From NCBI GenBank assembly GCA_037133055.1, contig JBAXOY010000002.1, positions 2,985 through 66,984 on the forward strand: a stretch of 64,000 nt of DNA, written 5' to 3'. The DNA is from Chlamydiota bacterium (GTDB lineage: Bacteria; Auribacterota; Tritonobacteria; UBA1439). Below are positions 1 through 64,000 of this stretch, one piece after another. The position numbers were made by a program, and so were the translations under genes. Each line of letters starts with the position of its first letter. Within the stretch, counting starts at the first letter, position 1. The notes beneath the pieces were generated by a model that did no database searches, had not been told where the DNA came from, and was given only the letters and a program-made list of their open reading frames with translations.

Positions 1-1
1 C

Positions 2-202
2 AAGGTGGACAGCATCATGGCCGGGACGGGCGCCGCCTTTTCGCTATTTCCTCCGGAAAACGCGCTTGGTAATTACGTCAAGGTCGTGCAGAGAATCCCG
101 GTCAAGATCGTGTTTGATAAAAATACCAACAAGGATCATGTGCTGCGCATAGGCATGTCGTGCGTTTCGACCATTATTACAAAGAATGAACAATCCCAGT
201 AA
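2..202 (+). CDS. C-terminal fragment of a HlyD/EmrA-type membrane fusion protein; the 5' end lies upstream of the window
   Basis: The frame is open from the window edge. The tail ...NYVKVVQRIPVKIVFDKNTNKDHVLRIGMS... is typical of EmrA-family periplasmic adaptor C-termini. It overlaps the start of the downstream DHA2 transporter by 17 nt, which is the usual emrAB arrangement. Confidence 0.5.
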   Translation, partial: KVDSIMAGTGAAFSLFPPENALGNYVKVVQRIPVKIVFDKNTNKDHVLRIGMSCVSTIITKNEQSQ

Positions 203-1721
203 ATGGATCATCGCGTTAGCGGTGGTACTGCCGACCCTGCTTGAAGTAATCGATACTTCGGTTGTCAATGTCTCGCTTGATCATATCCGCGGGTCGCTTT
301 CCGCGGGAATTGACGAGGCTACCTGGGCAATTACGGCATATCTGGTTTCCAACGCAATAATCATTCCCTTGACGGGGTGGTTGAGCACGGTGTTCGGCAG
401 AAAGCGATACCTCCTATTTTCAGTGACACTGTTTACCGCGAGTTCATTCATGTGCGGGAGCGCAACCAGCATTTCCGCCCTGATATTATTCAGGATTATT
501 CAGGGGATAGGAGGAGGTGCGCTGCAGCCGATCTCACAGGCCATACTCCTTGAGGCATTTCCTCCCGCAGAGTACGGTATGGCCATGGCAATTTTCGGCG
601 TCGGCGTTATGTTCGGTCCGATTGTCGGTCCTGTCTTGGGCGGCTGGATTACAGATAACTGGTCGTGGAACTGGATATTTTACATCAATATACCCATTGG
701 TATGATCTCGGTATTGATGATCATGCTAGTTATCCAGGACCCTCCCTATTTAAAACGTATACGGGAGAAGATCGATTACATCGGATTGGGCTTGATCGTA
801 GTCGGAATCGGCTGCCTACAGGTTATGTTGGATAAAGGCCAACGCGAAGACTGGTTCTCTTCCCAATTTATCATGCGTTTGGCAATAGTATCCATCGTGT
901 GCCTTATTGCATTTGTCTTTTGGGAGTTAAGGAAGAAGGATCCCATTCTAAATTTACGGGAATTTAAAAACGTTTCCTTCGCAAGCGCGAATGTGATTCA
1001 GTGCGTAGCATTTTTCGTTCTCTTTGGGAGTATTGTGCTTCTTCCGCTATTTGTGCAACAGCTTTTAGGCTACACTTCTTTTCTCTCCGGAATGGTCCTG
1101 GCGCCCGGCGGTATAGCGACCCTGTTTTCGATGGGCATTTCCGGAATATTAGTCCAAAAAGTCAATCCGAAAGCCGTGTTGGCCGCTGGCCTGCTCGTCA
1201 CCACGTATTCTATCTATACGATGTCTCAGTTTAACGCATATATCGATTATAACACGATAGCATTTTCAAGGATTATCATGGGATTCGGATTGGGGATGAT
1301 CTTTGTGCCTTTGACAAGTCTTGCCTTCAGTACCATAAAAAAGGAAGAGATGGGGAATGCGACCAGTATATTCAGCCTCCTGAGGAATATTGCAGGAAGT
1401 TTCGGTATCGCGATCATGACTACTCTTCTTGCCAGAAGGGCACAGTTCCATCAGTTCCGCCTTTCCGAGCAGCTAAACCCTTTTGATCCCCGTTATCAAC
1501 TCGGCATGAATAACGCGATGGCTGCGTTAGGATATAGAACAGGGGAGGCAACTGTTGCCGGGGCACATGGGGTTATCTACGGGCAATTAGTCAAGCAATC
1601 CAACCTGTTATCTTTTAACGACGCATTTTACGTCGCTACACTGCTTATGCTTTGTGTCGTCCCGTTCGTATTCCTGCTCAAAAGGCCAAAGAATCCGGAC
1701 AAACCGATGGCAGTTCATTAA
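186..1721 (+). CDS. emrB: DHA2-family MFS drug-efflux transporter (EmrB/QacA type, 14 TM)
   Basis: 511 aa. The N-terminal motif LEVIDTSVVNVSLDHIRGSL, then GWLSTVFGRKR and FRIIQGIGGGALQP, are hallmark DHA2 motifs. There are multiple hydrophobic helices. GC content is lower than in the flanking genes. Confidence 0.85.
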   Translation: MNNPSKWIIALAVVLPTLLEVIDTSVVNVSLDHIRGSLSAGIDEATWAITAYLVSNAIIIPLTGWLSTVFGRKRYLLFSVTLFTASSFMCGSATSISALILFRIIQGIGGGALQPISQAILLEAFPPAEYGMAMAIFGVGVMFGPIVGPVLGGWITDNWSWNWIFYINIPIGMISVLMIMLVIQDPPYLKRIREKIDYIGLGLIVVGIGCLQVMLDKGQREDWFSSQFIMRLAIVSIVCLIAFVFWELRKKDPILNLREFKNVSFASANVIQCVAFFVLFGSIVLLPLFVQQLLGYTSFLSGMVLAPGGIATLFSMGISGILVQKVNPKAVLAAGLLVTTYSIYTMSQFNAYIDYNTIAFSRIIMGFGLGMIFVPLTSLAFSTIKKEEMGNATSIFSLLRNIAGSFGIAIMTTLLARRAQFHQFRLSEQLNPFDPRYQLGMNNAMAALGYRTGEATVAGAHGVIYGQLVKQSNLLSFNDAFYVATLLMLCVVPFVFLLKRPKNPDKPMAVH

Positions 1722-1965
1722 AGCATCAAAACCCGTTTGTGAGTCTTTGCGAACAGGTAGAAGACGATCTGATGCCGATCGTGAAGAAAACGGAGGACGC
1801 TGATATAGGTATTTTCGGCTCTCCGGTTTATCGGGGGAGCGCGAGTGATGAAACGCAGTCGTCTATAGGGCGTTATATATTCCCATTTGCTGTAGGACAA
1901 AAGATTTTGTACATTGACCCTGAATCATTCTCCGGGCAAATTCTTATCGATCATTAGGAGATCCG

Positions 1966-2721
1966 ATGAAAATGAAAGTTCTCCTGACAACTTTGACGAG
2001 CATGCTGTTGACGGCCCAGGCGTTGTGCGCCGATGACGGACCGGTGGTGGGTGTTGTCGAATGGGAGCCGGGCATCCCCCGCGAATCCAAGACCGATTAC
2101 GACAAAACCGACTTCTGGGCCGCCATCGCCTTTTCGCCCTCGACGGGCAAGTATGGTTCCACCTGCGAGTGGACGAGCCAGGACAACGCAGTCCGCGTCG
2201 CGCGCGAGAGCTGCAACGCCGCCGACGCCCGGGTCGTGGTGCTTTGCTGCAATGGCTGGTGCGCCCTGGCGTTGGGCCAACCGGCGGCCTCGGGAGATCA
2301 AGGTTGGGGAGTCGGGTGGGGTCCCAACCAGGAGAGAGCCGAGCAGTTTGCGTTGGAGATCGCGCGCCAACGGATGAGCGGGGCCAAAGTCGTCTACAGC
2401 ATCAATTCTCGCCAGATGCGGGTATCCGGTGTCATCGCCTACTCGACCGCGACGGGCAAATGGGGTTACTCCAGCGGCTACGGTCGCGGTGATGTCACCC
2501 GAGCAGTGCAGTTCTGCGGGGACCCTGATGCCAAGGTTATGGTCGGGAAGAACGTCTGCTGCTGGATGGCCCTGGCACTGGGCGACGACAAGAGCGCGTA
2601 CGGCTGGGGCTACGCCGGCAACCGCGCCGACGCCGAGCGCAACGCGCTGGAGGAATGCCGCACGCGGACCAAGAACGCGAAGGTCGCCGTCAGCTTCTGC
2701 ACCAACGGGGTGGTGCACTGA
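1966..2721 (+). CDS. secreted protein with three tandem Cys-containing repeats, DUF4189-like
   Basis: It has a signal peptide (MKMKVLLTTLTSMLLTAQA). A unit AIA(F/Y)S..TGK(Y/W)G.S...S...A...A...C......C.V.V..C..GWCALALG occurs three times. Confidence 0.5.
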   Translation: MKMKVLLTTLTSMLLTAQALCADDGPVVGVVEWEPGIPRESKTDYDKTDFWAAIAFSPSTGKYGSTCEWTSQDNAVRVARESCNAADARVVVLCCNGWCALALGQPAASGDQGWGVGWGPNQERAEQFALEIARQRMSGAKVVYSINSRQMRVSGVIAYSTATGKWGYSSGYGRGDVTRAVQFCGDPDAKVMVGKNVCCWMALALGDDKSAYGWGYAGNRADAERNALEECRTRTKNAKVAVSFCTNGVVH

Positions 2722-3080
2722 TTGAGCGTGGTCCCGGTCCGTGCACAGTACACAGTAGATCCCGGCGGGCACCAGGGTTACATCGAACGAAGCCAGAAGC
2801 CATCGGGGTCAGACCTCTACTATACACTAAGAGAAGATGATTCGATAACGACGTCGGTGGCCAGATCAAAAAGAATTTAGGCCAAAGCCAGCCCCCAAAA
2901 TCCCCCACCTGTAAAGCATGTCCGCTGCTTCTCTCTCACTATGCCGATGGACCGATGAACAGGCGCGCGTTCCACTGATAGCATGGGGACTGCCCAATCG
3001 GCGGCGGCAATACAATATTGCGGTCCATGCGGGGATAGTCTAGGATGTGTGCAATAGTTGTTAGCGGGGAGGATATACAA

Positions 3081-3731
3081 ATGAAAGTCATGGCATTTAA
3101 TGGCAGCCCTAGAAAGGAATGGAATACGGCAACCCTGCTCAAAAAAATCCTCGAGGGTGCTGTATCAAAGGGCGCCGAGGCCGAGCTTATCCATCTCTAT
3201 GATCTGCGCTACAAGGGATGTATCAGTTGTTTCGCCTGCAAGGAAAAGGGCGGAAGGAGCTATGGAAAATGCGCGGTACAAGACGATCTATCGCCGATCT
3301 TCAAGAAGGTCAAGGCGGCGGATGCGGTTATCTTCGGCTCTCCGATCTATCTAGGGAGCGTAACCGGGGAGATGCAGTCATTCATGGAGCGCTTGGTATT
3401 TCCCTGCATCAAATACACCGATCCGCCGGAATCTCTCTTCCCCCGGAAGATACCAACGGGCTTTATTTATACAATGAATGTCAACGAGGAGCAAATGGCC
3501 GAGTTCGGCTATAGCCAGCGCTTGGCGAGTATTGAGCGCCTTCTCAGAATAATCTTCGGGTCAAGTGAGATGCTCATCTGCTGCGATACCTGTCAATTTG
3601 AGGATTATTCGAAGGTAGTCGCGCCTCGCTTTGATCCTGAAATGAAATCAAGGAGACGCAGGGAGGTATTCCCAAAAGACTGCCAAAAGGCCTTTGAGAT
3701 GGGCGCGCGATTTGCCAACTATACCGGATGA
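3081..3731 (+). CDS. flavodoxin-fold NAD(P)H-dependent FMN reductase / iron-sulfur-flavoprotein-like protein
   Basis: A GGGAGG ribosome-binding site sits 8 nt before the ATG at 3081. MKVMAFNGSPRKEWNTATLL... is the FMN-reductase N-terminus. There is a CISCFAC Cys cluster, and the motif ADAVIFGSPIY. Confidence 0.6.
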   Translation: MKVMAFNGSPRKEWNTATLLKKILEGAVSKGAEAELIHLYDLRYKGCISCFACKEKGGRSYGKCAVQDDLSPIFKKVKAADAVIFGSPIYLGSVTGEMQSFMERLVFPCIKYTDPPESLFPRKIPTGFIYTMNVNEEQMAEFGYSQRLASIERLLRIIFGSSEMLICCDTCQFEDYSKVVAPRFDPEMKSRRRREVFPKDCQKAFEMGARFANYTG

Positions 3732-4017
3732 ACGATCTTCGAGCAGGAACCGCTCGCCTGGCGAGCCGCCGGAATCAGGGCCCCAGGCGCCGCCCGCGGA
3801 CCTATCGCATCGGTTCGCAACCCGGGCCGCCGAAATATCCGGTGACATGATCGAACGCATCAAGGTCGTTAATAACGGTGCCAGCAAAACATCAGGGTCA
3901 CCTCGACTATTGACAGATGAAGATGACTCGAAGTTTTGCCAGGAGTGCGGCAAGAAGATATAGCTGAAACCATCTCTGGCCGGCTGTCACTCGGTCTCCT
4001 GCGGTCCCGGGGGTCCC

Positions 4018-5142
4018 ATGAGTAATGAGTACGCCGTATCAGGTTCGCGATCCGGGATCGTTACAGGAGCGACCCTCGATCCCGATGTCCAGCGGAAACT
4101 AAAGCAAGCTCTGCGCCCCGCTTCTTTCTTCGAGGAGACACCGTTATCTCCCTCGCCGGATTACCGGTCGCCCAACGCGTGGGCTGCGCTTCCCTGGAGA
4201 AAAGACGATGCGAACGCCGCCCCGCCCAATACGCGCTATCCGGAGGCGCAGGCGACCGCCGTGGCGGACGTCTTCTTCGTCCATCCCACGGGCTACCTGA
4301 AGGCGGCCTCGTGGAACGGGCCGATCGACGATCCCGACGCGGTGCAGGCGGCGTCGCTCGTAATGAAATACCTGGCAAGCTCGTTCAATGCGGGGGCGCG
4401 CGTGTATGCGCCGCGCTACCGGCAGGCAACCCTCTATGCCTTTCTCGACTATGAGACCCTTTCCGGCGTTCAGGCCCTTGATCTTGCCTACTCCGATGTG
4501 GCGCGGGCCTTCGACCGTTACATCTTGGAGTACAATCATGGGCGGCCCTTCATGCTCGCCGGACACAGCCAGGGGAGCAACCACGCCCTTCGCCTCCTCC
4601 AGGAGAAGATTATCGGCGCGCCCCTCCAGAAAAGGATCGTGGCCGCCTATCTCATCGGGATGGCCATCCCAAGGGAGATCCCCGGAATCCGGCCCTCCCG
4701 CACCGCAACCGACACGGGCGGCGTCATAAGCTGGACCTCCTATACGCGCGACGGGCACCCGCGCTTCCTTACCCGCGACATGGCGATTTGGTTTGGCGGG
4801 GCATACAGGAAAGCGGAGGGGCTGGCCCTCGTCCAGGTCAATCCCCTCTCGTGGGAGTTGAACGGGGAGGAGGTTCCTGCATCAAGCAATCCGGGCTCAC
4901 TCCCGTTTTATAACCCGGCCGGTGACCCTCCGCCGCTGGTCCCGGGGGTCACCGGGGCTGACGCCTCCGGGCGGGTCCTGATCGTCGAAAAACCCGTTGT
5001 ACCGGGCTTCCCGGGCTCGGGTCCGGAGATGCCCATCCTCAACGCGGATTTCGGCGACTATCACGATTATGACTACGTGCTCTTTTACGAGAGCATCCGC
5101 AAGAACGTGATCGACAGGGCAAAACGATTCGGTAAAGAATAG
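4018..5142 (+). CDS. alpha/beta-hydrolase-like protein, DUF3089 family
   Basis: 374 aa. The lipase-like nucleophile elbow GHSQGS and the overall pattern of DUF3089 proteins are present. Confidence 0.55.
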   Translation: MSNEYAVSGSRSGIVTGATLDPDVQRKLKQALRPASFFEETPLSPSPDYRSPNAWAALPWRKDDANAAPPNTRYPEAQATAVADVFFVHPTGYLKAASWNGPIDDPDAVQAASLVMKYLASSFNAGARVYAPRYRQATLYAFLDYETLSGVQALDLAYSDVARAFDRYILEYNHGRPFMLAGHSQGSNHALRLLQEKIIGAPLQKRIVAAYLIGMAIPREIPGIRPSRTATDTGGVISWTSYTRDGHPRFLTRDMAIWFGGAYRKAEGLALVQVNPLSWELNGEEVPASSNPGSLPFYNPAGDPPPLVPGVTGADASGRVLIVEKPVVPGFPGSGPEMPILNADFGDYHDYDYVLFYESIRKNVIDRAKRFGKE

Positions 5143-5314
5143 AGCCACTCCAGGATCTGACCCCGGCGTTTTGATCGATAGAACCCTCAGGAACGTCGCA
5201 ACCCCCGGGGCGATCCGTCCCAGGAATATCCCGGCGACGATGCAAAGGATAACTCACACCGTGAGATACCTCTCGAAAAACCCAGCCCCCGTGCGGCCTG
5301 TTTCGCCGAGGCGC

Positions 5315-6196
5315 TCATCGCCTGTTCCTCCCCGCTGATGGAGCCGCGCTCCCTCCCTTGACCGCCTCCACCTTGATGCTCACGACCGACTCTTCCAGCT
5401 CCCGTATCTTTTCCGGACTTGACCCGTACGCCTCCACGACCGCCTTCGCCGTTACGTCATTGGCCATATCCGCGATCGGGAACGCCCGCTCATCCAGGAC
5501 CTCGATCCCTCCAAACCCCGCGGCTTTAAGGGCGCCTAGATACTCGTCCTTGAGAAGCGCCCCCGAGATGCATCCGACGTAGGCCGATACGGAATCCCTG
5601 ATCGCCGCCGGGAGTTCCCTGCATAGCACGATGTCGGACACCATCAGCCTCCCACCGGGCTTCAGGACCCGGAACGCCTCGCGGAATACCCGCGGTTTGT
5701 CCGGCGAGAGATTGATCACACAGTTCGAGATGATGATATCCACGGAATCGTCATCGACGGGGAGTTTCTCGATCTCCCCGAGCCTAAACTCTACATTCCC
5801 CAATCCCCATCCCCGTGCGTTCTCCCGGGCCTTTTGGATCATCTCGGGCGTCATGTCCACGCCGATAACCCGCCCCGTCTTCCCCACCCTGCGGGCCGCG
5901 AGAAAACAATCGAAGCCCGCGCCCGAGCCGAGGTCGAGAACCGTCTCCCCCTTCTTCAGCGACGCGTGTGCGAGCGGGTTCCCGCACCCGAGGCCGAGGT
6001 TCGCCCCCTCGGGAGCCGCCCGGAGATCCTCTTCAGAGTAGCCTACGTGCGCGCTTATGGACTCGGCCGTGCCGCCCGAACAGCACGAAGACGAAGGCCC
6101 GCAGCACGATTTCTGTCCCTTCGCCACCTTCGCATACCCATCCCGGACGATCCGCCGTATGCGGGTCTCGTCCGTCGTAGTTACTCGGTTTTTCAT
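5315..6196 (-). CDS. arsM: arsenite S-adenosylmethionine methyltransferase
   Basis: 293 aa. The N-terminal Cys-pair region (SCCGPSSSCCSGG) is followed by the SAM-MTase motif VLDLGSGAGFD and conserved downstream cysteines (ISNCVINL, YVGCISGA). The architecture is ArsM/Cyt19. Confidence 0.85.
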   Translation of the reverse strand: MKNRVTTTDETRIRRIVRDGYAKVAKGQKSCCGPSSSCCSGGTAESISAHVGYSEEDLRAAPEGANLGLGCGNPLAHASLKKGETVLDLGSGAGFDCFLAARRVGKTGRVIGVDMTPEMIQKARENARGWGLGNVEFRLGEIEKLPVDDDSVDIIISNCVINLSPDKPRVFREAFRVLKPGGRLMVSDIVLCRELPAAIRDSVSAYVGCISGALLKDEYLGALKAAGFGGIEVLDERAFPIADMANDVTAKAVVEAYGSSPEKIRELEESVVSIKVEAVKGGSAAPSAGRNRR

Positions 6197-6239
6197 GTCA
6201 TTCTCCCTTCCGGAGATTCTACTCCCCTGCTTTTACTTC

Positions 6240-8141
6240 TCACCCAGCCGCCGTTTCACGCTTTGACCAGAGCAGAAGAGTGGAACTGAAGACGACCGTC
6301 ACGCAACCCGCCTCCTGAAAGATGACCGCAATAATCGGTGTCATCAATCCCATGACGCCCAGGGTGAGCCCGATGACGTTGTAGATCATGGAAAAAAAGA
6401 TGTTCAGTTTGATCCGACGCAGGACTTTCGCCGACATCCACATAAAATCGGCGACACCTGATATATCATCGTTCATCAGGGTGACGTCGGCCGTTTCTAT
6501 GGCCACGTCCGTGCCGGCGGCGCCCATGGCGATCCCCACATCGGCCAGCGCGAGGGCCGGGGCATCGTTGATGCCGTCGCCGATCATTCCGACGATATGG
6601 CCTTCGGCCTGCAGTTTCCTGACATACTCCTGCTTCTGCTCGGGGAGCATTTCGGCCTGGAAATCATCAACGCCGATCGCCCTGGCCACCGCTTCGGCTA
6701 CCTGGGGATGATCGCCGGTCAGCATGGTAATTCTCTTGACCCCCAGCGTCTTGAGCAGCCGGATGGTTTGGGGGATCTCAGGACGGATCTCATCGGCAAT
6801 CGCCAGCAAACCCAACACTTCCTCGTTGTGCGCGACGAGGACGGCGGTGTGTCCCTGTTCCGATTGTTTTACAATCTCGCGCTCAACCCGGGAGACGATG
6901 GGCACACCGGCCTCCTGCAGGAAGGCCCGCTTTCCGACAAGGATATTCGCGCTGTTCCATCGGGCTTCAACCCCCATGCCCGTGGCGCTCACGAAATGGT
7001 CCGGGTCGGGAATGTCGAGGTTCCTCTCTCTGCCGGCGGCCAGGATGGAACGCCCCAACGGGTGCTCGGAATATTTTTCCGCGATGCACGCCATGCGCAG
7101 AATATCCTCCGGGCCCTTGCCGTTGAAGGAGATGATGCCTTCAACCTTGGGCCTGCCGAAGGTGAATGTCCCCGTTTTGTCCACGAGAAGGCGGTCTATC
7201 TTATGGCCAAGTTCCAGGAAGATACCGCCCTTGATGAGGACCGCCCGGCGGGCCATGGTGGAGACACCGGCGGTCACGGCGGTCGGCGTGGCTATGGCGA
7301 AGGCGCAGGGGCACGCCACAAGCAGAACGGAAACGGCGACCCTGACATCGCCGGAAATGACAAAGGCGATGATCGCAAGCAGAAGCACCGCAGGCAGAAA
7401 CCATGCGGTGAAACGGTCCGCCATATTCTGAATGGGCGCGCGCGTACCCTGTGCTTCCTGAACCAGGTGCACAATCCGCGCGAGGGTGGAGTTCTCTCCG
7501 ACCTTTACCGTGCGAATGTCGAGCCGTCCGGACTCGTTGAGTGTCCCGCTGAACACGCTGCTTCCCTGGAACTTCTCAACCGACATGGACTCGCCGGTGA
7601 TCGGGGCCTGGTTGACGCTGCTTGCCCCGGCGGTCACCACGCCGTCCACCGGGATCCGTGCGCCGGGCTTGACCACCACCACGTCACCCACGCGAAGTTC
7701 GGCGACCGGGACGACGACCTCTTCCCCCTGCCGGCGAACCGTCGCCATCCTGGGGGCAAAGTCCAGAAGGTCGCGGATGCTCTTCCGGGTCTTGTCCAGG
7801 GTGTAGGACTCCAGCGCCCCGGCGGCGGACATGATGAAGACGATAATGGCGGCGGGCCTGAACTCGCCGACCGCCATTGTGGCCAGGAGTGCGACCACGA
7901 CAAAGACATTGACCGTGATCTTCCACTTGAAGATATCCTTGAACCCGGAAATGAACCTTTGATAGCCGCCGAATACGACGGCGACGATGGCGAGCGCCGC
8001 ATTCACGAAAGACGGGCCGATTTCCCGGTGCGCGAGAATCCAACTCGCCAGGGTCAGGGCCGCAACGGCGGCCGGGACGATGGACAGGACGGCAAGGTCC
8101 CTGTACCGGGATCCATCGTGTCTTTCGTGTCTGCTCATCAC
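6240..8141 (-). CDS. heavy-metal-translocating P1B-type ATPase lacking an N-terminal HMA metal-binding domain
   Basis: 633 aa. It has the CPC transmembrane metal site (VLLVACPCAFAIATP), the phosphorylation motif DKTGTFT, the hinge GDGINDAPALA and the TGES loop. The protein begins directly in the membrane domain. Confidence 0.85.
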   Translation of the reverse strand: MMSRHERHDGSRYRDLAVLSIVPAAVAALTLASWILAHREIGPSFVNAALAIVAVVFGGYQRFISGFKDIFKWKITVNVFVVVALLATMAVGEFRPAAIIVFIMSAAGALESYTLDKTRKSIRDLLDFAPRMATVRRQGEEVVVPVAELRVGDVVVVKPGARIPVDGVVTAGASSVNQAPITGESMSVEKFQGSSVFSGTLNESGRLDIRTVKVGENSTLARIVHLVQEAQGTRAPIQNMADRFTAWFLPAVLLLAIIAFVISGDVRVAVSVLLVACPCAFAIATPTAVTAGVSTMARRAVLIKGGIFLELGHKIDRLLVDKTGTFTFGRPKVEGIISFNGKGPEDILRMACIAEKYSEHPLGRSILAAGRERNLDIPDPDHFVSATGMGVEARWNSANILVGKRAFLQEAGVPIVSRVEREIVKQSEQGHTAVLVAHNEEVLGLLAIADEIRPEIPQTIRLLKTLGVKRITMLTGDHPQVAEAVARAIGVDDFQAEMLPEQKQEYVRKLQAEGHIVGMIGDGINDAPALALADVGIAMGAAGTDVAIETADVTLMNDDISGVADFMWMSAKVLRRIKLNIFFSMIYNVIGLTLGVMGLMTPIIAVIFQEAGCVTVVFSSTLLLWSKRETAAG

Positions 8142-8195
8142 GCAACGCTCCTGCCTTCCAGCCGTACCGGGATTCGTGCAACGTCAACGACACGA

Positions 8196-8393
8196 TCAAC
8201 CGCAGCACGAACCAGTACGGTCATTTTTCTTCCCGTTTTTCTCCTTGCCGCTGTCCGATTGAGACGGGCCGCCACAGCTTTCTCCCGAGCCGCAGCACCC
8301 CCCGGTCTTGGTCATGGATTCCCATATCGCGGACAGGAACCCTTTCCCCTTTTTCCGGTTTTTCTTCGCCGTTTCCTTCTCATTCAGTTCCAT
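8196..8393 (-). CDS. small Cys-rich protein with vicinal Cys pairs; possible metal/metalloid-binding chaperone
   Basis: The most likely start is the ATG at 8393, preceded by GGAAAGGGAGG. The protein is MELNEKETAKKNRKKGKGFLSAIWESMTKTGGCCGSGESCGGPSQSDSGKEKNGKKNDRTGSCCG, with two CC pairs. It sits immediately upstream of the P1B ATPase on the same strand. Confidence 0.4.
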   Translation of the reverse strand: MELNEKETAKKNRKKGKGFLSAIWESMTKTGGCCGSGESCGGPSQSDSGKEKNGKKNDRTGSCCG

Positions 8394-8412
8394 CGCACTG
8401 CCTCCCTTTCCA

Positions 8413-9120
8413 TTAGAATGTTGCCAACAGATAGAACCCCGCGCAGACAAGCAGAACACCGGCGACGGTTCGGATCGCGGCATCCGCCTTCTGCGCCTTG
8501 AGCGAAGCCTTTCCGAACGAAACTCCGAACAGGATGGCGCTGAGCGGCAGGCTGAACCCGACCGCGAATGCGGTCATGAGCGCCATGCCCCACAGGATTC
8601 GCCCCATCAACACGCTGGCGCCGATGACGATAAATATGCCGGGATTACACGGCAACGAACATGCCGCCACACCGCCGCCGAGAAACAGTCCCCCCATCGC
8701 GGCGCCCATCTTCCCTCCGGACGCCGAAGGCGCGCCGTCTTTCCGGGCGCGGCCCGGCAGCATGAACGGGAGCAGTTTCAAAGCGGCCAGACCCAGGACT
8801 ATCGCTGTCGCCCCTGCGAACAGTTTCCAGTACCGTCCAAGAAACGCCTGCGCCGTCTGGCCGACAAGCCCGGCCACAAACCCAAGAATAATCAGCGCCA
8901 GTGTGGTGCCGACAAGGAACCATACCGCTGACACGGACGCCGAACGCCGGTCCGCGTCCCGCCGCGTGCCCGAATAGGCCACCAGCATGCCCATCGCCGG
9001 CAGGGTGCAACACGCGCTCGCCACCGCGCTGACCAATCCCAGCAGGAATGCCAGCGGCAACGCCGCCGGCCCCATACTGGCCGCCTGGAGTGCTTCTGTA
9101 ACCCGCTGCAGCATATACAA
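8413..9120 (-). CDS. CcdA/DsbD-family transmembrane thiol-disulfide electron transporter
   Basis: 235 aa with about 6 TM helices. Conserved Cys residues sit in TM segments (ASACCTLPAMG and VAACSLPCNPG), typical of CcdA/DsbD_2. Confidence 0.7.
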   Translation of the reverse strand: MYMLQRVTEALQAASMGPAALPLAFLLGLVSAVASACCTLPAMGMLVAYSGTRRDADRRSASVSAVWFLVGTTLALIILGFVAGLVGQTAQAFLGRYWKLFAGATAIVLGLAALKLLPFMLPGRARKDGAPSASGGKMGAAMGGLFLGGGVAACSLPCNPGIFIVIGASVLMGRILWGMALMTAFAVGFSLPLSAILFGVSFGKASLKAQKADAAIRTVAGVLLVCAGFYLLATF

Positions 9121-9135
9121 TACTCCTTACCTGCA

Positions 9136-9819
9136 TCACTTGGGGCAGCATCCGGACCCGGCTGCCGGACCGCATCCGCGGGCATTCGATGCCCCCACAA
9201 ATGCCTGGACAAGCTTCGTTTCCGTAATCTCCCCGGAAACCGCACTCATCCCGCGTCCCTTGACCATCGCGAGCACCGCCGGCACGGCGACTTGCGCCGT
9301 TATCTGCTCGTAGTCGCGCGCGCCCGGCTTCAGGGTGAAGACGCCGAGCTTGCCCCCCCGGGTTTCGAGCGTCCGCACCGCGCTCCGGATCTGCGCCGCC
9401 GGCGCATTCCCGGCTTTCTCTTTTTTGTCGGGCAGGAAAATGAAGACCGCGTTCGTATCGGCGGCTACCGTGTTAAGCTCTGAAAGCGCGCCGATTTCCC
9501 TTCCGGCTATCGTGTCCATGGTCGCCGGCGCATCATTCTTCGCAGAAGAGATGTCGCCTGCCGACGCGTACGTCTGTCCCGTCGCCTGCGCGGACGCAAA
9601 GCCTGACACGGCCTTATCGGCGGACACTGCTTTGGCCTTCACCACGCTCCGCGCCGCCACCACCAACGCCGCCGCCAGCACCACTGCTCCAATGACCCAG
9701 CGCACTCGACCCGAACCCCCCGCGGCATGGCACCCGCATTCGGGCCCACAGGCCTCGGGCTGCTGCTTCAGCGATTCCCTAGTGTCTGTTTGTTTCCGGT
9801 CTTCATTCGGCGTATGCAT
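9136..9819 (-). CDS. membrane-anchored hypothetical protein with Cys-rich N- and C-termini (possible periplasmic redox or metal-binding partner of CcdA)
   Basis: The N-terminus has CGPECGCH, followed by a TM helix (VIGAVVLAAALVVAA). The C-terminus has GCGPAAGSGCCPK. It lies in an operon between arsR and ccdA. Confidence 0.4.
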   Translation of the reverse strand: MHTPNEDRKQTDTRESLKQQPEACGPECGCHAAGGSGRVRWVIGAVVLAAALVVAARSVVKAKAVSADKAVSGFASAQATGQTYASAGDISSAKNDAPATMDTIAGREIGALSELNTVAADTNAVFIFLPDKKEKAGNAPAAQIRSAVRTLETRGGKLGVFTLKPGARDYEQITAQVAVPAVLAMVKGRGMSAVSGEITETKLVQAFVGASNARGCGPAAGSGCCPK

Positions 9820-9863
9820 CGCTCATTCTCCTTTTGTCCATTGTTTTCAAACACAACAACCCT

Positions 9864-10262
9864 TCACGGCTTGCAGAAGAGCCTCTGGCAGAGGGCGTCC
9901 AACCCTTCCCCGCAAATCCTCTTGAGGTGCTTCCGGTCCGCCACAATCTCAGCAGTCTTTTCCATGTCGATGAACAAAGGAGCGAGTACCTTGCCTGCCG
10001 AGGGCGACCTGAACTCCTTCGACAACCGGTAGTACATCCACCTGCCTTCCTTGCGGCTGTCCACGAGGCGCGCAGACCGCAGGATCGTCAAATGCTTTGA
10101 CACGGTAGACGGCGCCAGCTCAAGCAATGCGATGAGCTGACAGACGCAAAGTTCGCCGCCCTTAAGCGCATACAGAATCCGCATCCGTTTCTCGTCGGCA
10201 AGCGCCTTGAGCATATCCATGAGGTCATGCATAATCGCCTCCATCATTTCGTTATGTGGCAA
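9864..10262 (-). CDS. arsR: ArsR/SmtB-family metalloregulatory repressor
   Basis: It has a winged-HTH with the metal-binding ELCVCQL motif in the recognition-helix region. It is the first gene of the minus-strand metal/arsenic operon. Confidence 0.8.
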   Translation of the reverse strand: MPHNEMMEAIMHDLMDMLKALADEKRMRILYALKGGELCVCQLIALLELAPSTVSKHLTILRSARLVDSRKEGRWMYYRLSKEFRSPSAGKVLAPLFIDMEKTAEIVADRKHLKRICGEGLDALCQRLFCKP

Positions 10263-10396
10263 AATGTACTATATTTGCCGTCCCTTGTCAATGCCCGATT
10301 TGATTTCTGAGTCAGGCTCCTGTCATCTTGGGTGACCCCTATTCTGGACAAGAGTGACCAACACTCTAAGGTATCCGTCGTGTCCGCCAGCTATCT

Positions 10397-10434
10397 TCGG
10401 GGGAGGCCTGAATGGTCTCCCCCGAATTTTTTCT
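10397..10434 (+). terminator. orphan intrinsic terminator: a perfect 9-bp GC-rich stem (TCGGGGGAG / CTCCCCCGA), an 11-nt loop, then ATTTTTTCT
   Basis: Read directly from the sequence. There is no annotated plus-strand gene upstream within 5 kb, so it may end a small transcript that diverges from the arsR promoter. Confidence 0.5.
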
Positions 10435-10607
10435 GGACATTTTCTGGAGATTGTCTGCTATGGAAATAGATCTTTGATGGGTGTGTCTCTAAAAGTCGCA
10501 TATTTTGAACAGCAGTGGTAAAATAGCTTCATTGCTCATCGGCCCCTGTTAGCAGGGAGCTCTAGATCATATACGATTCCTCACACTCGGCGAAAGGCGG
10601 TGACATC

Positions 10608-11621
10608 GTGAAGGCAGTGTTATTGTTCTGCAGCATGATGCTTGGCATGAACGCGTATGCGTCGAGCCCAGGGTATCACGTGATCAAGAAGGTGCAACTC
10701 GGCGGCGAGGGCCGCTGGGACCTTCTGACCGTGGACAGCGCGGCCCGGCGGCTGTACATTTCCCGGAGCTCCCACGTGATGGTCATCGACCTCGACACGG
10801 ACAAGGTGGCGGGCGACATCCCCGACACTCCGGGCGTGCACGGCATCGCGCTCGCGGCCGAGTTGAATCGAGGTTTCACCAGCAACGGCAAGGCGGATAC
10901 GGCGACCATTTTCGACTTGAAAACACTGAAGGTCCTCGGCCATGTGAAAACGGGGAAAAATCCCGATGAGATCCTGTATGACCCCGCCTCCAAGCGGGTG
11001 TTTACCTTCAATGGCCGGAGCAACGACGCCACGGTGTTCGACGCCGCCTCCGGAGAGGTTGCGGGCACGATCGCGCTCGGCGGAAGGCCGGAATTTGCGA
11101 AGGCGGACGGCAGGGGCGCAATCTATGCGAATATAGAGGACACAAGCGAGGTCGTGGAAATCGACAGCCGGAAGCTCGCGGTCACAAAGCGCTTTTCGCT
11201 CAAGCCCGGCGAAGAGCCTTCGGGAATGGGATTGGATGCGGAGCATCACCGGGTCTTCTCGGGATGCCACAACAAGATGATGACCATTCTGGACACGGAG
11301 GCAGGCAAAGTGATCGCAACCGTCCCGATCGGGGAAGGGGTCGATGGAAACGGCTTTGATCCGGGAACCGGTTTGGCGTTCAGCTCCAACGGGGACGGCA
11401 CTCTCACGGTGGTGAGGGAATCGTCGCCGGGCAAATTCGAGGCGGCTGAGACCGTTACGACACAACGCGGATCGCGCACGATGGCCATCGATCCCAAGAC
11501 CCACATTCTTTATGTGCCCGCCGCGCAATTTGGCCCGACTCCGGCCCCGACATCGGAAAACCCGAGACCGCGGCCAACAATGATCAAGGACAGCTTCGCA
11601 CTCCTGGTGATCGGGAAATGA
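10608..11621 (+). CDS. secreted YVTN-family beta-propeller repeat protein
   Basis: It has a signal peptide and repeated about 40-aa units (e.g. LYISRSSHVMVIDLDTDKVAGDIP, VFTFNGRSNDATVFDAASGEVAGTI) typical of YVTN/NHL-like propellers. Confidence 0.7.
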   Translation: MKAVLLFCSMMLGMNAYASSPGYHVIKKVQLGGEGRWDLLTVDSAARRLYISRSSHVMVIDLDTDKVAGDIPDTPGVHGIALAAELNRGFTSNGKADTATIFDLKTLKVLGHVKTGKNPDEILYDPASKRVFTFNGRSNDATVFDAASGEVAGTIALGGRPEFAKADGRGAIYANIEDTSEVVEIDSRKLAVTKRFSLKPGEEPSGMGLDAEHHRVFSGCHNKMMTILDTEAGKVIATVPIGEGVDGNGFDPGTGLAFSSNGDGTLTVVRESSPGKFEAAETVTTQRGSRTMAIDPKTHILYVPAAQFGPTPAPTSENPRPRPTMIKDSFALLVIGK

Positions 11622-11835
11622 GGAGATAATCCTCTTTGTTGAAGGGGGAGCTGTGTAGAAAACTTGTTAGAATTGAAGAGCTTTTTACCGTCGCTTTGGG
11701 ATACGCCTTCTCGAATGCCGCGATGACGGCGGAAGGAACATCCGCCTTCTTGATCGTTTGTTCTTCAGCCGATAACGCCAGCGTGAACGGCGCGAGAACC
11801 AGACACGTTACAACAGCCATCATGCTTCTCATCAT
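11584..11835 (-). CDS. possible PepSY-like (DUF2874-like) secreted protein remnant
   Basis: It has a signal peptide, then DVPSAVIAAFEKAYPKATVK, which matches the PepSY-like N-terminal motif. The remainder does not fit the family, and the ORF overlaps the 3' end of the YVTN gene. It is probably a decayed gene. Confidence 0.25.
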   Translation of the reverse strand: MMRSMMAVVTCLVLAPFTLALSAEEQTIKKADVPSAVIAAFEKAYPKATVKSSSILTSFLHSSPFNKEDYLLISRSPGVRSCP

Positions 11836-11983
11836 CTTCCCTCCCTATGCGGTGGTTATATCGTCGCCGCATTTGCGGCAATGATGTGATCGAGCGGTAT
11901 GCCCCTGCGCCCCGACCCGTAAAATTCTTAGAAGACATGGAGAAGGGGCCCGTGAGGGCGGAGGCATGAGCCGACCGACCGCT

Positions 11984-12013
11984 GGCCGACCCGCAACGGC
12001 CTTGATTTTTTCC
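11984..12013 (+). terminator. intrinsic-terminator-like hairpin (GGCCG-8 nt-CGGCC) followed by TTGATTTTTT
   Basis: Read from the sequence. It is oriented for plus-strand transcripts and lies between the mgtA 3' end and the YVTN region. Confidence 0.35.
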
Positions 12014-12082
12014 GCACGGCGCCCGATCTCCAGAAGAAGCACGGCGTGGAGTTCAACGTCCTCGCCGTCGTCGCCCGCGCGC

Positions 12083-14656
12083 CTACTCGTTCCCGAATCG
12101 CCGGATGAACCACACCTTCACCACCTGCACGAGGTAGAGGTAGCTCCCCACCATCGCGATCAAAATAAGGAAATACGCCGCGGGGGGAACGACGAAGCCG
12201 AACGGTCCCGCGAGCGGCGAGAGCGGGATCACGATCCCCGCCGCCACGATCGCGAGCGACGTCATCACGAGAAACCTGCTCGGCCAGCTCTCGATGAACG
12301 GGACCTTCGCGGTCCGGATCACGTAGATCACGAGCGTCTGCGTGCAGAGGGACTCGATAAACCATCCGGTGTGGAACAACTTCGGGTTGTTCGCGCAGTG
12401 AAAGAATGAGAGCATCACCGCGAAGGTGAGAAAGTCGTAGATCGAGCTGATAGGGCCGATGATCAGCATGAACTTTCTGATGTAGCTCACGTTCCATGGT
12501 CGGGGGCGCAGGAGATACTCCTTGTCCACCTCGTCCATGGGGATGGCGATCTGCGAAACATCGTACAAAAAATTGAGCAGCAGAATCTGGATCGGCAGCA
12601 TCGGGAGGAAGGGAAGGAAGATGCTCGCGCCGGTCATGCTGAGCATGTTGCCGAAGTTTGAGCTCGACCCCATTTTGATGTACTTGACGATGTTGCCGAA
12701 TGTCCTCCTCCCCTGCCGAACGCCGTCCTCGAGCACCATCAGGCTTTTTTTGAGGAGGATCATGTCCGCGGACTCCTTTGCGATGTCCACGGCGTTGTCC
12801 ACCGAGATGCCGACGTCCGATGCCTTAAGTGCGGGGGCGTCGTTGATCCCGTCCCCCAGGTACCCGACGATGTGCCCGTTCGCGTGCAGGGCGTGGATGA
12901 CCCGCTCCTTCTGGATCGGGGAGAGGCGGGCGAAGATGGTGGTCGTCTTCACGCGCTCCCGGAGCTCGCGGTCGTCCATCTTCTCCACGTCGGTCCCGAC
13001 GGCCATCGCCTTGACGTCCAGCCCGACGGCGCCGCAGATCTTCCTCGTCACCAGTGCATTGTCGCCGGTGAGCACTTTGCACTCGACCCCCAGGCGGCGC
13101 AGCACCTCGATGGCGCGGCGCGCGCTCGGTTTCGGAGGGTCGAGAAATGCGACGTACCCCTTCAGGATGAGGTCCCGCTCGTCGTCCTTCGAGTAGACAT
13201 GCTGCGCCGCGTCCAGGTCCCGGTAGGCGATCGCGAGTACCCTGAACCCCTCCGAGCTCAGGGTGTCGTATTCCTCCCGGAGATCGGTGAGAAGCATCTC
13301 CCCCAGGTCGAGAATCTCCCCCTCGAGCTCGAATTTCTTGCAGCGCTTGAATATCTCCTCGGGTGCGCCTTTCGCAATGAGCCGGTGCTTTCCGTCCATT
13401 TCGACGACCACGGACATGATCTTCCTGAAGAAATCGAACGGGACCTCGTCGATCTTCCGGTATTGTTTCACGAGCAGCTTCTGGTGTTTCAGGATGGTGC
13501 GGTCGAGCAGGTTCTTGAGTCCCGTCTGGTAGAAGCTGTTGATGTAGGCGTAGCGCAGGACGTCGTCGCTTTCCTTCCGCACTACGTCGCAGTGCTTTTC
13601 GAGGACAATCCTGTCCATGGTCAGGGTGCCGGTCTTGTCCGTGCAGAGGATATCCATCGCCCCGAAGTTCTGTATGGAGTTCAGGCGCTTGACGATCACT
13701 TTCTTCCGGGACATCGCGATCGCCCCCTTCGAGAGGTTGATCGCGACGATCATCGGGAGCATCTCGGGGGTGAGTCCCACCGCCACGCCGAGGGAGAAGA
13801 GCAGCGACTCGATCCAGTCGCCGCGCCGGAGCGCGTTGATCGCGAAGATGAACGCGACCATGCAGAGCATGGCGCGGATCATGAGCCAGGTGAAGCGCCG
13901 CATCCCCGTGTCGAAGCCGGTCTCCACGCGCATGGCGGCGAGCCGCGCGGCAATCTCTCCGAACTGCGTGGCCGCGCCCGTCCGTATGACGACCCCGAGC
14001 GCCGTGCCGCTCACCACGCTCGACCCCATGAAGGCGATGTTGCGGAGGTCTGTGGCAGGGGAGGATGCGGGGGGCGCGGGGTCGGCGGTCTTTTTCGCCG
14101 GGAACGACTCGCCCGTCAGCGACGCCTCGTTGAGGAAGAGGTCCTTGCAGGAGATGATGCGCAGGTCGGCGGGAATCATGTTTCCGGCGAACAGGTCGAC
14201 GACGTCGCCGGGAACGATCTCCCTGATCAGGATATCACGCGGCCGGCTGTTGCGAAACACGGTGGCGGTGGCCCGAACCATTTCGCTCAGCTTTTCGGCC
14301 TCCTTGCCGGCGCGATACTCCTGGACGAATGAGAGCAGCACGCTCATGATCGCCATCAGGATGACGAGGAGCGCGCTGATCCTCTCGCCGAAAAAGAGGG
14401 AGAACCCCGCGATGATGAGGAGCACGATCACCAGCGGGTTCACAAACTTTGAGAGGACCTGGACGAGGAGGGTGCGCTTCTTCTTGCGGGCCGGCTCGTT
14501 CGGCCCGTATTCCCTGAGGCGCTTCCGCGCCTCCTCCTCTGCGAGACCCTTGGGAGTCGTGTCCATCCTCTTGATGACGGCCTCCGGCGCGCAGCCTGCG
14601 AAATCAAAATCCATGTCCTGGCCCCTGATCCTCGCCTTGAATCCGAATATGTTCAC
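12083..14656 (-). CDS. mgtA: Mg2+-importing P-type ATPase
   Basis: 857 aa. The N-terminus EEARKRLREYGPNE, the phosphorylation site CTDKTGTLT, TGES, GDGINDAPAL and a 10-TM layout match the MgtA/MgtB family. Confidence 0.9.
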   Translation of the reverse strand: MNIFGFKARIRGQDMDFDFAGCAPEAVIKRMDTTPKGLAEEEARKRLREYGPNEPARKKKRTLLVQVLSKFVNPLVIVLLIIAGFSLFFGERISALLVILMAIMSVLLSFVQEYRAGKEAEKLSEMVRATATVFRNSRPRDILIREIVPGDVVDLFAGNMIPADLRIISCKDLFLNEASLTGESFPAKKTADPAPPASSPATDLRNIAFMGSSVVSGTALGVVIRTGAATQFGEIAARLAAMRVETGFDTGMRRFTWLMIRAMLCMVAFIFAINALRRGDWIESLLFSLGVAVGLTPEMLPMIVAINLSKGAIAMSRKKVIVKRLNSIQNFGAMDILCTDKTGTLTMDRIVLEKHCDVVRKESDDVLRYAYINSFYQTGLKNLLDRTILKHQKLLVKQYRKIDEVPFDFFRKIMSVVVEMDGKHRLIAKGAPEEIFKRCKKFELEGEILDLGEMLLTDLREEYDTLSSEGFRVLAIAYRDLDAAQHVYSKDDERDLILKGYVAFLDPPKPSARRAIEVLRRLGVECKVLTGDNALVTRKICGAVGLDVKAMAVGTDVEKMDDRELRERVKTTTIFARLSPIQKERVIHALHANGHIVGYLGDGINDAPALKASDVGISVDNAVDIAKESADMILLKKSLMVLEDGVRQGRRTFGNIVKYIKMGSSSNFGNMLSMTGASIFLPFLPMLPIQILLLNFLYDVSQIAIPMDEVDKEYLLRPRPWNVSYIRKFMLIIGPISSIYDFLTFAVMLSFFHCANNPKLFHTGWFIESLCTQTLVIYVIRTAKVPFIESWPSRFLVMTSLAIVAAGIVIPLSPLAGPFGFVVPPAAYFLILIAMVGSYLYLVQVVKVWFIRRFGNE

Positions 14657-14855
14657 GACGATCCTCGATTTCCGTGCCGGGAACCTATCTGTCCCCGGGA
14701 AGGGGATGCCCGTGCGGCATTCTGAACAGGTAGAGCGTCAGGGGTCTTTCTTTCATCTTCCACCCCGGGGGGCCTTGTCACGGGTGCCGGGCGCTGGTTC
14801 CCCGGTACCGGTGTAGCCCGTTACTATAGTATCCAGTTCCGAGAAAAAGGGGTAG

Positions 14856-14886
14856 CACTCTGGAGATGAGTGACTCTGGAGATGAG
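14856..14886. repeat. tandem direct repeat ACTCTGGAGATGAG x2 (16-bp phasing) in the mgtA / S8-peptidase divergent intergenic region
   Basis: Read from the sequence: cACTCTGGAGATGAGtgACTCTGGAGATGAGcc. The spacing is compatible with a dimeric response-regulator binding site. Confidence 0.6.
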
Positions 14887-15071
14887 CCCCTGAGAAAGGC
14901 CATCATCACTGAGTGTTTGCCGGTGTGATCCCGATATGCTAGGGTACTTCCGGGCACTACGCATCTCGAAAGCACTTCTGAATCCGGGCCTTCTTTGTCT
15001 GGGGTAGAGCGGGAGACCCAGTAGAATTCCGCCGGCGCACCCGTGGTTTTTTAGGGGGACGGATTACTACG

Positions 15072-18000
15072 GTGATCACCTTCATTCTTGCAATGAGCCT
15101 CTTTGGCCTATCACTCCCGCCGGGGAACCCCATGCCGCGCATACCTACCCCGGATAATCCTCAGGCCCGTCATCCTCTTGTTGCAAAGGTCTTGGCCGGC
15201 GATGGGACAGCGCGTTACGTGAAGAGCGGAACCGACGGCAAGGCGGATGACTCGCGGACGGAGTGCGCGCCGCGCGAGCTTCTGGTGAAGTTACGGGACC
15301 AGAGCGCGCAAAGCGGACGAAACGGAATGGCCGCCGCATCACGCACCTACACGGCAGGAGCGCTCGCAGCGAAATATAATGCAGGCGCGAGACGGCTCTT
15401 CCCAGGCCAGCCCAGGGGCGCCTTGCGCTCCGGTGTTGCCCTCAGCCGGATTTACAAGATAACGCTCGGCAACGGCTCTGTCCCGCACGCGGTTGCGGAC
15501 TGCGCCCGGTGTCCGGATATAGAGTGGGCCGAGCCGAACTATATTCGCACAACATGTCTTACTCCGGACGATACCTACTTCAATGCTTCAGGCGCGTGGG
15601 GACAGGCATACCGTGATATGTGGGGCCTGGAGAAGATTCAGGCCGAGCAGGCATGGGATATCTCCACGGGGAGCAGCGCTATTACCGTCGCGGTTATCGA
15701 TACGGGGGTTGACTACACCCATGCGGACATAGCCGCGCATATCTGGACCAATACCGATGAAATACCCGGCGACGGCCTGGATAATGACGGCAACGGGTAT
15801 ATCGATGATTATCGCGGCTGGGATTTTTGCAACGGCGACAACAATCCCATTGATGATCACGGCCACGGGACCCATTGCGCAGGCACGATCGCGGCGGTCA
15901 CGAACAATGCGACTGGAATCTCCGGCATCTGCTGGAACGCGAGGATCATGGCGCTCAAGTTCTTGAATAGCGGGGGCTCGGGGACCGACGCCGACGCAGC
16001 GCAGGCAATCGTTTACGCGGCTGATAACGGCGCCAATGTCCTGAGCAACAGCTGGGGCGGCACGGGCGTCTCCGAGACTCTCAGGACGGCGCTGCGGTAT
16101 GCGCATGATCAGGGGTGCGTCATCGTGGCTGCCGCGGGAAACAGCAGTGCCGACGTACGCAACTTTGGGCCGGCGTGCGAGAACACGGTCGTGAGCGTCG
16201 CCGCGAGCGACCATGCGGATAAAAAGAGCAGCTTCTCGAACTGGGGGCCCAAAATAGACGTGGCGGCGCCCGGAGGGAGCGGAACGGAGGCGGACGGCGA
16301 TAACCGGTTGGGGGCGGATATCCTTTCCCTGCGCGCTGCGGGGACGGATATGGGGGGAGACGGAAAATGCATCGTGGGGGGAAACTATTATCGCGCACGA
16401 GGCACCTCCATGGCCTGCCCTCACGTCGCGGGCCTCGCCGCGCTCGTCCTGTCGCATAATCCCGCGTTTTCAAATGAGGAGGTTCGGCAGGTGCTCCATC
16501 GCGGCGCCGACGATATCGAATCCGCCGGCTGGGACATGAAAACCGGTTTCGGCAGGATCAACGCCCTGAAATCACTCGAGACCGCTGCCGTTTCGGTGTC
16601 ATATATCTCCTCACCCCATTGCGGCGATACACTCTCTTCCACCGTGGCTATCAACGGCCGCGCCTTCGGGGGCAATTTCGCGAGTTATGCGCTTGAATGC
16701 GGGCCGGGCTCCGAACCTCAGAGCTGGTCGCTCATCGCGCAGTCCGCTATCCAAATCATGGACGGCGTGCTGGGCCAGTGGGATACCGCCTATGCGGCGG
16801 ACGGGTATTACACGCTCCGGCTCACGGTGAATAACGGCGACGGGACAACGGACCGCTATCTCCTGAGCGTCACCGTTAAAAACACGGAAATCACCAGCCC
16901 CGACGATGGGGATTGCGTGAAGGCGGGGACCATTGTCATCATCCGCGGCTCCTCCATTGCGCCGTCGTTTCAATCATATGTGCTCGAGTGGGGCAAAAGC
17001 AACGCATATTACTGGCCGTCGATCTGGAAGACCGACGGCATTTCCCTGGAACACGGAGGGCAGCAGCCCGTGCTCGAAGGCACGCTCGGCAGTTTCGATA
17101 CGAGCGTGATTACCGCGCCGGGCAACTATCTCCTCAGATTGCGAACACTCTCCGGCGCCGGGGAGTCGAAGGACTGCAGCAATCTCATCATTGATCCGGA
17201 TCTGAGAGACGGATGGCCGCAGCCGTTCGAGCGCTCGTGGGCGGGGATCGGGAGCGAAGCCGTTCGCTGGTCGCCCAATGTCGCCGATATTGATGGAGAC
17301 GGGCGCGCGGAGATATTCGTAGATGGATTGTACAACCAGACCGCGGGGGGGGACAGCGTCTATTCTTTTGATCTGGATGGCATGCCGTTCTCCGGGTTCA
17401 ACCAGCCTGACTATGATATCCGATGGGTCCCGTCGCTCGCGGATTTGAATGGCGACGGGCGCTGCGAAGTCATCGGCGGGAGAGGGCCCGGGGCCGGCTA
17501 TTTCAGCGTATTCCAGCACGACAAGACCGTCCTGTCGGGATGGGAATGCAATCTTCCCATAACACCCTTCACTGCGACAGCCGATCTTGATGCCGATGGG
17601 CATCTGGAAATTGTCGGGATCTCGTCCGGATCCATCTATGTGCTGGATGACCGCGGCGGGGTACTGCCGGGGTGGCCTCTGTATTTCGGCACCATCTGGG
17701 AACTGCCTGCGGTGGGAGACGTCGATGATGACGGCTATCAAGAGATAGCTTTTGTCATCAACAACGCGCAGAGCCCTGCGCAAGCGGCGGTGTACGATTA
17801 TACGGGCCATCCCCTTCCCGGATGGCCGCTACAGCTTGGTGACTCCAGCTATCGTGCATCGCCCGCCCTCTGCGACATCGACGGCGATCAGGATTTGGAG
17901 ATCGCCGTTAATGACAGCCAGCATGTGTACGTATATCATCACGATGGACAGCCCGCGCAGGGGTGGCCGCAGGCAGTTGCAGGGATTGTCACATCACCCA

Positions 18001-19286
18001 GTGCCGGTGATATGGACGGGGATGGGAGGTCCGAGCTGGCAATAACCTGCAGTGACGCCAAGGCATATCTCTTCAATTACCGGGGCGAACTGCTGCCGGG
18101 ATGGCCGCGGAGCATGAATGAGTCGTTTTCCGGAGACGCATTCTCGAACGCCGCACTGGCGGATGTGGACGGCGACGGCCGCGCGGAGGTCGTCGTCGCG
18201 GCAAGCAGCCTCATCAACAACGGAACGGAGTATATGGTGGAGCGTTGTAAAATATATGCCTTTACCATGGAGGGACAAACGCTCTCCGGATGGCCCAAGG
18301 TGCTGAAATCCTATGCCGAACCCATGAATACTCCCGCGCTCGGCGATTTCGACGGGGACGGTCTCGTGGAAATGATCGCCCTTGGCTCCGGTTTCCCGTA
18401 CAGCGAGTTATGCGTGTGGGAGCTGGACAGCGCGTATGACGATGCCGGAATGCCGTGGCCGATGCATCGTCACGACAGCTCCCGCACGGCGGGCGGCCCG
18501 CCTCTCATAGCCCTCCCGACAAGGACACCCACGGAAACGCCCACGGCAACCCCCACGCCGACCCGGACGCCGACACGAACGCCCACGCCCACTCCGACCG
18601 CGGTGCCGCACATTATTGTCAATCAGGCATGCCCGTTCACCAGCCCCGGGGAGTACGTTGAGCTCTACAACAATGGAAGCTCACAGACCAACCTCCAGGG
18701 ATGGAAGCTCAATGTTTATCAGAACGATTATATCTTCAGTGATTCAGATATAATTCCCGCGCACGGATTCTTCCTGATCTCCGACACAAGCCCGGTCAAT
18801 GGCCTCACTCCCGATGTGACATACGATATAAACATAAGTGACAACGGATCAAACAGCTACGTCCAGCTTTTGAACGCCTCCTCTGAGGTGATGGACACAG
18901 TGGGATGGGCGAGTTCCTCTCTTTACGAGGGGACACGGTTGGGAACGCTTGGAACAAATAAGGTCTGGAAACGCGTTACCGATGGATTTGACACGGACAA
19001 CAACAGCAGCGACTTCTCGCAAGTTGCCCCGAATCCCAGGAACAGTTCGTATCACCCGCCGACCGCAACTCCGACATTGACGCCCACCATAATTCCCACA
19101 CCCACGATACCACCGACGCCGACCCCCTGGGAATTCCCGAGGAGGATCAATTACCAACCTGCCGGGGCCGCGCCCGCTCCAGGATATGCGGTAGATGACG
19201 GATCCGACTATGGACCGCGCGGGGAGCATTATTACGGCTGGCGGCACTACAATGCCTCAGCCCATCCCTCGGGCGTGCCGAGGTGA
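15072..19286 (+). CDS. multidomain secreted S8 subtilisin-like peptidase with FG-GAP/VCBS-like repeats, a PT-rich linker, a lamin-tail domain, and the C-terminal NYQP...YGWR motif
   Basis: It has the catalytic triad motifs VIDTGVD, HGTHCAGTIAA and GTSMACPHVAG. There are many D.DGDGR.E integrin-like repeats. The linker is TPTETPTATPTPTRTPTRTPTPTPT. The lamin-tail-like region is NQACPFTSPGEYVELYNNG...GWKL. The tail is INYQPAGAAPAPGYAVDDGSDYGPRGEHYYGWR. Confidence 0.85.
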   Translation: MITFILAMSLFGLSLPPGNPMPRIPTPDNPQARHPLVAKVLAGDGTARYVKSGTDGKADDSRTECAPRELLVKLRDQSAQSGRNGMAAASRTYTAGALAAKYNAGARRLFPGQPRGALRSGVALSRIYKITLGNGSVPHAVADCARCPDIEWAEPNYIRTTCLTPDDTYFNASGAWGQAYRDMWGLEKIQAEQAWDISTGSSAITVAVIDTGVDYTHADIAAHIWTNTDEIPGDGLDNDGNGYIDDYRGWDFCNGDNNPIDDHGHGTHCAGTIAAVTNNATGISGICWNARIMALKFLNSGGSGTDADAAQAIVYAADNGANVLSNSWGGTGVSETLRTALRYAHDQGCVIVAAAGNSSADVRNFGPACENTVVSVAASDHADKKSSFSNWGPKIDVAAPGGSGTEADGDNRLGADILSLRAAGTDMGGDGKCIVGGNYYRARGTSMACPHVAGLAALVLSHNPAFSNEEVRQVLHRGADDIESAGWDMKTGFGRINALKSLETAAVSVSYISSPHCGDTLSSTVAINGRAFGGNFASYALECGPGSEPQSWSLIAQSAIQIMDGVLGQWDTAYAADGYYTLRLTVNNGDGTTDRYLLSVTVKNTEITSPDDGDCVKAGTIVIIRGSSIAPSFQSYVLEWGKSNAYYWPSIWKTDGISLEHGGQQPVLEGTLGSFDTSVITAPGNYLLRLRTLSGAGESKDCSNLIIDPDLRDGWPQPFERSWAGIGSEAVRWSPNVADIDGDGRAEIFVDGLYNQTAGGDSVYSFDLDGMPFSGFNQPDYDIRWVPSLADLNGDGRCEVIGGRGPGAGYFSVFQHDKTVLSGWECNLPITPFTATADLDADGHLEIVGISSGSIYVLDDRGGVLPGWPLYFGTIWELPAVGDVDDDGYQEIAFVINNAQSPAQAAVYDYTGHPLPGWPLQLGDSSYRASPALCDIDGDQDLEIAVNDSQHVYVYHHDGQPAQGWPQAVAGIVTSPSAGDMDGDGRSELAITCSDAKAYLFNYRGELLPGWPRSMNESFSGDAFSNAALADVDGDGRAEVVVAASSLINNGTEYMVERCKIYAFTMEGQTLSGWPKVLKSYAEPMNTPALGDFDGDGLVEMIALGSGFPYSELCVWELDSAYDDAGMPWPMHRHDSSRTAGGPPLIALPTRTPTETPTATPTPTRTPTRTPTPTPTAVPHIIVNQACPFTSPGEYVELYNNGSSQTNLQGWKLNVYQNDYIFSDSDIIPAHGFFLISDTSPVNGLTPDVTYDINISDNGSNSYVQLLNASSEVMDTVGWASSSLYEGTRLGTLGTNKVWKRVTDGFDTDNNSSDFSQVAPNPRNSSYHPPTATPTLTPTIIPTPTIPPTPTPWEFPRRINYQPAGAAPAPGYAVDDGSDYGPRGEHYYGWRHYNASAHPSGVPR

Positions 19287-19437
19287 AGGTGGAAGAAGGC
19301 AGAGTCCACCTTGCAGCAGAGCAGGAAACAGCGCTCTTTATCCCAACGGAGCGGCAGGCCGCTCCACTCGCAATCCTGAGCGAACGGTTCCACGTCCCAC
19401 GCCGCGTGGGTCACTGAGGACCCTGTGCGTTCCCCTA

Positions 19438-19527
19438 CTACTTCAGGCGCCGGAAGAGATCAATCCAAAATACGATGCAGGTGAAGATGACGAGAATCTT
19501 TCCGAGACTGAATAACCACGGAGTCAT
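19438..19527 (-). CDS. candidate 29-aa single-TM peptide (MTPWLFSLGKILVIFTCIVFWIDLFRRLK)
   Basis: An ATG is preceded by AAGGGAGGTG at the ideal spacing. It lies 80 nt downstream of the radical-SAM gene on the same strand. It is below the 60-aa cutoff of the ORF track. Confidence 0.3.
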   Translation of the reverse strand: MTPWLFSLGKILVIFTCIVFWIDLFRRLK

Positions 19528-19606
19528 TACGCACCTCCCTTTATTGTTGCAGTATATCAAAAGAGGCCATCGGCTCCCCAAAGAAGAAGAGGCTATCCCT
19601 CTCTGC

Positions 19607-20782
19607 TCAATATCCCATAAGACCGCAGCAACGGGCGCATATAGGAAAGAGCCCCTCTTTCTTCAGCGCCCGGCGGAAGCGGCGGTATCGCTCGTTGTTG
19701 AAGATTTTTGAGAGGGGCTGTTCACGGATGTTCCCCGCCACGAAGTCGGGGTAGTCGCGGCATGTGGCAACATCACCGTTGGGGAGGATGAGAGCCATGT
19801 AGTACGGCGCCAGGCAGCGGCGAAAGCCGAAGAGGCTGGAAGGGTTTTGGTAGTACTCCCGGATGGCGGTATCGTCGGGCAGGTTGGGGATGTAGAGATA
19901 CGGGAAGGGCCACCTGCGCTCTTCGAGGGCCCGGCGCCCGGCGATGAGGGCCTCCACGTCGATTCCCGTGGAACTGCCGCAGTATCCCCGCCACGACGTG
20001 GGCGTTTCGCCGAAGTGGCGCTCGAAGCACGCCTGATGGGCGCGGCCGATGGCCTCGTTGGTGAACCATGAATAATACACCCCGACGAAGTCGACCTTTT
20101 CTTCCGCGCAAATCTCGAAGGTTTCCGGCAGTGCGCGGGTGTTCTCCCGGTTGACGGTTATGAGCGCAACGAGGTACGGATGCATGCCCCCGCCGGCGGC
20201 CCGGGCCGAGCGCACCGCGGCAAGGCCCCGGCGGAGACGCCCGAAGGCGCCCGGCAGCCCCCGGACCCTGTCGTGGATCTCAGCGGGTCCATCGAGGCTC
20301 ACCATAAGCACCTCAAGCCCGGAGGCCACGATCCAGTCCGCGTTCTCGGCCAGGGTCGTTCCGTTGGTTACCATAGAGACAAAGAGGCCACGGGCCTTGA
20401 ATTCCTCGACCACTCGGCGTATGTCAGGGTAGAGCAGCGGCTCACCGCCCCAAATGTAGATGACGGGCCTCCACGCGGAGATCTCCTCTGCCAGCCGGGC
20501 GTAATTCTCGGCCGTGCACTCGCCGGCCCTGAGTTCTGCCACGCTCTTGCCAAGGTTATAGCCTTTTTCGCCCCACTGGGCGCACATGGCGCAGCGCATA
20601 TCGCACCGATTGGTGATCTTCAGGTCCAGTTGCATCGGGGGCAGGAAGCTCCTGCCCCCGCCGAACCAGTAATCGACGTACGACGTTGCCTTCCGACGAG
20701 CGACCCCGCGGGCCAGCAACCGTAGGAGTTCCGGTTTGGTCTTCAGGATCTTGTGGACGATGGACCAGGAGAGCCTATTCAT
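19607..20782 (-). CDS. radical SAM enzyme with a C-terminal Cys-rich SPASM/twitch-like extension
   Basis: It has the CDMRCAMC (CxxxCxxC) cluster and the GGEP-like motif IWGGEPLLY. The C-terminus carries additional cysteines (CRDYPDF, PICARCCGLMGY). There is no recognisable precursor-binding (RRE) domain. Confidence 0.8.
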   Translation of the reverse strand: MNRLSWSIVHKILKTKPELLRLLARGVARRKATSYVDYWFGGGRSFLPPMQLDLKITNRCDMRCAMCAQWGEKGYNLGKSVAELRAGECTAENYARLAEEISAWRPVIYIWGGEPLLYPDIRRVVEEFKARGLFVSMVTNGTTLAENADWIVASGLEVLMVSLDGPAEIHDRVRGLPGAFGRLRRGLAAVRSARAAGGGMHPYLVALITVNRENTRALPETFEICAEEKVDFVGVYYSWFTNEAIGRAHQACFERHFGETPTSWRGYCGSSTGIDVEALIAGRRALEERRWPFPYLYIPNLPDDTAIREYYQNPSSLFGFRRCLAPYYMALILPNGDVATCRDYPDFVAGNIREQPLSKIFNNERYRRFRRALKKEGLFPICARCCGLMGY

Positions 20783-20906
20783 TGCGTTATCTTATCACCG
20801 AGGCGTATTTCCATGCCATACATTCATCCCCGCTTTCATGCATCACCCTGAAACTTGCGTGAAAGTGATTGACAAATACCGACGTCGTTGTAAGGACAGG
20901 GGCACT

Positions 20907-20973
20907 GTCCAAATCTGGTACAAATCCTACCACTGCGTAGAACCCATGAACCTATACAACCCTTTCGATGGCA
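20907..20973. repeat. non-coding repeat family A, full-length copy (GTCCAAATCTGGTACAAATCCTACCACTGCGTAGAACCCATGAACCTATACAACCCTTTCGATGGCA)
   Basis: It lies in the AT-rich divergent intergenic region between the radical-SAM and MBL-fold genes. It is related to the copies at 32375-32425 and 32524-32574. The GGTACAAATCC core resembles a tRNA T-arm. Confidence 0.5.
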
Positions 20974-21123
20974 TACGCTCTACAGGAACGCTCTACAGGA
21001 GTAGGTGTCGAAATACCCCCCTTATGGCAAAACTTCCCCACCCCGGACAAAATTGATTTGACATTATCATGGAATAATGCTATAAGGTATTGAATACTAA
21101 TCACCTGAAATGGAGATACCTCC

Positions 21124-22329
21124 ATGATCACAAGATGTAGCGTGGTATTTTTTTCATCAGCACTTCTTATTTTTTCTGCAGCGGTTGACCCCGGATATTC
21201 TCAGAGCCTTGACATTTACTGCATTGAGGTAGGGCTTGATGATGCGCCCCCTGACACAAACGCGCAGGGTGACTCGACCCTCATTCTCTCCCCGGATGGA
21301 TCTACCCGTGTGCTGATTGACGGAGGCATGGGGAAAGAAAACGGCGCGGATTCCGTGCTCGCCTGTTTAAGCAGGGTGATACCGACGGGCGGCCTCACCG
21401 CTATGATCGCCACGCATTGGGATGCGGATCACTATCAGGGCCTTTCGGATATTGCGGATAATGTCGCCACCGGCATGCAGTATATGCCGACGACCATCTA
21501 TGATCTCGGCGATATAGGCAGCGACCCTTCATGGACGTATAAAACCACGTTCGAGGGCAGGCGGGTGACCCCCACCGTCGGGACCACGCTTGACCTCGGC
21601 GGGGGCTGCTCAATACGTTTCGTCACTATCAACGGAAACATCCTTGGCGGGGGATTCAAGGATCCGGTCGTCAATGGGGAGGACGTGAGCAATGCCCGGA
21701 GCATCGGCGTGGTCGTACGCTACGGTGGATTTGATTACCTGACCTGCGGTGACCTCGAGGGCGTAGATCTTAGCGACCCTTATTATTATGTGAATACCGA
21801 GGGACCGCTGGGGGCAGCTCTCGCTGCCGAAGGCACTCATATCGACGTGCTCCACGCAAACCACCACGGGAGTAGCCTCTCGACGATCAGCGCCTTCGTG
21901 TCGGCAATCGGCCCTGAATACGCGGTGATCTCGTGCGGCGATGGCAATACCTATGAGCATCCCACTCAGTCGGTGATAAACAGGCTGAGCGGTTTGTCCC
22001 AGATATACCTCCTCGAACAGGGGACTCCCCGGACCGGATCGAATATCACCATCGTCGGGAATGGGAATATGCCGGGCTATCCCGGCGATCCCACCGAGCA
22101 GGGGAGTTTGCATATTTCCGTCAGCGACGGCGGACGCCGGTTTACCTTTTCGAATGAAGGGCCGAATACCAACGGCTTTATCGACGGCCCCTATGATTCA
22201 AGTGAGCTGACGAGGGTGAATTTCCAGCCCGCGGCATCGTCGACGCCGAGCGGATACTACAAAGACTCCGGCGCCGCCTACTCCTCCCATGCCGGTCCCA
22301 ACGGTGCGCTGAGCTATGGGTGGCGCTGA
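21124..22329 (+). CDS. secreted metallo-beta-lactamase-fold hydrolase (ComEC-C-terminal-like) with the C-terminal VNFQP...YGWR motif
   Basis: It has a signal peptide and the MBL motif ATHWDADHYQG (HxHxDH-type), with a later HANHHG. The tail is VNFQPAASSTPSGYYKDSGAAYSSHAGPNGALSYGWR followed by a stop. Confidence 0.7.
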   Translation: MITRCSVVFFSSALLIFSAAVDPGYSQSLDIYCIEVGLDDAPPDTNAQGDSTLILSPDGSTRVLIDGGMGKENGADSVLACLSRVIPTGGLTAMIATHWDADHYQGLSDIADNVATGMQYMPTTIYDLGDIGSDPSWTYKTTFEGRRVTPTVGTTLDLGGGCSIRFVTINGNILGGGFKDPVVNGEDVSNARSIGVVVRYGGFDYLTCGDLEGVDLSDPYYYVNTEGPLGAALAAEGTHIDVLHANHHGSSLSTISAFVSAIGPEYAVISCGDGNTYEHPTQSVINRLSGLSQIYLLEQGTPRTGSNITIVGNGNMPGYPGDPTEQGSLHISVSDGGRRFTFSNEGPNTNGFIDGPYDSSELTRVNFQPAASSTPSGYYKDSGAAYSSHAGPNGALSYGWR

Positions 22330-22517
22330 TGCCCCTACGGCACTCCCCGCCCTCGCCAAGGGGCAATAATGTGCGAAGCTTCCCTGTCCTAACGACCGCA
22401 TCATGAAACCGTGATTCTGGAGGAAATGGGTAAGACTCGAGAGAGATTCACCCGAATATGACCGATGAGGAGGGAAAAAGCGCGGGAAGAAGCACCACAA
22501 CTCCTCCATCGCCTCAG

Positions 22518-22572
22518 GCCGTGAGCCCCATCCGCTGTATGTCTCTGGCACCCTGTCTCCCCCCCCTCGTAC
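22518..22572. repeat. non-coding repeat family R, copy 1 (…GCCCCATCCGCTGTATGTCTCTGGCACCCTGTCTCCCCCCCC…)
   Basis: It is about 85% identical to 32294-32349. Both copies lie just 3' of plus-strand genes. Confidence 0.5.
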
Positions 22573-22608
22573 TCGCGTAGGCAAGCGCAGATAACAACCG
22601 GCATCAGC

Positions 22609-22743
22609 TCACTTTTTCCCGCCGAAGATATTCTTGAAAAAGTCCCTTGTCGCCCTGCCGAAACCCATGAAGAAGCGGCCGGTCCCCTTGCCGGACTCTG
22701 TCCCCGCGTGACCCACCTTCTCGGCGACGTTGAATCGCTTCAT
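22609..22743 (-). CDS. candidate 44-aa Gly-rich small protein (MKRFNVAEKVGHAGTESGKGTGRFFMGFGRATRDFFKNIFGGKK)
   Basis: An ATG is preceded by AAAAAGGAGATATCGCTA, a strong ribosome-binding site. It lies in the 750-nt gap before the glucan synthase gene. It is below the ORF-track cutoff. Confidence 0.3.
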   Translation of the reverse strand: MKRFNVAEKVGHAGTESGKGTGRFFMGFGRATRDFFKNIFGGKK

Positions 22744-23076
22744 TAGCGATATCTCCTTTTTGTAAGGGGTCACGTACAGTGGGTATTTTTACCCCCCACC
22801 CCCGCCCGCCTTACCTGAGCGAGAGCGATGGCGGGCAAGCCGGCCCTCCATCCGCCAAAGGAGGACAATCCTCAAGCTTGCTCGCCTTCGGCGGGGGAGG
22901 AGGGGGATAATGTGGAAGCCCCCCAGGAGTGACCCCATGCTCCCCGGCGCGTTTTTCAACCTCTCTGCTTCCTCCCCTGTGGTAAAATTCCATTTGCGGA
23001 GGGGAGAATCACGCGAATCCGAGAAGCCGATACCCACTCCGGGGTATGCGATGTAGATAGCTCCCGATTTACAGAG

Positions 23077-26000
23077 GTGCGTGAAGCGCATATGAGTGAA
23101 CAGGCTATCTTGCTCAGTTTCTATTTGAATGATACAGACGCCGGCGAGGCATTGCGGCAGCTGCGTCATGCGCGGTTCAGGCGCTCGGTATCCATACACA
23201 AATCGGCCGAGGGGCGCATTCGCACCGACGGCAGCTCCCTGCGACACGGCGTATTCTGGGGGATTGTCAGCGGCCTGCTGTGCGGCGTTCTCGCCGGGAT
23301 AGGCATGGCGCGTCTGCCGTGGCTGTTCGGCGGCGTGGCGGGCTACCTCGCGCTGGGCATGCCGGTGCTGGCCGGGTGGGTGATCGGGTGGTTCACCATA
23401 CGCAGGGTGAGTCTCGGCCTCGACGAGAAACTGGTGGAGAATCACGCCCGCTGGCTTACGGCCGATGAGACCGTCGTCATCGTCCAGGACTTCCCGGAGG
23501 CGGTGAGCAGGGCGATCTCTCTGCTCCGGAGCACAGGGGAGAGCCAGCCCGCCATTTTCATCATTCGCCGGCAGCCCGGCGGCCCGATCGACGGTGAACC
23601 GGTCCAGGGCGAACCGTTGGCCGCCGCCCGGCTTCAACGGTATGCCCGGCGCCTCGCATCCACACACCGCGTCAAGGCGGATGTAGGGCGCGAAGAGCCC
23701 CTCCTGCGGCAACTCGGCCTGTGCGAGGAGGTCATCGAACGCGTGCGCCAGGAACTCGCTGAGGCCTCCCGCATGGAGCACACCATCTCCGCCACGGCGG
23801 AGTGGATCCTCGACAATGCCTACATCATACAGGGACAAATCGACGACGTCAGGATGCACCTGCCGAAAAAGTTCTATCACGAGCTGCCGGTCCTCGCGTC
23901 CGAACCCGGCAACGGCCAGCCGCGGATCTACCATCTCGCCGCGGAGTTGATCCAGCACGCCGACAGCTACCTGGACCGCAACAATATCAACGAATTCTTG
24001 ACGGCGTATCAATCGGTCTCGCCGCTGACGATCGGCGAGCTCTGGGCGGCGCCGCTGATGCTGCGGATCGCACTGCTTGATATCCTGCGGCGATTGACCG
24101 AGCAGATCGACCGGCGGCTGCACGAGCAGGAGCGCGCCGACTTCTGGGCCAATCGCCTGCTCACCGCGGCGAGGCGCGATCCCAATCAGTTGTTCTTCAT
24201 CCTGGCCGAATTGGCCCGTGAGCAGCCCGACCCAAGCGCGCATTTCGCCTTCCAGCTCACCGGCCCCCTGTACGATGCGGAGGCCGCGCTGGTCCCGGTC
24301 CGGAGCTGGCTGGAACGCACGCTGGGCCGCGGGCTCGGCGAGACCGTCATCCAGGGAGAGTCCCGGCAGGCTGCCGACCAGGTCTCCATCGGCAACGCGA
24401 TCACGAGCCTGAGGCAGCTCTCGAGGCTGGACTGGCGTGAGATCTTTGAGCGCCAGAGCCGGGTCGAGGCGATTTTGTGCAACGATCCGGCGGGCGTCTA
24501 TCACCGTATGGACTTCGCCACCAAGGATAGATATCGCCACGCGGTTGAGGAGATTTCCCGCGATTCGACGACGTCGGAGGAGGGTGTCGCCCAGGCCGCC
24601 GTTGAGATGGCCGGCGGGCACCCGGACCGCGCCGCGGGGGATCAGCGCCTCGGGCATGTCGGATATTACCTGATCGACGAAGGCCGTCACGCGCTTGTCT
24701 CGCAGCTGCAGGGCCATGAAAAGAGCCGGTACAGGGCGCTGCAATGGGTGTACCGTCATCACACCGTGCTCTACCTGTCGGCCATAGGATCGGCAACAGC
24801 CCTGATCATCGGCGCCATTTTCGGATACGGCGTCTGGATGACCGGGCGGGCGGGGTTGACCGCGGTCGCGGCGCTCCTCGCCCTCCTTCCGGCCAGCGAG
24901 CTCGCCATCCAGGCGGTTAATTACCTCGTGACCCGCCTTGTGCCGCCCGGGACGCTGCCGAAGATGTCGTTCGAGAAGGAGGGCATCCCCGATGAGTTCC
25001 GCACGCTGGTCGTCGTGCCGATGCTCTTTCTGGACCGCCGGACCATCCGCGAAGATCTCTACAAGCTGGAGGTCCGTTATTGCGCGAATCCGGAAGCGAA
25101 CATACTGTTCGGCCTCTTCGGGGACCTGCCCGACGCGGACACGCAGCACAAGGACACGGACGCCGGCCTGTTGCGCCAGGCCGTCGAGGGGATCACCGGC
25201 CTCAACGCGCGGTACGGCGAGGGCCGATTTTACCTGTTTCACCGCGAGCGTGAATGGGTTGAAACAGAGGGGCGATTCATAGGGTGGGAGCGCAAGCGGG
25301 GCAAGCTCGAGGAACTGAACCGGCTGTTGAACGGCGCTTCTCCCCGCGACGGACGGAAGATCGTTCACGTGGGCGATCCGCACAAGCTCGCGAACATCCG
25401 CTACGTGATCACCCTCGACAGCGACACCCAGCTGCCGCGCGCCAGCGCCCGGCGCATGATCGAAACCATTTCCCACCCGCTGAACCGCGCGAGGCTCAGC
25501 CCGGATGGCCGCATGGTCATCGGCGCCTACGGCGTCATTCAGCCGCGCATCAGCATCTCGCTGCCCAGCGCGGCGGCGACCCCCTTCAGCCGTCTGTACA
25601 CCGATCCCGTCGGCACCGACCCCTACACCAGGGCGGTGTCGGACGTGTACCAGGATCTGGCGGGCGAGGCCTCTTATCTCGGCAAGGGGATCTACGAACC
25701 GCGGATGTTTTACCGCGTTCTCGCCGGCCGGTTCCCTGAGCAGCTGCTTCTCAGCCACGACCTTATCGAGGGCGCGCATGTGAGGGTGGGGCTTGCGAGC
25801 GATATCGAACTCTACGAGGAGTTCCCCCCGGATTATATTTCCTATATAAGCCGGCAACATCGCTGGATCTGCGGCGACTGGCAGATCGCCGACTGGTGCA
25901 TGCCCCGCGTGCCGACGCCCGAGGGGACGCGCGCGCCCAATCCCCTCTCGGTGCTGAATCGGTGGAAGATATTCGACAACCTCAGGCGGAGCCTGGTGCC

Positions 26001-29000
26001 GGTCGCATCCGCCGTGCTCCTTGTCGCATCCTGGCTGCTTTCGCCGGCGCTGGGCGCCGCTGCCGGCATCCTCGTCGCCCTGCCGGTGATCTTTTCGCCC
26101 CTCGCGCAACTTCTCACCTGGGTGACGACCGCGCCGGGATCGGGAAAGGTCTCATGGGGCGAACTGGGCCATGGTATCTCCCGCTCGTTCGTGGGGGCGG
26201 CCCTTATTCCGCACCAGGCAATCCTCGCCACGGACGCGATTGTGCGGGTCTGGTACCGCCGCCTGGTCAGCACGCGTAGGCTGCTCGAGTGGACGCCGGC
26301 TCAGATAGCAAAGTGGAAGACCCGCGGCCGCGCCCCCGCCTTCCTGGCGCGTGTGAGCCTCATCAGCCTTTTCTCGCTCGGCGTCGGAATTGCCGTGTGG
26401 CTGCGTGAACCGGCCGGACTCCCTCTCGCAGCGCCGTTTCTGGCCCTGTGGCTGCTCAGCCCGCTGATCGTGTGGCGGCTGTGTGCCAAGCCCCGCCGGA
26501 AGCCGCCGCGCGGGCTGGTTTCGCGCGGCGATGCGCAGATGCTGAGGAGCATAGCCCGGCAATCCTGGCGCTATTTTGACGACTATGTCGGCCCCGAATC
26601 GGGCTGGCTCCCCCCGGATAACTACCAGATCTCCCACCAGAACAGCATCGCCCTGCGCACGAGCCCGACGAATATAGGCCTGTGGCTTCTGAGCGCGGTC
26701 GCGGCATACGATTTCGGCTACCTGGCCGGCGACGAGGTCATCCGGCGCCTTGGAGAGACGTTCGCAACCCTCGGCGGACTCGTGCGATACGAGGGCCACC
26801 TCCTGAACTGGTACGACCTGAAAACGCGCGCGCCCTTTGAGCCGCGCTATGTGTCTACCGTGGACAGCGGCAACCTGCTCGGCTGCCTGTGGGCCATGGA
26901 GCACGGCATCGGCGATCTGACCGACGGGCCGCTGATCGGCCCGCAGGCCATCCGGGGGTTGTATGACGCGCTCGGGATCCTGCGCGATCTGATACCCCGG
27001 ACTCCCCGTGATGACGAGCTCCTCGGGGCCATGGGGGCGCTCGAGAAGCTTCTGTGCGATCCACCGGAACGGCTCGACGAGATCATCCGCCGAATCCGCC
27101 AGGCGGCAGCGCCGGCGGGGGTCGTTGCGCAAGTGCTTCGACAGGGCGACGGGGCGGGCAGCGAGCCCTCCTACTGGGCGGAGGCGCTCGTGCGACAGCT
27201 CGCTGGCTGGGGTGCGTTCGTCGACCGCTACCTGGCATGGGTGGAGATGCTGCCCGCCGAATTGGAAGGGGTTCTGATCCGGCTCGGGCCCGAGGTGCGT
27301 GACGCCCCCCGACAGGCGCTGAGGGAGGCTCCCTCAGCGCGGTCCCTTGCGGCCGGGGCTGTTCCCATGTATATGGCCCTCAGGGCGGTGCGAGGGAAGG
27401 CGGGAGAGCATTCCGCGCCGCTCGGGGAGTGGATAGACCGGTTCAGCGAAGCCTTTTCCCGGGCGCAGGGGCCGGCTGGCGAATTGTGCGCGCGGGCTGA
27501 CGATCTCCTCCGGCGCAGCAGGGACCTTGGCAACGGCATGAATATGCGGTTCCTCTATGACCCCGACCGGCGGTTGTTCAGCATCGGCTTCAATGCCAGC
27601 GAGCAACGGCGCGACACCTCGTACTACGACCTTTTTGCCAGCGAGGCCAGGCTGGGCAGTTTCGTGGCGATCGCGCGAGGCGACGTCCCGAGCGCGCACT
27701 GGCTGGCGATGGCCCGGCCGTTCGGCTCGATCGGGAACCGCCGGGTGCTGCTCAGCTGGGGCGGCACCATGTTCGAGTACCTGATGCCGCTGCTGCTTCA
27801 GCGCGTATTCCCCCATTCGCTGCTGGAGAGGGCCTGTCGCGAAGCGGTCGGCGCGCAGATAGCCTATGCGCGCCGGCAGGGAGTGCCCTGGGGGATTTCG
27901 GAGTCGGCCTACAGCGACCTGGACGCGAATAAGACGTATCAGTACCAGGCCTTCGGCGTGCCGGGGCTGGGGCTGAAACGGGGACTCGAAGACGACCTGG
28001 TTGTCGCCCCGTATGCATCAATGCTGGGGCTCCTGGTGGATCCGGCGGCGGCGGTGCGCAACCTGAAATGGCTTGCGCGGCTCGGGCTTCATGGCGGCCA
28101 TGGATTTTTCGAGGCGATCGATTTCGGAAGGCAGCGCCGACGCGAGGGCGGCCGCGGGGTGATCGTGCGCGCCTACATGGCGCACCACCAGGCGATGGGG
28201 TTCCTTGCGATCGACAATTTCATCAACGATTCCGTGATGCAGCGGCGCTTTCACTCCGACCCGCGGGTCAGAGCGACCGAATCGCTGCTGTATGAGCGCA
28301 TTCCGATTTCGCCCCCGCGCTACCAGGTGCCGACGCGCGAACGGGCCGCCTCGCGCGTGATGCCCACGGGGATTGCCCCGGCGGCCGGCAGGTTTGAAAC
28401 GCCGCACTCGGTCACGCCCAAGACGCAGCTCTTCTGCAACGGGCGCTACTCCCTGATGGTGACCAGCGCCGGGGGGGGATACAGCCGATGGCGGGATTTC
28501 GATGTCACGCGCTGGCGGGCGGATTCCACCTGCGACGAGTGGGGTGCGTTCTGCTACATCCGTGACGTGCGGAGCGACCGGGTGTGGTGCACTACGTATC
28601 AGCCCGTCCGCGGCGCGACGGACAAGTACGCGGTCACCTTCACTGTGGACCGGGCCGAGTTCCGCCGCTCGGACGGCGACATCGACACCGAGACCGAGAT
28701 CGTGGTGTCGCCCGAAGACGACGCGGAGATCCGCCGCATCGCCCTGGTCAACCGCTCCGGACGCAAAAAGAAGCTGGAGCTGACCAGCTACATGGAGCTT
28801 GCCCTCGCCCCGCATGGCGTGGATCGCCAGCATCCCGCGTTCAACAAAATGTTTGTGTGCACGGAGGCGATCGAAAAGCGCGGCGCGCTGCTCGCGTTCC
28901 GGCGCCCGCGCAACCTGGACGACCCGCCGATCTATGCGGCGCACTGCATGACATTCGAGACAGGGACGAAAGGCGCGATGCAGTTCGAGACGGACAGGGG

Positions 29001-32000
29001 GCGGTTCATCGGGCGCGGCCGCACCACCGGCAATCCGGCTGCGTTGTTTGGCGCCTTGTCGCAAAGCGCCGGACATGTGCTCGATCCGATTTTCAGTCTG
29101 CGTCGCACGGTGGTGCTGGAACCGGGACAGCGCGTGCACGTGTCTCTCGTCCTCTGCGTCGCCGAGTCGCGCAAGGACGCCCTGGCGCTGGTCGAGAAGT
29201 ACAGCGACCCCCAGACGATCACGCGGGAGCTCGATCTCGCGTGGACGTACGCCCAGGTGGAGCTCCGTCGCCTGCGCATCGAGCCGGACGAGGCCCGCCG
29301 TTTTCAGCAGCTCGCCAGCTACATGCTGTATCCCAGCTCCAAGCTCCGGCCGGCATGGGATCGCCTGCAGCAGAACCGGCTGGGCCAGTCGCGCCTGTGG
29401 CCCCATGGCATCTCGGGCGACCTCCCGATAGCCGCGATCAGCATCGGGGAGTCGGGCGACATCAGCCTCGTGCGCCAGATGCTCCAGGCGCACGCCTACT
29501 GGCGCCTCCACGGCCTGAAGGCGGACCTGGTCATACTCAACGAGGAATCCAGCGGCTATGAGCAGCCGTTGCAGGAAGAACTGAAGAGGCTTGTCAATTC
29601 CCATTCGATGCACGCCGGCGTTGATCAGCCCGGCGGGGTCTTTCTGCGCAGCGCGGACCACATCCCGGATGAGGACCTGACGCTGATACTCTCCGCCGCC
29701 CGCATAGCGCTGGTGGCCGCCCGCGGCCCCCTGTCCCAGCAGCTTGGCGCGCCGACGGAGGCGGCGGAGCTCCCCGCCCCGCTGCCTGTCCGCGCCATCC
29801 CTGAAGAGCCCTCGCTCCCCTTGCCGTTCATGGAGTTGCCGTACTTCAACGGTCTGGGTGGCTTCACCCCCGACGGCCGCGAGTACGCGATCTATCTCGG
29901 CCCCGGGGCGCACACGCCGGCGCCGTGGGTGAATGTGATCGCCAACCCGAGCTTCGGCGCCCTGGTCAGCGAGTCGGGCGCGGGCTTCGCCTGGTACGGC
30001 AACAGCCAGCAGAACCGCCTGACGGACTGGTCCAATGACCCGGTCTCCGACACGCCGTCCGACGCGCTATATATCCGCGACCAGGAAACGGGAAAGTTCT
30101 GGACGCCCACCCCCCTGCCGGTCCGGGAGATGGACGCCTACCGCGCGCGGCATGGCGCGGGCTACACCGTTTTTGAACACAACAGCCACGCCATCCAGCA
30201 GGAGCTCATTACCTTTGTGCCGATGGATGAAAACGGTGGAGAACCGGTTCGCGTGCAGCGGCTCCGGCTGCGCAACGACTCATCACGCATACGGCGACTG
30301 GCGGTCACCTTCTACGTCGAGTGGACTCTCGGCGAGAACAGGGAGGACAGCCAGACGCACGTGATAAGCCAGTGGGACGGCGAGACGCGAACCATGCTGG
30401 CCCGTAACCGCTACCACCCGACGTACGGCGACCGCGTCGCCTTCGCCACGATCAGCCCCGCGCCCAACAGCTATACCGCCGACCGCACCGGCTTCCTCGG
30501 GCGCAACGGGACCTTGGCCGCGCCCGCCGCCATGAAGCGCACCCGCCTGGCGAGCCGCGTCTGGCCGGGGCTCGACCCGTGCGCCGCCGTGCAGGTGGCG
30601 CTGAATCTGCCGCCGGGGGAAAACGCGGAGGTGACCTGCCTGCTCGGACAGGCAGGCTCGATCGAAGAGGTCGGTCGCCTGGTCCGGAAATACCGCGATC
30701 CCGCCGAAGTGGAGGAATCCCTGAAGCGCACGATCGCATGGTGGGACCGGCTGTCGGGAACCATCCAGGTCAGCACCCCGGAGAAGTCGGCGGATATCCT
30801 GTTGAATCGCTGGCTGCCGTACCAGACGCTGAGCTCGAGGATCTGGGGACGGACCGGGTTCTACCAGTCGAGCGGGGCGTTCGGATTCCGCGACCAGCTC
30901 CAGGACGTGACGGCAATGGTATACGCGGAGCCTGACATCGCCCGGCGGCACATACTGCTCGCGGCGGGCCGCCAGTTCAGCGAGGGAGACGTTCAGCACT
31001 GGTGGCAGCCGCCGTCCGGCGCGGGCATACGGACACGCTGTTCCGATGACATGCTCTGGCTGCCGTACGTGGTGGCCCGTTATGTTCGTTTCACGGGCGA
31101 TGCGGGAATCCTGAACGAGCGCATCCCTTTCATCGAGGACCGGGTGCTAGATGAAAAAGAGCATGAGGTCTTTATGACTCCGCACGAGTCCATGGACAGC
31201 GCCACGCTCTACGAGCACTGCCGCCGGGCGATTGTTCGCGGAGCAAGTTCAGGGCCTCACGGTCTGCCCTTGATCGGCAGCGGTGATTGGAACGACGGCA
31301 TGAACCGGGTGGGCATCAAGGGGATCGGAGAGAGCGTCTGGCTGGCATGGTTTCTCATAGATGTGCTCAATGCGTGGGCCGGGATGGCGGAGCTGCACGG
31401 CAGCCCGGAGCATGCGGCCGCATGCCGCGAGAAGGCCCGAACGCTTGCCGAGGCCGTCGAGCGACATGCCTGGGACGGGGGATGGTACCTCCGGGCCTTT
31501 TATGACGATGGCACGCCGCTCGGTTCGGCGGCGAGCGAGGAGGCCCGCATCGACTCACTGCCCCAGTCATGGGCGGTGCTCAGCGGCGCTGCCGACCCCG
31601 AGCGGGCGGCGCGGGCGGTCGAGTCCGCACTTGAGCAGCTGGTGCTCAAGGAAGAAAATCTTGTACTGCTGCTCGCGCCGCCGTTCGACAGAACAGAGAA
31701 GAACCCGGGCTACATCAAGGGGTATCCCCCCGGCGTCCGGGAGAACGGAGGCCAGTACACACATGCCGCGTTATGGCTGGCAATGGCACTCTGCCGGCGG
31801 GGCGACGGGGACCGGGCGGTTTCGCTGCTGCGGATGATCAACCCGATCGAGCGTGCGCGCGACCCGGAAGCCGTGAAACGCTACAGGGTCGAGCCGTACG
31901 TGACCGCCGGCGACGTCTATCGCCTGCCGGAACGGGTCGGTCAGGGCGGCTGGACCTGGTATACCGGTTCCGCGGCCTGGATGTATCGCATCTGGATCGA

Positions 32001-32283
32001 GGAGGTGCTCGGCATGAAGATTTCCGGCAAGGGGCTCCTCATCGATCCGGTCATCCCTCCAGGCTGGAAGCAGTTCGGCATCCGCTATCGCCGGGGCGAG
32101 GCGCTCTACGATATTGCCGTCGAAAACCCCGAGGGGGCACGCCGCGGTGTGGCGTGGGTGGAGATGGATGGCCGGCGCCTGGAAGGATCTCTCATCCCGC
32201 TGGAGGAACTGTCGATCAGGCACAAGGTTGTCGTGCGGATGGGCAAGGGCGACCCCGGTGACGCGGCTGCGGTGAAAATCTGA
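23077..32283 (+). CDS. ndvB: cyclic beta-1,2-glucan synthase (NdvB/ChvB/Cgs type; N-terminal TM region + GT84 glycosyltransferase + C-terminal GH94 phosphorylase-like domain)
   Basis: 3068 aa. It has N-terminal TM helices and the GT84-like DxD region (ITLDSDTQLPRASARRMIETISHPLN). The C-terminal GH94-like block runs from GDWNDGMNRVG to WYTGSAAWMYRIW. Its size and layout are typical of cyclic glucan synthases. Confidence 0.85.
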   Translation: MREAHMSEQAILLSFYLNDTDAGEALRQLRHARFRRSVSIHKSAEGRIRTDGSSLRHGVFWGIVSGLLCGVLAGIGMARLPWLFGGVAGYLALGMPVLAGWVIGWFTIRRVSLGLDEKLVENHARWLTADETVVIVQDFPEAVSRAISLLRSTGESQPAIFIIRRQPGGPIDGEPVQGEPLAAARLQRYARRLASTHRVKADVGREEPLLRQLGLCEEVIERVRQELAEASRMEHTISATAEWILDNAYIIQGQIDDVRMHLPKKFYHELPVLASEPGNGQPRIYHLAAELIQHADSYLDRNNINEFLTAYQSVSPLTIGELWAAPLMLRIALLDILRRLTEQIDRRLHEQERADFWANRLLTAARRDPNQLFFILAELAREQPDPSAHFAFQLTGPLYDAEAALVPVRSWLERTLGRGLGETVIQGESRQAADQVSIGNAITSLRQLSRLDWREIFERQSRVEAILCNDPAGVYHRMDFATKDRYRHAVEEISRDSTTSEEGVAQAAVEMAGGHPDRAAGDQRLGHVGYYLIDEGRHALVSQLQGHEKSRYRALQWVYRHHTVLYLSAIGSATALIIGAIFGYGVWMTGRAGLTAVAALLALLPASELAIQAVNYLVTRLVPPGTLPKMSFEKEGIPDEFRTLVVVPMLFLDRRTIREDLYKLEVRYCANPEANILFGLFGDLPDADTQHKDTDAGLLRQAVEGITGLNARYGEGRFYLFHREREWVETEGRFIGWERKRGKLEELNRLLNGASPRDGRKIVHVGDPHKLANIRYVITLDSDTQLPRASARRMIETISHPLNRARLSPDGRMVIGAYGVIQPRISISLPSAAATPFSRLYTDPVGTDPYTRAVSDVYQDLAGEASYLGKGIYEPRMFYRVLAGRFPEQLLLSHDLIEGAHVRVGLASDIELYEEFPPDYISYISRQHRWICGDWQIADWCMPRVPTPEGTRAPNPLSVLNRWKIFDNLRRSLVPVASAVLLVASWLLSPALGAAAGILVALPVIFSPLAQLLTWVTTAPGSGKVSWGELGHGISRSFVGAALIPHQAILATDAIVRVWYRRLVSTRRLLEWTPAQIAKWKTRGRAPAFLARVSLISLFSLGVGIAVWLREPAGLPLAAPFLALWLLSPLIVWRLCAKPRRKPPRGLVSRGDAQMLRSIARQSWRYFDDYVGPESGWLPPDNYQISHQNSIALRTSPTNIGLWLLSAVAAYDFGYLAGDEVIRRLGETFATLGGLVRYEGHLLNWYDLKTRAPFEPRYVSTVDSGNLLGCLWAMEHGIGDLTDGPLIGPQAIRGLYDALGILRDLIPRTPRDDELLGAMGALEKLLCDPPERLDEIIRRIRQAAAPAGVVAQVLRQGDGAGSEPSYWAEALVRQLAGWGAFVDRYLAWVEMLPAELEGVLIRLGPEVRDAPRQALREAPSARSLAAGAVPMYMALRAVRGKAGEHSAPLGEWIDRFSEAFSRAQGPAGELCARADDLLRRSRDLGNGMNMRFLYDPDRRLFSIGFNASEQRRDTSYYDLFASEARLGSFVAIARGDVPSAHWLAMARPFGSIGNRRVLLSWGGTMFEYLMPLLLQRVFPHSLLERACREAVGAQIAYARRQGVPWGISESAYSDLDANKTYQYQAFGVPGLGLKRGLEDDLVVAPYASMLGLLVDPAAAVRNLKWLARLGLHGGHGFFEAIDFGRQRRREGGRGVIVRAYMAHHQAMGFLAIDNFINDSVMQRRFHSDPRVRATESLLYERIPISPPRYQVPTRERAASRVMPTGIAPAAGRFETPHSVTPKTQLFCNGRYSLMVTSAGGGYSRWRDFDVTRWRADSTCDEWGAFCYIRDVRSDRVWCTTYQPVRGATDKYAVTFTVDRAEFRRSDGDIDTETEIVVSPEDDAEIRRIALVNRSGRKKKLELTSYMELALAPHGVDRQHPAFNKMFVCTEAIEKRGALLAFRRPRNLDDPPIYAAHCMTFETGTKGAMQFETDRGRFIGRGRTTGNPAALFGALSQSAGHVLDPIFSLRRTVVLEPGQRVHVSLVLCVAESRKDALALVEKYSDPQTITRELDLAWTYAQVELRRLRIEPDEARRFQQLASYMLYPSSKLRPAWDRLQQNRLGQSRLWPHGISGDLPIAAISIGESGDISLVRQMLQAHAYWRLHGLKADLVILNEESSGYEQPLQEELKRLVNSHSMHAGVDQPGGVFLRSADHIPDEDLTLILSAARIALVAARGPLSQQLGAPTEAAELPAPLPVRAIPEEPSLPLPFMELPYFNGLGGFTPDGREYAIYLGPGAHTPAPWVNVIANPSFGALVSESGAGFAWYGNSQQNRLTDWSNDPVSDTPSDALYIRDQETGKFWTPTPLPVREMDAYRARHGAGYTVFEHNSHAIQQELITFVPMDENGGEPVRVQRLRLRNDSSRIRRLAVTFYVEWTLGENREDSQTHVISQWDGETRTMLARNRYHPTYGDRVAFATISPAPNSYTADRTGFLGRNGTLAAPAAMKRTRLASRVWPGLDPCAAVQVALNLPPGENAEVTCLLGQAGSIEEVGRLVRKYRDPAEVEESLKRTIAWWDRLSGTIQVSTPEKSADILLNRWLPYQTLSSRIWGRTGFYQSSGAFGFRDQLQDVTAMVYAEPDIARRHILLAAGRQFSEGDVQHWWQPPSGAGIRTRCSDDMLWLPYVVARYVRFTGDAGILNERIPFIEDRVLDEKEHEVFMTPHESMDSATLYEHCRRAIVRGASSGPHGLPLIGSGDWNDGMNRVGIKGIGESVWLAWFLIDVLNAWAGMAELHGSPEHAAACREKARTLAEAVERHAWDGGWYLRAFYDDGTPLGSAASEEARIDSLPQSWAVLSGAADPERAARAVESALEQLVLKEENLVLLLAPPFDRTEKNPGYIKGYPPGVRENGGQYTHAALWLAMALCRRGDGDRAVSLLRMINPIERARDPEAVKRYRVEPYVTAGDVYRLPERVGQGGWTWYTGSAAWMYRIWIEEVLGMKISGKGLLIDPVIPPGWKQFGIRYRRGEALYDIAVENPEGARRGVAWVEMDGRRLEGSLIPLEELSIRHKVVVRMGKGDPGDAAAVKI

Positions 32284-32293
32284 ACGCACCTCA

Positions 32294-32349
32294 CGCCATC
32301 GGCCCCACCCGCTGCATGTCTCTGGCACCCTGTCTCCCCCCCCGCGTAC
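32294..32349. repeat. non-coding repeat family R, copy 2
   Basis: It begins 11 nt after the stop of the glucan synthase gene and is nearly identical to 22518-22572. Confidence 0.5.
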
Positions 32350-32374
32350 AGCCGGCGCGCCGTACGGAGAGGGA

Positions 32375-32425
32375 CTTTGTCCGCATCGGGTACAAATCCG
32401 GCCCCTTCGCAGAACCAATGACCTA
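32375..32425. repeat. non-coding repeat family A, partial copy B1 (GTCCGCATCGGGTACAAATCCGGCCCCTTCGCAGAACCAATGACCTAGAC)
   Basis: It matches the 5' two-thirds of the copy at 20907-20973. Confidence 0.5.
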
Positions 32426-32523
32426 GACTGATGTGACCCGCGGAGCGGTGTAACTATCTGCGAGAGAGAAAGAATGCTAGTGGTACGATAAGCGGGGGAG
32501 GGGTCATTCTGAATCGATCCCAC

Positions 32524-32587
32524 CATATCCAACCACTACGTAGAACTCACGACCTAGCCAACCGCTCGATGGCAGATGTGATCTGCC
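32524..32587. repeat. non-coding repeat family A, partial copy B2, ending in a perfect 7-bp hairpin (GGCAGATgtgATCTGCC)
   Basis: ATCCAACCACTACGTAGAACTCACGACCTAGCCAACCGCTCGATGGCA matches the 3' two-thirds of the copy at 20907-20973. The hairpin at 32571-32587 is read directly from the sequence. Confidence 0.5.
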
Positions 32588-32960
32588 ATCTAACTGCAAC
32601 CGGCACTATTTTCGTGGATCAGATCAAGTGTCAGACAATAATCGGGGGCTCGCCCTGATTTGGTGATCTAGATTAAACAAGGTGAAAGCAGTTCTTTATA
32701 CCATCCATGAATATATCCGTTTTATGGTATCTTACACGGAATCTATCTAACACCCCATCTGCGCCCGGGGTTTAAGAAGCCTGATGAATAAGAACGCTGA
32801 AAGAGAACGGTTGCAGGAAGAGCGAAGCGGCGGGATTCCATGGAAATAGTGGGGTCCCTATTTGAGCGAGGGCCTGAGGCGGCAGGGGGGGGCCGCAGAG
32901 GGGGAAAGCAGGCGAAGTAAATTCAGAAATCCATTACCCCGGCATACAGAAAGGAACATA

Positions 32961-33752
32961 ATGGATATCGGTAAGCTGCTCGAAGTAGTCCCCCTCTGGG
33001 GTATCTACGGGTGTTCGGTCGCCGTGGTCCTGCTCTCTATCCAATGCGGGATTCATATTGGTCATTCCAGGCGAAAGCGTGTGGGAGAGGAGCAGGACTC
33101 GCCGATCGGCGCGGCGGTCGGCGCCACGCTGGGCCTGCTCGCGTTCATGCTGGCGTTCACATTCGGGATAACCGCATCCCGCTTTGATGCCAGGAAGCAG
33201 CTGTTGGTCAATGAAGTCAACGCCATCGATACAACATTCCTGCGGGCCGGGTTGATCCCGGAGCCCCATCGCACCGAGGTCCGCACGCTTCTTACACAGT
33301 ACGCGGACACGCGGGCGAATGTGGGCCGGCACCCGGAGCGCGTCCCGCAGTTCATCAAGGAGTCGGAAAGACTGCTCGATCAACTGTGGCCTCACGCGGA
33401 AGCCCTTGCGGATGCGAATCTCAAGAACCCGGACATCGTGTCGCTCTTCGTGGACTCTCTCAACGAGATGATCGATCTGCACACGGAGCGCGTGGTCGTA
33501 GCTTTTTATCGCATTCCAACGGCTATCTGGATTGCGCTCTGGGGAGTCACGATACTCTCCATGGTGGCTGTGGGATACCATTTCGGTGAATCCGGCCAGG
33601 GCAACTGGCATCTCAGCCTTGTGCTCTCCCTATCCTTTTCGGCGGTAATTCTGCTGATTGCGGATCTCGACCGGACCGAGAAGGGCGCGATCAAAGTCAG
33701 CCAACAACCCATGATCAACCTCCAGGAGAAACTGAAGGAACGGGTGAAATGA
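32961..33752 (+). CDS. hypothetical membrane protein with 2+2 TM helices (DUF4239-like)
   Basis: The ATG at 32961 is preceded by AAAGGAACATA. TM helices flank a soluble central region. Family assignment is tentative. Confidence 0.45.
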   Translation: MDIGKLLEVVPLWGIYGCSVAVVLLSIQCGIHIGHSRRKRVGEEQDSPIGAAVGATLGLLAFMLAFTFGITASRFDARKQLLVNEVNAIDTTFLRAGLIPEPHRTEVRTLLTQYADTRANVGRHPERVPQFIKESERLLDQLWPHAEALADANLKNPDIVSLFVDSLNEMIDLHTERVVVAFYRIPTAIWIALWGVTILSMVAVGYHFGESGQGNWHLSLVLSLSFSAVILLIADLDRTEKGAIKVSQQPMINLQEKLKERVK

Positions 33753-33828
33753 GGCTGCGGCGCTCTGTGATTTCGTCCCGGCCTTCGACAGCCTGACAAC
33801 CGCCGGGACCGTAAAGGAGGAGGAGATA

Positions 33829-34281
33829 ATGGCACACGATCAACCAAAGGCGGCTAATTCTATGGCAAGTGAGAGTACCGATCTTGCGGTCGAGAGAACC
33901 ACTATGGCAAAAGAGCGCACGGATCTTGCGGTCGAGAGAACCATCATGGCGGCCGATCGGTCTTTGATGGCCTGGATTCGCACCGGTCTATCCATGCAGG
34001 GCTTTGGTTTTGCCATCTACAAATTCCTTCTGTATGTGAGACAAGGCCTTTCGGGGGACACCTTCAAGGCGCAAGGCCCCCGGCATTTGGGCCTTGTTCT
34101 GATCGGTTTGGGCACGGTGTGTACGCTCGTGGGCCTTATCGAGTATTATTGGCTGTTCAAGCGATTGGGGAGCCGATGCGATCGCACACCGTGGAGTTTT
34201 GCTTTTTTTATGGGTGTGTGCGCATCCCTTTTGGGATTATTCATGCTGGTCACCATGATTATTCACAGAGAGGTCTTTTAA
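33829..34281 (+). CDS. DUF202 (YidH-like) membrane protein
   Basis: The LAVERT / LAxERTxxA motif is repeated (DLAVERTTMAKERTDLAVERTIMAADRSLMAWIRT) and is followed by TM helices. Confidence 0.7.
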   Translation: MAHDQPKAANSMASESTDLAVERTTMAKERTDLAVERTIMAADRSLMAWIRTGLSMQGFGFAIYKFLLYVRQGLSGDTFKAQGPRHLGLVLIGLGTVCTLVGLIEYYWLFKRLGSRCDRTPWSFAFFMGVCASLLGLFMLVTMIIHREVF

Positions 34282-34346
34282 TCGGCGGGGGGAGATCGAA
34301 GGCTGTTGGCCCTGGCAGATCGCCATAACCAAAACAGGATGAGCCT

Positions 34347-34754
34347 ATGGCGGATCACTGGCAGAGGATTGTTGAGAATCTTTTTGGCCGGATGGACGGA
34401 CCGCTCCATTTCCGGTTTATCGTGCAGCCGCTGATGGCGGTTTTCTTTGCGATCGTTGACGGGTGTAAAGACGCAAGGGCCGGGAAGCCCGCATATTTCT
34501 GGGCGCTGGTTTTCCATCCGGGGCATCGCAAAGGACTTCTGCGCGACGGTTGGAAGAGTGTGGGCAAGATATTTATCCTCGCGGTCGCGCTTGATATCGT
34601 CTATCAGTTAAAAGTTCAGCATTGGATCTATCCGGGAGAAATACTCATCGTGGCGTGTATTCTGGCGATCGTGCCGTATGTGGTGCTGCGCGGCCCGGTG
34701 AATCGCCTCGTGCGGCGGTTAACCATGAAAAACAATGAAGCGGATCATGCCTGA
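34347..34754 (+). CDS. hypothetical small membrane protein
   Basis: 135 aa with 3 predicted TM helices and no recognisable motif. It is co-directional and overlaps the next gene by 20 nt. Confidence 0.4.
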   Translation: MADHWQRIVENLFGRMDGPLHFRFIVQPLMAVFFAIVDGCKDARAGKPAYFWALVFHPGHRKGLLRDGWKSVGKIFILAVALDIVYQLKVQHWIYPGEILIVACILAIVPYVVLRGPVNRLVRRLTMKNNEADHA

Positions 34755-35964
34755 ACACTCGATGCCTCTTGCGTTTCATGTGATGGCCAAGCCGACAGGC
34801 GCGCGCTGCAATCTTGACTGCGCGTACTGCTTCTTCCTGAAGAAGGAGGAGCTCTACCCGGGCAGCGATTTCCGGATGCCGGATGACGTGCATGAAGCCT
34901 ATATCACGCAGCTTTTGGATGCCCACCAGGTTCCCCGAGTCACCGTCGCATGGCAGGGGGGCGAACCGACCTTGATGGGGCTCGATTTCTTCCGGCGGTC
35001 CGTGGAACTTCAAAAGAAGCATCAAAAGCCCCGCACCCGGGTCGAAAACACCCTCCAAACCAACGGCATCCTTCTTGACGACGAGTGGGGCCAATTCTTT
35101 CATGAGAACGACTTCCTGATCGGCCTGAGTCTGGACGGTCCCAAAGAACTTCACGACACCTACCGGAAGGACAAGGGAGGACATGGAACCTTCGACCGGG
35201 TGATGAAGGCCGTCCGGTTGCTCCGGAAACATCACGTGGAATTCAACATCCTCTGCGCGGTCAACAGAAAGAATGCCGACCATCCGGCAGAGGTGTACCG
35301 ATTCTTCCGGGATGAACTCATCGTGAAGTATATCCAGTTCATCCCCATCGTGGAGCGGATAAACGAGAACGGGAAGACCTGCTTCCAGGAAGGAAACAGG
35401 GTTACGGACCGCTCGATCCTTCCCGAACAGTGGGGCCGGTTCCTGATCGAAATCTTCGATGAGTGGGTGAAAAGGGACGTGGGCCGGACGTTCGTTTTGA
35501 ACTTCGACGGAGCACTGGCAGGGTGGCTGAACATGGCCGGGACCGTCTGCATCTTCGGCCCTACGTGCGGCCTGGGCACGGCTCTGGAACGCAATGGCGA
35601 TCTGTATTCCTGCGACCACTTCGTCGAGCCGAAGTACTTCCTGGGAAACATCCTGAAGACCCCCATGATCGAACTCGTGGCCTCCGAGAAGCAGCGGAAA
35701 TTCGGACGGGACAAACGCGATACGCTTCCCCGGCATTGCCGGCAGTGTGACGTCGTGCACATCTGCAACGGCGAGTGTCCCAAGAACCGCTTCATCCGGA
35801 CGCCGGATGGAGAGCCGGGGCTTAACTACCTCTGCGAAGGTTACAAGGCATTTTTCGAACACGCTGATCATCCCATGAAGATCATGGCTGGACTGATGCG
35901 CAGAGGCCGGCTGGCCGGGGAAGTCATGAAGATAATGGAGACGGAAGGAGGCGAAAATGCATGA
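34735..35964 (+). CDS. anaerobic sulfatase-maturating enzyme (radical SAM/SPASM; forms formylglycine)
   Basis: FHVMAKPTGARCNLDCAYCFF is the canonical anSME N-terminus. The C-terminal SPASM cysteines are CIFGPTCGLG...C and CRQCDVVHICNGEC. It is adjacent to sulfatases. Confidence 0.85.
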   Translation: MKRIMPEHSMPLAFHVMAKPTGARCNLDCAYCFFLKKEELYPGSDFRMPDDVHEAYITQLLDAHQVPRVTVAWQGGEPTLMGLDFFRRSVELQKKHQKPRTRVENTLQTNGILLDDEWGQFFHENDFLIGLSLDGPKELHDTYRKDKGGHGTFDRVMKAVRLLRKHHVEFNILCAVNRKNADHPAEVYRFFRDELIVKYIQFIPIVERINENGKTCFQEGNRVTDRSILPEQWGRFLIEIFDEWVKRDVGRTFVLNFDGALAGWLNMAGTVCIFGPTCGLGTALERNGDLYSCDHFVEPKYFLGNILKTPMIELVASEKQRKFGRDKRDTLPRHCRQCDVVHICNGECPKNRFIRTPDGEPGLNYLCEGYKAFFEHADHPMKIMAGLMRRGRLAGEVMKIMETEGGENA

Positions 35965-36048
35965 ATGAAACCGGGCCGAAACGAGTTGTGTCTCTGCGGG
36001 GCGGGAAGCAAGAGTGACCATTGATTCGCAATAAAAAGGAGGGAATGT

Positions 36049-37542
<1,494 letters not shown>

Positions 37543-37690
37543 GTTGCGCCCGGGCATGATGGACGAAGATGATTTCCCCGGCGGACATCGGGTCCGCCGG
37601 GGAAATCCACGGTACAAACCAAAATGGAGCAACAGGGAAAGGCTTCAGCACAAAGAATCGGCATCAGAAAATGAAAAGGACCGGCGCTCC

Positions 37691-39604
37691 ATGAAATGCG
37701 AAACACTTTCACGCATCACGTTCATGGCCGTCGCGGCGGCGGTCGGCGTAACGGTGCTTCTGCACGGAGGACTGTCCGCGGCAGCGGGCAGGGGAAAAAT
37801 GACCTTTACCATCCTGCACACCAACGACATGCACTCGAGTTTCATCGGCATGGGGCCGGCCGCGGACTACACGCCGTTCACACTCAACGACGACGCGACC
37901 CGGGGCGGGTACGCGCGTCTGGCCGGCTTGATCGCGAAGAGGAAGGAGGCGCGCAAAGATCAGGGTCCCGTGTTGGTGCTTGACGCGGGCGACTACAGCA
38001 TGGGGACCGCGTTCGGCGCCGCGACTCGCGAGACCGGCGGTGAACTGCAGCTCATGTCCCGCATGGGTTACGATGCGACCACCTTCGGCAACCATGAATA
38101 TGACCTTGGACCTGACGGCCTGGGCAAGTCAATCGGCGTGGCCGCCAAGGCTGGCCGGATTCCGGCGGTGGTCGCTTCGAATACCAACTTCTCGAAGGAC
38201 GACGCTACGCTGGCCGATCTCCAGCGCCTGGCCAAGGAGGGGGTGATCCGCCGATACGTCGTGATCGAACGCGGCGGAATGCGTTTCGGTATCTTCGGCG
38301 TGCTCGGTAAAGAGGCCCAGTTTTACACCGCTGGCGCGGGTGCGGCGACGTTCTCCGACGCCATCGAGACCGCCAGGGAGATGGTGAAGGTCCTGCGCGA
38401 AACGGAGAAGGTGGATGCGGTCATCTGTCTCAGCCACGGCGGCCTGGAGAAAGGGAAGGACGGAAGCATTACCGACGGCGACGACGTGCGCCTGGCCAAG
38501 GCCGTGCCGGGCATCGACGTGGTGATCGGCGGCCACAGCCACACCGAGCTGCGAGAGGCGATCATCGTCAACGGACGCACTCCAGTGGTCCAGACCGGGA
38601 AGGAAAGCAAGAACCTCGGTGAATTGGCGATCACATTGGACGGGGACAAACTGACGGTCGAGTCGTACCGGCTCCACCCGATCGACGACACCATTTCCGG
38701 CGACCGGGCCATCGCCGACGAGATTGACAAGTTCAAGAAATCGGTCACCGAAATCGTGTTCGCGTCCCGGGGTTATCGCATCGATCAGCCGCTGGCGGTG
38801 GCGCCGCGAGACCTGCCCAACACGTTCACCGACATCGCGGCCGGCACCCTCCTCGCCAACCTCTGCACCGACGCCTTCAGAAAGGCCACGAAAGCGGATA
38901 TCGGATTCTCCGTCAACGGGCTGATGCGCGCCGGTTTTACGCGGGGGAAATCGGGCGTGCAAACCGTCTACGACGTGTTCGCCGTGGCGCCCCTCGGCGC
39001 CGGTGTCGTGGATACCACGGCCGGGAGTGCTCTCGTGACCGGCTACTTCACCGGCCTGGAACTGAAGAATCTGCTCGAGTATTTTCTCGTGGACAACCCG
39101 GCCCACCCCGGCGAGTATTTCCCCCGAGCTTCCGGCATGAGGTTCCGCTACGACCCGTCGCGCCCGAGGTTCGACGTCGTGACGGCCATCGAGATGGGCG
39201 ACCTCGATCGCGGCTACAAGGCGATCGACATCACCGGGAAGGACGAGCGGTTGTACAGCCTCACGTGCCCCCTGATGCTCGGCACGATCCTCGTGGGTAT
39301 CCCCAAGTACAGCAAGGGCGAACTGCCTCTTGTCCCCAAGAACAAGGAGGGCCATCCCCTCACATCGAGGGTCGAGGCACTCGACGACCCTCGTCGCAGC
39401 ACGGCCCAACTGATGCCGCCGCCGGGCACGGTGGACAAGAGCAGTGTCGCCACGGGGGCGGGGAAAGCCGCTGTCCAGGAGATCAAGGAATGGCAGGCGA
39501 TCATGGATCACCTCCGCAGTCTGCCGGTCAAGACCAAGGGCGAATTGCCCACGATCCCGGTCGACGAGCGCGCCGCAGAGGTCCGCGCGATCAAAGTCCG
39601 CTGA
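37691..39604 (+). CDS. secreted bifunctional metallophosphatase / 5'-nucleotidase (UshA-like)
   Basis: A signal peptide follows the start MKCETL. The calcineurin-like motifs are ILHTNDMHS, GNHEYD and GGHSHT. A C-terminal 5'-nucleotidase substrate-binding region is present. Confidence 0.75.
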   Translation: MKCETLSRITFMAVAAAVGVTVLLHGGLSAAAGRGKMTFTILHTNDMHSSFIGMGPAADYTPFTLNDDATRGGYARLAGLIAKRKEARKDQGPVLVLDAGDYSMGTAFGAATRETGGELQLMSRMGYDATTFGNHEYDLGPDGLGKSIGVAAKAGRIPAVVASNTNFSKDDATLADLQRLAKEGVIRRYVVIERGGMRFGIFGVLGKEAQFYTAGAGAATFSDAIETAREMVKVLRETEKVDAVICLSHGGLEKGKDGSITDGDDVRLAKAVPGIDVVIGGHSHTELREAIIVNGRTPVVQTGKESKNLGELAITLDGDKLTVESYRLHPIDDTISGDRAIADEIDKFKKSVTEIVFASRGYRIDQPLAVAPRDLPNTFTDIAAGTLLANLCTDAFRKATKADIGFSVNGLMRAGFTRGKSGVQTVYDVFAVAPLGAGVVDTTAGSALVTGYFTGLELKNLLEYFLVDNPAHPGEYFPRASGMRFRYDPSRPRFDVVTAIEMGDLDRGYKAIDITGKDERLYSLTCPLMLGTILVGIPKYSKGELPLVPKNKEGHPLTSRVEALDDPRRSTAQLMPPPGTVDKSSVATGAGKAAVQEIKEWQAIMDHLRSLPVKTKGELPTIPVDERAAEVRAIKVR

Positions 39605-39998
39605 TCGCGAGCCCTGAGGGAGCCGCGGGACGACGTTTTATGGCCGGGGAACGGCAAGATCGAGCAGGTACAGTGTCTCGAATTCTTCCAAGCTGTTAGA
39701 GATGGTATGGATGCTAAGTGGCAATCTCGCCTGATGCCTGCCCCCATTCACTGGACAGGTTATGATGAGAGTCCCATAGGCGGGCGGAGGCTAACATAGA
39801 AGGTGGCACATATAGTGGGGGCAGGTCAATTGAACTCCGGCAATGGAAAGAGTGGCGGCGCAGAGCGAAGTAACGCACATCAGAGGGACTCGTATGACCC
39901 TGCTCGGATCGGGAAGCAACCTGACGGGCAGGGTTAGTCCTTGTATGGGACAAAGCACCCATCAGGGGAGATAGAATATCCCTCAGAGGAGGAGGGCA

Positions 39999-40736
39999 AT
40001 GATGAGGTGGTTCGTATTCATTTCATTGTTGGGTAGCGTGGTATATATAGCCAATGCCCCAGCCGCCCCGCAAAAGGAACAGGTTGCTGCTCCCCCGGAA
40101 TCTACCCCCCCCGCCGTAATGGATAAAGCCCCACTCGCAGTACTTGACCTAGAAACACACGAGGGTATGGATGCGGGGGTTAGAATAGGCATCAGTGACC
40201 GTGTCCGTTATGCACTTTCCAAGACGGGGAAGTACCGCATTACAACCCGAAGTTCAATGGAATCTATGCTCAAAGAGCAGGACTTTCAACAATCGGGCAG
40301 ATGCGATGAACTGGCGTGCATAGTTCAAGTAGGGAAGATAGTCGGCGTGAAAAAGATGGTTGCAGGCAGGGTTGCAAAGATGGGCAGCCTTTATCAAATC
40401 AGTCTGCAACTTATTGATGTTGAGTCAGCCGTGGTTGAAAATGAAGTCATTGACAGTTGCAAGTGCAATGAAGGGGGGCTACTGCGGCTGGCCGAGGAAG
40501 AAGCGTGCCTTCTGGCCGGGGTGCCCAAGGCGCCCGCATCTCACGATTTGCGGGCGGGATCGGCGTCTAGGAAGGTGCCGGTGGGACAATACTGGTCCAA
40601 CACGATCGGGCCGACGTTCCACCGCGACGACTGCGCGCGGCTGAACAGGACCAAACCAAGCGCCTTGGTCATCTACAAAACCAGAGAAGATGCACTCGCC
40701 GCAGGCAAGAAGCCCTGCCGGGACTGCCAGCCGTGA
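39999..40736 (+). CDS. secreted protein with a CsgG-like N-terminal domain fused to a C-terminal Ada-like zinc-ribbon (YHxxxC...PCxxC)
   Basis: It has a signal peptide. LAVLDLETHEGMDAGVRIGISDRVRYALSKTGKYRITTR...QDFQQSGRCDE...VGKIVGVKKMVAGRV matches the CsgG pattern. The tail is FHRDDCARLNRTKPSALVIYKTREDALAAGKKPCRDCQP. Confidence 0.45.
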   Translation: MMRWFVFISLLGSVVYIANAPAAPQKEQVAAPPESTPPAVMDKAPLAVLDLETHEGMDAGVRIGISDRVRYALSKTGKYRITTRSSMESMLKEQDFQQSGRCDELACIVQVGKIVGVKKMVAGRVAKMGSLYQISLQLIDVESAVVENEVIDSCKCNEGGLLRLAEEEACLLAGVPKAPASHDLRAGSASRKVPVGQYWSNTIGPTFHRDDCARLNRTKPSALVIYKTREDALAAGKKPCRDCQP

Positions 40737-40799
40737 GACCATAGTGGAAGTAGTTATGCCCAAGGAACAAATTGAAGAGGCGCAGCGGATAGCACGGAA

Positions 40800-41711
40800 G
40801 TGGAAGCCGAAGAGGCACATATGAACACGATCCAAGGGGCATCCATACCATTTCCACATGCTAAAGATCGAAGGCATATTGTGGAAGTCCTTCTGTGTGT
40901 TTGCGTTTATGCACACGGTGCTCAGATATGCCATGGAATCGAGAAACTAGATATTAATACCGTTACGTATGATGAATTAGTCAGTGTAGTTAAGATCAAA
41001 CCCGAGAGGGCACGCCTGATCATAGGTTATAGAGACACGCATGGCCCTTATGCCTCGATAGAAGATTTGCAGCGCGTTGTATCACCAAATTATGTCGATG
41101 CGATAGATGCAGAATTGGTTGTGAGCGACAATCTTAGATGCTGGAGTTGCGGCAAAATCTTTTCTGAATCCATGCGGCATAAGACCGGGGTGTGTCCTTA
41201 TTGTAGGAAGGAATGGCCAGCAGCGCCGTCCGATATTGAACCACGAGAGATATCCATCCCGGAAAATGAACTCGGAATAAAAATTGGGGACCCCATTACA
41301 AAGGCAATCGACTTGATGGGAGAGCCGAAAAGGAAAGGCCTATCACCAATGGGGGCGTTGGAAGGAGAACGGAAAGAATTTTTTGGGCTGCAATCTTACC
41401 CTTATCCTTCAAAAGGTCTGACTTTTCACATAGTGAGGGATCGGATATGGAAAATAGAAGCAAAAGAACGATATGGGGGAATGTTGATGGGTATACATAT
41501 AGGATCGACAAAAGCAGATGTAATACAGAAACATGGCAAAGATTATCACGGAGAAGTCATGATGATTTACGATAAGAGGCCGACATGTCAGATGCAATTC
41601 AATGTGGACAAGGTATCGCAAAAGGTAACGCAAATTCGCATTTGGGATAAAAGCATAAGCGATAGATATTCAAAAAAAGCACGAAGGGTGTATAAACGGG
41701 AGTATCGGTAG
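40800..41711 (+). CDS. hypothetical protein with a ComEA-like helix-hairpin-helix segment and a CxxC...CxxC zinc ribbon, in a low-GC patch
   Basis: The HhH-like segment is DINTVTYDELVSVVKIKPERARLIIGYRDTHGPYASIEDL. The zinc ribbon is CWSCGK...CPYCRK. Codon usage is visibly AT-richer than in the neighbours. Confidence 0.45.
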   Translation: MEAEEAHMNTIQGASIPFPHAKDRRHIVEVLLCVCVYAHGAQICHGIEKLDINTVTYDELVSVVKIKPERARLIIGYRDTHGPYASIEDLQRVVSPNYVDAIDAELVVSDNLRCWSCGKIFSESMRHKTGVCPYCRKEWPAAPSDIEPREISIPENELGIKIGDPITKAIDLMGEPKRKGLSPMGALEGERKEFFGLQSYPYPSKGLTFHIVRDRIWKIEAKERYGGMLMGIHIGSTKADVIQKHGKDYHGEVMMIYDKRPTCQMQFNVDKVSQKVTQIRIWDKSISDRYSKKARRVYKREYR

Positions 41712-41853
41712 ATTGTGGAGTACGGACCAGGCGTAATAACGTCTATTCAGCAGATACAGTCCCTTCACCACACAAAAGAGGGTCGCAAACTGCGTGACCG
41801 GATGCGACTCTTGACTCAGGGCACATGCACTGTTCGACCCCGTTTCCAGTATC

Positions 41854-42921
41854 GTGTATAATGGCGCCATGTACATCCGGCGTATCCTCGGTTCCGTTCT
41901 GTGTTCCGCGATTGCCGCCCTCTCTCCGGCATATGCCTCTCCGGGCGACACGCATTTCATTGACCGGGATGCACTGTCGGTCTACTTCTACACGAGCACG
42001 CTCTACGCCTACGACGGATCGTACCCCGCCCTGGCGGCGCAGATGCGGGACGCCGAAAACATCGGGGCTGTTTTTCTCAGCGTCAGCATGCTCCACCTTG
42101 CGGAAACCGATTACGCCCGCATAGTCAGGGATTTCATCGAAGCCATGCATGGCGAAAATATTTATGTCCACGCGATGTATCTCCAGGACGCGACAATCCT
42201 CGACAACATCGCTCTCGCGCGTACACGGACGCAGGAGATCATCGCCTTTCACAACGCCTCCCCCGCGCAGTCGAAATTCGACGGCCTCACCCTCGATATC
42301 GAGCCCGAGAGCACCGACGAATGGGATACCGAATCCAACAGGTTCGGGCTTGTCCGGGAGCTCCTCTCCGTCATGGAGGCAATCCATGAAGAGCTGACGG
42401 ATTCGGCACTCGATCTCCCGCTCTCCTCCGCGCTGTACGCACACTACATGAAAAACGGTGCCCTTCGCTCGTGGCTGACCGTGAACGGCGAATCCGTCGG
42501 GTATCCGTCCGATTTCCTCCGCTTCATGGATTTCCTGATCCTGATGTCCTATGACGACGATCCTGCGGACATCGTGGACTACCTTCAAGACGAGCTGGCG
42601 TATGCAGGGGAGGACGACAGCATCCTGGCAGGGATAAAAACAAAGAATTCCGGCGACGATGACACCACCTCCTGGCAGGAGGGGTGGGAGGCCCTCTGTT
42701 CCGCCGTCGGCGAGGTCCGGTGCAGTTTGGACTCCACGAGCGGCCCGCTCCTGGGATTCGCTGTGTTTGAATACGAGTCGTACCGGGCCATGAAGGGGCT
42801 CGCGCCGGTCGATCTGAGGATCAATTTTCAAGCGCACGTTGCGACAAGGCCCGCGGGGTACCTGGAGGATCTGGCGCTGCCGTACGGCGTGATGGGCGGG
42901 TACCGCTTCGGCTGGCGTTGA
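41854..42921 (+). CDS. secreted TIM-barrel-like putative glycoside hydrolase with the C-terminal INFQ...GWR motif
   Basis: It has a signal peptide, a DGLTLDIEPE-type catalytic-looking block, and the tail INFQAHVATRPAGYLEDLALPYGVMGGYRFGWR followed by a stop. Confidence 0.45.
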   Translation: MYNGAMYIRRILGSVLCSAIAALSPAYASPGDTHFIDRDALSVYFYTSTLYAYDGSYPALAAQMRDAENIGAVFLSVSMLHLAETDYARIVRDFIEAMHGENIYVHAMYLQDATILDNIALARTRTQEIIAFHNASPAQSKFDGLTLDIEPESTDEWDTESNRFGLVRELLSVMEAIHEELTDSALDLPLSSALYAHYMKNGALRSWLTVNGESVGYPSDFLRFMDFLILMSYDDDPADIVDYLQDELAYAGEDDSILAGIKTKNSGDDDTTSWQEGWEALCSAVGEVRCSLDSTSGPLLGFAVFEYESYRAMKGLAPVDLRINFQAHVATRPAGYLEDLALPYGVMGGYRFGWR

Positions 42922-43125
42922 GGATTTCACCCATGCCCTGCATTCGGCTGAAGGGGGTCGTCGACAGGGTCTATGTCCCCGGGATACAGGCCGGCGCCGC
43001 GGAGGAGAAGAAACACCCCTGACCCGAGGCCGGGCCCCCGCCCTGATCGGAAGCCGTCAGACATTTACTAGGGTGACGCAGGAAAAAGAAAACAGGTATC
43101 TGTCCATAATTCTCTAAAAGGAGGA

Positions 43126-45579
43126 TTGAGGATGAGAGTCGTGAAAGAAGGCAAAGGATTGTGGTTAACGGCCTCCGCATCTGTCATGAGTCTTCTGGTG
43201 AGCGGTTCGGGGGCCACCGCCGCGTCTGCAAAAGAAAAGACCATATCCGACTATGAGAACGCCTTTAAGGGCGTTATCAAGCTGGATGTGCGCGATTCGG
43301 TGGCGGACTGGGCGCCCTACATGCAAAAAAAAGCGCCCGAAGGGGCGCCGAACGCCCTGATCATCCTTTACGATGACACCGGTCTTGCCGCGTGGTCGTC
43401 CTACGGCGGCAGGATCAATATGCCGACGATGGACAAACTGGCCGCGAACGGTCTGACGTACACGCAATGGCACACGTGCGCGCTTTGCTCGCCGACCCGG
43501 TCAACGATCCTGACCGGGCGCAACCATCACCTCAACGGCATGGCCTCCATCACGGAGGGGTCCAACGGATTCCCCGGTGCGTGCGGCCGCATTCCGGAAG
43601 AATGCGCCACGATCGGAGAGATCCTTCAGGACAACGGCTGGAGCACCTTCTGGCTTGGCAAGGACCACAACGTGCCCGTGCAGGATATCGGTTCGGGCGG
43701 GAGCCGCAGGGAATGGCCGCTCCAGATGGGCTTCGACCGTTTTTACGGTTTCCTGGGCGGTGAAACCAGCCAATGGTATCCGGACCTTGTCGAGGACAAC
43801 CGGTTCGTCGAGCCGCCGTATGGCCCCGAGGATGGCTACCACCTCTCAAAAGACCTTGCAGACAAGGCGATCGCGATGATCCGCGACCAGAAGTCCAGCA
43901 ATCCGTCGAAACCATGGTTCATGTGGTTCTGTCCGGGAGCAAACCACGCGCCTCACCAGAGCCCGCAGGAATACATCGATAAGTACAAGGGCAAGTTCGA
44001 TGACGGCTATGAAGCGTATCGCACATGGGTGCTTGAGCGCATGATCGCCAAGGGTATCATGCCGAAGGGCACCCAACTCACGCCGCTTAATCCTCTGCCG
44101 GGGGAAGTGGCGAATACGGCGGACTTCGTGCGCCCCTGGGGCTCGCTCAACGCCGACGAAAAGAAATTGTTCTCGCGGATGGCGGAAGTCTTCGCGGGAT
44201 TCTCGGAGTACACGGATGCCCAGATTGGCCGTCTCATCGATTACCTGGAGAAGAGCAAACAGATCGAGAACACCATAATTTTCTATGCCGCCGATAACGG
44301 CACGTCCGGCGAGGGAACCCCCAACGGCTCGGTCAACGAGAACAAGTTCTTCAACGGTTACCCGGATGATCTCTCCGAGAACATGAAATATCTGAATGCC
44401 CTGGGAGGACCGGACACGTACGAGCACTTTCCGACCGGATGGGCCGCCGCGTTTTCGACGCCGTTCCAGATGTTCAAGCGGTACTCGCAATATGCGGGCG
44501 GCACCTGCGACCCCCTGGTCATCTCGTGGCCCAAGGGCATCAAGGCGCGCGGCGAGATACGGAACCAGTATCACCATTCCACGGACATAGTGCCGACGAT
44601 TCTGGACGTGTGCGGACTGGAGATGCCGAAGGTCTATCGGGGCGTCGAGCAGTTCCCTCTCTCCGGCGTCTCGATGCGCTACACCTTTGATGCGAAGCCC
44701 GACGATCCGACGACGAAGAAGCGTCAATATTACGCCATGCTCGGAACCCGCGGGATCTGGGAGGGCGGCTGGAAGGCCGCCGCCGTCCACGCCCCGCTGA
44801 CCAGCAAGGGGCATTTCGACAAGGACCAGTGGCAGCTCTACCACGTGGACACCGACCGCTCCGAGTCCAAGGACCTGGCCAACGCGCATCCCGGGAAGAT
44901 CGAGGCGCTCATCAAAGCCTGGTTCGAGGAGGCGGGAAAAAACCTGGTCCTTCCGCTCGATGACCGAACCACTTTGGAGATACTGAGTACTGAACGGCCC
45001 ACTCAAGAACGGCCGCGCGAAAGATATGTGTACTATCCCGATACTTCTCCGGTGCCGGAAGCTGTTGCCGTAAGCATAATCGGCAGGTCGTATAAGATAC
45101 TCGCCGATGTGGAGATCACCGATCCGGATTGCTCGGGGGTTATCTTCGCCCATGGTTCGCGTTTCGGCGGCCACACGCTCTTCATCAAGGACAAGAAACT
45201 GCACTATGTCTACAACTTCCTCGGCATCAAGCCGGAGCAGCAATTCGTCTCGCCCGAGCTTAAGCCCGGCAAATATACTCTCGGTATGGAGTTCAACCGG
45301 GAGGGCGCGGGCAAATATCATGAGTCTCTGGGCGCAACCAAACTCTATGTAAACGACAAGGTGGTCGCGGAAGGCCCCATGAGGACGCAGGCGGGCGCCT
45401 TCAGCCTGTGCGGCGACGGCCTCTGTGTCGGGTATGACAGCGCCGATGCGGTGAGCAAGGAATATGCGTCGCCGGGGAGGTTCAAGGGCGGGAAGATCAT
45501 GGGCGTCGGGGTCACCGTCGAAAAGGCGCAGTACCTCGATCTGGAGAAAGAAGCGCAGGCAAAATTCAGCAGGGACTAG
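43126..45579 (+). CDS. secreted Cys-type arylsulfatase with a large C-terminal extension
   Basis: The ribosome-binding site is AAAAGGAGG. It has a signal peptide. The sulfatase signature is CALCSPTRSTILTGR, with the N-terminal metal-binding motif LIILYDDTG. Confidence 0.85.
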   Translation: MRMRVVKEGKGLWLTASASVMSLLVSGSGATAASAKEKTISDYENAFKGVIKLDVRDSVADWAPYMQKKAPEGAPNALIILYDDTGLAAWSSYGGRINMPTMDKLAANGLTYTQWHTCALCSPTRSTILTGRNHHLNGMASITEGSNGFPGACGRIPEECATIGEILQDNGWSTFWLGKDHNVPVQDIGSGGSRREWPLQMGFDRFYGFLGGETSQWYPDLVEDNRFVEPPYGPEDGYHLSKDLADKAIAMIRDQKSSNPSKPWFMWFCPGANHAPHQSPQEYIDKYKGKFDDGYEAYRTWVLERMIAKGIMPKGTQLTPLNPLPGEVANTADFVRPWGSLNADEKKLFSRMAEVFAGFSEYTDAQIGRLIDYLEKSKQIENTIIFYAADNGTSGEGTPNGSVNENKFFNGYPDDLSENMKYLNALGGPDTYEHFPTGWAAAFSTPFQMFKRYSQYAGGTCDPLVISWPKGIKARGEIRNQYHHSTDIVPTILDVCGLEMPKVYRGVEQFPLSGVSMRYTFDAKPDDPTTKKRQYYAMLGTRGIWEGGWKAAAVHAPLTSKGHFDKDQWQLYHVDTDRSESKDLANAHPGKIEALIKAWFEEAGKNLVLPLDDRTTLEILSTERPTQERPRERYVYYPDTSPVPEAVAVSIIGRSYKILADVEITDPDCSGVIFAHGSRFGGHTLFIKDKKLHYVYNFLGIKPEQQFVSPELKPGKYTLGMEFNREGAGKYHESLGATKLYVNDKVVAEGPMRTQAGAFSLCGDGLCVGYDSADAVSKEYASPGRFKGGKIMGVGVTVEKAQYLDLEKEAQAKFSRD

Positions 45580-45639
45580 ATGCCCGGCATTCACGTTCCT
45601 GCCGAACCAACGGGCGTGATCTGTAATCTCCGGCATGGT

Positions 45640-46977
45640 TCATTTATTCGTCTCATGTAAGGGGTGATTCACCATCGCGCGTGCGGTGCTTCGGGCCTGC
45701 GTGCGGGCCTGGGCCAGGGTTGCTGCAACAGCGGCAATCCACTTGTCGGGAAAACGGGCAGGATCCGTCATCCATGGCCGAAGGCTCTCGACCGCGCCTT
45801 CGCTCCCCTCCAACTCGTCGGCGACGGCGCAGATGAGCAAGGCCCCGGTCTGGGGAAACCGCGCGCTCCACTCCGGCCCCACGGCATGATCGAACCCGGC
45901 GGCGAACGCCTGGAGTTGGTCATCGGCCAGATGTGTGCGCCGCGTCTCGCCTAGTTCGGCGGCGGCCTGCGACAGTTTTTTGTATTCGGACTTTTTCTCG
46001 GGGATGGCGGCGGCCAGTTCCTCTGCCAGGATCTCCAACTGGACCTGCAACAGGAAGGTCGGCATGCCGCGGCCCGCGAGGATACGGCCCAGCCACCGCA
46101 CCTGCTGGATGATCTGCGCCGGCTCGTAGTGGTAGAGCGTGGCCAGCCAGGCGGAGTCGCTCCGGGCAAAGAGCCGCCCCCTCTCGCCATAACGGTGCTC
46201 AAAGTAGGGAAACCGCTGCCAGCAGACATCGGCGGCCCGGAGGGAGGCCTGGACCTCGCGGGCATCGGCCGGCACCGGATGCCGCCCCGCCTCTGGATTG
46301 ATGGAGGTGGCAAGGAAGGTCTTGGACTCCGGTTTGAACGGGTACAGCGCCCGGAAGATCGCCTCGATCTGGGCCAAAAACTCGTTGGCCGCCTGTGTCA
46401 TCTGGTCGCGATCCTCGACGCTGAGGCGAAGCGCGTTCATGCGCTGCTGATACTGCGCCCACCGGACATACACTGCGGCCACATCAGTGTGCAGATAGGC
46501 CGACCCTTCATCGCCCGCGAGCAGGAAAGCCCGGGCATAGAGCGGCTGCAACACAACGGCGCCGAGCGTGGATCCCTCCAAAACATACACACAGCCCAGA
46601 ATGGTCAGCGGCTGCTCCATAGACCTGAAACGGAGCCACTCGGCGGTTTTCAGCGCCGCCTCGGCCGCCTCCTTCAGGTCAGCCACGGCCCGCGGTTCGA
46701 AATACCGCAGGTCTTGCTGAAGCCGGGGGAGTTTGCGCATGTCCTGGTTCCAGACGGAGGCAATCTGCTCGTCAGGGCAGCGTTCGAGCGCCTGCTCCAT
46801 CTCCCCATGTATAACGGACAAGGCCCGCAGTTGTCCCACATAGGATTCCAGCGGCAATCGGCACGCGACGAGGGCATGGAAGAAAGGCGCGGTTTGCAGT
46901 CGGGCATGAACCGGAAAAGTCGCCGCCCTGAGTTCTTCCATCAGGGTTAGCTGCTGTCCGTAGAGTCCTGTCTTCAT
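45640..46977 (-). CDS. heme-oxygenase-like N-terminal domain fused to an about 220-aa C-terminal domain of unknown function
   Basis: The N-terminal 220 aa follow the bacterial HO/BphO pattern (LMEELRAATFPVHARLQTAPFF...YVGQLRALSVIHGEMEQALE...LPRLQQDLRYF...YVLEGSTLG). Its start overlaps the stop of the upstream histidine kinase by 4 nt. Confidence 0.6.
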   Translation of the reverse strand: MKTGLYGQQLTLMEELRAATFPVHARLQTAPFFHALVACRLPLESYVGQLRALSVIHGEMEQALERCPDEQIASVWNQDMRKLPRLQQDLRYFEPRAVADLKEAAEAALKTAEWLRFRSMEQPLTILGCVYVLEGSTLGAVVLQPLYARAFLLAGDEGSAYLHTDVAAVYVRWAQYQQRMNALRLSVEDRDQMTQAANEFLAQIEAIFRALYPFKPESKTFLATSINPEAGRHPVPADAREVQASLRAADVCWQRFPYFEHRYGERGRLFARSDSAWLATLYHYEPAQIIQQVRWLGRILAGRGMPTFLLQVQLEILAEELAAAIPEKKSEYKKLSQAAAELGETRRTHLADDQLQAFAAGFDHAVGPEWSARFPQTGALLICAVADELEGSEGAVESLRPWMTDPARFPDKWIAAVAATLAQARTQARSTARAMVNHPLHETNK

Positions 46978-48122
46978 GGATGTGTTGACTCCTCAGTCAG
47001 AGGTAGTTCCTGGACCGGCAAAGCGAAAAGAAAGGTCGAGCCCGCGCCGGGGATGCTCTCCACCCAAATGCGCCCGCCGTGCGCCTCGACGACCAGCCAC
47101 GCGATGGAGAGGCCGAGTCCCACGCTGCGTTCCCCGGCGGTCTTGCGGGTCCCGGCGCGCACGAAAGGCGCAAAGAGCCGCTCTTGGTCCTCGAACGCGA
47201 TGCCGGGCCCTTCGTCACGCACGGAGAAGACCAGTTCCGAGGCTTCCCGGCGAGCCGCCAGCCAGACGCGCTGGCCTGCGTTGGAGTGTTCAACGGCATT
47301 ACTCAACAGGTTGATTAAAACCTGCCGGACCTTGGCAACGTCCACGACCAGAGGGCGCGCATCGCCCTCCGCCTCCGCGAGCAATTCGACCTTCTTCCTG
47401 GCGGCGACCAGGCGGACCAGCGGCAGAACGCTCGACAGGATCTCCGCCATATCGGTTCGCGCCCGCTCCAGCCGCAGGTGTCCAGATTCGATTACGGACA
47501 CATCGAGAAAATTATCGATCAGCCGCTTCATGCCGGCGGCGGCGGCCAGAATGGCGCGAAGAAATCCCCGCTGCTCGTCGCCGAGGCAGCCGCCGGCCGC
47601 GTCAAGAACCAACTGGCTGTAGATCATGATGACCCCGACGGGATTGCGGAGGTCGTGCGCCGCCATGCCGATAAAGTGGTTCTTGAGCTCGTTCAGTTCG
47701 CGCAGCTCCGCGTTGGCCTGATGGAGCTGCCGGGTAAGGTTGTTCAACTCGCGGTTCAGCCCCAGCGCCTCGTCGCGCAGTTTCCGCTGTTCCTGGAAGT
47801 CGAGACTCCCGAGAGCGAGCGTCCCCTCGGGCAATGGGAAGAATCGGAAGCACAGGGTCTCGGGTATTCCGGAAACGGTGCTCAGCGTGAGCCGATGAAC
47901 CGCGCTGCCCTGCCGGATGAGCGAAGGGAGATTGAGCGAGCGGGTGAAATCCACGATCTGTTCAGCAAACGGGCGCCCGAAGGCCTCGCCGCGCAGCACC
48001 TGGCGCGCCAGGGCGTTGGCGCCCGCCACGCAATGGTCGGCGTCAAGGTAGAGCGCCAGGACGGGCGCGGTCTCCACCACATAGGTTCGCATAGCCTCGG
48101 CGATGCGGGGGTCGTCAAACAT
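46974..48122 (-). CDS. cytoplasmic sensor histidine kinase with an N-terminal PAS-like domain
   Basis: The H-box is NHFIGMAAHDLRNP, the N-box is NLLSNAVEHS, and the G-boxes are DEGPGIAFEDQERLFAPF and GLGLSIAWLVVEAHGGRIWVES. There are no TM helices. Confidence 0.8.
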   Translation of the reverse strand: MFDDPRIAEAMRTYVVETAPVLALYLDADHCVAGANALARQVLRGEAFGRPFAEQIVDFTRSLNLPSLIRQGSAVHRLTLSTVSGIPETLCFRFFPLPEGTLALGSLDFQEQRKLRDEALGLNRELNNLTRQLHQANAELRELNELKNHFIGMAAHDLRNPVGVIMIYSQLVLDAAGGCLGDEQRGFLRAILAAAAGMKRLIDNFLDVSVIESGHLRLERARTDMAEILSSVLPLVRLVAARKKVELLAEAEGDARPLVVDVAKVRQVLINLLSNAVEHSNAGQRVWLAARREASELVFSVRDEGPGIAFEDQERLFAPFVRAGTRKTAGERSVGLGLSIAWLVVEAHGGRIWVESIPGAGSTFLFALPVQELPLTEESTHP

Positions 48123-48786
48123 GGTTTCCGCCGCCCGTTATCCACGCCTCGAGTTCGCTCAGGGACGTCAGGCAACGCACCCCGGGCAGGCCTGCGACCC
48201 GCTCCCGTCCGCCCCGGCGGAACGCCTGCCCGCCGACGAGAATCGGCACGTCCGGGAAGGCCGCCCGGATTTCAGCGGCGGCGCTGATGAGCGTATCCAG
48301 ACCAAAGGCTACGGTCACCGAAAGCGCAACCACGTCCGGCCGCTTTTCCGCAATGAGCGCCTTCACGTCGCTCACGGTCGTGTTCGCGCCCAGGAAGTAA
48401 CCGCGCCAGCCGTGCAACTCGAAGAGATCGGCTACCATTTTTCCGCCGATCTGGTGATGCTCGTTGGCCACGCACGCGACGATCGCCGACTTTCCCACGT
48501 GCGGCTGCGCGAAGAGCCGGGGATAGGCAAGGTTTAGCAGGCTCTCGGTGATCGCAGTGGCCAAGTGCTCCGTGGCCACGGAAATCCGTCCCCGTTCCCA
48601 CAGATCGCCTATTTCGTAGAGCGAGCGCTGCACCAGCTCCTCATAGAGCGTGCGAAGCTCGACATTGGCCTCCAGCCATTGCTCGAAGCTCACACGGCAC
48701 TGGTGTCGGTCGTTGGCCAGCAGGCCGCCCAGATAACGCCGATAGTCATCCTCGGAGGAGAAAAGTTGGTCCGGCGACTGATTCAT
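48115..48786 (-). CDS. stand-alone cobalamin(B12)-binding domain protein (CarH/AerR-like sensor module without a DNA-binding domain)
   Basis: The most plausible start is the ATG at 48786 (MNQSPDQLF...). The B12-binding motif is ANEHHQIGGKMVADLFELHGW (ExHxxG...G) in a Rossmann-like region. It overlaps the histidine kinase start by 8 nt. Confidence 0.65.
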   Translation of the reverse strand: MNQSPDQLFSSEDDYRRYLGGLLANDRHQCRVSFEQWLEANVELRTLYEELVQRSLYEIGDLWERGRISVATEHLATAITESLLNLAYPRLFAQPHVGKSAIVACVANEHHQIGGKMVADLFELHGWRGYFLGANTTVSDVKALIAEKRPDVVALSVTVAFGLDTLISAAAEIRAAFPDVPILVGGQAFRRGGRERVAGLPGVRCLTSLSELEAWITGGGNHV

Positions 48787-49127
48787 TCGTGAGCCTTCGT
48801 CGAAGTCGCCGGGGCCGTCTCGCCCCCCGCGGGCCGGTGGCGGGGCGGTTCGCCAATCTTCCCGCGCAGATCGCTCACTTCGCGCTTCAGTTCGATCATG
48901 CGGAGGGTGCGATCGACGGCGACCCGGTTGAAGCGGCTCAGCTCGTCGTTGCGGGCACGGGGTTCTCCGGCCTGCTCCCGCAGCGCATCCTCCGCCTTCT
49001 TGCGCGAGGTGGTGTCGCTCGTCACGGCGCGGTACACGGGCGCGCCGTCGGCGTCCTGCGCCGCGATTGCCCCCACCCGCGCCCAGAATGACAGGGCGTC
49101 TTTTCGCGCCATCCCCATCTCCCACAC
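48783..49127 (-). CDS. possible remnant or N-terminal piece of a sensory protein (PAS-linker / coiled-coil-like segment)
   Basis: ...TSRKKAEDALREQ...ELSRFNRVAVDRTLRMIELKREVSDLR resembles inter-domain linkers of PAS sensor proteins. Its stop abuts the B12-binding protein start in another frame. Confidence 0.25.
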   Translation of the reverse strand: MWEMGMARKDALSFWARVGAIAAQDADGAPVYRAVTSDTTSRKKAEDALREQAGEPRARNDELSRFNRVAVDRTLRMIELKREVSDLRGKIGEPPRHRPAGGETAPATSTKAHE

Positions 49128-49420
49128 CCGCGGCGCGCCGTGTCGAGCTCCGCCACGAACATCGCCGCGATCTTTTCGATCGCCCCATTTCTCCTGCGCC
49201 TATTGTACTTCCTCATTCCCTCCCGTCCAGTGCAAAACACCCCGCAGGATGTACGACCCCGCATCAGCCCCGACTCGACCCGGGGATGATCGAGGCGCGG
49301 TTCAGCCTCGGGATCGTTCTCTTAATCTCGGCGACCGGGAAGGGGCGGCAGCCGGGTTCGATCGGATGCCCGCGGAGAGGCCCGATTTCGCGCCGGCTGC
49401 GGCGTGACGCGCACGAGTGA

Positions 49421-49844
49421 ATGCCTTCCGTTGAAATGATCCGCGACAAATATCTTTTCCATGCGGCCTCCCTGCGGCATCCTTTTCATGCAGCGGGGCG
49501 CCGATTTGGTGTACAATACGTGCCCGGCGCCCGTCCGGCACGCACACGTCCGGAGTGCGATCATCATGAACTCGTCCCCGAAGAAGTCCGCGCCCGATTC
49601 AACAAGCCCGCCGCGAAGGCGGAGATCTTTATCGAGGACACGGGCAGCGGGATCCCGGAGAAGGATCCGGGGAAAATCTTCAAGCCATTTTTCAAGAGTA
49701 AAAAGGGGGGAGACAGGCCTCGGCGCTTCCATCGTCCGGCGCATTGTGCTGGGGCGCCACGGGACCATACGCTGCGAAAGCGCACGGAATAAGGGGACCT
49801 GTTTCACCATCGCGTTGCCGCGTGCGAAATGGGGGAGGGCATGA
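49421..49844 (+). pseudogene. frameshifted 3' fragment of a histidine kinase (HATPase_c G1/G2 boxes split across two frames)
   Basis: One frame reads FIEDTGSGIPEKDPGKIFKPFFKSKKGG. The adjacent frame reads TGLGASIVRRIVLGRHGTIRCESARNKGTCFTIALP. No HisKA or sensor region is intact upstream. Confidence 0.45.
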
Positions 49845-51199
49845 AGAAGATCCTTATCGTGGACGACGAGGAATCGATACGGACGTCCCTGTCGATCCTT
49901 CTGAAGAAGGACGGCTATTCCGTGAGCGAGGCGGCTGACGCGAACGAGGCGCTGGGCATGCTTGACGCATCCTGCTACGACCTGGTCATCACGGATTTGA
50001 ACATGCCGGAGATGGGGGGGATCGATCTCCTGAGGCACGTGAAGAAGGAGCACCCGGACGCCGAGGTCATCATCCTCACCGCCTACGGCAGCATCCAGTC
50101 GGCGGTCGAGGCGATCAAGATCGGAGGGTGCGACTACCTGACGAAGCCGATCGAGTCCAAGGACATCCTCATACGGGTCGGGAACGCGCTCGAGCGCAGC
50201 TTCCTCAGGCAGGAGGTGCGCCGCCTGAAAGACGCGGTGGGAGACCGGTTCTCGTCCAAGCACATCATCGGCACGAGCCGGGCGATCGCCGCGCTGCTCG
50301 ACACCGTAGACCAGGTCGCGAAGACGGATTCCACGGCGCTCCTGATCGGGGAGAGCGGCACGGGCAAGGAGCTCGTGGCGCGTGCCCTGCACGGGGGGAG
50401 CAGCAGGAGGGAGCGGGCATTCATCCCCATCAACTGCGGGGCGCTGCCCGAAACGCTGCTCGAGAGCGAGCTGTTCGGCCACGCGAAGGGCGCGTTCACG
50501 GGTGCGATGCACTCGAAGAAAGGCCTGTTCGAAGAGGCGGACGGGGGTACGATATTCCTGGACGAGATCTCGGCGACGGCCCCCATGACACAGGTCAGGC
50601 TCCTCCGCGTGCTCCAGGAGCAGGAGGTCCGCCGGCTCGGGAGCAACGAAACGGTGAAGATCAATGTCCGCGTGATCGCCGCGACGAACCAGGACTTCGG
50701 CGCGCTGGTGCGGGCCGGGAAGATCCGCGAGGATCTCTACCACCGATTGAACGTCATCACCATCATGCTCCCCTCCCTGCGGGATCGGAGGGAGGACATC
50801 CCGCTTCTGATCGAGCATTTCGTCAAGGCGTACACAGGCGGCGACAGGGCGAGGGCCAGGAGTATGTCCGACGATGCGTTCGAAGCCCTGAGCCGGTACG
50901 ACTGGCCCGGCAACGTGCGGGAGCTGAAAAATGCCGTCGAGCGGGCCATGGTCATGTCGAAGACGTCGGTGATCGAGCTCGCCGATCTCCCCCAGGAGAT
51001 CCGATCCGTCGCCGGGAAGGCCGTTAGGGCGCGGGGCGGCGCGGGAGGGCTCAAGGACGTGGAACGGGATTATGTCCTGGAACGGCTCACACTCCACGAC
51101 TGGAACTACTCGAAGACCGCGCGGGACCTCCGCATCGCGAGGAACACCCTTCTCAAGAAGGTGAGAGAGTACAGGCTGAGCCGCCCCCCCGGGCGGTGA
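49841..51199 (+). CDS. NtrC-family sigma-54-dependent response regulator (REC + AAA+ + HTH)
   Basis: It starts at an ATG preceded by GGGGGAGGG. The REC domain shows KILIVDDE...DLVITDLNMP. The sigma-54 AAA+ domain shows GESGTGKELVARALH and GAFTGA. A C-terminal Fis-type HTH is present. Confidence 0.85.
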   Translation: MKKILIVDDEESIRTSLSILLKKDGYSVSEAADANEALGMLDASCYDLVITDLNMPEMGGIDLLRHVKKEHPDAEVIILTAYGSIQSAVEAIKIGGCDYLTKPIESKDILIRVGNALERSFLRQEVRRLKDAVGDRFSSKHIIGTSRAIAALLDTVDQVAKTDSTALLIGESGTGKELVARALHGGSSRRERAFIPINCGALPETLLESELFGHAKGAFTGAMHSKKGLFEEADGGTIFLDEISATAPMTQVRLLRVLQEQEVRRLGSNETVKINVRVIAATNQDFGALVRAGKIREDLYHRLNVITIMLPSLRDRREDIPLLIEHFVKAYTGGDRARARSMSDDAFEALSRYDWPGNVRELKNAVERAMVMSKTSVIELADLPQEIRSVAGKAVRARGGAGGLKDVERDYVLERLTLHDWNYSKTARDLRIARNTLLKKVREYRLSRPPGR

Positions 51200-51897
51200 T
51201 CCGGGAGAGCGGCTCGTCGCTCCGGCCTTTCAAAAACTGCACACCGCGTAGTATCTCCACAGCTCCCGCCCCCCTCGTTCCCATCCCGGCTCCCTCCTCG
51301 ACACGTTCGCGCTGATTCGCATCCCCTTGTCGTGGGGTAGGCTGAATGGCATCCGCAGAAAAAAGCCGGACGATCCGATGCGTGACGTGGAAGTTGCAGT
51401 CTCTTTTGAGAGCGGGGACGCGTGTCTCCGCATCTCATGCAATTTTGCGCAGGCCCGGAAGCGCCGATCCCGGAGGGGTATGTCATGATCGTATCCGACG
51501 GGAAGACGGTTCTACACGAGCGGCCGGCCGATGCAGCTCATTACGAAAACATTATGCGGTGGCGCGGACCGCACTGCGGGCGAAAGGCTCCAGTGGCGAA
51601 CCTTGGGGCATGCCTCGCAGCGCGGTGTCCGCCCCGTCAATCCGTCCGTGCAGGTTGCTCAATAATTGAACACCTGTCATTTTCTGAATAGCCATCCGCG
51701 CTCAGAGAAACGTCCGTGGAACTGTATCCAGGAGTTCAGCAATCTAACCTACTGGTATTACGCATACTAGGAATAGCGACGGATTTTTCTCAATTGCCCA
51801 TCGACGGCATGAATTATGCTTCGCTTGTACGCGGGGGACTGGGTACCCGGCGTAAGGTTTTGTTTTGAAATCTCGAACGGTCGGACAAGGGGGGAGC

Positions 51898-52959
51898 ATG
51901 AAACGGCAGATTTCCATTGCGGCATCTGCATTCATCGGTCTGTGCGCGGCGGTATGGGCCGCTCCGCAAGCGGCAAAGGATTCGCTGCCACCGTCGGCGG
52001 CGAAGACGCATCTTTCCGCGCTTGAAGGCGCGTGCCGGAGAGGGGATGAACGGGGGATAGTGCAGAGCATCGGTGATCTCAGAGCGGAGTGGGGTAACGT
52101 CCCCGATTACGGGGCGATCGGGGAGGCGGTGCTCTCGCGCGACGCGGATCCGAAATACCGCTGGGTCATGCTCGACTCGCTTGTGCAGTACAAGCGCATC
52201 GTGAAGGACAGCCGCGACGCCCGCGCTCTCCTCACGCTTCTCGACGTCGTGTCGTGGGCGGAGAACGATACGTCGTTCGTGCGCGCCAAGGCGCTTACCG
52301 TGGAAGCGGGGATGATCGCCCTATTCGAGGAGAAGGGGCTCATCCGGGAAGCCCGGCGGCGCGAGTTCGGGAAAAAACTCGCCGCGCTCATCGAGAAGGA
52401 GAAGGACGGCGACCTGCTTGCCGCGGCCTGCATCGCCGCGGGGAGTGCGGATGCCGGGGAGGCCGTTCCCGCGCTGCGGAAGCATGTGCGGAACGAGAAT
52501 GCCCCGTCCCTTGTGCGGCGCACGGCGGCGGGCTCGCTCGGGAAGTTGAAAGACAGGGAGAGCATCCCCCTCATCGCGGAGGTCATGAAAAACACGACCG
52601 ACCGCGCGCTTTACGGCTCAAGTGCCTTTGCTCTGGGGACCATGGGGGGCGAGGAGGTCGTGGAGCCGCTCGTGGCGCACGCGGGGCGCTTCGACACGCA
52701 CTCCTGCGGAAACGCCCTCCGGAGAAATTCGGCGACGGTCGCGCGCATGTTGACGGACACCCAATCCCCCCGCCTGGAGAACGCGATCAGGGCGGCGGGC
52801 CTTGCGGAAATGAAGGAAACCCTCCCGCAGCTCGAGGCGCTGGAGAAGGACGGGCGTCCGGAGGTGCGGCGCGCGGCGAAGGAGGCCCGGGAACGAATCA
52901 GCCGGAAACCGGGGGGGGCGACCCCCGGCGCGGATGCCCGCAGGGAGGTGAAGCCATGA
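51898..52959 (+). CDS. secreted HEAT/PBS-lyase-like repeat protein
   Basis: It has a signal peptide after [21 protein letters not shown]. It contains repeated helical units with conserved R..AA..LG. Its stop (TGA) overlaps the ATG of the giant downstream gene (ATGA). Confidence 0.6.
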
Positions 52960-55900
52960 AGAGACCGGCAATCCTCCTGATTCTCGCGGCAATGGGAACA
53001 GCGGCTCCCCCTGTGTCCGGTCAAATCATCGGGAGCCAGGAGCGCGGAGACGCCGTCTACCACAACCTCACCGGGCTCTACAGCATCGCGGGCTACGACC
53101 ATGCGGCGATCTATTACGGGTACACGAGTGGCGACCGCACCGACATGGGCAACCACCGCGTCATCGAGGTTGGGGGCCTTTTCGACGTGGTGAGCGAGAA
53201 CTCATTCGGCGATTTCACCACCGGGGAGGACCTGTACTACTACGGCGCCCACACCAATCCATCGATCACGGCCGCCCAGCGCGCAGCGATCATCGCCACC
53301 GCCGAGGATTTTCGCGACAACTCGAACCTCACGTACACGGTCTTCGGGCAGATTGACTGGAAAGGGCTCGACTGGGACGGCACGATCGGCGACCTCGAGA
53401 ACATCCGGTGCGACGGTTTGGTGGAATGCTGCTACGAGATGAACGGGGTAAACGTGTGGGGCAAGGAGGGGACGCACTTCTCGATCGTGAACTACCCCGA
53501 CGAGCACAACGACATGCCCGACTTTTGGAATCACGACACCTCGGACGGCATGATGGAGGACCCGCGCTGGGAGGTCTCGCCGAAGGCACAGCGGGGCGGG
53601 CTGGGTGAGGAGTACACGCAGTTCCGCATTTCGATCGCCTATAATCCTGTCGTCCACCCCTCGCTGTCGGGGGATACCGGATGGGAGGGCTGGTACCGGG
53701 GCGACGTGGAGGTCTCCCTCACCGCGACGGACGACTCGGGCATTCACCAGGAAAACGGGATCGACTACATCCAGTACGGACCTTCCGCGTCGGGGCCGTG
53801 GACGACGTACACGGAGCCTTTTACCGTGACATCCTCCACACGCATCTACGGATACTCCGTGGACAAGGCCGGGAATGGCCCCTCGCACGGGAGCGAGGTG
53901 GTATACGTCAAGATTGACAGGGACGCCCCGCCCGTCACGAGCCCCGCGCCGTCCCCCGCGGGGCCGACGTGCAGCACGATGCCGACGGTTTCGGGCTACA
54001 CGGTGAACGACAACGGCCCGAGCGGGATACACCACTACGAGTACAAGATCGACGGAGACGAGACCGTCCGCACGGCGACGTGGACGAGCTTCCAGACGCC
54101 GACGCTGGGGGAGGGGACCCACACCGTGTACGTGCGCGCGGTGGACAAGGCAGGCAGCGAGGGCCCGTGGGGGAGCTGCCAGGTCGTGGTGGACTTCAAC
54201 ACAATCCCCTGTCCCACCCCCACGCCCGGAAACCCCGAGAATGATCCGGGAGAGCTGTATAACGCCCAGGTGGCCGGCAGTGTGCCTTTCACCTCGACGG
54301 GGTCGTGGACGAGCGGCTGCGTGGACGGGAACTATCTCTATCTTGCCGCAGGGGGCCTGTCGATCTTCGATCTCGGCGACCCCGCCAACCCAAGCCTTGT
54401 CGGCTCGTATCCGGGCGACTGGGACGGGGAGTTCGGCATCATCGTTCGCGACTGGAAGGCGTACACGATCAGCTACCATGGCCTGAAGATCTTCGACGTC
54501 TCCAACCCCGCCCAGCCGGTTCTCCTGGGGAGCAGCGCGACGGGGGGTTACTTCCCGGGCTACCCGTACGAGAAGAAGATGTGTGTCTCCGGCGACTACG
54601 CCTACGCCTATGCCACGCTCTGGAATATCTCCAACCCCCAGAGCCCCTCCTACGTGTATGACCTGAGGGGCGCTCCGGCGTATGTGAGCGGGGGCTACGA
54701 GTGGTGGTTCTACAACACCATGCTCGGCGTCAAGAACGTCTTCCTGGCTCCGCCCCCCGCCGACACTGACATCATCCGCGTCAGGCCGTACCCGATTCGG
54801 TCTGAGGACGCCTCCTACGCCTACGACATGCATGTGCAGCCGCCCTATGTGTATCTCGTGGACAACCGCTTCGGGCTTACGATCTATGACATGAACTTCA
54901 ACCAGCAGGGGACCTATCTCCAGTTCACGCCGTGGAGCAGCCCGACCTACAGCAACAGCCATCTCTGTGTCTCTGGGAACCGGGCATACATCGGTTCGGC
55001 TGCCAGACCCCCCGGAACCGGGGAGGACGTCACGTTCCTCCAGGTCATCGATGTTTCAAACCCGGCAGCCACCCGGCTCGCCGGTCAGATCGGGATCCAG
55101 GGGATCACAGGCGGGTTGGGCAATTTGCAGGATATCGTCGCGAGGGACGGCTACGTCTACATGCTTTTCAACGGCCGGATACTGGTAATCCGCGACGAAG
55201 CCGCGGCCCCGGCCTCCGTGGTCGGATTCGATTTCCCGGTGGCGGACCGCGACCAGGACCCGGTCGAGGGGGTGGTTCGGGACACGCGTTACTTCGCCCG
55301 GTTCCTGCCCGGCGCCTACAGTTACGGCGGAAACTCCTACCTCGGGTTCGGCATTCTTCCCGACGGCGACTTCCTCGCGCCGAATTACAGCAGCACGATC
55401 GAGCACCCGGGCGAGGACTGGAACGGCTCGGGTGGCGGCTCTACTGACCAGGGACAGCCGGCGCGCGCGATCGGCGACGGGGTGGTGAGGGTGAGCGCGG
55501 ACTTCGGCGGCGCGTGGGGAAACGTCATCCTCGTGGAGCACAGCGCGCCCGGGGGTTTTTCGTTCAAGGTCGCCGACCGGAACGGCGAGACCGGGAACAC
55601 GGTCTCGAAGGTCTGGTCTCTCTACGGGCACCTGAATAATCGCGCGGTGAGCGCGGGGGACACGGTCACGCGCAGCCAGGAGCTGGGCGGGATCGGGAAC
55701 GCCGACGGCTATTACGGCAACGGGTACCACCTCCACCTCGAGGTGAGGTACGCCACCTGGGTGGCGAAGGCGATGAGTGAGTGGACGCAGAGCGACTGGA
55801 ACGCGTGGGCGGTGAGCTGGGGCGGGAAGGCGGGGAGCGCGACGACGGTCGAGCAGTACTGGTGCGACCCGACAAACTTCATTCTGGCCAACCGGTCGGT

Positions 55901-58900
55901 CGCGGGCGGCAGCACGGGAGACGGGCCGTCGCCGAAGCGGTTCTCCGCGACGAAGCAGTTCGGATACTACAACTGGACGATGAACGTGAGGCTTCTCGAC
56001 ACGGCCGGCGTGGCCGGATTCAAGTTCTACATGTCGGACGACACGAAGCCCGACCCGACCGACCCTGATAATTTCCCGTCGTCGTGGGCGTACAAGGGGA
56101 CCGCGGCGGCGGGCAGCGCGGTGCAGATCGGCGCGGACGAGTTCCAGGCCGGCACCCGCTACTACTTCACGGTGACGGCCTACGACACCCTGTACCGTAT
56201 GAGCGATCCGTATTACCCGACGGTGCAGTACGTGGCGACAAGCGAGTGGGACGGCGATTCGGACGGACTCGAGGACAGTTGGGAGATGCTCTACTGGGGG
56301 AACCTCGACCAGGGGGCGAACGACGACCCGGACGGGGACGGGCTCACGAACGCGGAGGAGTATGCGCTCGGGACCTATCCCACGAATCCTGATTCCGACG
56401 GGGACGGCGTGAGCGACGGGGACGAGGCGGACGGGGGCTTCGACCCGCTCGACCCGGCCAGCCATCCGTTCCCGGGGGCGGCGGTCTACACGAGCGCGGC
56501 GAACACCGCCGGGCCGTGGGACGGGACGCAGGCGCACCCGTTCAGGACGATCGGCGACGCGGTCCGCGCGTCGGGCGCCGACTACACGGTCAGCGTCGCG
56601 GCGGGGACCTACAGCGAGAACCTTACCCTGAAAGAGGGGATGCAGCTCATCGGGGCCGGCGCGAACCAGACGACGATCGACGGCCCGGACGAGGAATATG
56701 TCTACACCGCCGTGATGGCGCCCTCGAACGCCACGGTCAGCGGCTTCACGATCAATGCGCCGAACGACGGGGACGGGATCGACATCTATGACGCGAATGA
56801 CCCGTACGGAGTCCCCACCACCGGCGTGACGGTGAAAAATAACGTCATCGTCGGGGGATACGGGATCTACGCGACGAACCTGCACTCCTCGACGATCGCC
56901 AACAACACGTTCGTCACGACGTGGTCGGGGATCGGCCTTTCGATGTCGGACACGGTGACCGTGAAGAACAACGTGATCGCCGTGTCGGACCAGGAGTACG
57001 GGGAGGGGATATCGTTTGATCAGGTGGCGGACCCCGCCGACATCGCGATCTCGTACAACGATGTCGTGGCGCTGACGCCCTACATGGACTACGGCACGAG
57101 CGGGGCGTTCACGCCGCTCCCGGGAACGGGGGAGATGAGCGAGGACCCGGTGCTGATGCCGGGGGCGGGATACCGGCTGGACGCCGCCTCGCCGAGCATC
57201 GACGCCGGGGACCCGGCGGACAACTATGCCTTGGAGCCGGACTATCCGGCGGGCGCGATCAACATGGGCGCCTACGGCGGCACGGCGCAGGCGGAGACGC
57301 CCGCGGAAGGGAACCAGCCGCCCGCGGCGGCGATCGCCGACCCGGGGACCGTCGGCTCGAACACCGTGACGCTGGACGGGAGCGGGTCGAGCGACCCGGA
57401 CGGGAGCATCATCGCGTACGACTGGTACGTGGGCGGGGACTACGCCGGGAGCGGGAGCCCTCTCCAGGTGAACGTGCCGGCGGCAAAGGTGAAGGCGGGC
57501 CACGGCAGTGTGCAGGCGGAGCTCTCCGTCCTGGACAACAACTATGCCTCGGGGACGACGAGCCGCACCCTGCAGTTCACAGACACCGACAGGGACGGGC
57601 TGGCGAACGACGACGACCCGGACGACGACAACGACGGAATGCCGGACGTGTGGGAGAACGCCTACGGGCTGAACCCGCTTGTGGCGGACGGCAATGCCGA
57701 CCCTGATCACGACGGGCTGACGAACCTCCAGGAGTACCAGGCGGGGACCGATCCGATGGATCCGAACGATCCGCCCCCGCTGGAGCCGAGCCCCACCCCG
57801 ACAGCGGGTTCCGCGACCGCAACGCCCACCGAAACACCGGAGCCGATGCTGACATCGACTCCCACGGAGACGCCGGCGCCGACGATGTCTCCTACATCGA
57901 CACCTACCGGAACGCCGACACCGGAGCCGACGGCGACCGAAACCGAGACGCCGACTGAGACCCCCACCGAGACCCCGACGCCGGGGCCCGAGGTGACGGA
58001 CACGCCGGAGCCGACGCTGACGCCGACCGAGACCCCGACGGAGGCTCCGACTGCAACACCCACGCCATCGGTTGTACAGACGGACCGTTATTATGTAAAC
58101 GGCGACGTCGCCCAGTCCGGCAACGGCTCGAGCTGGGGGGAGGCGCTCAAGACGATCCAGGAGGCGGTGGACGCCGCCGCGTGGACGACCGATCCGGTCG
58201 ATATCTGGGTGAAGCAGGGGACCTACGCCCTCTCGTCGGAGATCACATTCAATAATGTCAGGGTGTTGATCTACGGCGGTTTTGTCGGAAACGAGACGGA
58301 GAGGAGCCAGCGCGACTGGCAGAACAACCCGACGGTCGTGGACGGGCAGGACACGGTTCGATGCTTCCATCTTGGCGACAGTGAGGTTGAGATCAACGGC
58401 GTTACCATCACCCGGGGCGCGGCGTATCGCGGCGCGGGGATTTATAGGGAGGCCGGAGACTTCGGCACGATCCTCGGCACGATCCTCAACTGCACCCTTT
58501 CGTACAATGTTGCGGAGGATGCGGGCGGCGCGATCTACGCCGCCGGAGGGAATCTGAACGTCATGGACTGCACCCTTTCCCAGAATACTGGGGACAGAGG
58601 AGGGGCGATCTGTCCCGAAGGGGGAGTGGTTGCGACCGTCTCCCGGTGCGTCTTTGAGAGCAACGTCGCGGCGAGTTTCGGAGGAGCCCTCTACGGGGGT
58701 TTCAGCAGCGTTTCGGAATGCCGCTTCGCCGGGAACACGGCGCTCTACGACGGCGGCGGCGCGCATCTCTTCCTCGGCAGCGTGGCAGACTGCGTCTTCG
58801 AGGGGAATGCGGCGAGCTCCGGGAGCGGCGGCGGCGCGTTCTGCACCGGCGCGACGCTTGATCGCTGCACCTTCACCTCCAACACCGCCAGTGTCTCCGG

Positions 58901-61900
58901 GGGAGGACTGCGCCTTGTAAGTGACCCGGGGTACACGACTGCGGGGGTGACCAACTGCGTGTTCGCATCGAACTCTTCGGCGACCGGCGGCGGCGTCTCC
59001 ACGGAGGGGAATGCAAACGGCAACTCGATGCTCGTGCACTGCACGCTCTGGGGGAACGGCGCGGCGGTGTCGGGGGGAGGGGTCTATAGCGAGGTGAATC
59101 CACCGACGGTGGTGAACTGTGTGCTGTGGAACGACTCGTCGTCCTCGGGCGCGGAGATCGGCTACGGCGAGGGCGCCGCGCCGTACGTGTCGTACTCCGA
59201 CGTGAATCAGGACGGTTATGCGGGGGAGAACGGGAACATCCGGCTGGATCCATATTTCGCGGGGGCGCTGGGCGGGGAATTCCATCTTCGCGGCTACAGC
59301 CCGTGCATCGGGGCGGGTGAGGGCTTTGGAATTACGGTGGACAGGGATATGAATCCGCGGCCTGCCCCCGAGGGATCGAGCCCCGACATGGGCGCGTACG
59401 AGAGCCCGCTGGGTGTCCCCGAGGTATACCCCTACACCGTGATGAATCTGGGGACTCTCGGAGGCAACGGTAGTCAGGCCTGGAGCATCAATTCCTCCGG
59501 GGTAGTCGTCGGTGGAGCGGGGACATCCGGCGGAGACCATGCGTTCAAGTACGAGAATGGAATTATGACGGATCTCGGAACCATCGGAGGCAGCGTAAGT
59601 TGGGCCTTCGGCATCAATTCCTCCGGGGTGATCGTCGGCGCAGCAAATATACCCAGCGACTCCTTGAGCCATGCATTCAAGTATGAGAATGGAGTGATGA
59701 CTGACCTCGGCACCCTCGGCGGCTCCTACAGTTGTGCCTGGGGCATCGATTCGTCGGGGGTGATCGTCGGCGATGCATTTACATCCGGCGAAGAGCAGCA
59801 TGCATTCAAGTACGAAAACGGGAACATGACGGATCTTGGAACCCTCGGCGGCAGCTATAGTCAGGCCTTTGGCATCAATTTCTCCAGGGTGATCGTCGGT
59901 GGAGCGAGGACATCCGGCGGAGATGACCATGCGTTCAAGTACGAGAACGGGATCATGACGGATCTCGGGACCCTCGGCGGCTCCTACAGTTGTGCCTATG
60001 GCATCAATTTCTCCGGGGTGATCGTCGGTACATCAACTACATCCGGCGGAGATTACCATGCATTCAAATACGAGAACGGAGTCATGACGGATCTCGGGAC
60101 TCTCGGCGGCAGCGTGAGTGTCGCCCGGAGCATCAATTCCTCCGGGGTGATCGTCGGTTATTCGTCTCCATCCAACGCGGACAACCATGCATTCAAGTAC
60201 GAGAACGGCGTCATGACGGATATTAATCCATCCGGCGCGTGGAATTCGGATGCGATCGCCATTAACGACAACGGGTGGATCGTGGGCTATGACGATGAAG
60301 GGGCGATGCTGCTCATCCCGCTCGGAGAAGAACCCACGCCGGAGCCGACACTGACGCCTACCGAAATGCCGACGGTGACGCCGACACCCGCCGCAGAGCC
60401 CTGGTACACGACATACGGTCCCGGCGGACAGGATCAGGTGGTGCGGATCGGTAACCTGTATGTTGCAAAGTGGACGGACAATCCGGGCACCGATACGAAC
60501 GCAGCAAAGGACTGGTCATCCGCCTGCTCCTGGGGCGCCGATTTGGTCTGGCTGGGCAAGGATGACTGGAGAGTGCCGACGAAGGATGAATTGACCGCGA
60601 TATGCGGAAGCAGGGGGAGCCTCGGGTCGTATCAGGAGGGCTGGTACTGGTCGTCCACCGAAATCAACGCTAATGATGCCTGGTGCGACTACCTGCCCGA
60701 ATGTTACATGGGGAACCGGCCGAGGGGGCAGGAAAACTATGTGCGCGCGGTGCGCGATGCCGGGGAGGACGCAACCCCGACACCGATGCCGGAGGTGACG
60801 GAGACGCCGACATCGGAGCCGACCGAAACCCCGACGCCGACGGAGACTCCCGAGGTGACGGAAACACCGACCCCGACGCCGACGGAGACTCCCGCGGGGA
60901 ACACCGCGACGGTGTACAGCATGATGGACGGGGTATGCTACTCGGGTGGCAGCTCCGACTGGGCGACGGAGCACGACGCGACTTACCACAACGCGCGGAC
61001 CAACGACGGGAACTATAACCTGCACGCGTCGTGGAACGGGAATTCATACTACATCAACCGCCATTTCATCCATTTCGACATCTCTGGCGCGGTGCCGGCG
61101 GGATCGACAGTGACGGGTGCGAAGCTGAAGCTGTATTTGGACCATGTGTCGACATCGTCGGGTCACTCGCTGGCGGTGGTGAGGAGCTATGCGGCGAGCA
61201 ACACCACCATCGAAGGCAACGACTACGACAACTGCGGCGACGCGGTGACCAACCCGACGGAGGGCGCGGTGCGGAGGGCTTACAGCGCCTTGAGCGAGGG
61301 GTGGAACGAGATTACGCTGAATGCGAGCGCGGTAATGTGGGCAAACGAGGCCGTGGCCGGAGACGGGTGGGTGAAGCTCGGCTTGAGAGAGGGCGAACAC
61401 GACTGCTCCAATGTCGCCCCGGCGGCGTGGGAGGAGATCCGTGTGTGGTTCAGCGAGAGCGGGAACACGCCGGCGCTGGAACTCACGTACGAGGATGGGG
61501 CTGAAACTCCTACGCCCACGGAAACGCCGGTGCCCGAGCCGACGATGACTCCTACACCGGAGCCGACATTGACACCGACCGAAGTGCCGACGGAGACGCC
61601 GACGCAGATGTCTCCTACGTCGACACCTTCGGCTACGCCTGCGGCACCTACGGCTACGCCTCCGGCTCCCACGCCGACACAGACGGCGGCCCCGGCGAAG
61701 ATGCCACTCGTGGCGGGGGAGGTGTCGGGGATGAGGGTGGCGGCGCCGAGGGCCCCCGGCGAGGACGGGTTCGTCTACTTCATGGGGTGCGCGGACGACC
61801 CGCTGGCGCACACGATGGGGTCGGTCTCCGACGGCGACAACACGTTCGTAGGCGGGAACAGTTATACGCCCCAGCCGATAGGGATACGGATCGTGAGATC

Positions 61901-62210
61901 GACGGCGGCGCGGATCACGGTGCAGGCGGGGGATCAGTTGGTCATCACGAACGCAGAAGGGGAGAAGATGAAGGTGCACCTGCCGCCGCTCGACACGACG
62001 GAGGACGTGGCTCTCTACGTGGGATCGGACGGGGCGACGTACTACGACAGCGGGCTCGCCGGCGTGGCGCAACCCGCCCCGACCGTCACGGCGATCAGAG
62101 TGAACTTCCAGCCCGGCGCGTCGGCGATCCCCGCCGGGTTCTACCGCGCTCCGGATACGACGAAGGGGACGCACTGGGGAGACTCGGGGGTGCGGGAGTA
62201 CGGCTGGTAG
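52956..62210 (+). CDS. giant (3084 aa) secreted multidomain surface protein: Ig-like repeats, LVIVD-like propeller repeats, an M23 peptidase domain, TSP3-type Ca-binding repeats, a PKD domain, beta-helix / PMP-like repeats, eight HAF-family repeats, a DUF1566-like domain, and PT-rich linkers; it ends in VNFQP...EYGW
   Basis: A GGGAGGTG ribosome-binding site precedes the ATG at 52956, and there is a signal peptide ([22 protein letters not shown]). The M23 domain shows GNVILVEH...YGHLNN...GYHLHLEV. The TSP3 repeats include [12 protein letters not shown] and [12 protein letters not shown]. The HAF repeats read [28 protein letters not shown], eight times. The DUF1566-like domain shows [15 protein letters not shown]. 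The tail is [36 protein letters not shown] followed by a stop. Confidence 0.8.
57775..58075 (+). repeat. low-complexity PT/ET-rich linker-coding repeats (TPTETPT units) inside the giant gene
   Basis: Repeated acnccgacn / gagacn units are read from the sequence. Similar linkers occur at about 18517-18600, 60340-60395, 60775-60900 and 61505-61690. Confidence 0.7.
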
Positions 62211-62465
62211 CGTCACCTGCAGACGTAATAGATTGTTCATTGGTTTTGCCCGGGTGAAGGCGGTGGAGCCGGCCGGTGTACCGGACCAGAGTCGACTGTG
62301 GTCCGCGCGGGGCTGTTTCGGCACCATTTAATGTGAGGCAATTCGCTGGGCGATTATCACTTGAAAATAGCTTCATAAATAGTGTATAAGAATAACCACT
62401 CCGGTGTCGGCGTTCCCTTGCGCGAAGGACTCGGTGGCACGCGACCCTGGAGTGCGGTCGCCGAA

Positions 62466-63653
62466 ATGAAAAAAGAGATTCTGATCGTCGCCCTCGTTGC
62501 AAGCGCCCTCGGCGCCGGAATTATCCTGTGGCAGATGGGAAAAACCGGCGCCGTTTCCTCCGTGGCGAACGCGCGCGCTCCGGGCCGGGCGTCGGAAAAC
62601 GAACCGCTCCCGCGGGGCAGAAGTTTGGTGCCCGGCAATCGGGCACAGGAGCCGCCGCCTCGGGTTTCCCCGGAGGGGGCTCGCGCGCGGGGAGACCAGC
62701 CCGCCGTCCAGGGTCACCCGACGCCGTCCCCCGCGCTCGCGCCGCCGACGGAAGAGGTTCGCGAAGCCGCGGACATTCCCTCGCCGCCGGGCATTCCCCT
62801 GGCGGAGGCCGCCCTTTCCCCCTCGGGAGAGAAGCTTCTCTTCGGCAGTGCGAGCGGCCGCGGATTGGCCATCCATGATATGGCGTCCAATTCGGAGTTG
62901 ACCGTAAGCTCGGCCCCCGGCTCGGGGTACGGAGCGTCATGGTCGCCCCGGGGCGACCGGGTCGCGTACAAGGAGGTGGACACCGCGTCGGGAGAGGAGA
63001 ACGCGGTGGTGTACGACACGGGGACGGGCACGGCGACGGCATTGAATAAGGAGGGCCGGCAGTGCGGCACGCCGGTCTTCTCGCAAAGCGGCTCGGTTGG
63101 ATTCGCCGCCGGCGATGCGATATATCTCTATGATGAAAATCTCGATTTCAGGAAGAAGATAGCGGTCGATGAAAACGTGCGACAGATGGCGTTCTCGCCG
63201 GACGGGGAGCGCGTGGGGATAGTGACCGTCCGCGGCCTCTTTCTCGTGGATACGGGCGACGGCGGCAAAAAGGAGATCGCGCGCACGAGCGCGGAATACC
63301 TGCAGCCTCATTTTTCGCCCGACGGAAAGAGGATAGCCCTTGGAACCTCGTCCGCCGACCTACATATCGCCGACGTCGCATCGGGGGATATCTGGAACGC
63401 GGGACGCGGAGAATGCCCTCAATGGTTTTCGGACGGCGCCCGTGTGATCTTCCTCAGAAACAGGCGGCTGTTGATAGACGGGGTCAATCAATCGGAGATT
63501 GTCATCGCCGATGCCGCGAAGAGAACGAAGAGGGCCATATTCGAAACGAAAGAGGAGATTCTGTCCGGCCTGTCAGTCTCCTCAGATGAAAAGAAGGCAA
63601 GCTGCATTTCTTCGGACGGGAAAACGGTGAAGATATTCAGCCTCGCCCGGTGA
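62466..63653 (+). CDS. TolB-like (PD40/WD40-like) beta-propeller protein with an N-terminal membrane anchor and a Pro-rich linker
   Basis: The ATG at 62466 is followed by MKKEILIVALVASALGAGIIL, a TM anchor. Repeated about 40-aa units carry S/D-x-G (SWSPRGDRVAY, AFSPDGERVGI, HFSPDGKRIAL), typical of PD40 propellers. Confidence 0.6.
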   Translation: MKKEILIVALVASALGAGIILWQMGKTGAVSSVANARAPGRASENEPLPRGRSLVPGNRAQEPPPRVSPEGARARGDQPAVQGHPTPSPALAPPTEEVREAADIPSPPGIPLAEAALSPSGEKLLFGSASGRGLAIHDMASNSELTVSSAPGSGYGASWSPRGDRVAYKEVDTASGEENAVVYDTGTGTATALNKEGRQCGTPVFSQSGSVGFAAGDAIYLYDENLDFRKKIAVDENVRQMAFSPDGERVGIVTVRGLFLVDTGDGGKKEIARTSAEYLQPHFSPDGKRIALGTSSADLHIADVASGDIWNAGRGECPQWFSDGARVIFLRNRRLLIDGVNQSEIVIADAAKRTKRAIFETKEEILSGLSVSSDEKKASCISSDGKTVKIFSLAR

Positions 63654-63678
63654 GTCGCACGAAAACGGGGGCGGACGG

Positions 63679-64000
63679 ATGAAAAGAACAGCCGGCATTC
63701 CGGCCGCGCTGGCGGCGGTTGCTTTTTCCGGGGGAGTTGCCCGGGCGGTGCAGCTCAGCAACGTGCCCTATGTCCACCAGGTATATGATACCCCCTCGGC
63801 CTTTGACGGAAGCTGGGCATGCAACGCGACCTCCGCGCTCATGGCGATCCAGTATTACGGCAGACTCCCCGTCCATCAGATATCGCTTCCCGCCTTCAAC
63901 GGCGTCCCGGCGCACACGAGCGACTATGGCTTCTACGTCTCCGAGCAGTACACCTACAACGGCGTCACGTACAGCGTCACGTTCAACGACGCAAGCGGCA
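63679..64000 (+). CDS. secreted peptidase C39-like domain protein; the 3' end lies outside the window
   Basis: It has a signal peptide (MKRTAGIPAALAAVAFSGGVARA). VPYVHQVYDTPSAFDGSWACNATSALMAIQYYG matches the C39-like / papain-like pattern with the catalytic Cys embedded in GSWAC. Confidence 0.45.
   Translation, partial: MKRTAGIPAALAAVAFSGGVARAVQLSNVPYVHQVYDTPSAFDGSWACNATSALMAIQYYGRLPVHQISLPAFNGVPAHTSDYGFYVSEQYTYNGVTYSVTFNDASG

Follow-up and report, generated by a model that had tools for sequence, protein, structure and literature searches.

The window, by which we mean the whole 64,000-nucleotide stretch of DNA analysed here, comes from an uncultured MAG that carries the NCBI label 'Chlamydiota bacterium'. 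Towards its 3' end, the following genes lie on the forward (+) strand: an NtrC-type sigma-54 activator (49829..51199), an exported HEAT-repeat protein of 353 aa with a signal peptide (51898..52959; HEAT_2, 3.1e-17), a giant mosaic protein of 3084 aa whose residues 1-22 form a Sec signal peptide (52956..62210), a membrane-anchored PD40-type beta-propeller of 395 aa (62466..63653), and a secreted C39-like papain-fold peptidase (63679..64000), which runs off the window and reaches at least 238 aa in L001, an independent ENA assembly.

As the first-pass annotation had claimed, the giant gene is a single reading frame. Translation is uninterrupted over 9.25 kb with zero internal stops, and its ATG shares the sequence ATGA with the TGA of the HEAT gene. 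The suspicion that the frame might be broken, an assembly chimera of the repeats or part of a misjoined gene set draws on the MAG source, on the richness of the protein in repeats and PT linkers and on the absence of the exact 3084-aa sequence from the protein collection searched. However, L001 matches the window at 99.8% identity without gaps over 57433..64000, and two independent assemblies, L001 and L002, agree with the 3' 4.8 kb of the giant gene at 99.8-100%, also gap-free. In tblastn, the orthologue at the related locus L007 is colinear with aa 1-1642 and picks up again at the HAF repeats. Because the HAF repeats are only ~77% identical to one another at the DNA level, a repeat-collapse chimera is unlikely, and an artefact of any such kind is judged highly improbable. 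The giant is an intact mosaic extracellular protein of 3084 aa, exported by Sec.

Domain calls were judged against the curated cut-offs of Pfam and NCBIfam, and most domains of the first-pass annotation score above them. Two OmpL47-type/Big Ig-like barrels (aa 247-430, 53694..54245; NCBIfam NF047446, 2e-14, in two stretches) are followed by an LVIVD-type beta-propeller region (aa 440-790, 54273..55325; Pfam LVIVD, 6.7e-10, 38.6 against a cut-off of 20.2), the extent of which is estimated from the sequence, and by an M23 (LytM-type) metallopeptidase (aa ~813-933, 55392..55754; Peptidase_M23, 2.1e-10, 41.1 against 28.7) with intact HxxxD (HPGED) and HxH (HLH, aa 925) motifs. The next segment (aa 1100-1605, 56253..57770) comprises TSP3-type Ca-binding repeats, a first beta-helix (aa 1187-1359; DUF1565, 7.5e-11; NosD, 5.6e-07), a PKD-like domain (aa 1453-1498) and a second TSP3-like block. 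Here the annotated TSP3 repeats are borderline (TSP3_bac, 1.8e-05, 24.9 against 25) and the PKD call is sub-threshold (21 against 27). A long PT linker and a second beta-helix (aa 1606-2150, 57771..59405; Chlam_PMP, 30.2 against 20.6) carry a choice-of-anchor Q motif (choice_anch_Q, 24.7 against 25). The HAF region (aa 2160-2450, 59433..60305; TIGR02913, 2.5e-67, six stretches; DNA period 129 nt with 76% matches) contains six full motifs and partial flanking units by motif count, not the eight repeats once proposed. It is succeeded by Lcl_C, equivalent to DUF1566 (39.3 against 34.9), a PT linker and a module that had been called DNRLRE-like and is seen only as CBM96 (E=1.2e-4, 22.4 against 26), together spanning aa 2506-2760 (60471..61235). 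A C-terminal beta-sandwich module with no family match (aa 2919-3030, 61710..62045) stands ahead of the C-terminal tag.

The first-pass annotation had missed an N-terminal domain at aa 28-225 (53037..53630). This domain has no Pfam model, and no sequence-level match to it was found in Pfam or the PDB. Its invariant residues are His49, Cys152 and His184, with a His preceding the Cys and Cys152 opening a predicted helix, and it bears further invariant HN and QRGG signatures. A structural model built from eight sequences only, at low confidence (mean pLDDT 53), finds its best matches among YaeF/YiiX-like and LRAT/PLAAT-like permuted NlpC/P60 proteins (PDB 2if6, 3kw0, 7zot) and resembles the fold of the T6SS effector TseH. 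Aa 28-225 are thus predicted, from this model, to form a circularly permuted NlpC/P60 (YiiX/LRAT-like) cysteine hydrolase. In enzymes of the permuted NlpC/P60 type the S1 pocket is hydrophobic and the substrates are lipid-type (PMC3142127), and the window enzyme may cleave an acyl or amide linkage in an envelope lipid or in peptidoglycan. As judged from sequence, the giant would have two catalytic modules, this hydrolase and the M23 metallopeptidase, to which about a dozen putative binding or spacer modules are attached via PT linkers.

The coupling of the HEAT gene to the giant, noted in the first-pass annotation, is conserved. The gene immediately preceding that of the hydrolase domain encodes a HEAT orthologue at six of the seven testable loci, namely the window, L007 (78% identity), L091 (71%), L089 (35%), L087 (36%) and L086 (28%), and four of these six share the 4-nt gene overlap. 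The HEAT proteins of the paired loci align colinearly, score above the HEAT_2 cut-off and have signal-type N-termini. No HEAT gene is present within the 640 bp of upstream sequence available for the L088 homologue, and none was seen at L090, where the hydrolase domain is C-terminal. HEAT partners also accompany non-giant homologues of 590-700 aa, the 28-36%-identical relatives being non-giant. Because the HEAT gene stands beside the hydrolase domain in six of seven loci, non-giants included, the conserved unit is HEAT plus hydrolase: the partner goes with the N-terminal hydrolase domain, not with giantness. An exported HEAT-repeat protein followed by the predicted permuted NlpC/P60 domain and Ig-like domains is the sole part kept over long evolutionary distance. 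The remaining modules are a variable accretion that differs even among close relatives; in L007, which is 66-77% identical to the giant, ~515 aa corresponding to aa 1643-2157 (the second beta-helix block) are missing, and the tblastn alignment jumps from aa 1642 to 2158.

The NtrC-type activator had been placed 700 nt upstream, and indeed it ends 698 nt from the HEAT gene. It combines a receiver, an AAA+ sigma-54 interaction domain and a Fis-type HTH (Sigma54_activat, 2.7e-67; Response_reg, 8.7e-31; HTH_8) and is syntenic in L007. There it is preceded by a PAS/HisKA sensor kinase. In the window the cognate kinase is degraded to a frameshifted 3' remnant (49589..49829, +), to which the L007 kinase aligns by tblastn at aa 541-622 only, in two frames. 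A candidate -24/-12 sigma-54 promoter, CGGCATGAATTATGCT (51805..51820, +), lies 78 nt upstream of the HEAT ATG; it keeps 9 of 12 consensus positions, including GG and GC, but the window has 22 sites of this kind in all, a number not enriched over chance. In L007, a candidate element with one mismatch, TGGAACGCCACTTGCT (0.08 expected), is located downstream of the NtrC gene, and an IS-like ORF lies between this motif and the HEAT gene. The neighbouring NtrC-type activator probably drives transcription here via sigma-54.

The giant ends in the tag IRVNFQP...YGW (aa 3047-3084, 62094..62207), which matches HMM positions 1-33 only: a galactose-binding-like domain of ~150 aa begins here and breaks off after its opening ~33 positions. 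Four proteins within the 64 kb, all with signal-like N-termini, end in this tag at HMM position 33-37 of ~150. Besides the giant, these are an S8 subtilase/FG-GAP/LTD protein by Pfam (15072..19286, +; RINYQP...YYGWR plus 14 aa, after a PT linker; tag HMM 4.1e-08), a secreted MBL-fold hydrolase (21124..22329, +; RVNFQP...SYGWR at the very end; 1.4e-13; NCBI MEI6632298.1), and a secreted protein without a Pfam match (41869..42921, +; RINFQA...RFGWR at the very end; 3.3e-09), which by eye looks like a glycoside-hydrolase barrel. The tag is predicted to be disordered and not packed against the preceding module, and no partner or receptor for it was found in the window. It is a portable unit of ~35 aa, the truncated first beta-hairpin of a galactose-binding-like sandwich, common to the giant and three other putative secreted enzymes. 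The tag has no fold of its own and most likely docks to a partner, which would retain or sort the secreted enzymes at the surface of the cell.

The propeller had been described as TolB-like and as following the giant immediately. It begins 256 nt past the giant's stop, and as TolB it was rejected: a TIGR02800 score of 47.5 bits against a cut-off of 343 indicates that the propeller is not TolB. The C39-like gene passes the Pfam threshold only after extension with L001 (Peptidase_C39_2, E=2.7e-13); it is of this free-standing type and not the ABC-transporter C39 domain. Propeller and peptidase form one fused ORF in 45 of 47 metagenomic relatives. Across 78 loci of such relatives there is neither a HEAT or giant-like neighbour, the co-occurrence expected in the first-pass annotation, nor a tag or related domain nearby. 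L092 and L093, the closest two relatives of the split type, have C39-like orthologues at 67% identity, and there the pair lies 34-39 nt behind a large secreted protein. The L092 protein has a GH65C-like body but the C-terminal module and tag of the giant; that of L093 is untagged. At L003, a tagged relative whose C-terminal module is the closest to that of the giant (73% identical), the next genes are a DUF gene, MazG, MraZ and RsmH, and the pair is absent. The two window genes would encode the propeller half and the peptidase half of a split propeller-gated cysteine peptidase rather than an exporter. In this clade the split enzyme may act on tag-bearing proteins, and a role in tag processing is possible.

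With slightly better than even confidence, the locus as a whole is best explained as an exported HEAT plus permuted hydrolase unit with variable accretion, a portable tag and a split propeller-peptidase that is not an exporter. The first-pass annotation had read the HEAT, TolB-like and C39-like genes as a neighbourhood devoted to exporting or processing a giant adhesin or toxin-like protein. Its Sec-exported giant with M23, the HEAT coupling and the NtrC synteny in L007 are borne out, and the processing part finds some support at L092 and L093, where the pair closely trails a large secreted protein, tagged at L092. Dedicated export is not supported, since no neighbour is a transport component, the peptidase is a free-standing Peptidase_C39_2 and the propeller falls below the TolB cut-off. 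The self-contained fused relatives, their 78 loci, the unrelated genes downstream at L003, the 256-nt gap and the HEAT partners of non-giant homologues likewise argue against that reading, which we regard as quite improbable. Somewhat less improbable, yet still unlikely, is a sorting system in which the NFQP...YGW tag would serve as the C-terminal signal and be processed by the split propeller/C39-like cysteine peptidase encoded just behind a tagged gene. Adjacency of sorting enzymes and their target genes is seen with sortases, exosortases and PorU. Four tagged secreted proteins with unrelated bodies, a tag without its own fold, a choice-of-anchor-type motif in the giant, from a family named for varied C-terminal anchors, and the common beta-module and tag ahead of the gene pair in the window and L092 are consistent with sorting. 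However, the tag does not have the motif/TM-helix/basic-tail build of known sortase-type signals, the pair follows an untagged protein at L093 and is missing behind a tagged one at L003, the fused relatives have no tag nearby, and the adjacent cases known are only two, possibly of common ancestry.

A comparably low probability is given to the giant being an antibacterial weapon, a secreted bacteriolytic toxin in which permuted NlpC/P60 phospholipase/amidase and M23 domains act together, with the HEAT protein as its cognate periplasmic immunity protein and no contact-dependent delivery. The presence of two lytic-type domains in one protein, the strict adjacency of a small exported partner gene and the fold similarity to TseH and lipid-targeting permuted NlpC/P60 enzymes (PMC12994826) point this way. 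However, the family is small (20 matches) and not visibly polymorphic, and the giant and the window ORFs scanned showed no T6SS, T7SS, CDI or Rhs markers. In polymorphic toxins the toxin domain is C-terminal and the immunity gene follows downstream, whereas the catalytic domain here is N-terminal and its partner upstream. Immunity proteins made of HEAT repeats do not form an established class, and a search found none for such pairs. Under the preferred HEAT plus hydrolase reading, the HEAT protein would be produced in step with the hydrolase and bind it in the periplasm, most likely as an inhibitor or chaperone that keeps it inactive against the producer's envelope until release. An activator or adaptor role would suit equally well.

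Several known systems share features with this locus. Like the YaeF/YiiX and LRAT/PLAAT-like enzymes (2if6, 3kw0, 7zot; TseH, Tox-Act1), the predicted hydrolase has a catalytic His before the Cys and the Cys at a helix start. In contrast, it matches no Pfam or PDB member of that group at the sequence level, adds the invariant HN and QRGG signature, and is N-terminal on a Sec-exported protein, followed by Ig-like domains. Tox-Act1, a T6SS effector and permuted NlpC/P60-type phospholipase, and TseH have an adjacent immunity gene (PMC12994826), whereas the partner here is an upstream HEAT-repeat protein. NlpI-MepS and IseA-LytE share the concept of a separate envelope protein controlling an NlpC/P60-fold hydrolase, and their complexes (8xud, 8i2e) are among the weaker structural neighbours of the N-terminal model. 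However, NlpI is a TPR lipoprotein and IseA a non-repeat protein, and neither is translationally coupled to its hydrolase.

HAF/choice-of-anchor giants with PEP-CTERM, T9SS or LPXTG ends have in common with the window giant the HAF and beta-helix/PMP repeats, the choice-of-anchor Q motif, PT linkers and a short C-terminal tag. Profile scans of the window giant found none of these ends (PEP-CTERM, T9SS C-terminal domain or LPXTG) and no autotransporter barrel, and its tag, which has no TM helix, is a fragment cut from a sandwich of carbohydrate-binding type. The full-length domain related to the tag is weakly like PF21254 (beta-agarase/YxiM esterase-type galactose-binding-like). Among 241 representative matches, including INFQP...YGWN relatives, it is mostly complete, internal and multi-copy, whereas the first hairpin alone, ending the protein at GW or GWR, is found in the window and in P0002, P0003, P0106, P0165, P0186 and L092. 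The picture drawn in the first-pass annotation, with a cysteine peptidase encoded close to a giant surface protein, matches the LapA/LapG model of a giant adhesin and its dedicated periplasmic cysteine protease. LapA, however, lacks a Sec signal and is exported as a T1SS substrate, and the peptidase family of LapG is a different one; the window giant carries a signal peptide at its N-terminus and shows neither RTX nor T1SS features. DPP-IV, prolyl oligopeptidase and tricorn join a propeller to a peptidase in one polypeptide, as do 45 of the 47 relatives here with their PD40-type propeller, and weak DPPIV_N and Tricorn matches are on record. However, the catalytic domain at this locus is papain-fold C39-like rather than serine S9, and in the window clade each half has its own gene, with one product membrane-anchored and the other secreted.

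On its own, the giant mosaic protein (52956..62210, +) is ordinary, and it is three features of its locus that are absent from curated libraries: the pairing of its N-terminal hydrolase domain with a HEAT-repeat protein, its C-terminal NFQP...YGW tag, and a propeller-peptidase family encoded behind it. The listed ORF (52254..62210) includes an ATG at 52956, from which translation gives 3084 residues without a stop, and this ATG shares an ATGA with the TGA of the HEAT gene (51898..52959, +), as the first-pass annotation had described. An assembly chimera of the repeats, raised at that stage as a threat to a single intact ORF, is very unlikely because an independent ENA assembly of the locus (L001) is 99.8% identical and gapless over window positions 57433..64000, a Logan assembly (L002) matches at 100%, the HAF repeats are only ~77% identical to one another in DNA, and the orthologue in a relative's locus (L007) is colinear with the giant over residues 1-1642.

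Most of the domains originally listed for the giant were recovered above curated cut-offs, namely OmpL47-type Ig barrels (residues 247-330), LVIVD (456-485), an M23 (LytM-type) peptidase (830-933), a DUF1565/NosD beta-helix (1187-1359), Chlam_PMP (around residue 1898), HAF repeats and Lcl_C/DUF1566 (2506-2600). The M23 domain scores 41.1 bits against a gathering score of 28.7 (Pfam PF01551), and its zinc-ligand motifs read from the translation are intact (HxxxD as HPGED at about residue 813, HxH as HLH at residue 925). The HAF model TIGR02913 matches in six stretches (222.5 bits against 22.65, E=2.5e-67), and six full HAF motifs were counted where eight had been claimed. TSP3_bac and a choice-of-anchor Q motif score at the cut-off, so that TSP3 is borderline, and the PKD and 'DNRLRE-like' assignments fall below it, the latter being detected only as CBM96 (E=1.2e-4). 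PT-rich linkers occupy residues 1606-1711, 2451-2488, 2602-2656 and 2838-2914. The L007 orthologue jumps from residue 1642 to the HAF repeats at window residue 2158, so that it is without the choice-of-anchor Q block, the second beta-helix and the long PT linker; the giant portion is therefore a quickly changing accretion. Neither PEP-CTERM, a T9SS C-terminal domain, LPXTG nor an autotransporter barrel was found in the giant with Pfam and NCBIfam, and its last 45 residues contain no hydrophobic stretch and no arrangement of motif, transmembrane helix and basic tail. Giant mosaic surface proteins are commonplace in environmental bacteria, and this one is a member of the familiar class with HAF and choice-of-anchor elements. 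The case shows that domain lists for giant ORFs may conceal the single module bearing conserved biology.

The N-terminal hydrolase domain (residues 28-225) could be placed by fold only. Sequence searches with Pfam (E<=10), NCBIfam and PDB profiles returned nothing usable for it; the window domain has zero Pfam matches at E<=10, including NLPC_P60, LRAT and Peptidase_C92, and one of eight homologues matches Pfam NLPC_P60 at E=0.021. A fold search with the predicted model was the sole informative approach and revealed a resemblance to solved circularly permuted NlpC/P60 members (YaeF/YiiX, LRAT). H49 and C152 are invariant in eight sequences, with the histidine N-terminal to the cysteine as in circularly permuted NlpC/P60, and Cys152 lies at a helix N-terminus in the predicted model, where the helix begins at residue 153. 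The lack of a match to existing sequence models points to a new family inside the NlpC/P60 superfamily for this domain; judged from the predicted model, it is of the YiiX/LRAT/TseH-type fold and lies outside every described sequence family. The circularly permuted NlpC/P60 class is characterised by a hydrophobic S1 pocket and a lipid-type substrate (PMC3142127).

Six loci, namely the window and the relatives' loci L007, L091, L089, L087 and L086, carry a HEAT-repeat gene directly 5' of the gene with the hydrolase domain. The hydrolase-domain protein of L007 is 78% identical to that of the window, and its gene overlaps the HEAT gene by TTGA; both the HEAT gene (~9430) and the giant gene (~11341) are frameshifted there, in an assembly with a coverage of only 3.6x. 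The L091 protein is 71% identical, with a HEAT partner 57% identical and a 4-nt overlap. Identity decreases to 35% in L089 (4-nt overlap), 36% in L087 (35-nt gap) and 28% in L086 (24-nt gap). The L086, L087 and L089 proteins consist of 520-700 residues, the length in L089 being possibly cut by the contig end, and combine the hydrolase domain with Ig-like domains; none of them is a giant. The HEAT proteins have signal-type N-termini, align colinearly and have common motifs (T-T/S-D...G-S/T-x-A-F/Y-x-L-G and S-C-x-x-A-L). No HEAT gene is present in the 640 bp of upstream sequence available in L088, and in L090 the hydrolase domain is C-terminal in a different protein. Because the HEAT gene also accompanies non-giant homologues, the conserved unit is the HEAT protein together with the permuted NlpC/P60 domain. 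The two would bind each other, the HEAT protein being a putative inhibitor or chaperone.

The genes behind the giant, TolB-like (62466..63653, +) and C39-like (63679..>64000, +), had been combined with the HEAT gene into a dedicated export or processing neighbourhood. The TolB-like protein, identical to the NCBI entry 'MAG: hypothetical protein WCP22_00710 [Chlamydiota bacterium]', consists of an N-terminal anchor, a low-complexity linker of ~90 residues and a PD40-type propeller. An assignment as TolB itself is rejected, since it reaches 47.5 bits with TIGR02800 against a cut-off of 343 and, on reading, a transmembrane anchor and the ~90-residue linker replace the TolB N-terminal domain; the neighbours of its gene are the giant and C39-like genes instead of Tol-Pal genes. 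The C39-like gene is truncated by the window end, and its 238-residue version from L001 matches Peptidase_C39_2 (PF13529, 51.2 bits against 24, E=2.7e-13) with the Cys and His motifs WACNATS and AGHY. It is not a bacteriocin-processing C39 peptidase of an ABC exporter, because PF03412 does not match and it carries a signal peptide of its own.

A metagenome scan with the C39-like protein found 78 loci (29-68% identity). A TolB-like propeller is immediately 5' of the C39-like region in 43 of the 66 testable loci, and in 45 of the 47 loci with a detectable propeller both lie in a single ORF of 650-2000 residues. Such fusion in 45 of 47 loci argues that the pair is a single functional unit, a propeller-gated papain-fold peptidase. 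This lineage has the propeller-peptidase in split form, and it is no exporter. The family of PD40-propeller and C39-like fusions is widespread in metagenomes (L008-L085; for example, L008 8684..11092 and L017 5088..8513), and, by eye, some fusions carry extra repeat domains and T9SS-type C-terminal ends. No other neighbour is conserved among the 78 loci, the next commonest family being present in 9; neither the HEAT protein nor any of 12 giant segments gave a match there (tblastn, 1e-5), and neither the tag nor its parent domain was found. The proposed neighbourhood is thus supported in part: the HEAT pairing recurs at six loci, export is not supported, and processing is improbable. Among GTDB species representatives, a scan with the TolB-like protein yielded only generic propellers at 25-29% identity and no close relative. 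No significant terminator or structured RNA was detected in the gap between the giant and TolB-like genes (z=-0.6), and a literature search on C39-like/propeller fusions turned up no specific match.

Several window ORFs end in ...GW or ...GWR with an NFQP-like motif upstream. A tail profile made from five sequences was searched against 1.84 billion representatives (E<=0.001) and gave 241 matches, nearly all internal and many multi-copy. In these matches, INFQP...P-x-GY-x-x-D-x-G...YGW begins a sandwich of ~150 residues that continues with N-x-D...RYDT...VPNG-x-Y and is weakly akin to PF21254 (beta-agarase/YxiM galactose-binding-like domain). A full-domain HMM built from 200 instances matches four window proteins, each at the C-terminus and over HMM positions 1-33/37 only, and none of them has the complete galactose-binding-like sandwich. 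Most other proteins with this domain have it whole and inside the chain. Three end in the tag, namely the giant (tag at 62094..62207), an MBL-fold hydrolase (21124..22329) and an unannotated enzyme-like protein (41869..42921), and in an S8 subtilase/FG-GAP/LTD protein (15072..19286) the tag is followed by 14 further residues. Their bodies are unrelated, and all four have signal-like N-termini. The tagged gene 41869..42921 is immediately preceded by genes for a CsgG/LpoB-like lipoprotein and an HHH_3 (ComEA-like) protein (39999..41711). The C-terminal-only tag also occurs in other metagenomes (P0002, P0003, P0106, P0186, P0165 and the protein upstream of the pair in the relative's locus L092).

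The rest of the galactose-binding-like domain was absent from the six-frame window, L001, L003, L007, the 78 loci and both proteins of the TolB-like/C39-like pair. Readthrough of the stop codon or a frameshift past YGW is rejected, because in-frame stops lie downstream and the domain does not continue. Matching at HMM positions 1-33/37 only, with the remainder not encoded, indicates that the tag is a portable hairpin, cut off at a precise point, that secreted proteins carry. In the AF2 model, the module preceding the tag (residues 2919-3030) is a beta-sandwich (pLDDT 75-85) without a significant structural neighbour, and the tag is unstructured and unpacked. A sorting or docking role may be proposed from these sequence features. 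It is nevertheless doubtful that NFQP...YGW, as the first beta-hairpin of a carbohydrate-binding-type sandwich that was detached and added to secreted enzymes otherwise unrelated to each other, is a C-terminal tag of a new kind for sorting or docking. Such a tag would either complement an incomplete surface-receptor domain or be a substrate that the split propeller/C39-like cysteine peptidase recognises and processes; in two divergent genomes, the genes of this peptidase come directly behind a tagged gene. The closest split-type relatives are L092 (TolB-like 45% identical) and L093 (48%), with C39-like proteins 67% identical in both; their pairs follow a large secreted protein tightly, at distances of 39 and 34 nt, respectively, and within the pair there is either a 4-nt overlap or a 14-nt spacer between TolB-like and C39-like. 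The L092 upstream protein (2..1372) has a different body with a Glyco_hydro_65C-like region, but its PT linker, beta-module and tag are those of the giant, at 52% identity to the last 170 residues of the latter; the L092 C39-like protein has a PT linker and further repeat domains behind its peptidase part. The L093 upstream protein (1..1161), of the beta-helix/Chlam_PMP type, shares 29% identity with giant residues ~1850-2165, and its end is untagged. In L003, module and tag are 73% identical to those of the giant and are followed by a DUF gene, MazG, MraZ and RsmH. Linkage of module and tag to the split peptidase is therefore recurrent, given L092, but not obligatory, given L093 and L003. Processing in the sense of a sorting enzyme encoded adjacent to its target thereby keeps a small probability. 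A literature search on comparable tags turned up no specific match. The truncated-domain tag is the one sub-feature that could turn out to be new; should sorting or docking be confirmed as its function, a mechanistically different class would join the known C-terminal sorting signals. The split propeller/C39-like form beside tagged genes offers a first functional lead for the propeller-peptidase family.

The NtrC-type sigma-54 activator upstream of the HEAT gene (49829..51199, +) was correctly recognised in the first-pass annotation. L007 has it in synteny, behind a PAS/HisKA kinase of which the window retains just a frameshifted piece (residues 541-622, at 49589..49829), so that the regulator seems orphaned in this genome. 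The window was scanned for the -24/-12 element of a sigma-54 promoter (TGGCAC-N5-TTGCW, with GG and GC invariant). A candidate at 51805..51820 keeps GG and GC and agrees at 9 of 12 positions, but it is one of 22 such window sites, which is not above chance. Because matches with three mismatches are not enriched in the window (71 observed against 89 expected), the consensus scan is not evidence by itself. L007 carries a site with one mismatch, TGGAACGCCACTTGCT, between the NtrC and HEAT genes (0.08 expected). An IS-like ORF of 200 residues (HTH and zinc-finger-like; L007 8094..8696) lies between that element and the HEAT gene. Sigma-54 control of the locus is plausible from the sequence.

A second giant ORF (23077..32283, 3068 residues) with GT2, glucoamylase-like and GH94 domains has an unrelated architecture of the GH94 cyclic beta-1,2-glucan synthase type. 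Two sulfatases, two radical-SAM/SPASM enzymes and a 5'-nucleotidase-like phosphoesterase are encoded at 34735..39604, 43126..45579 and 19607..20782 (-). Radical-SAM/SPASM enzymes of this kind mature anaerobic sulfatases, and such gene content is typical of free-living PVC-group polysaccharide degraders and an odd fit with the 'Chlamydiota' label. The products of a divergent operon adjoining the NtrC-type gene (45640..49188, -) are a heme-oxygenase-domain protein, a HisKA/HATPase kinase and a B12-binding-domain protein, which may together sense light or cobalamin.

A new permuted NlpC/P60 family is thus found consistently beside an exported HEAT protein and, as a rule, translationally coupled to it. 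A described precedent for this pairing was not found in the literature, and a search there for HEAT-type immunity proteins was likewise without a specific match. Polymorphic toxins and effector-immunity pairs have a C-terminal toxin domain, an immunity gene immediately downstream and a marker of a delivery system. In contrast, the hydrolase domain is N-terminal here and its HEAT partner is encoded upstream, and T6SS, CDI and Rhs markers were not found in Pfam/NCBIfam scans of the giant and the scanned window ORFs; the sole effector-immunity feature present is the conserved adjacent partner gene. The HEAT-hydrolase couple can be tested as an enzyme with its regulator or as a toxin with its immunity protein, and NlpI-MepS, IseA-LytE and effector-immunity pairs are the analogies that come closest to it.
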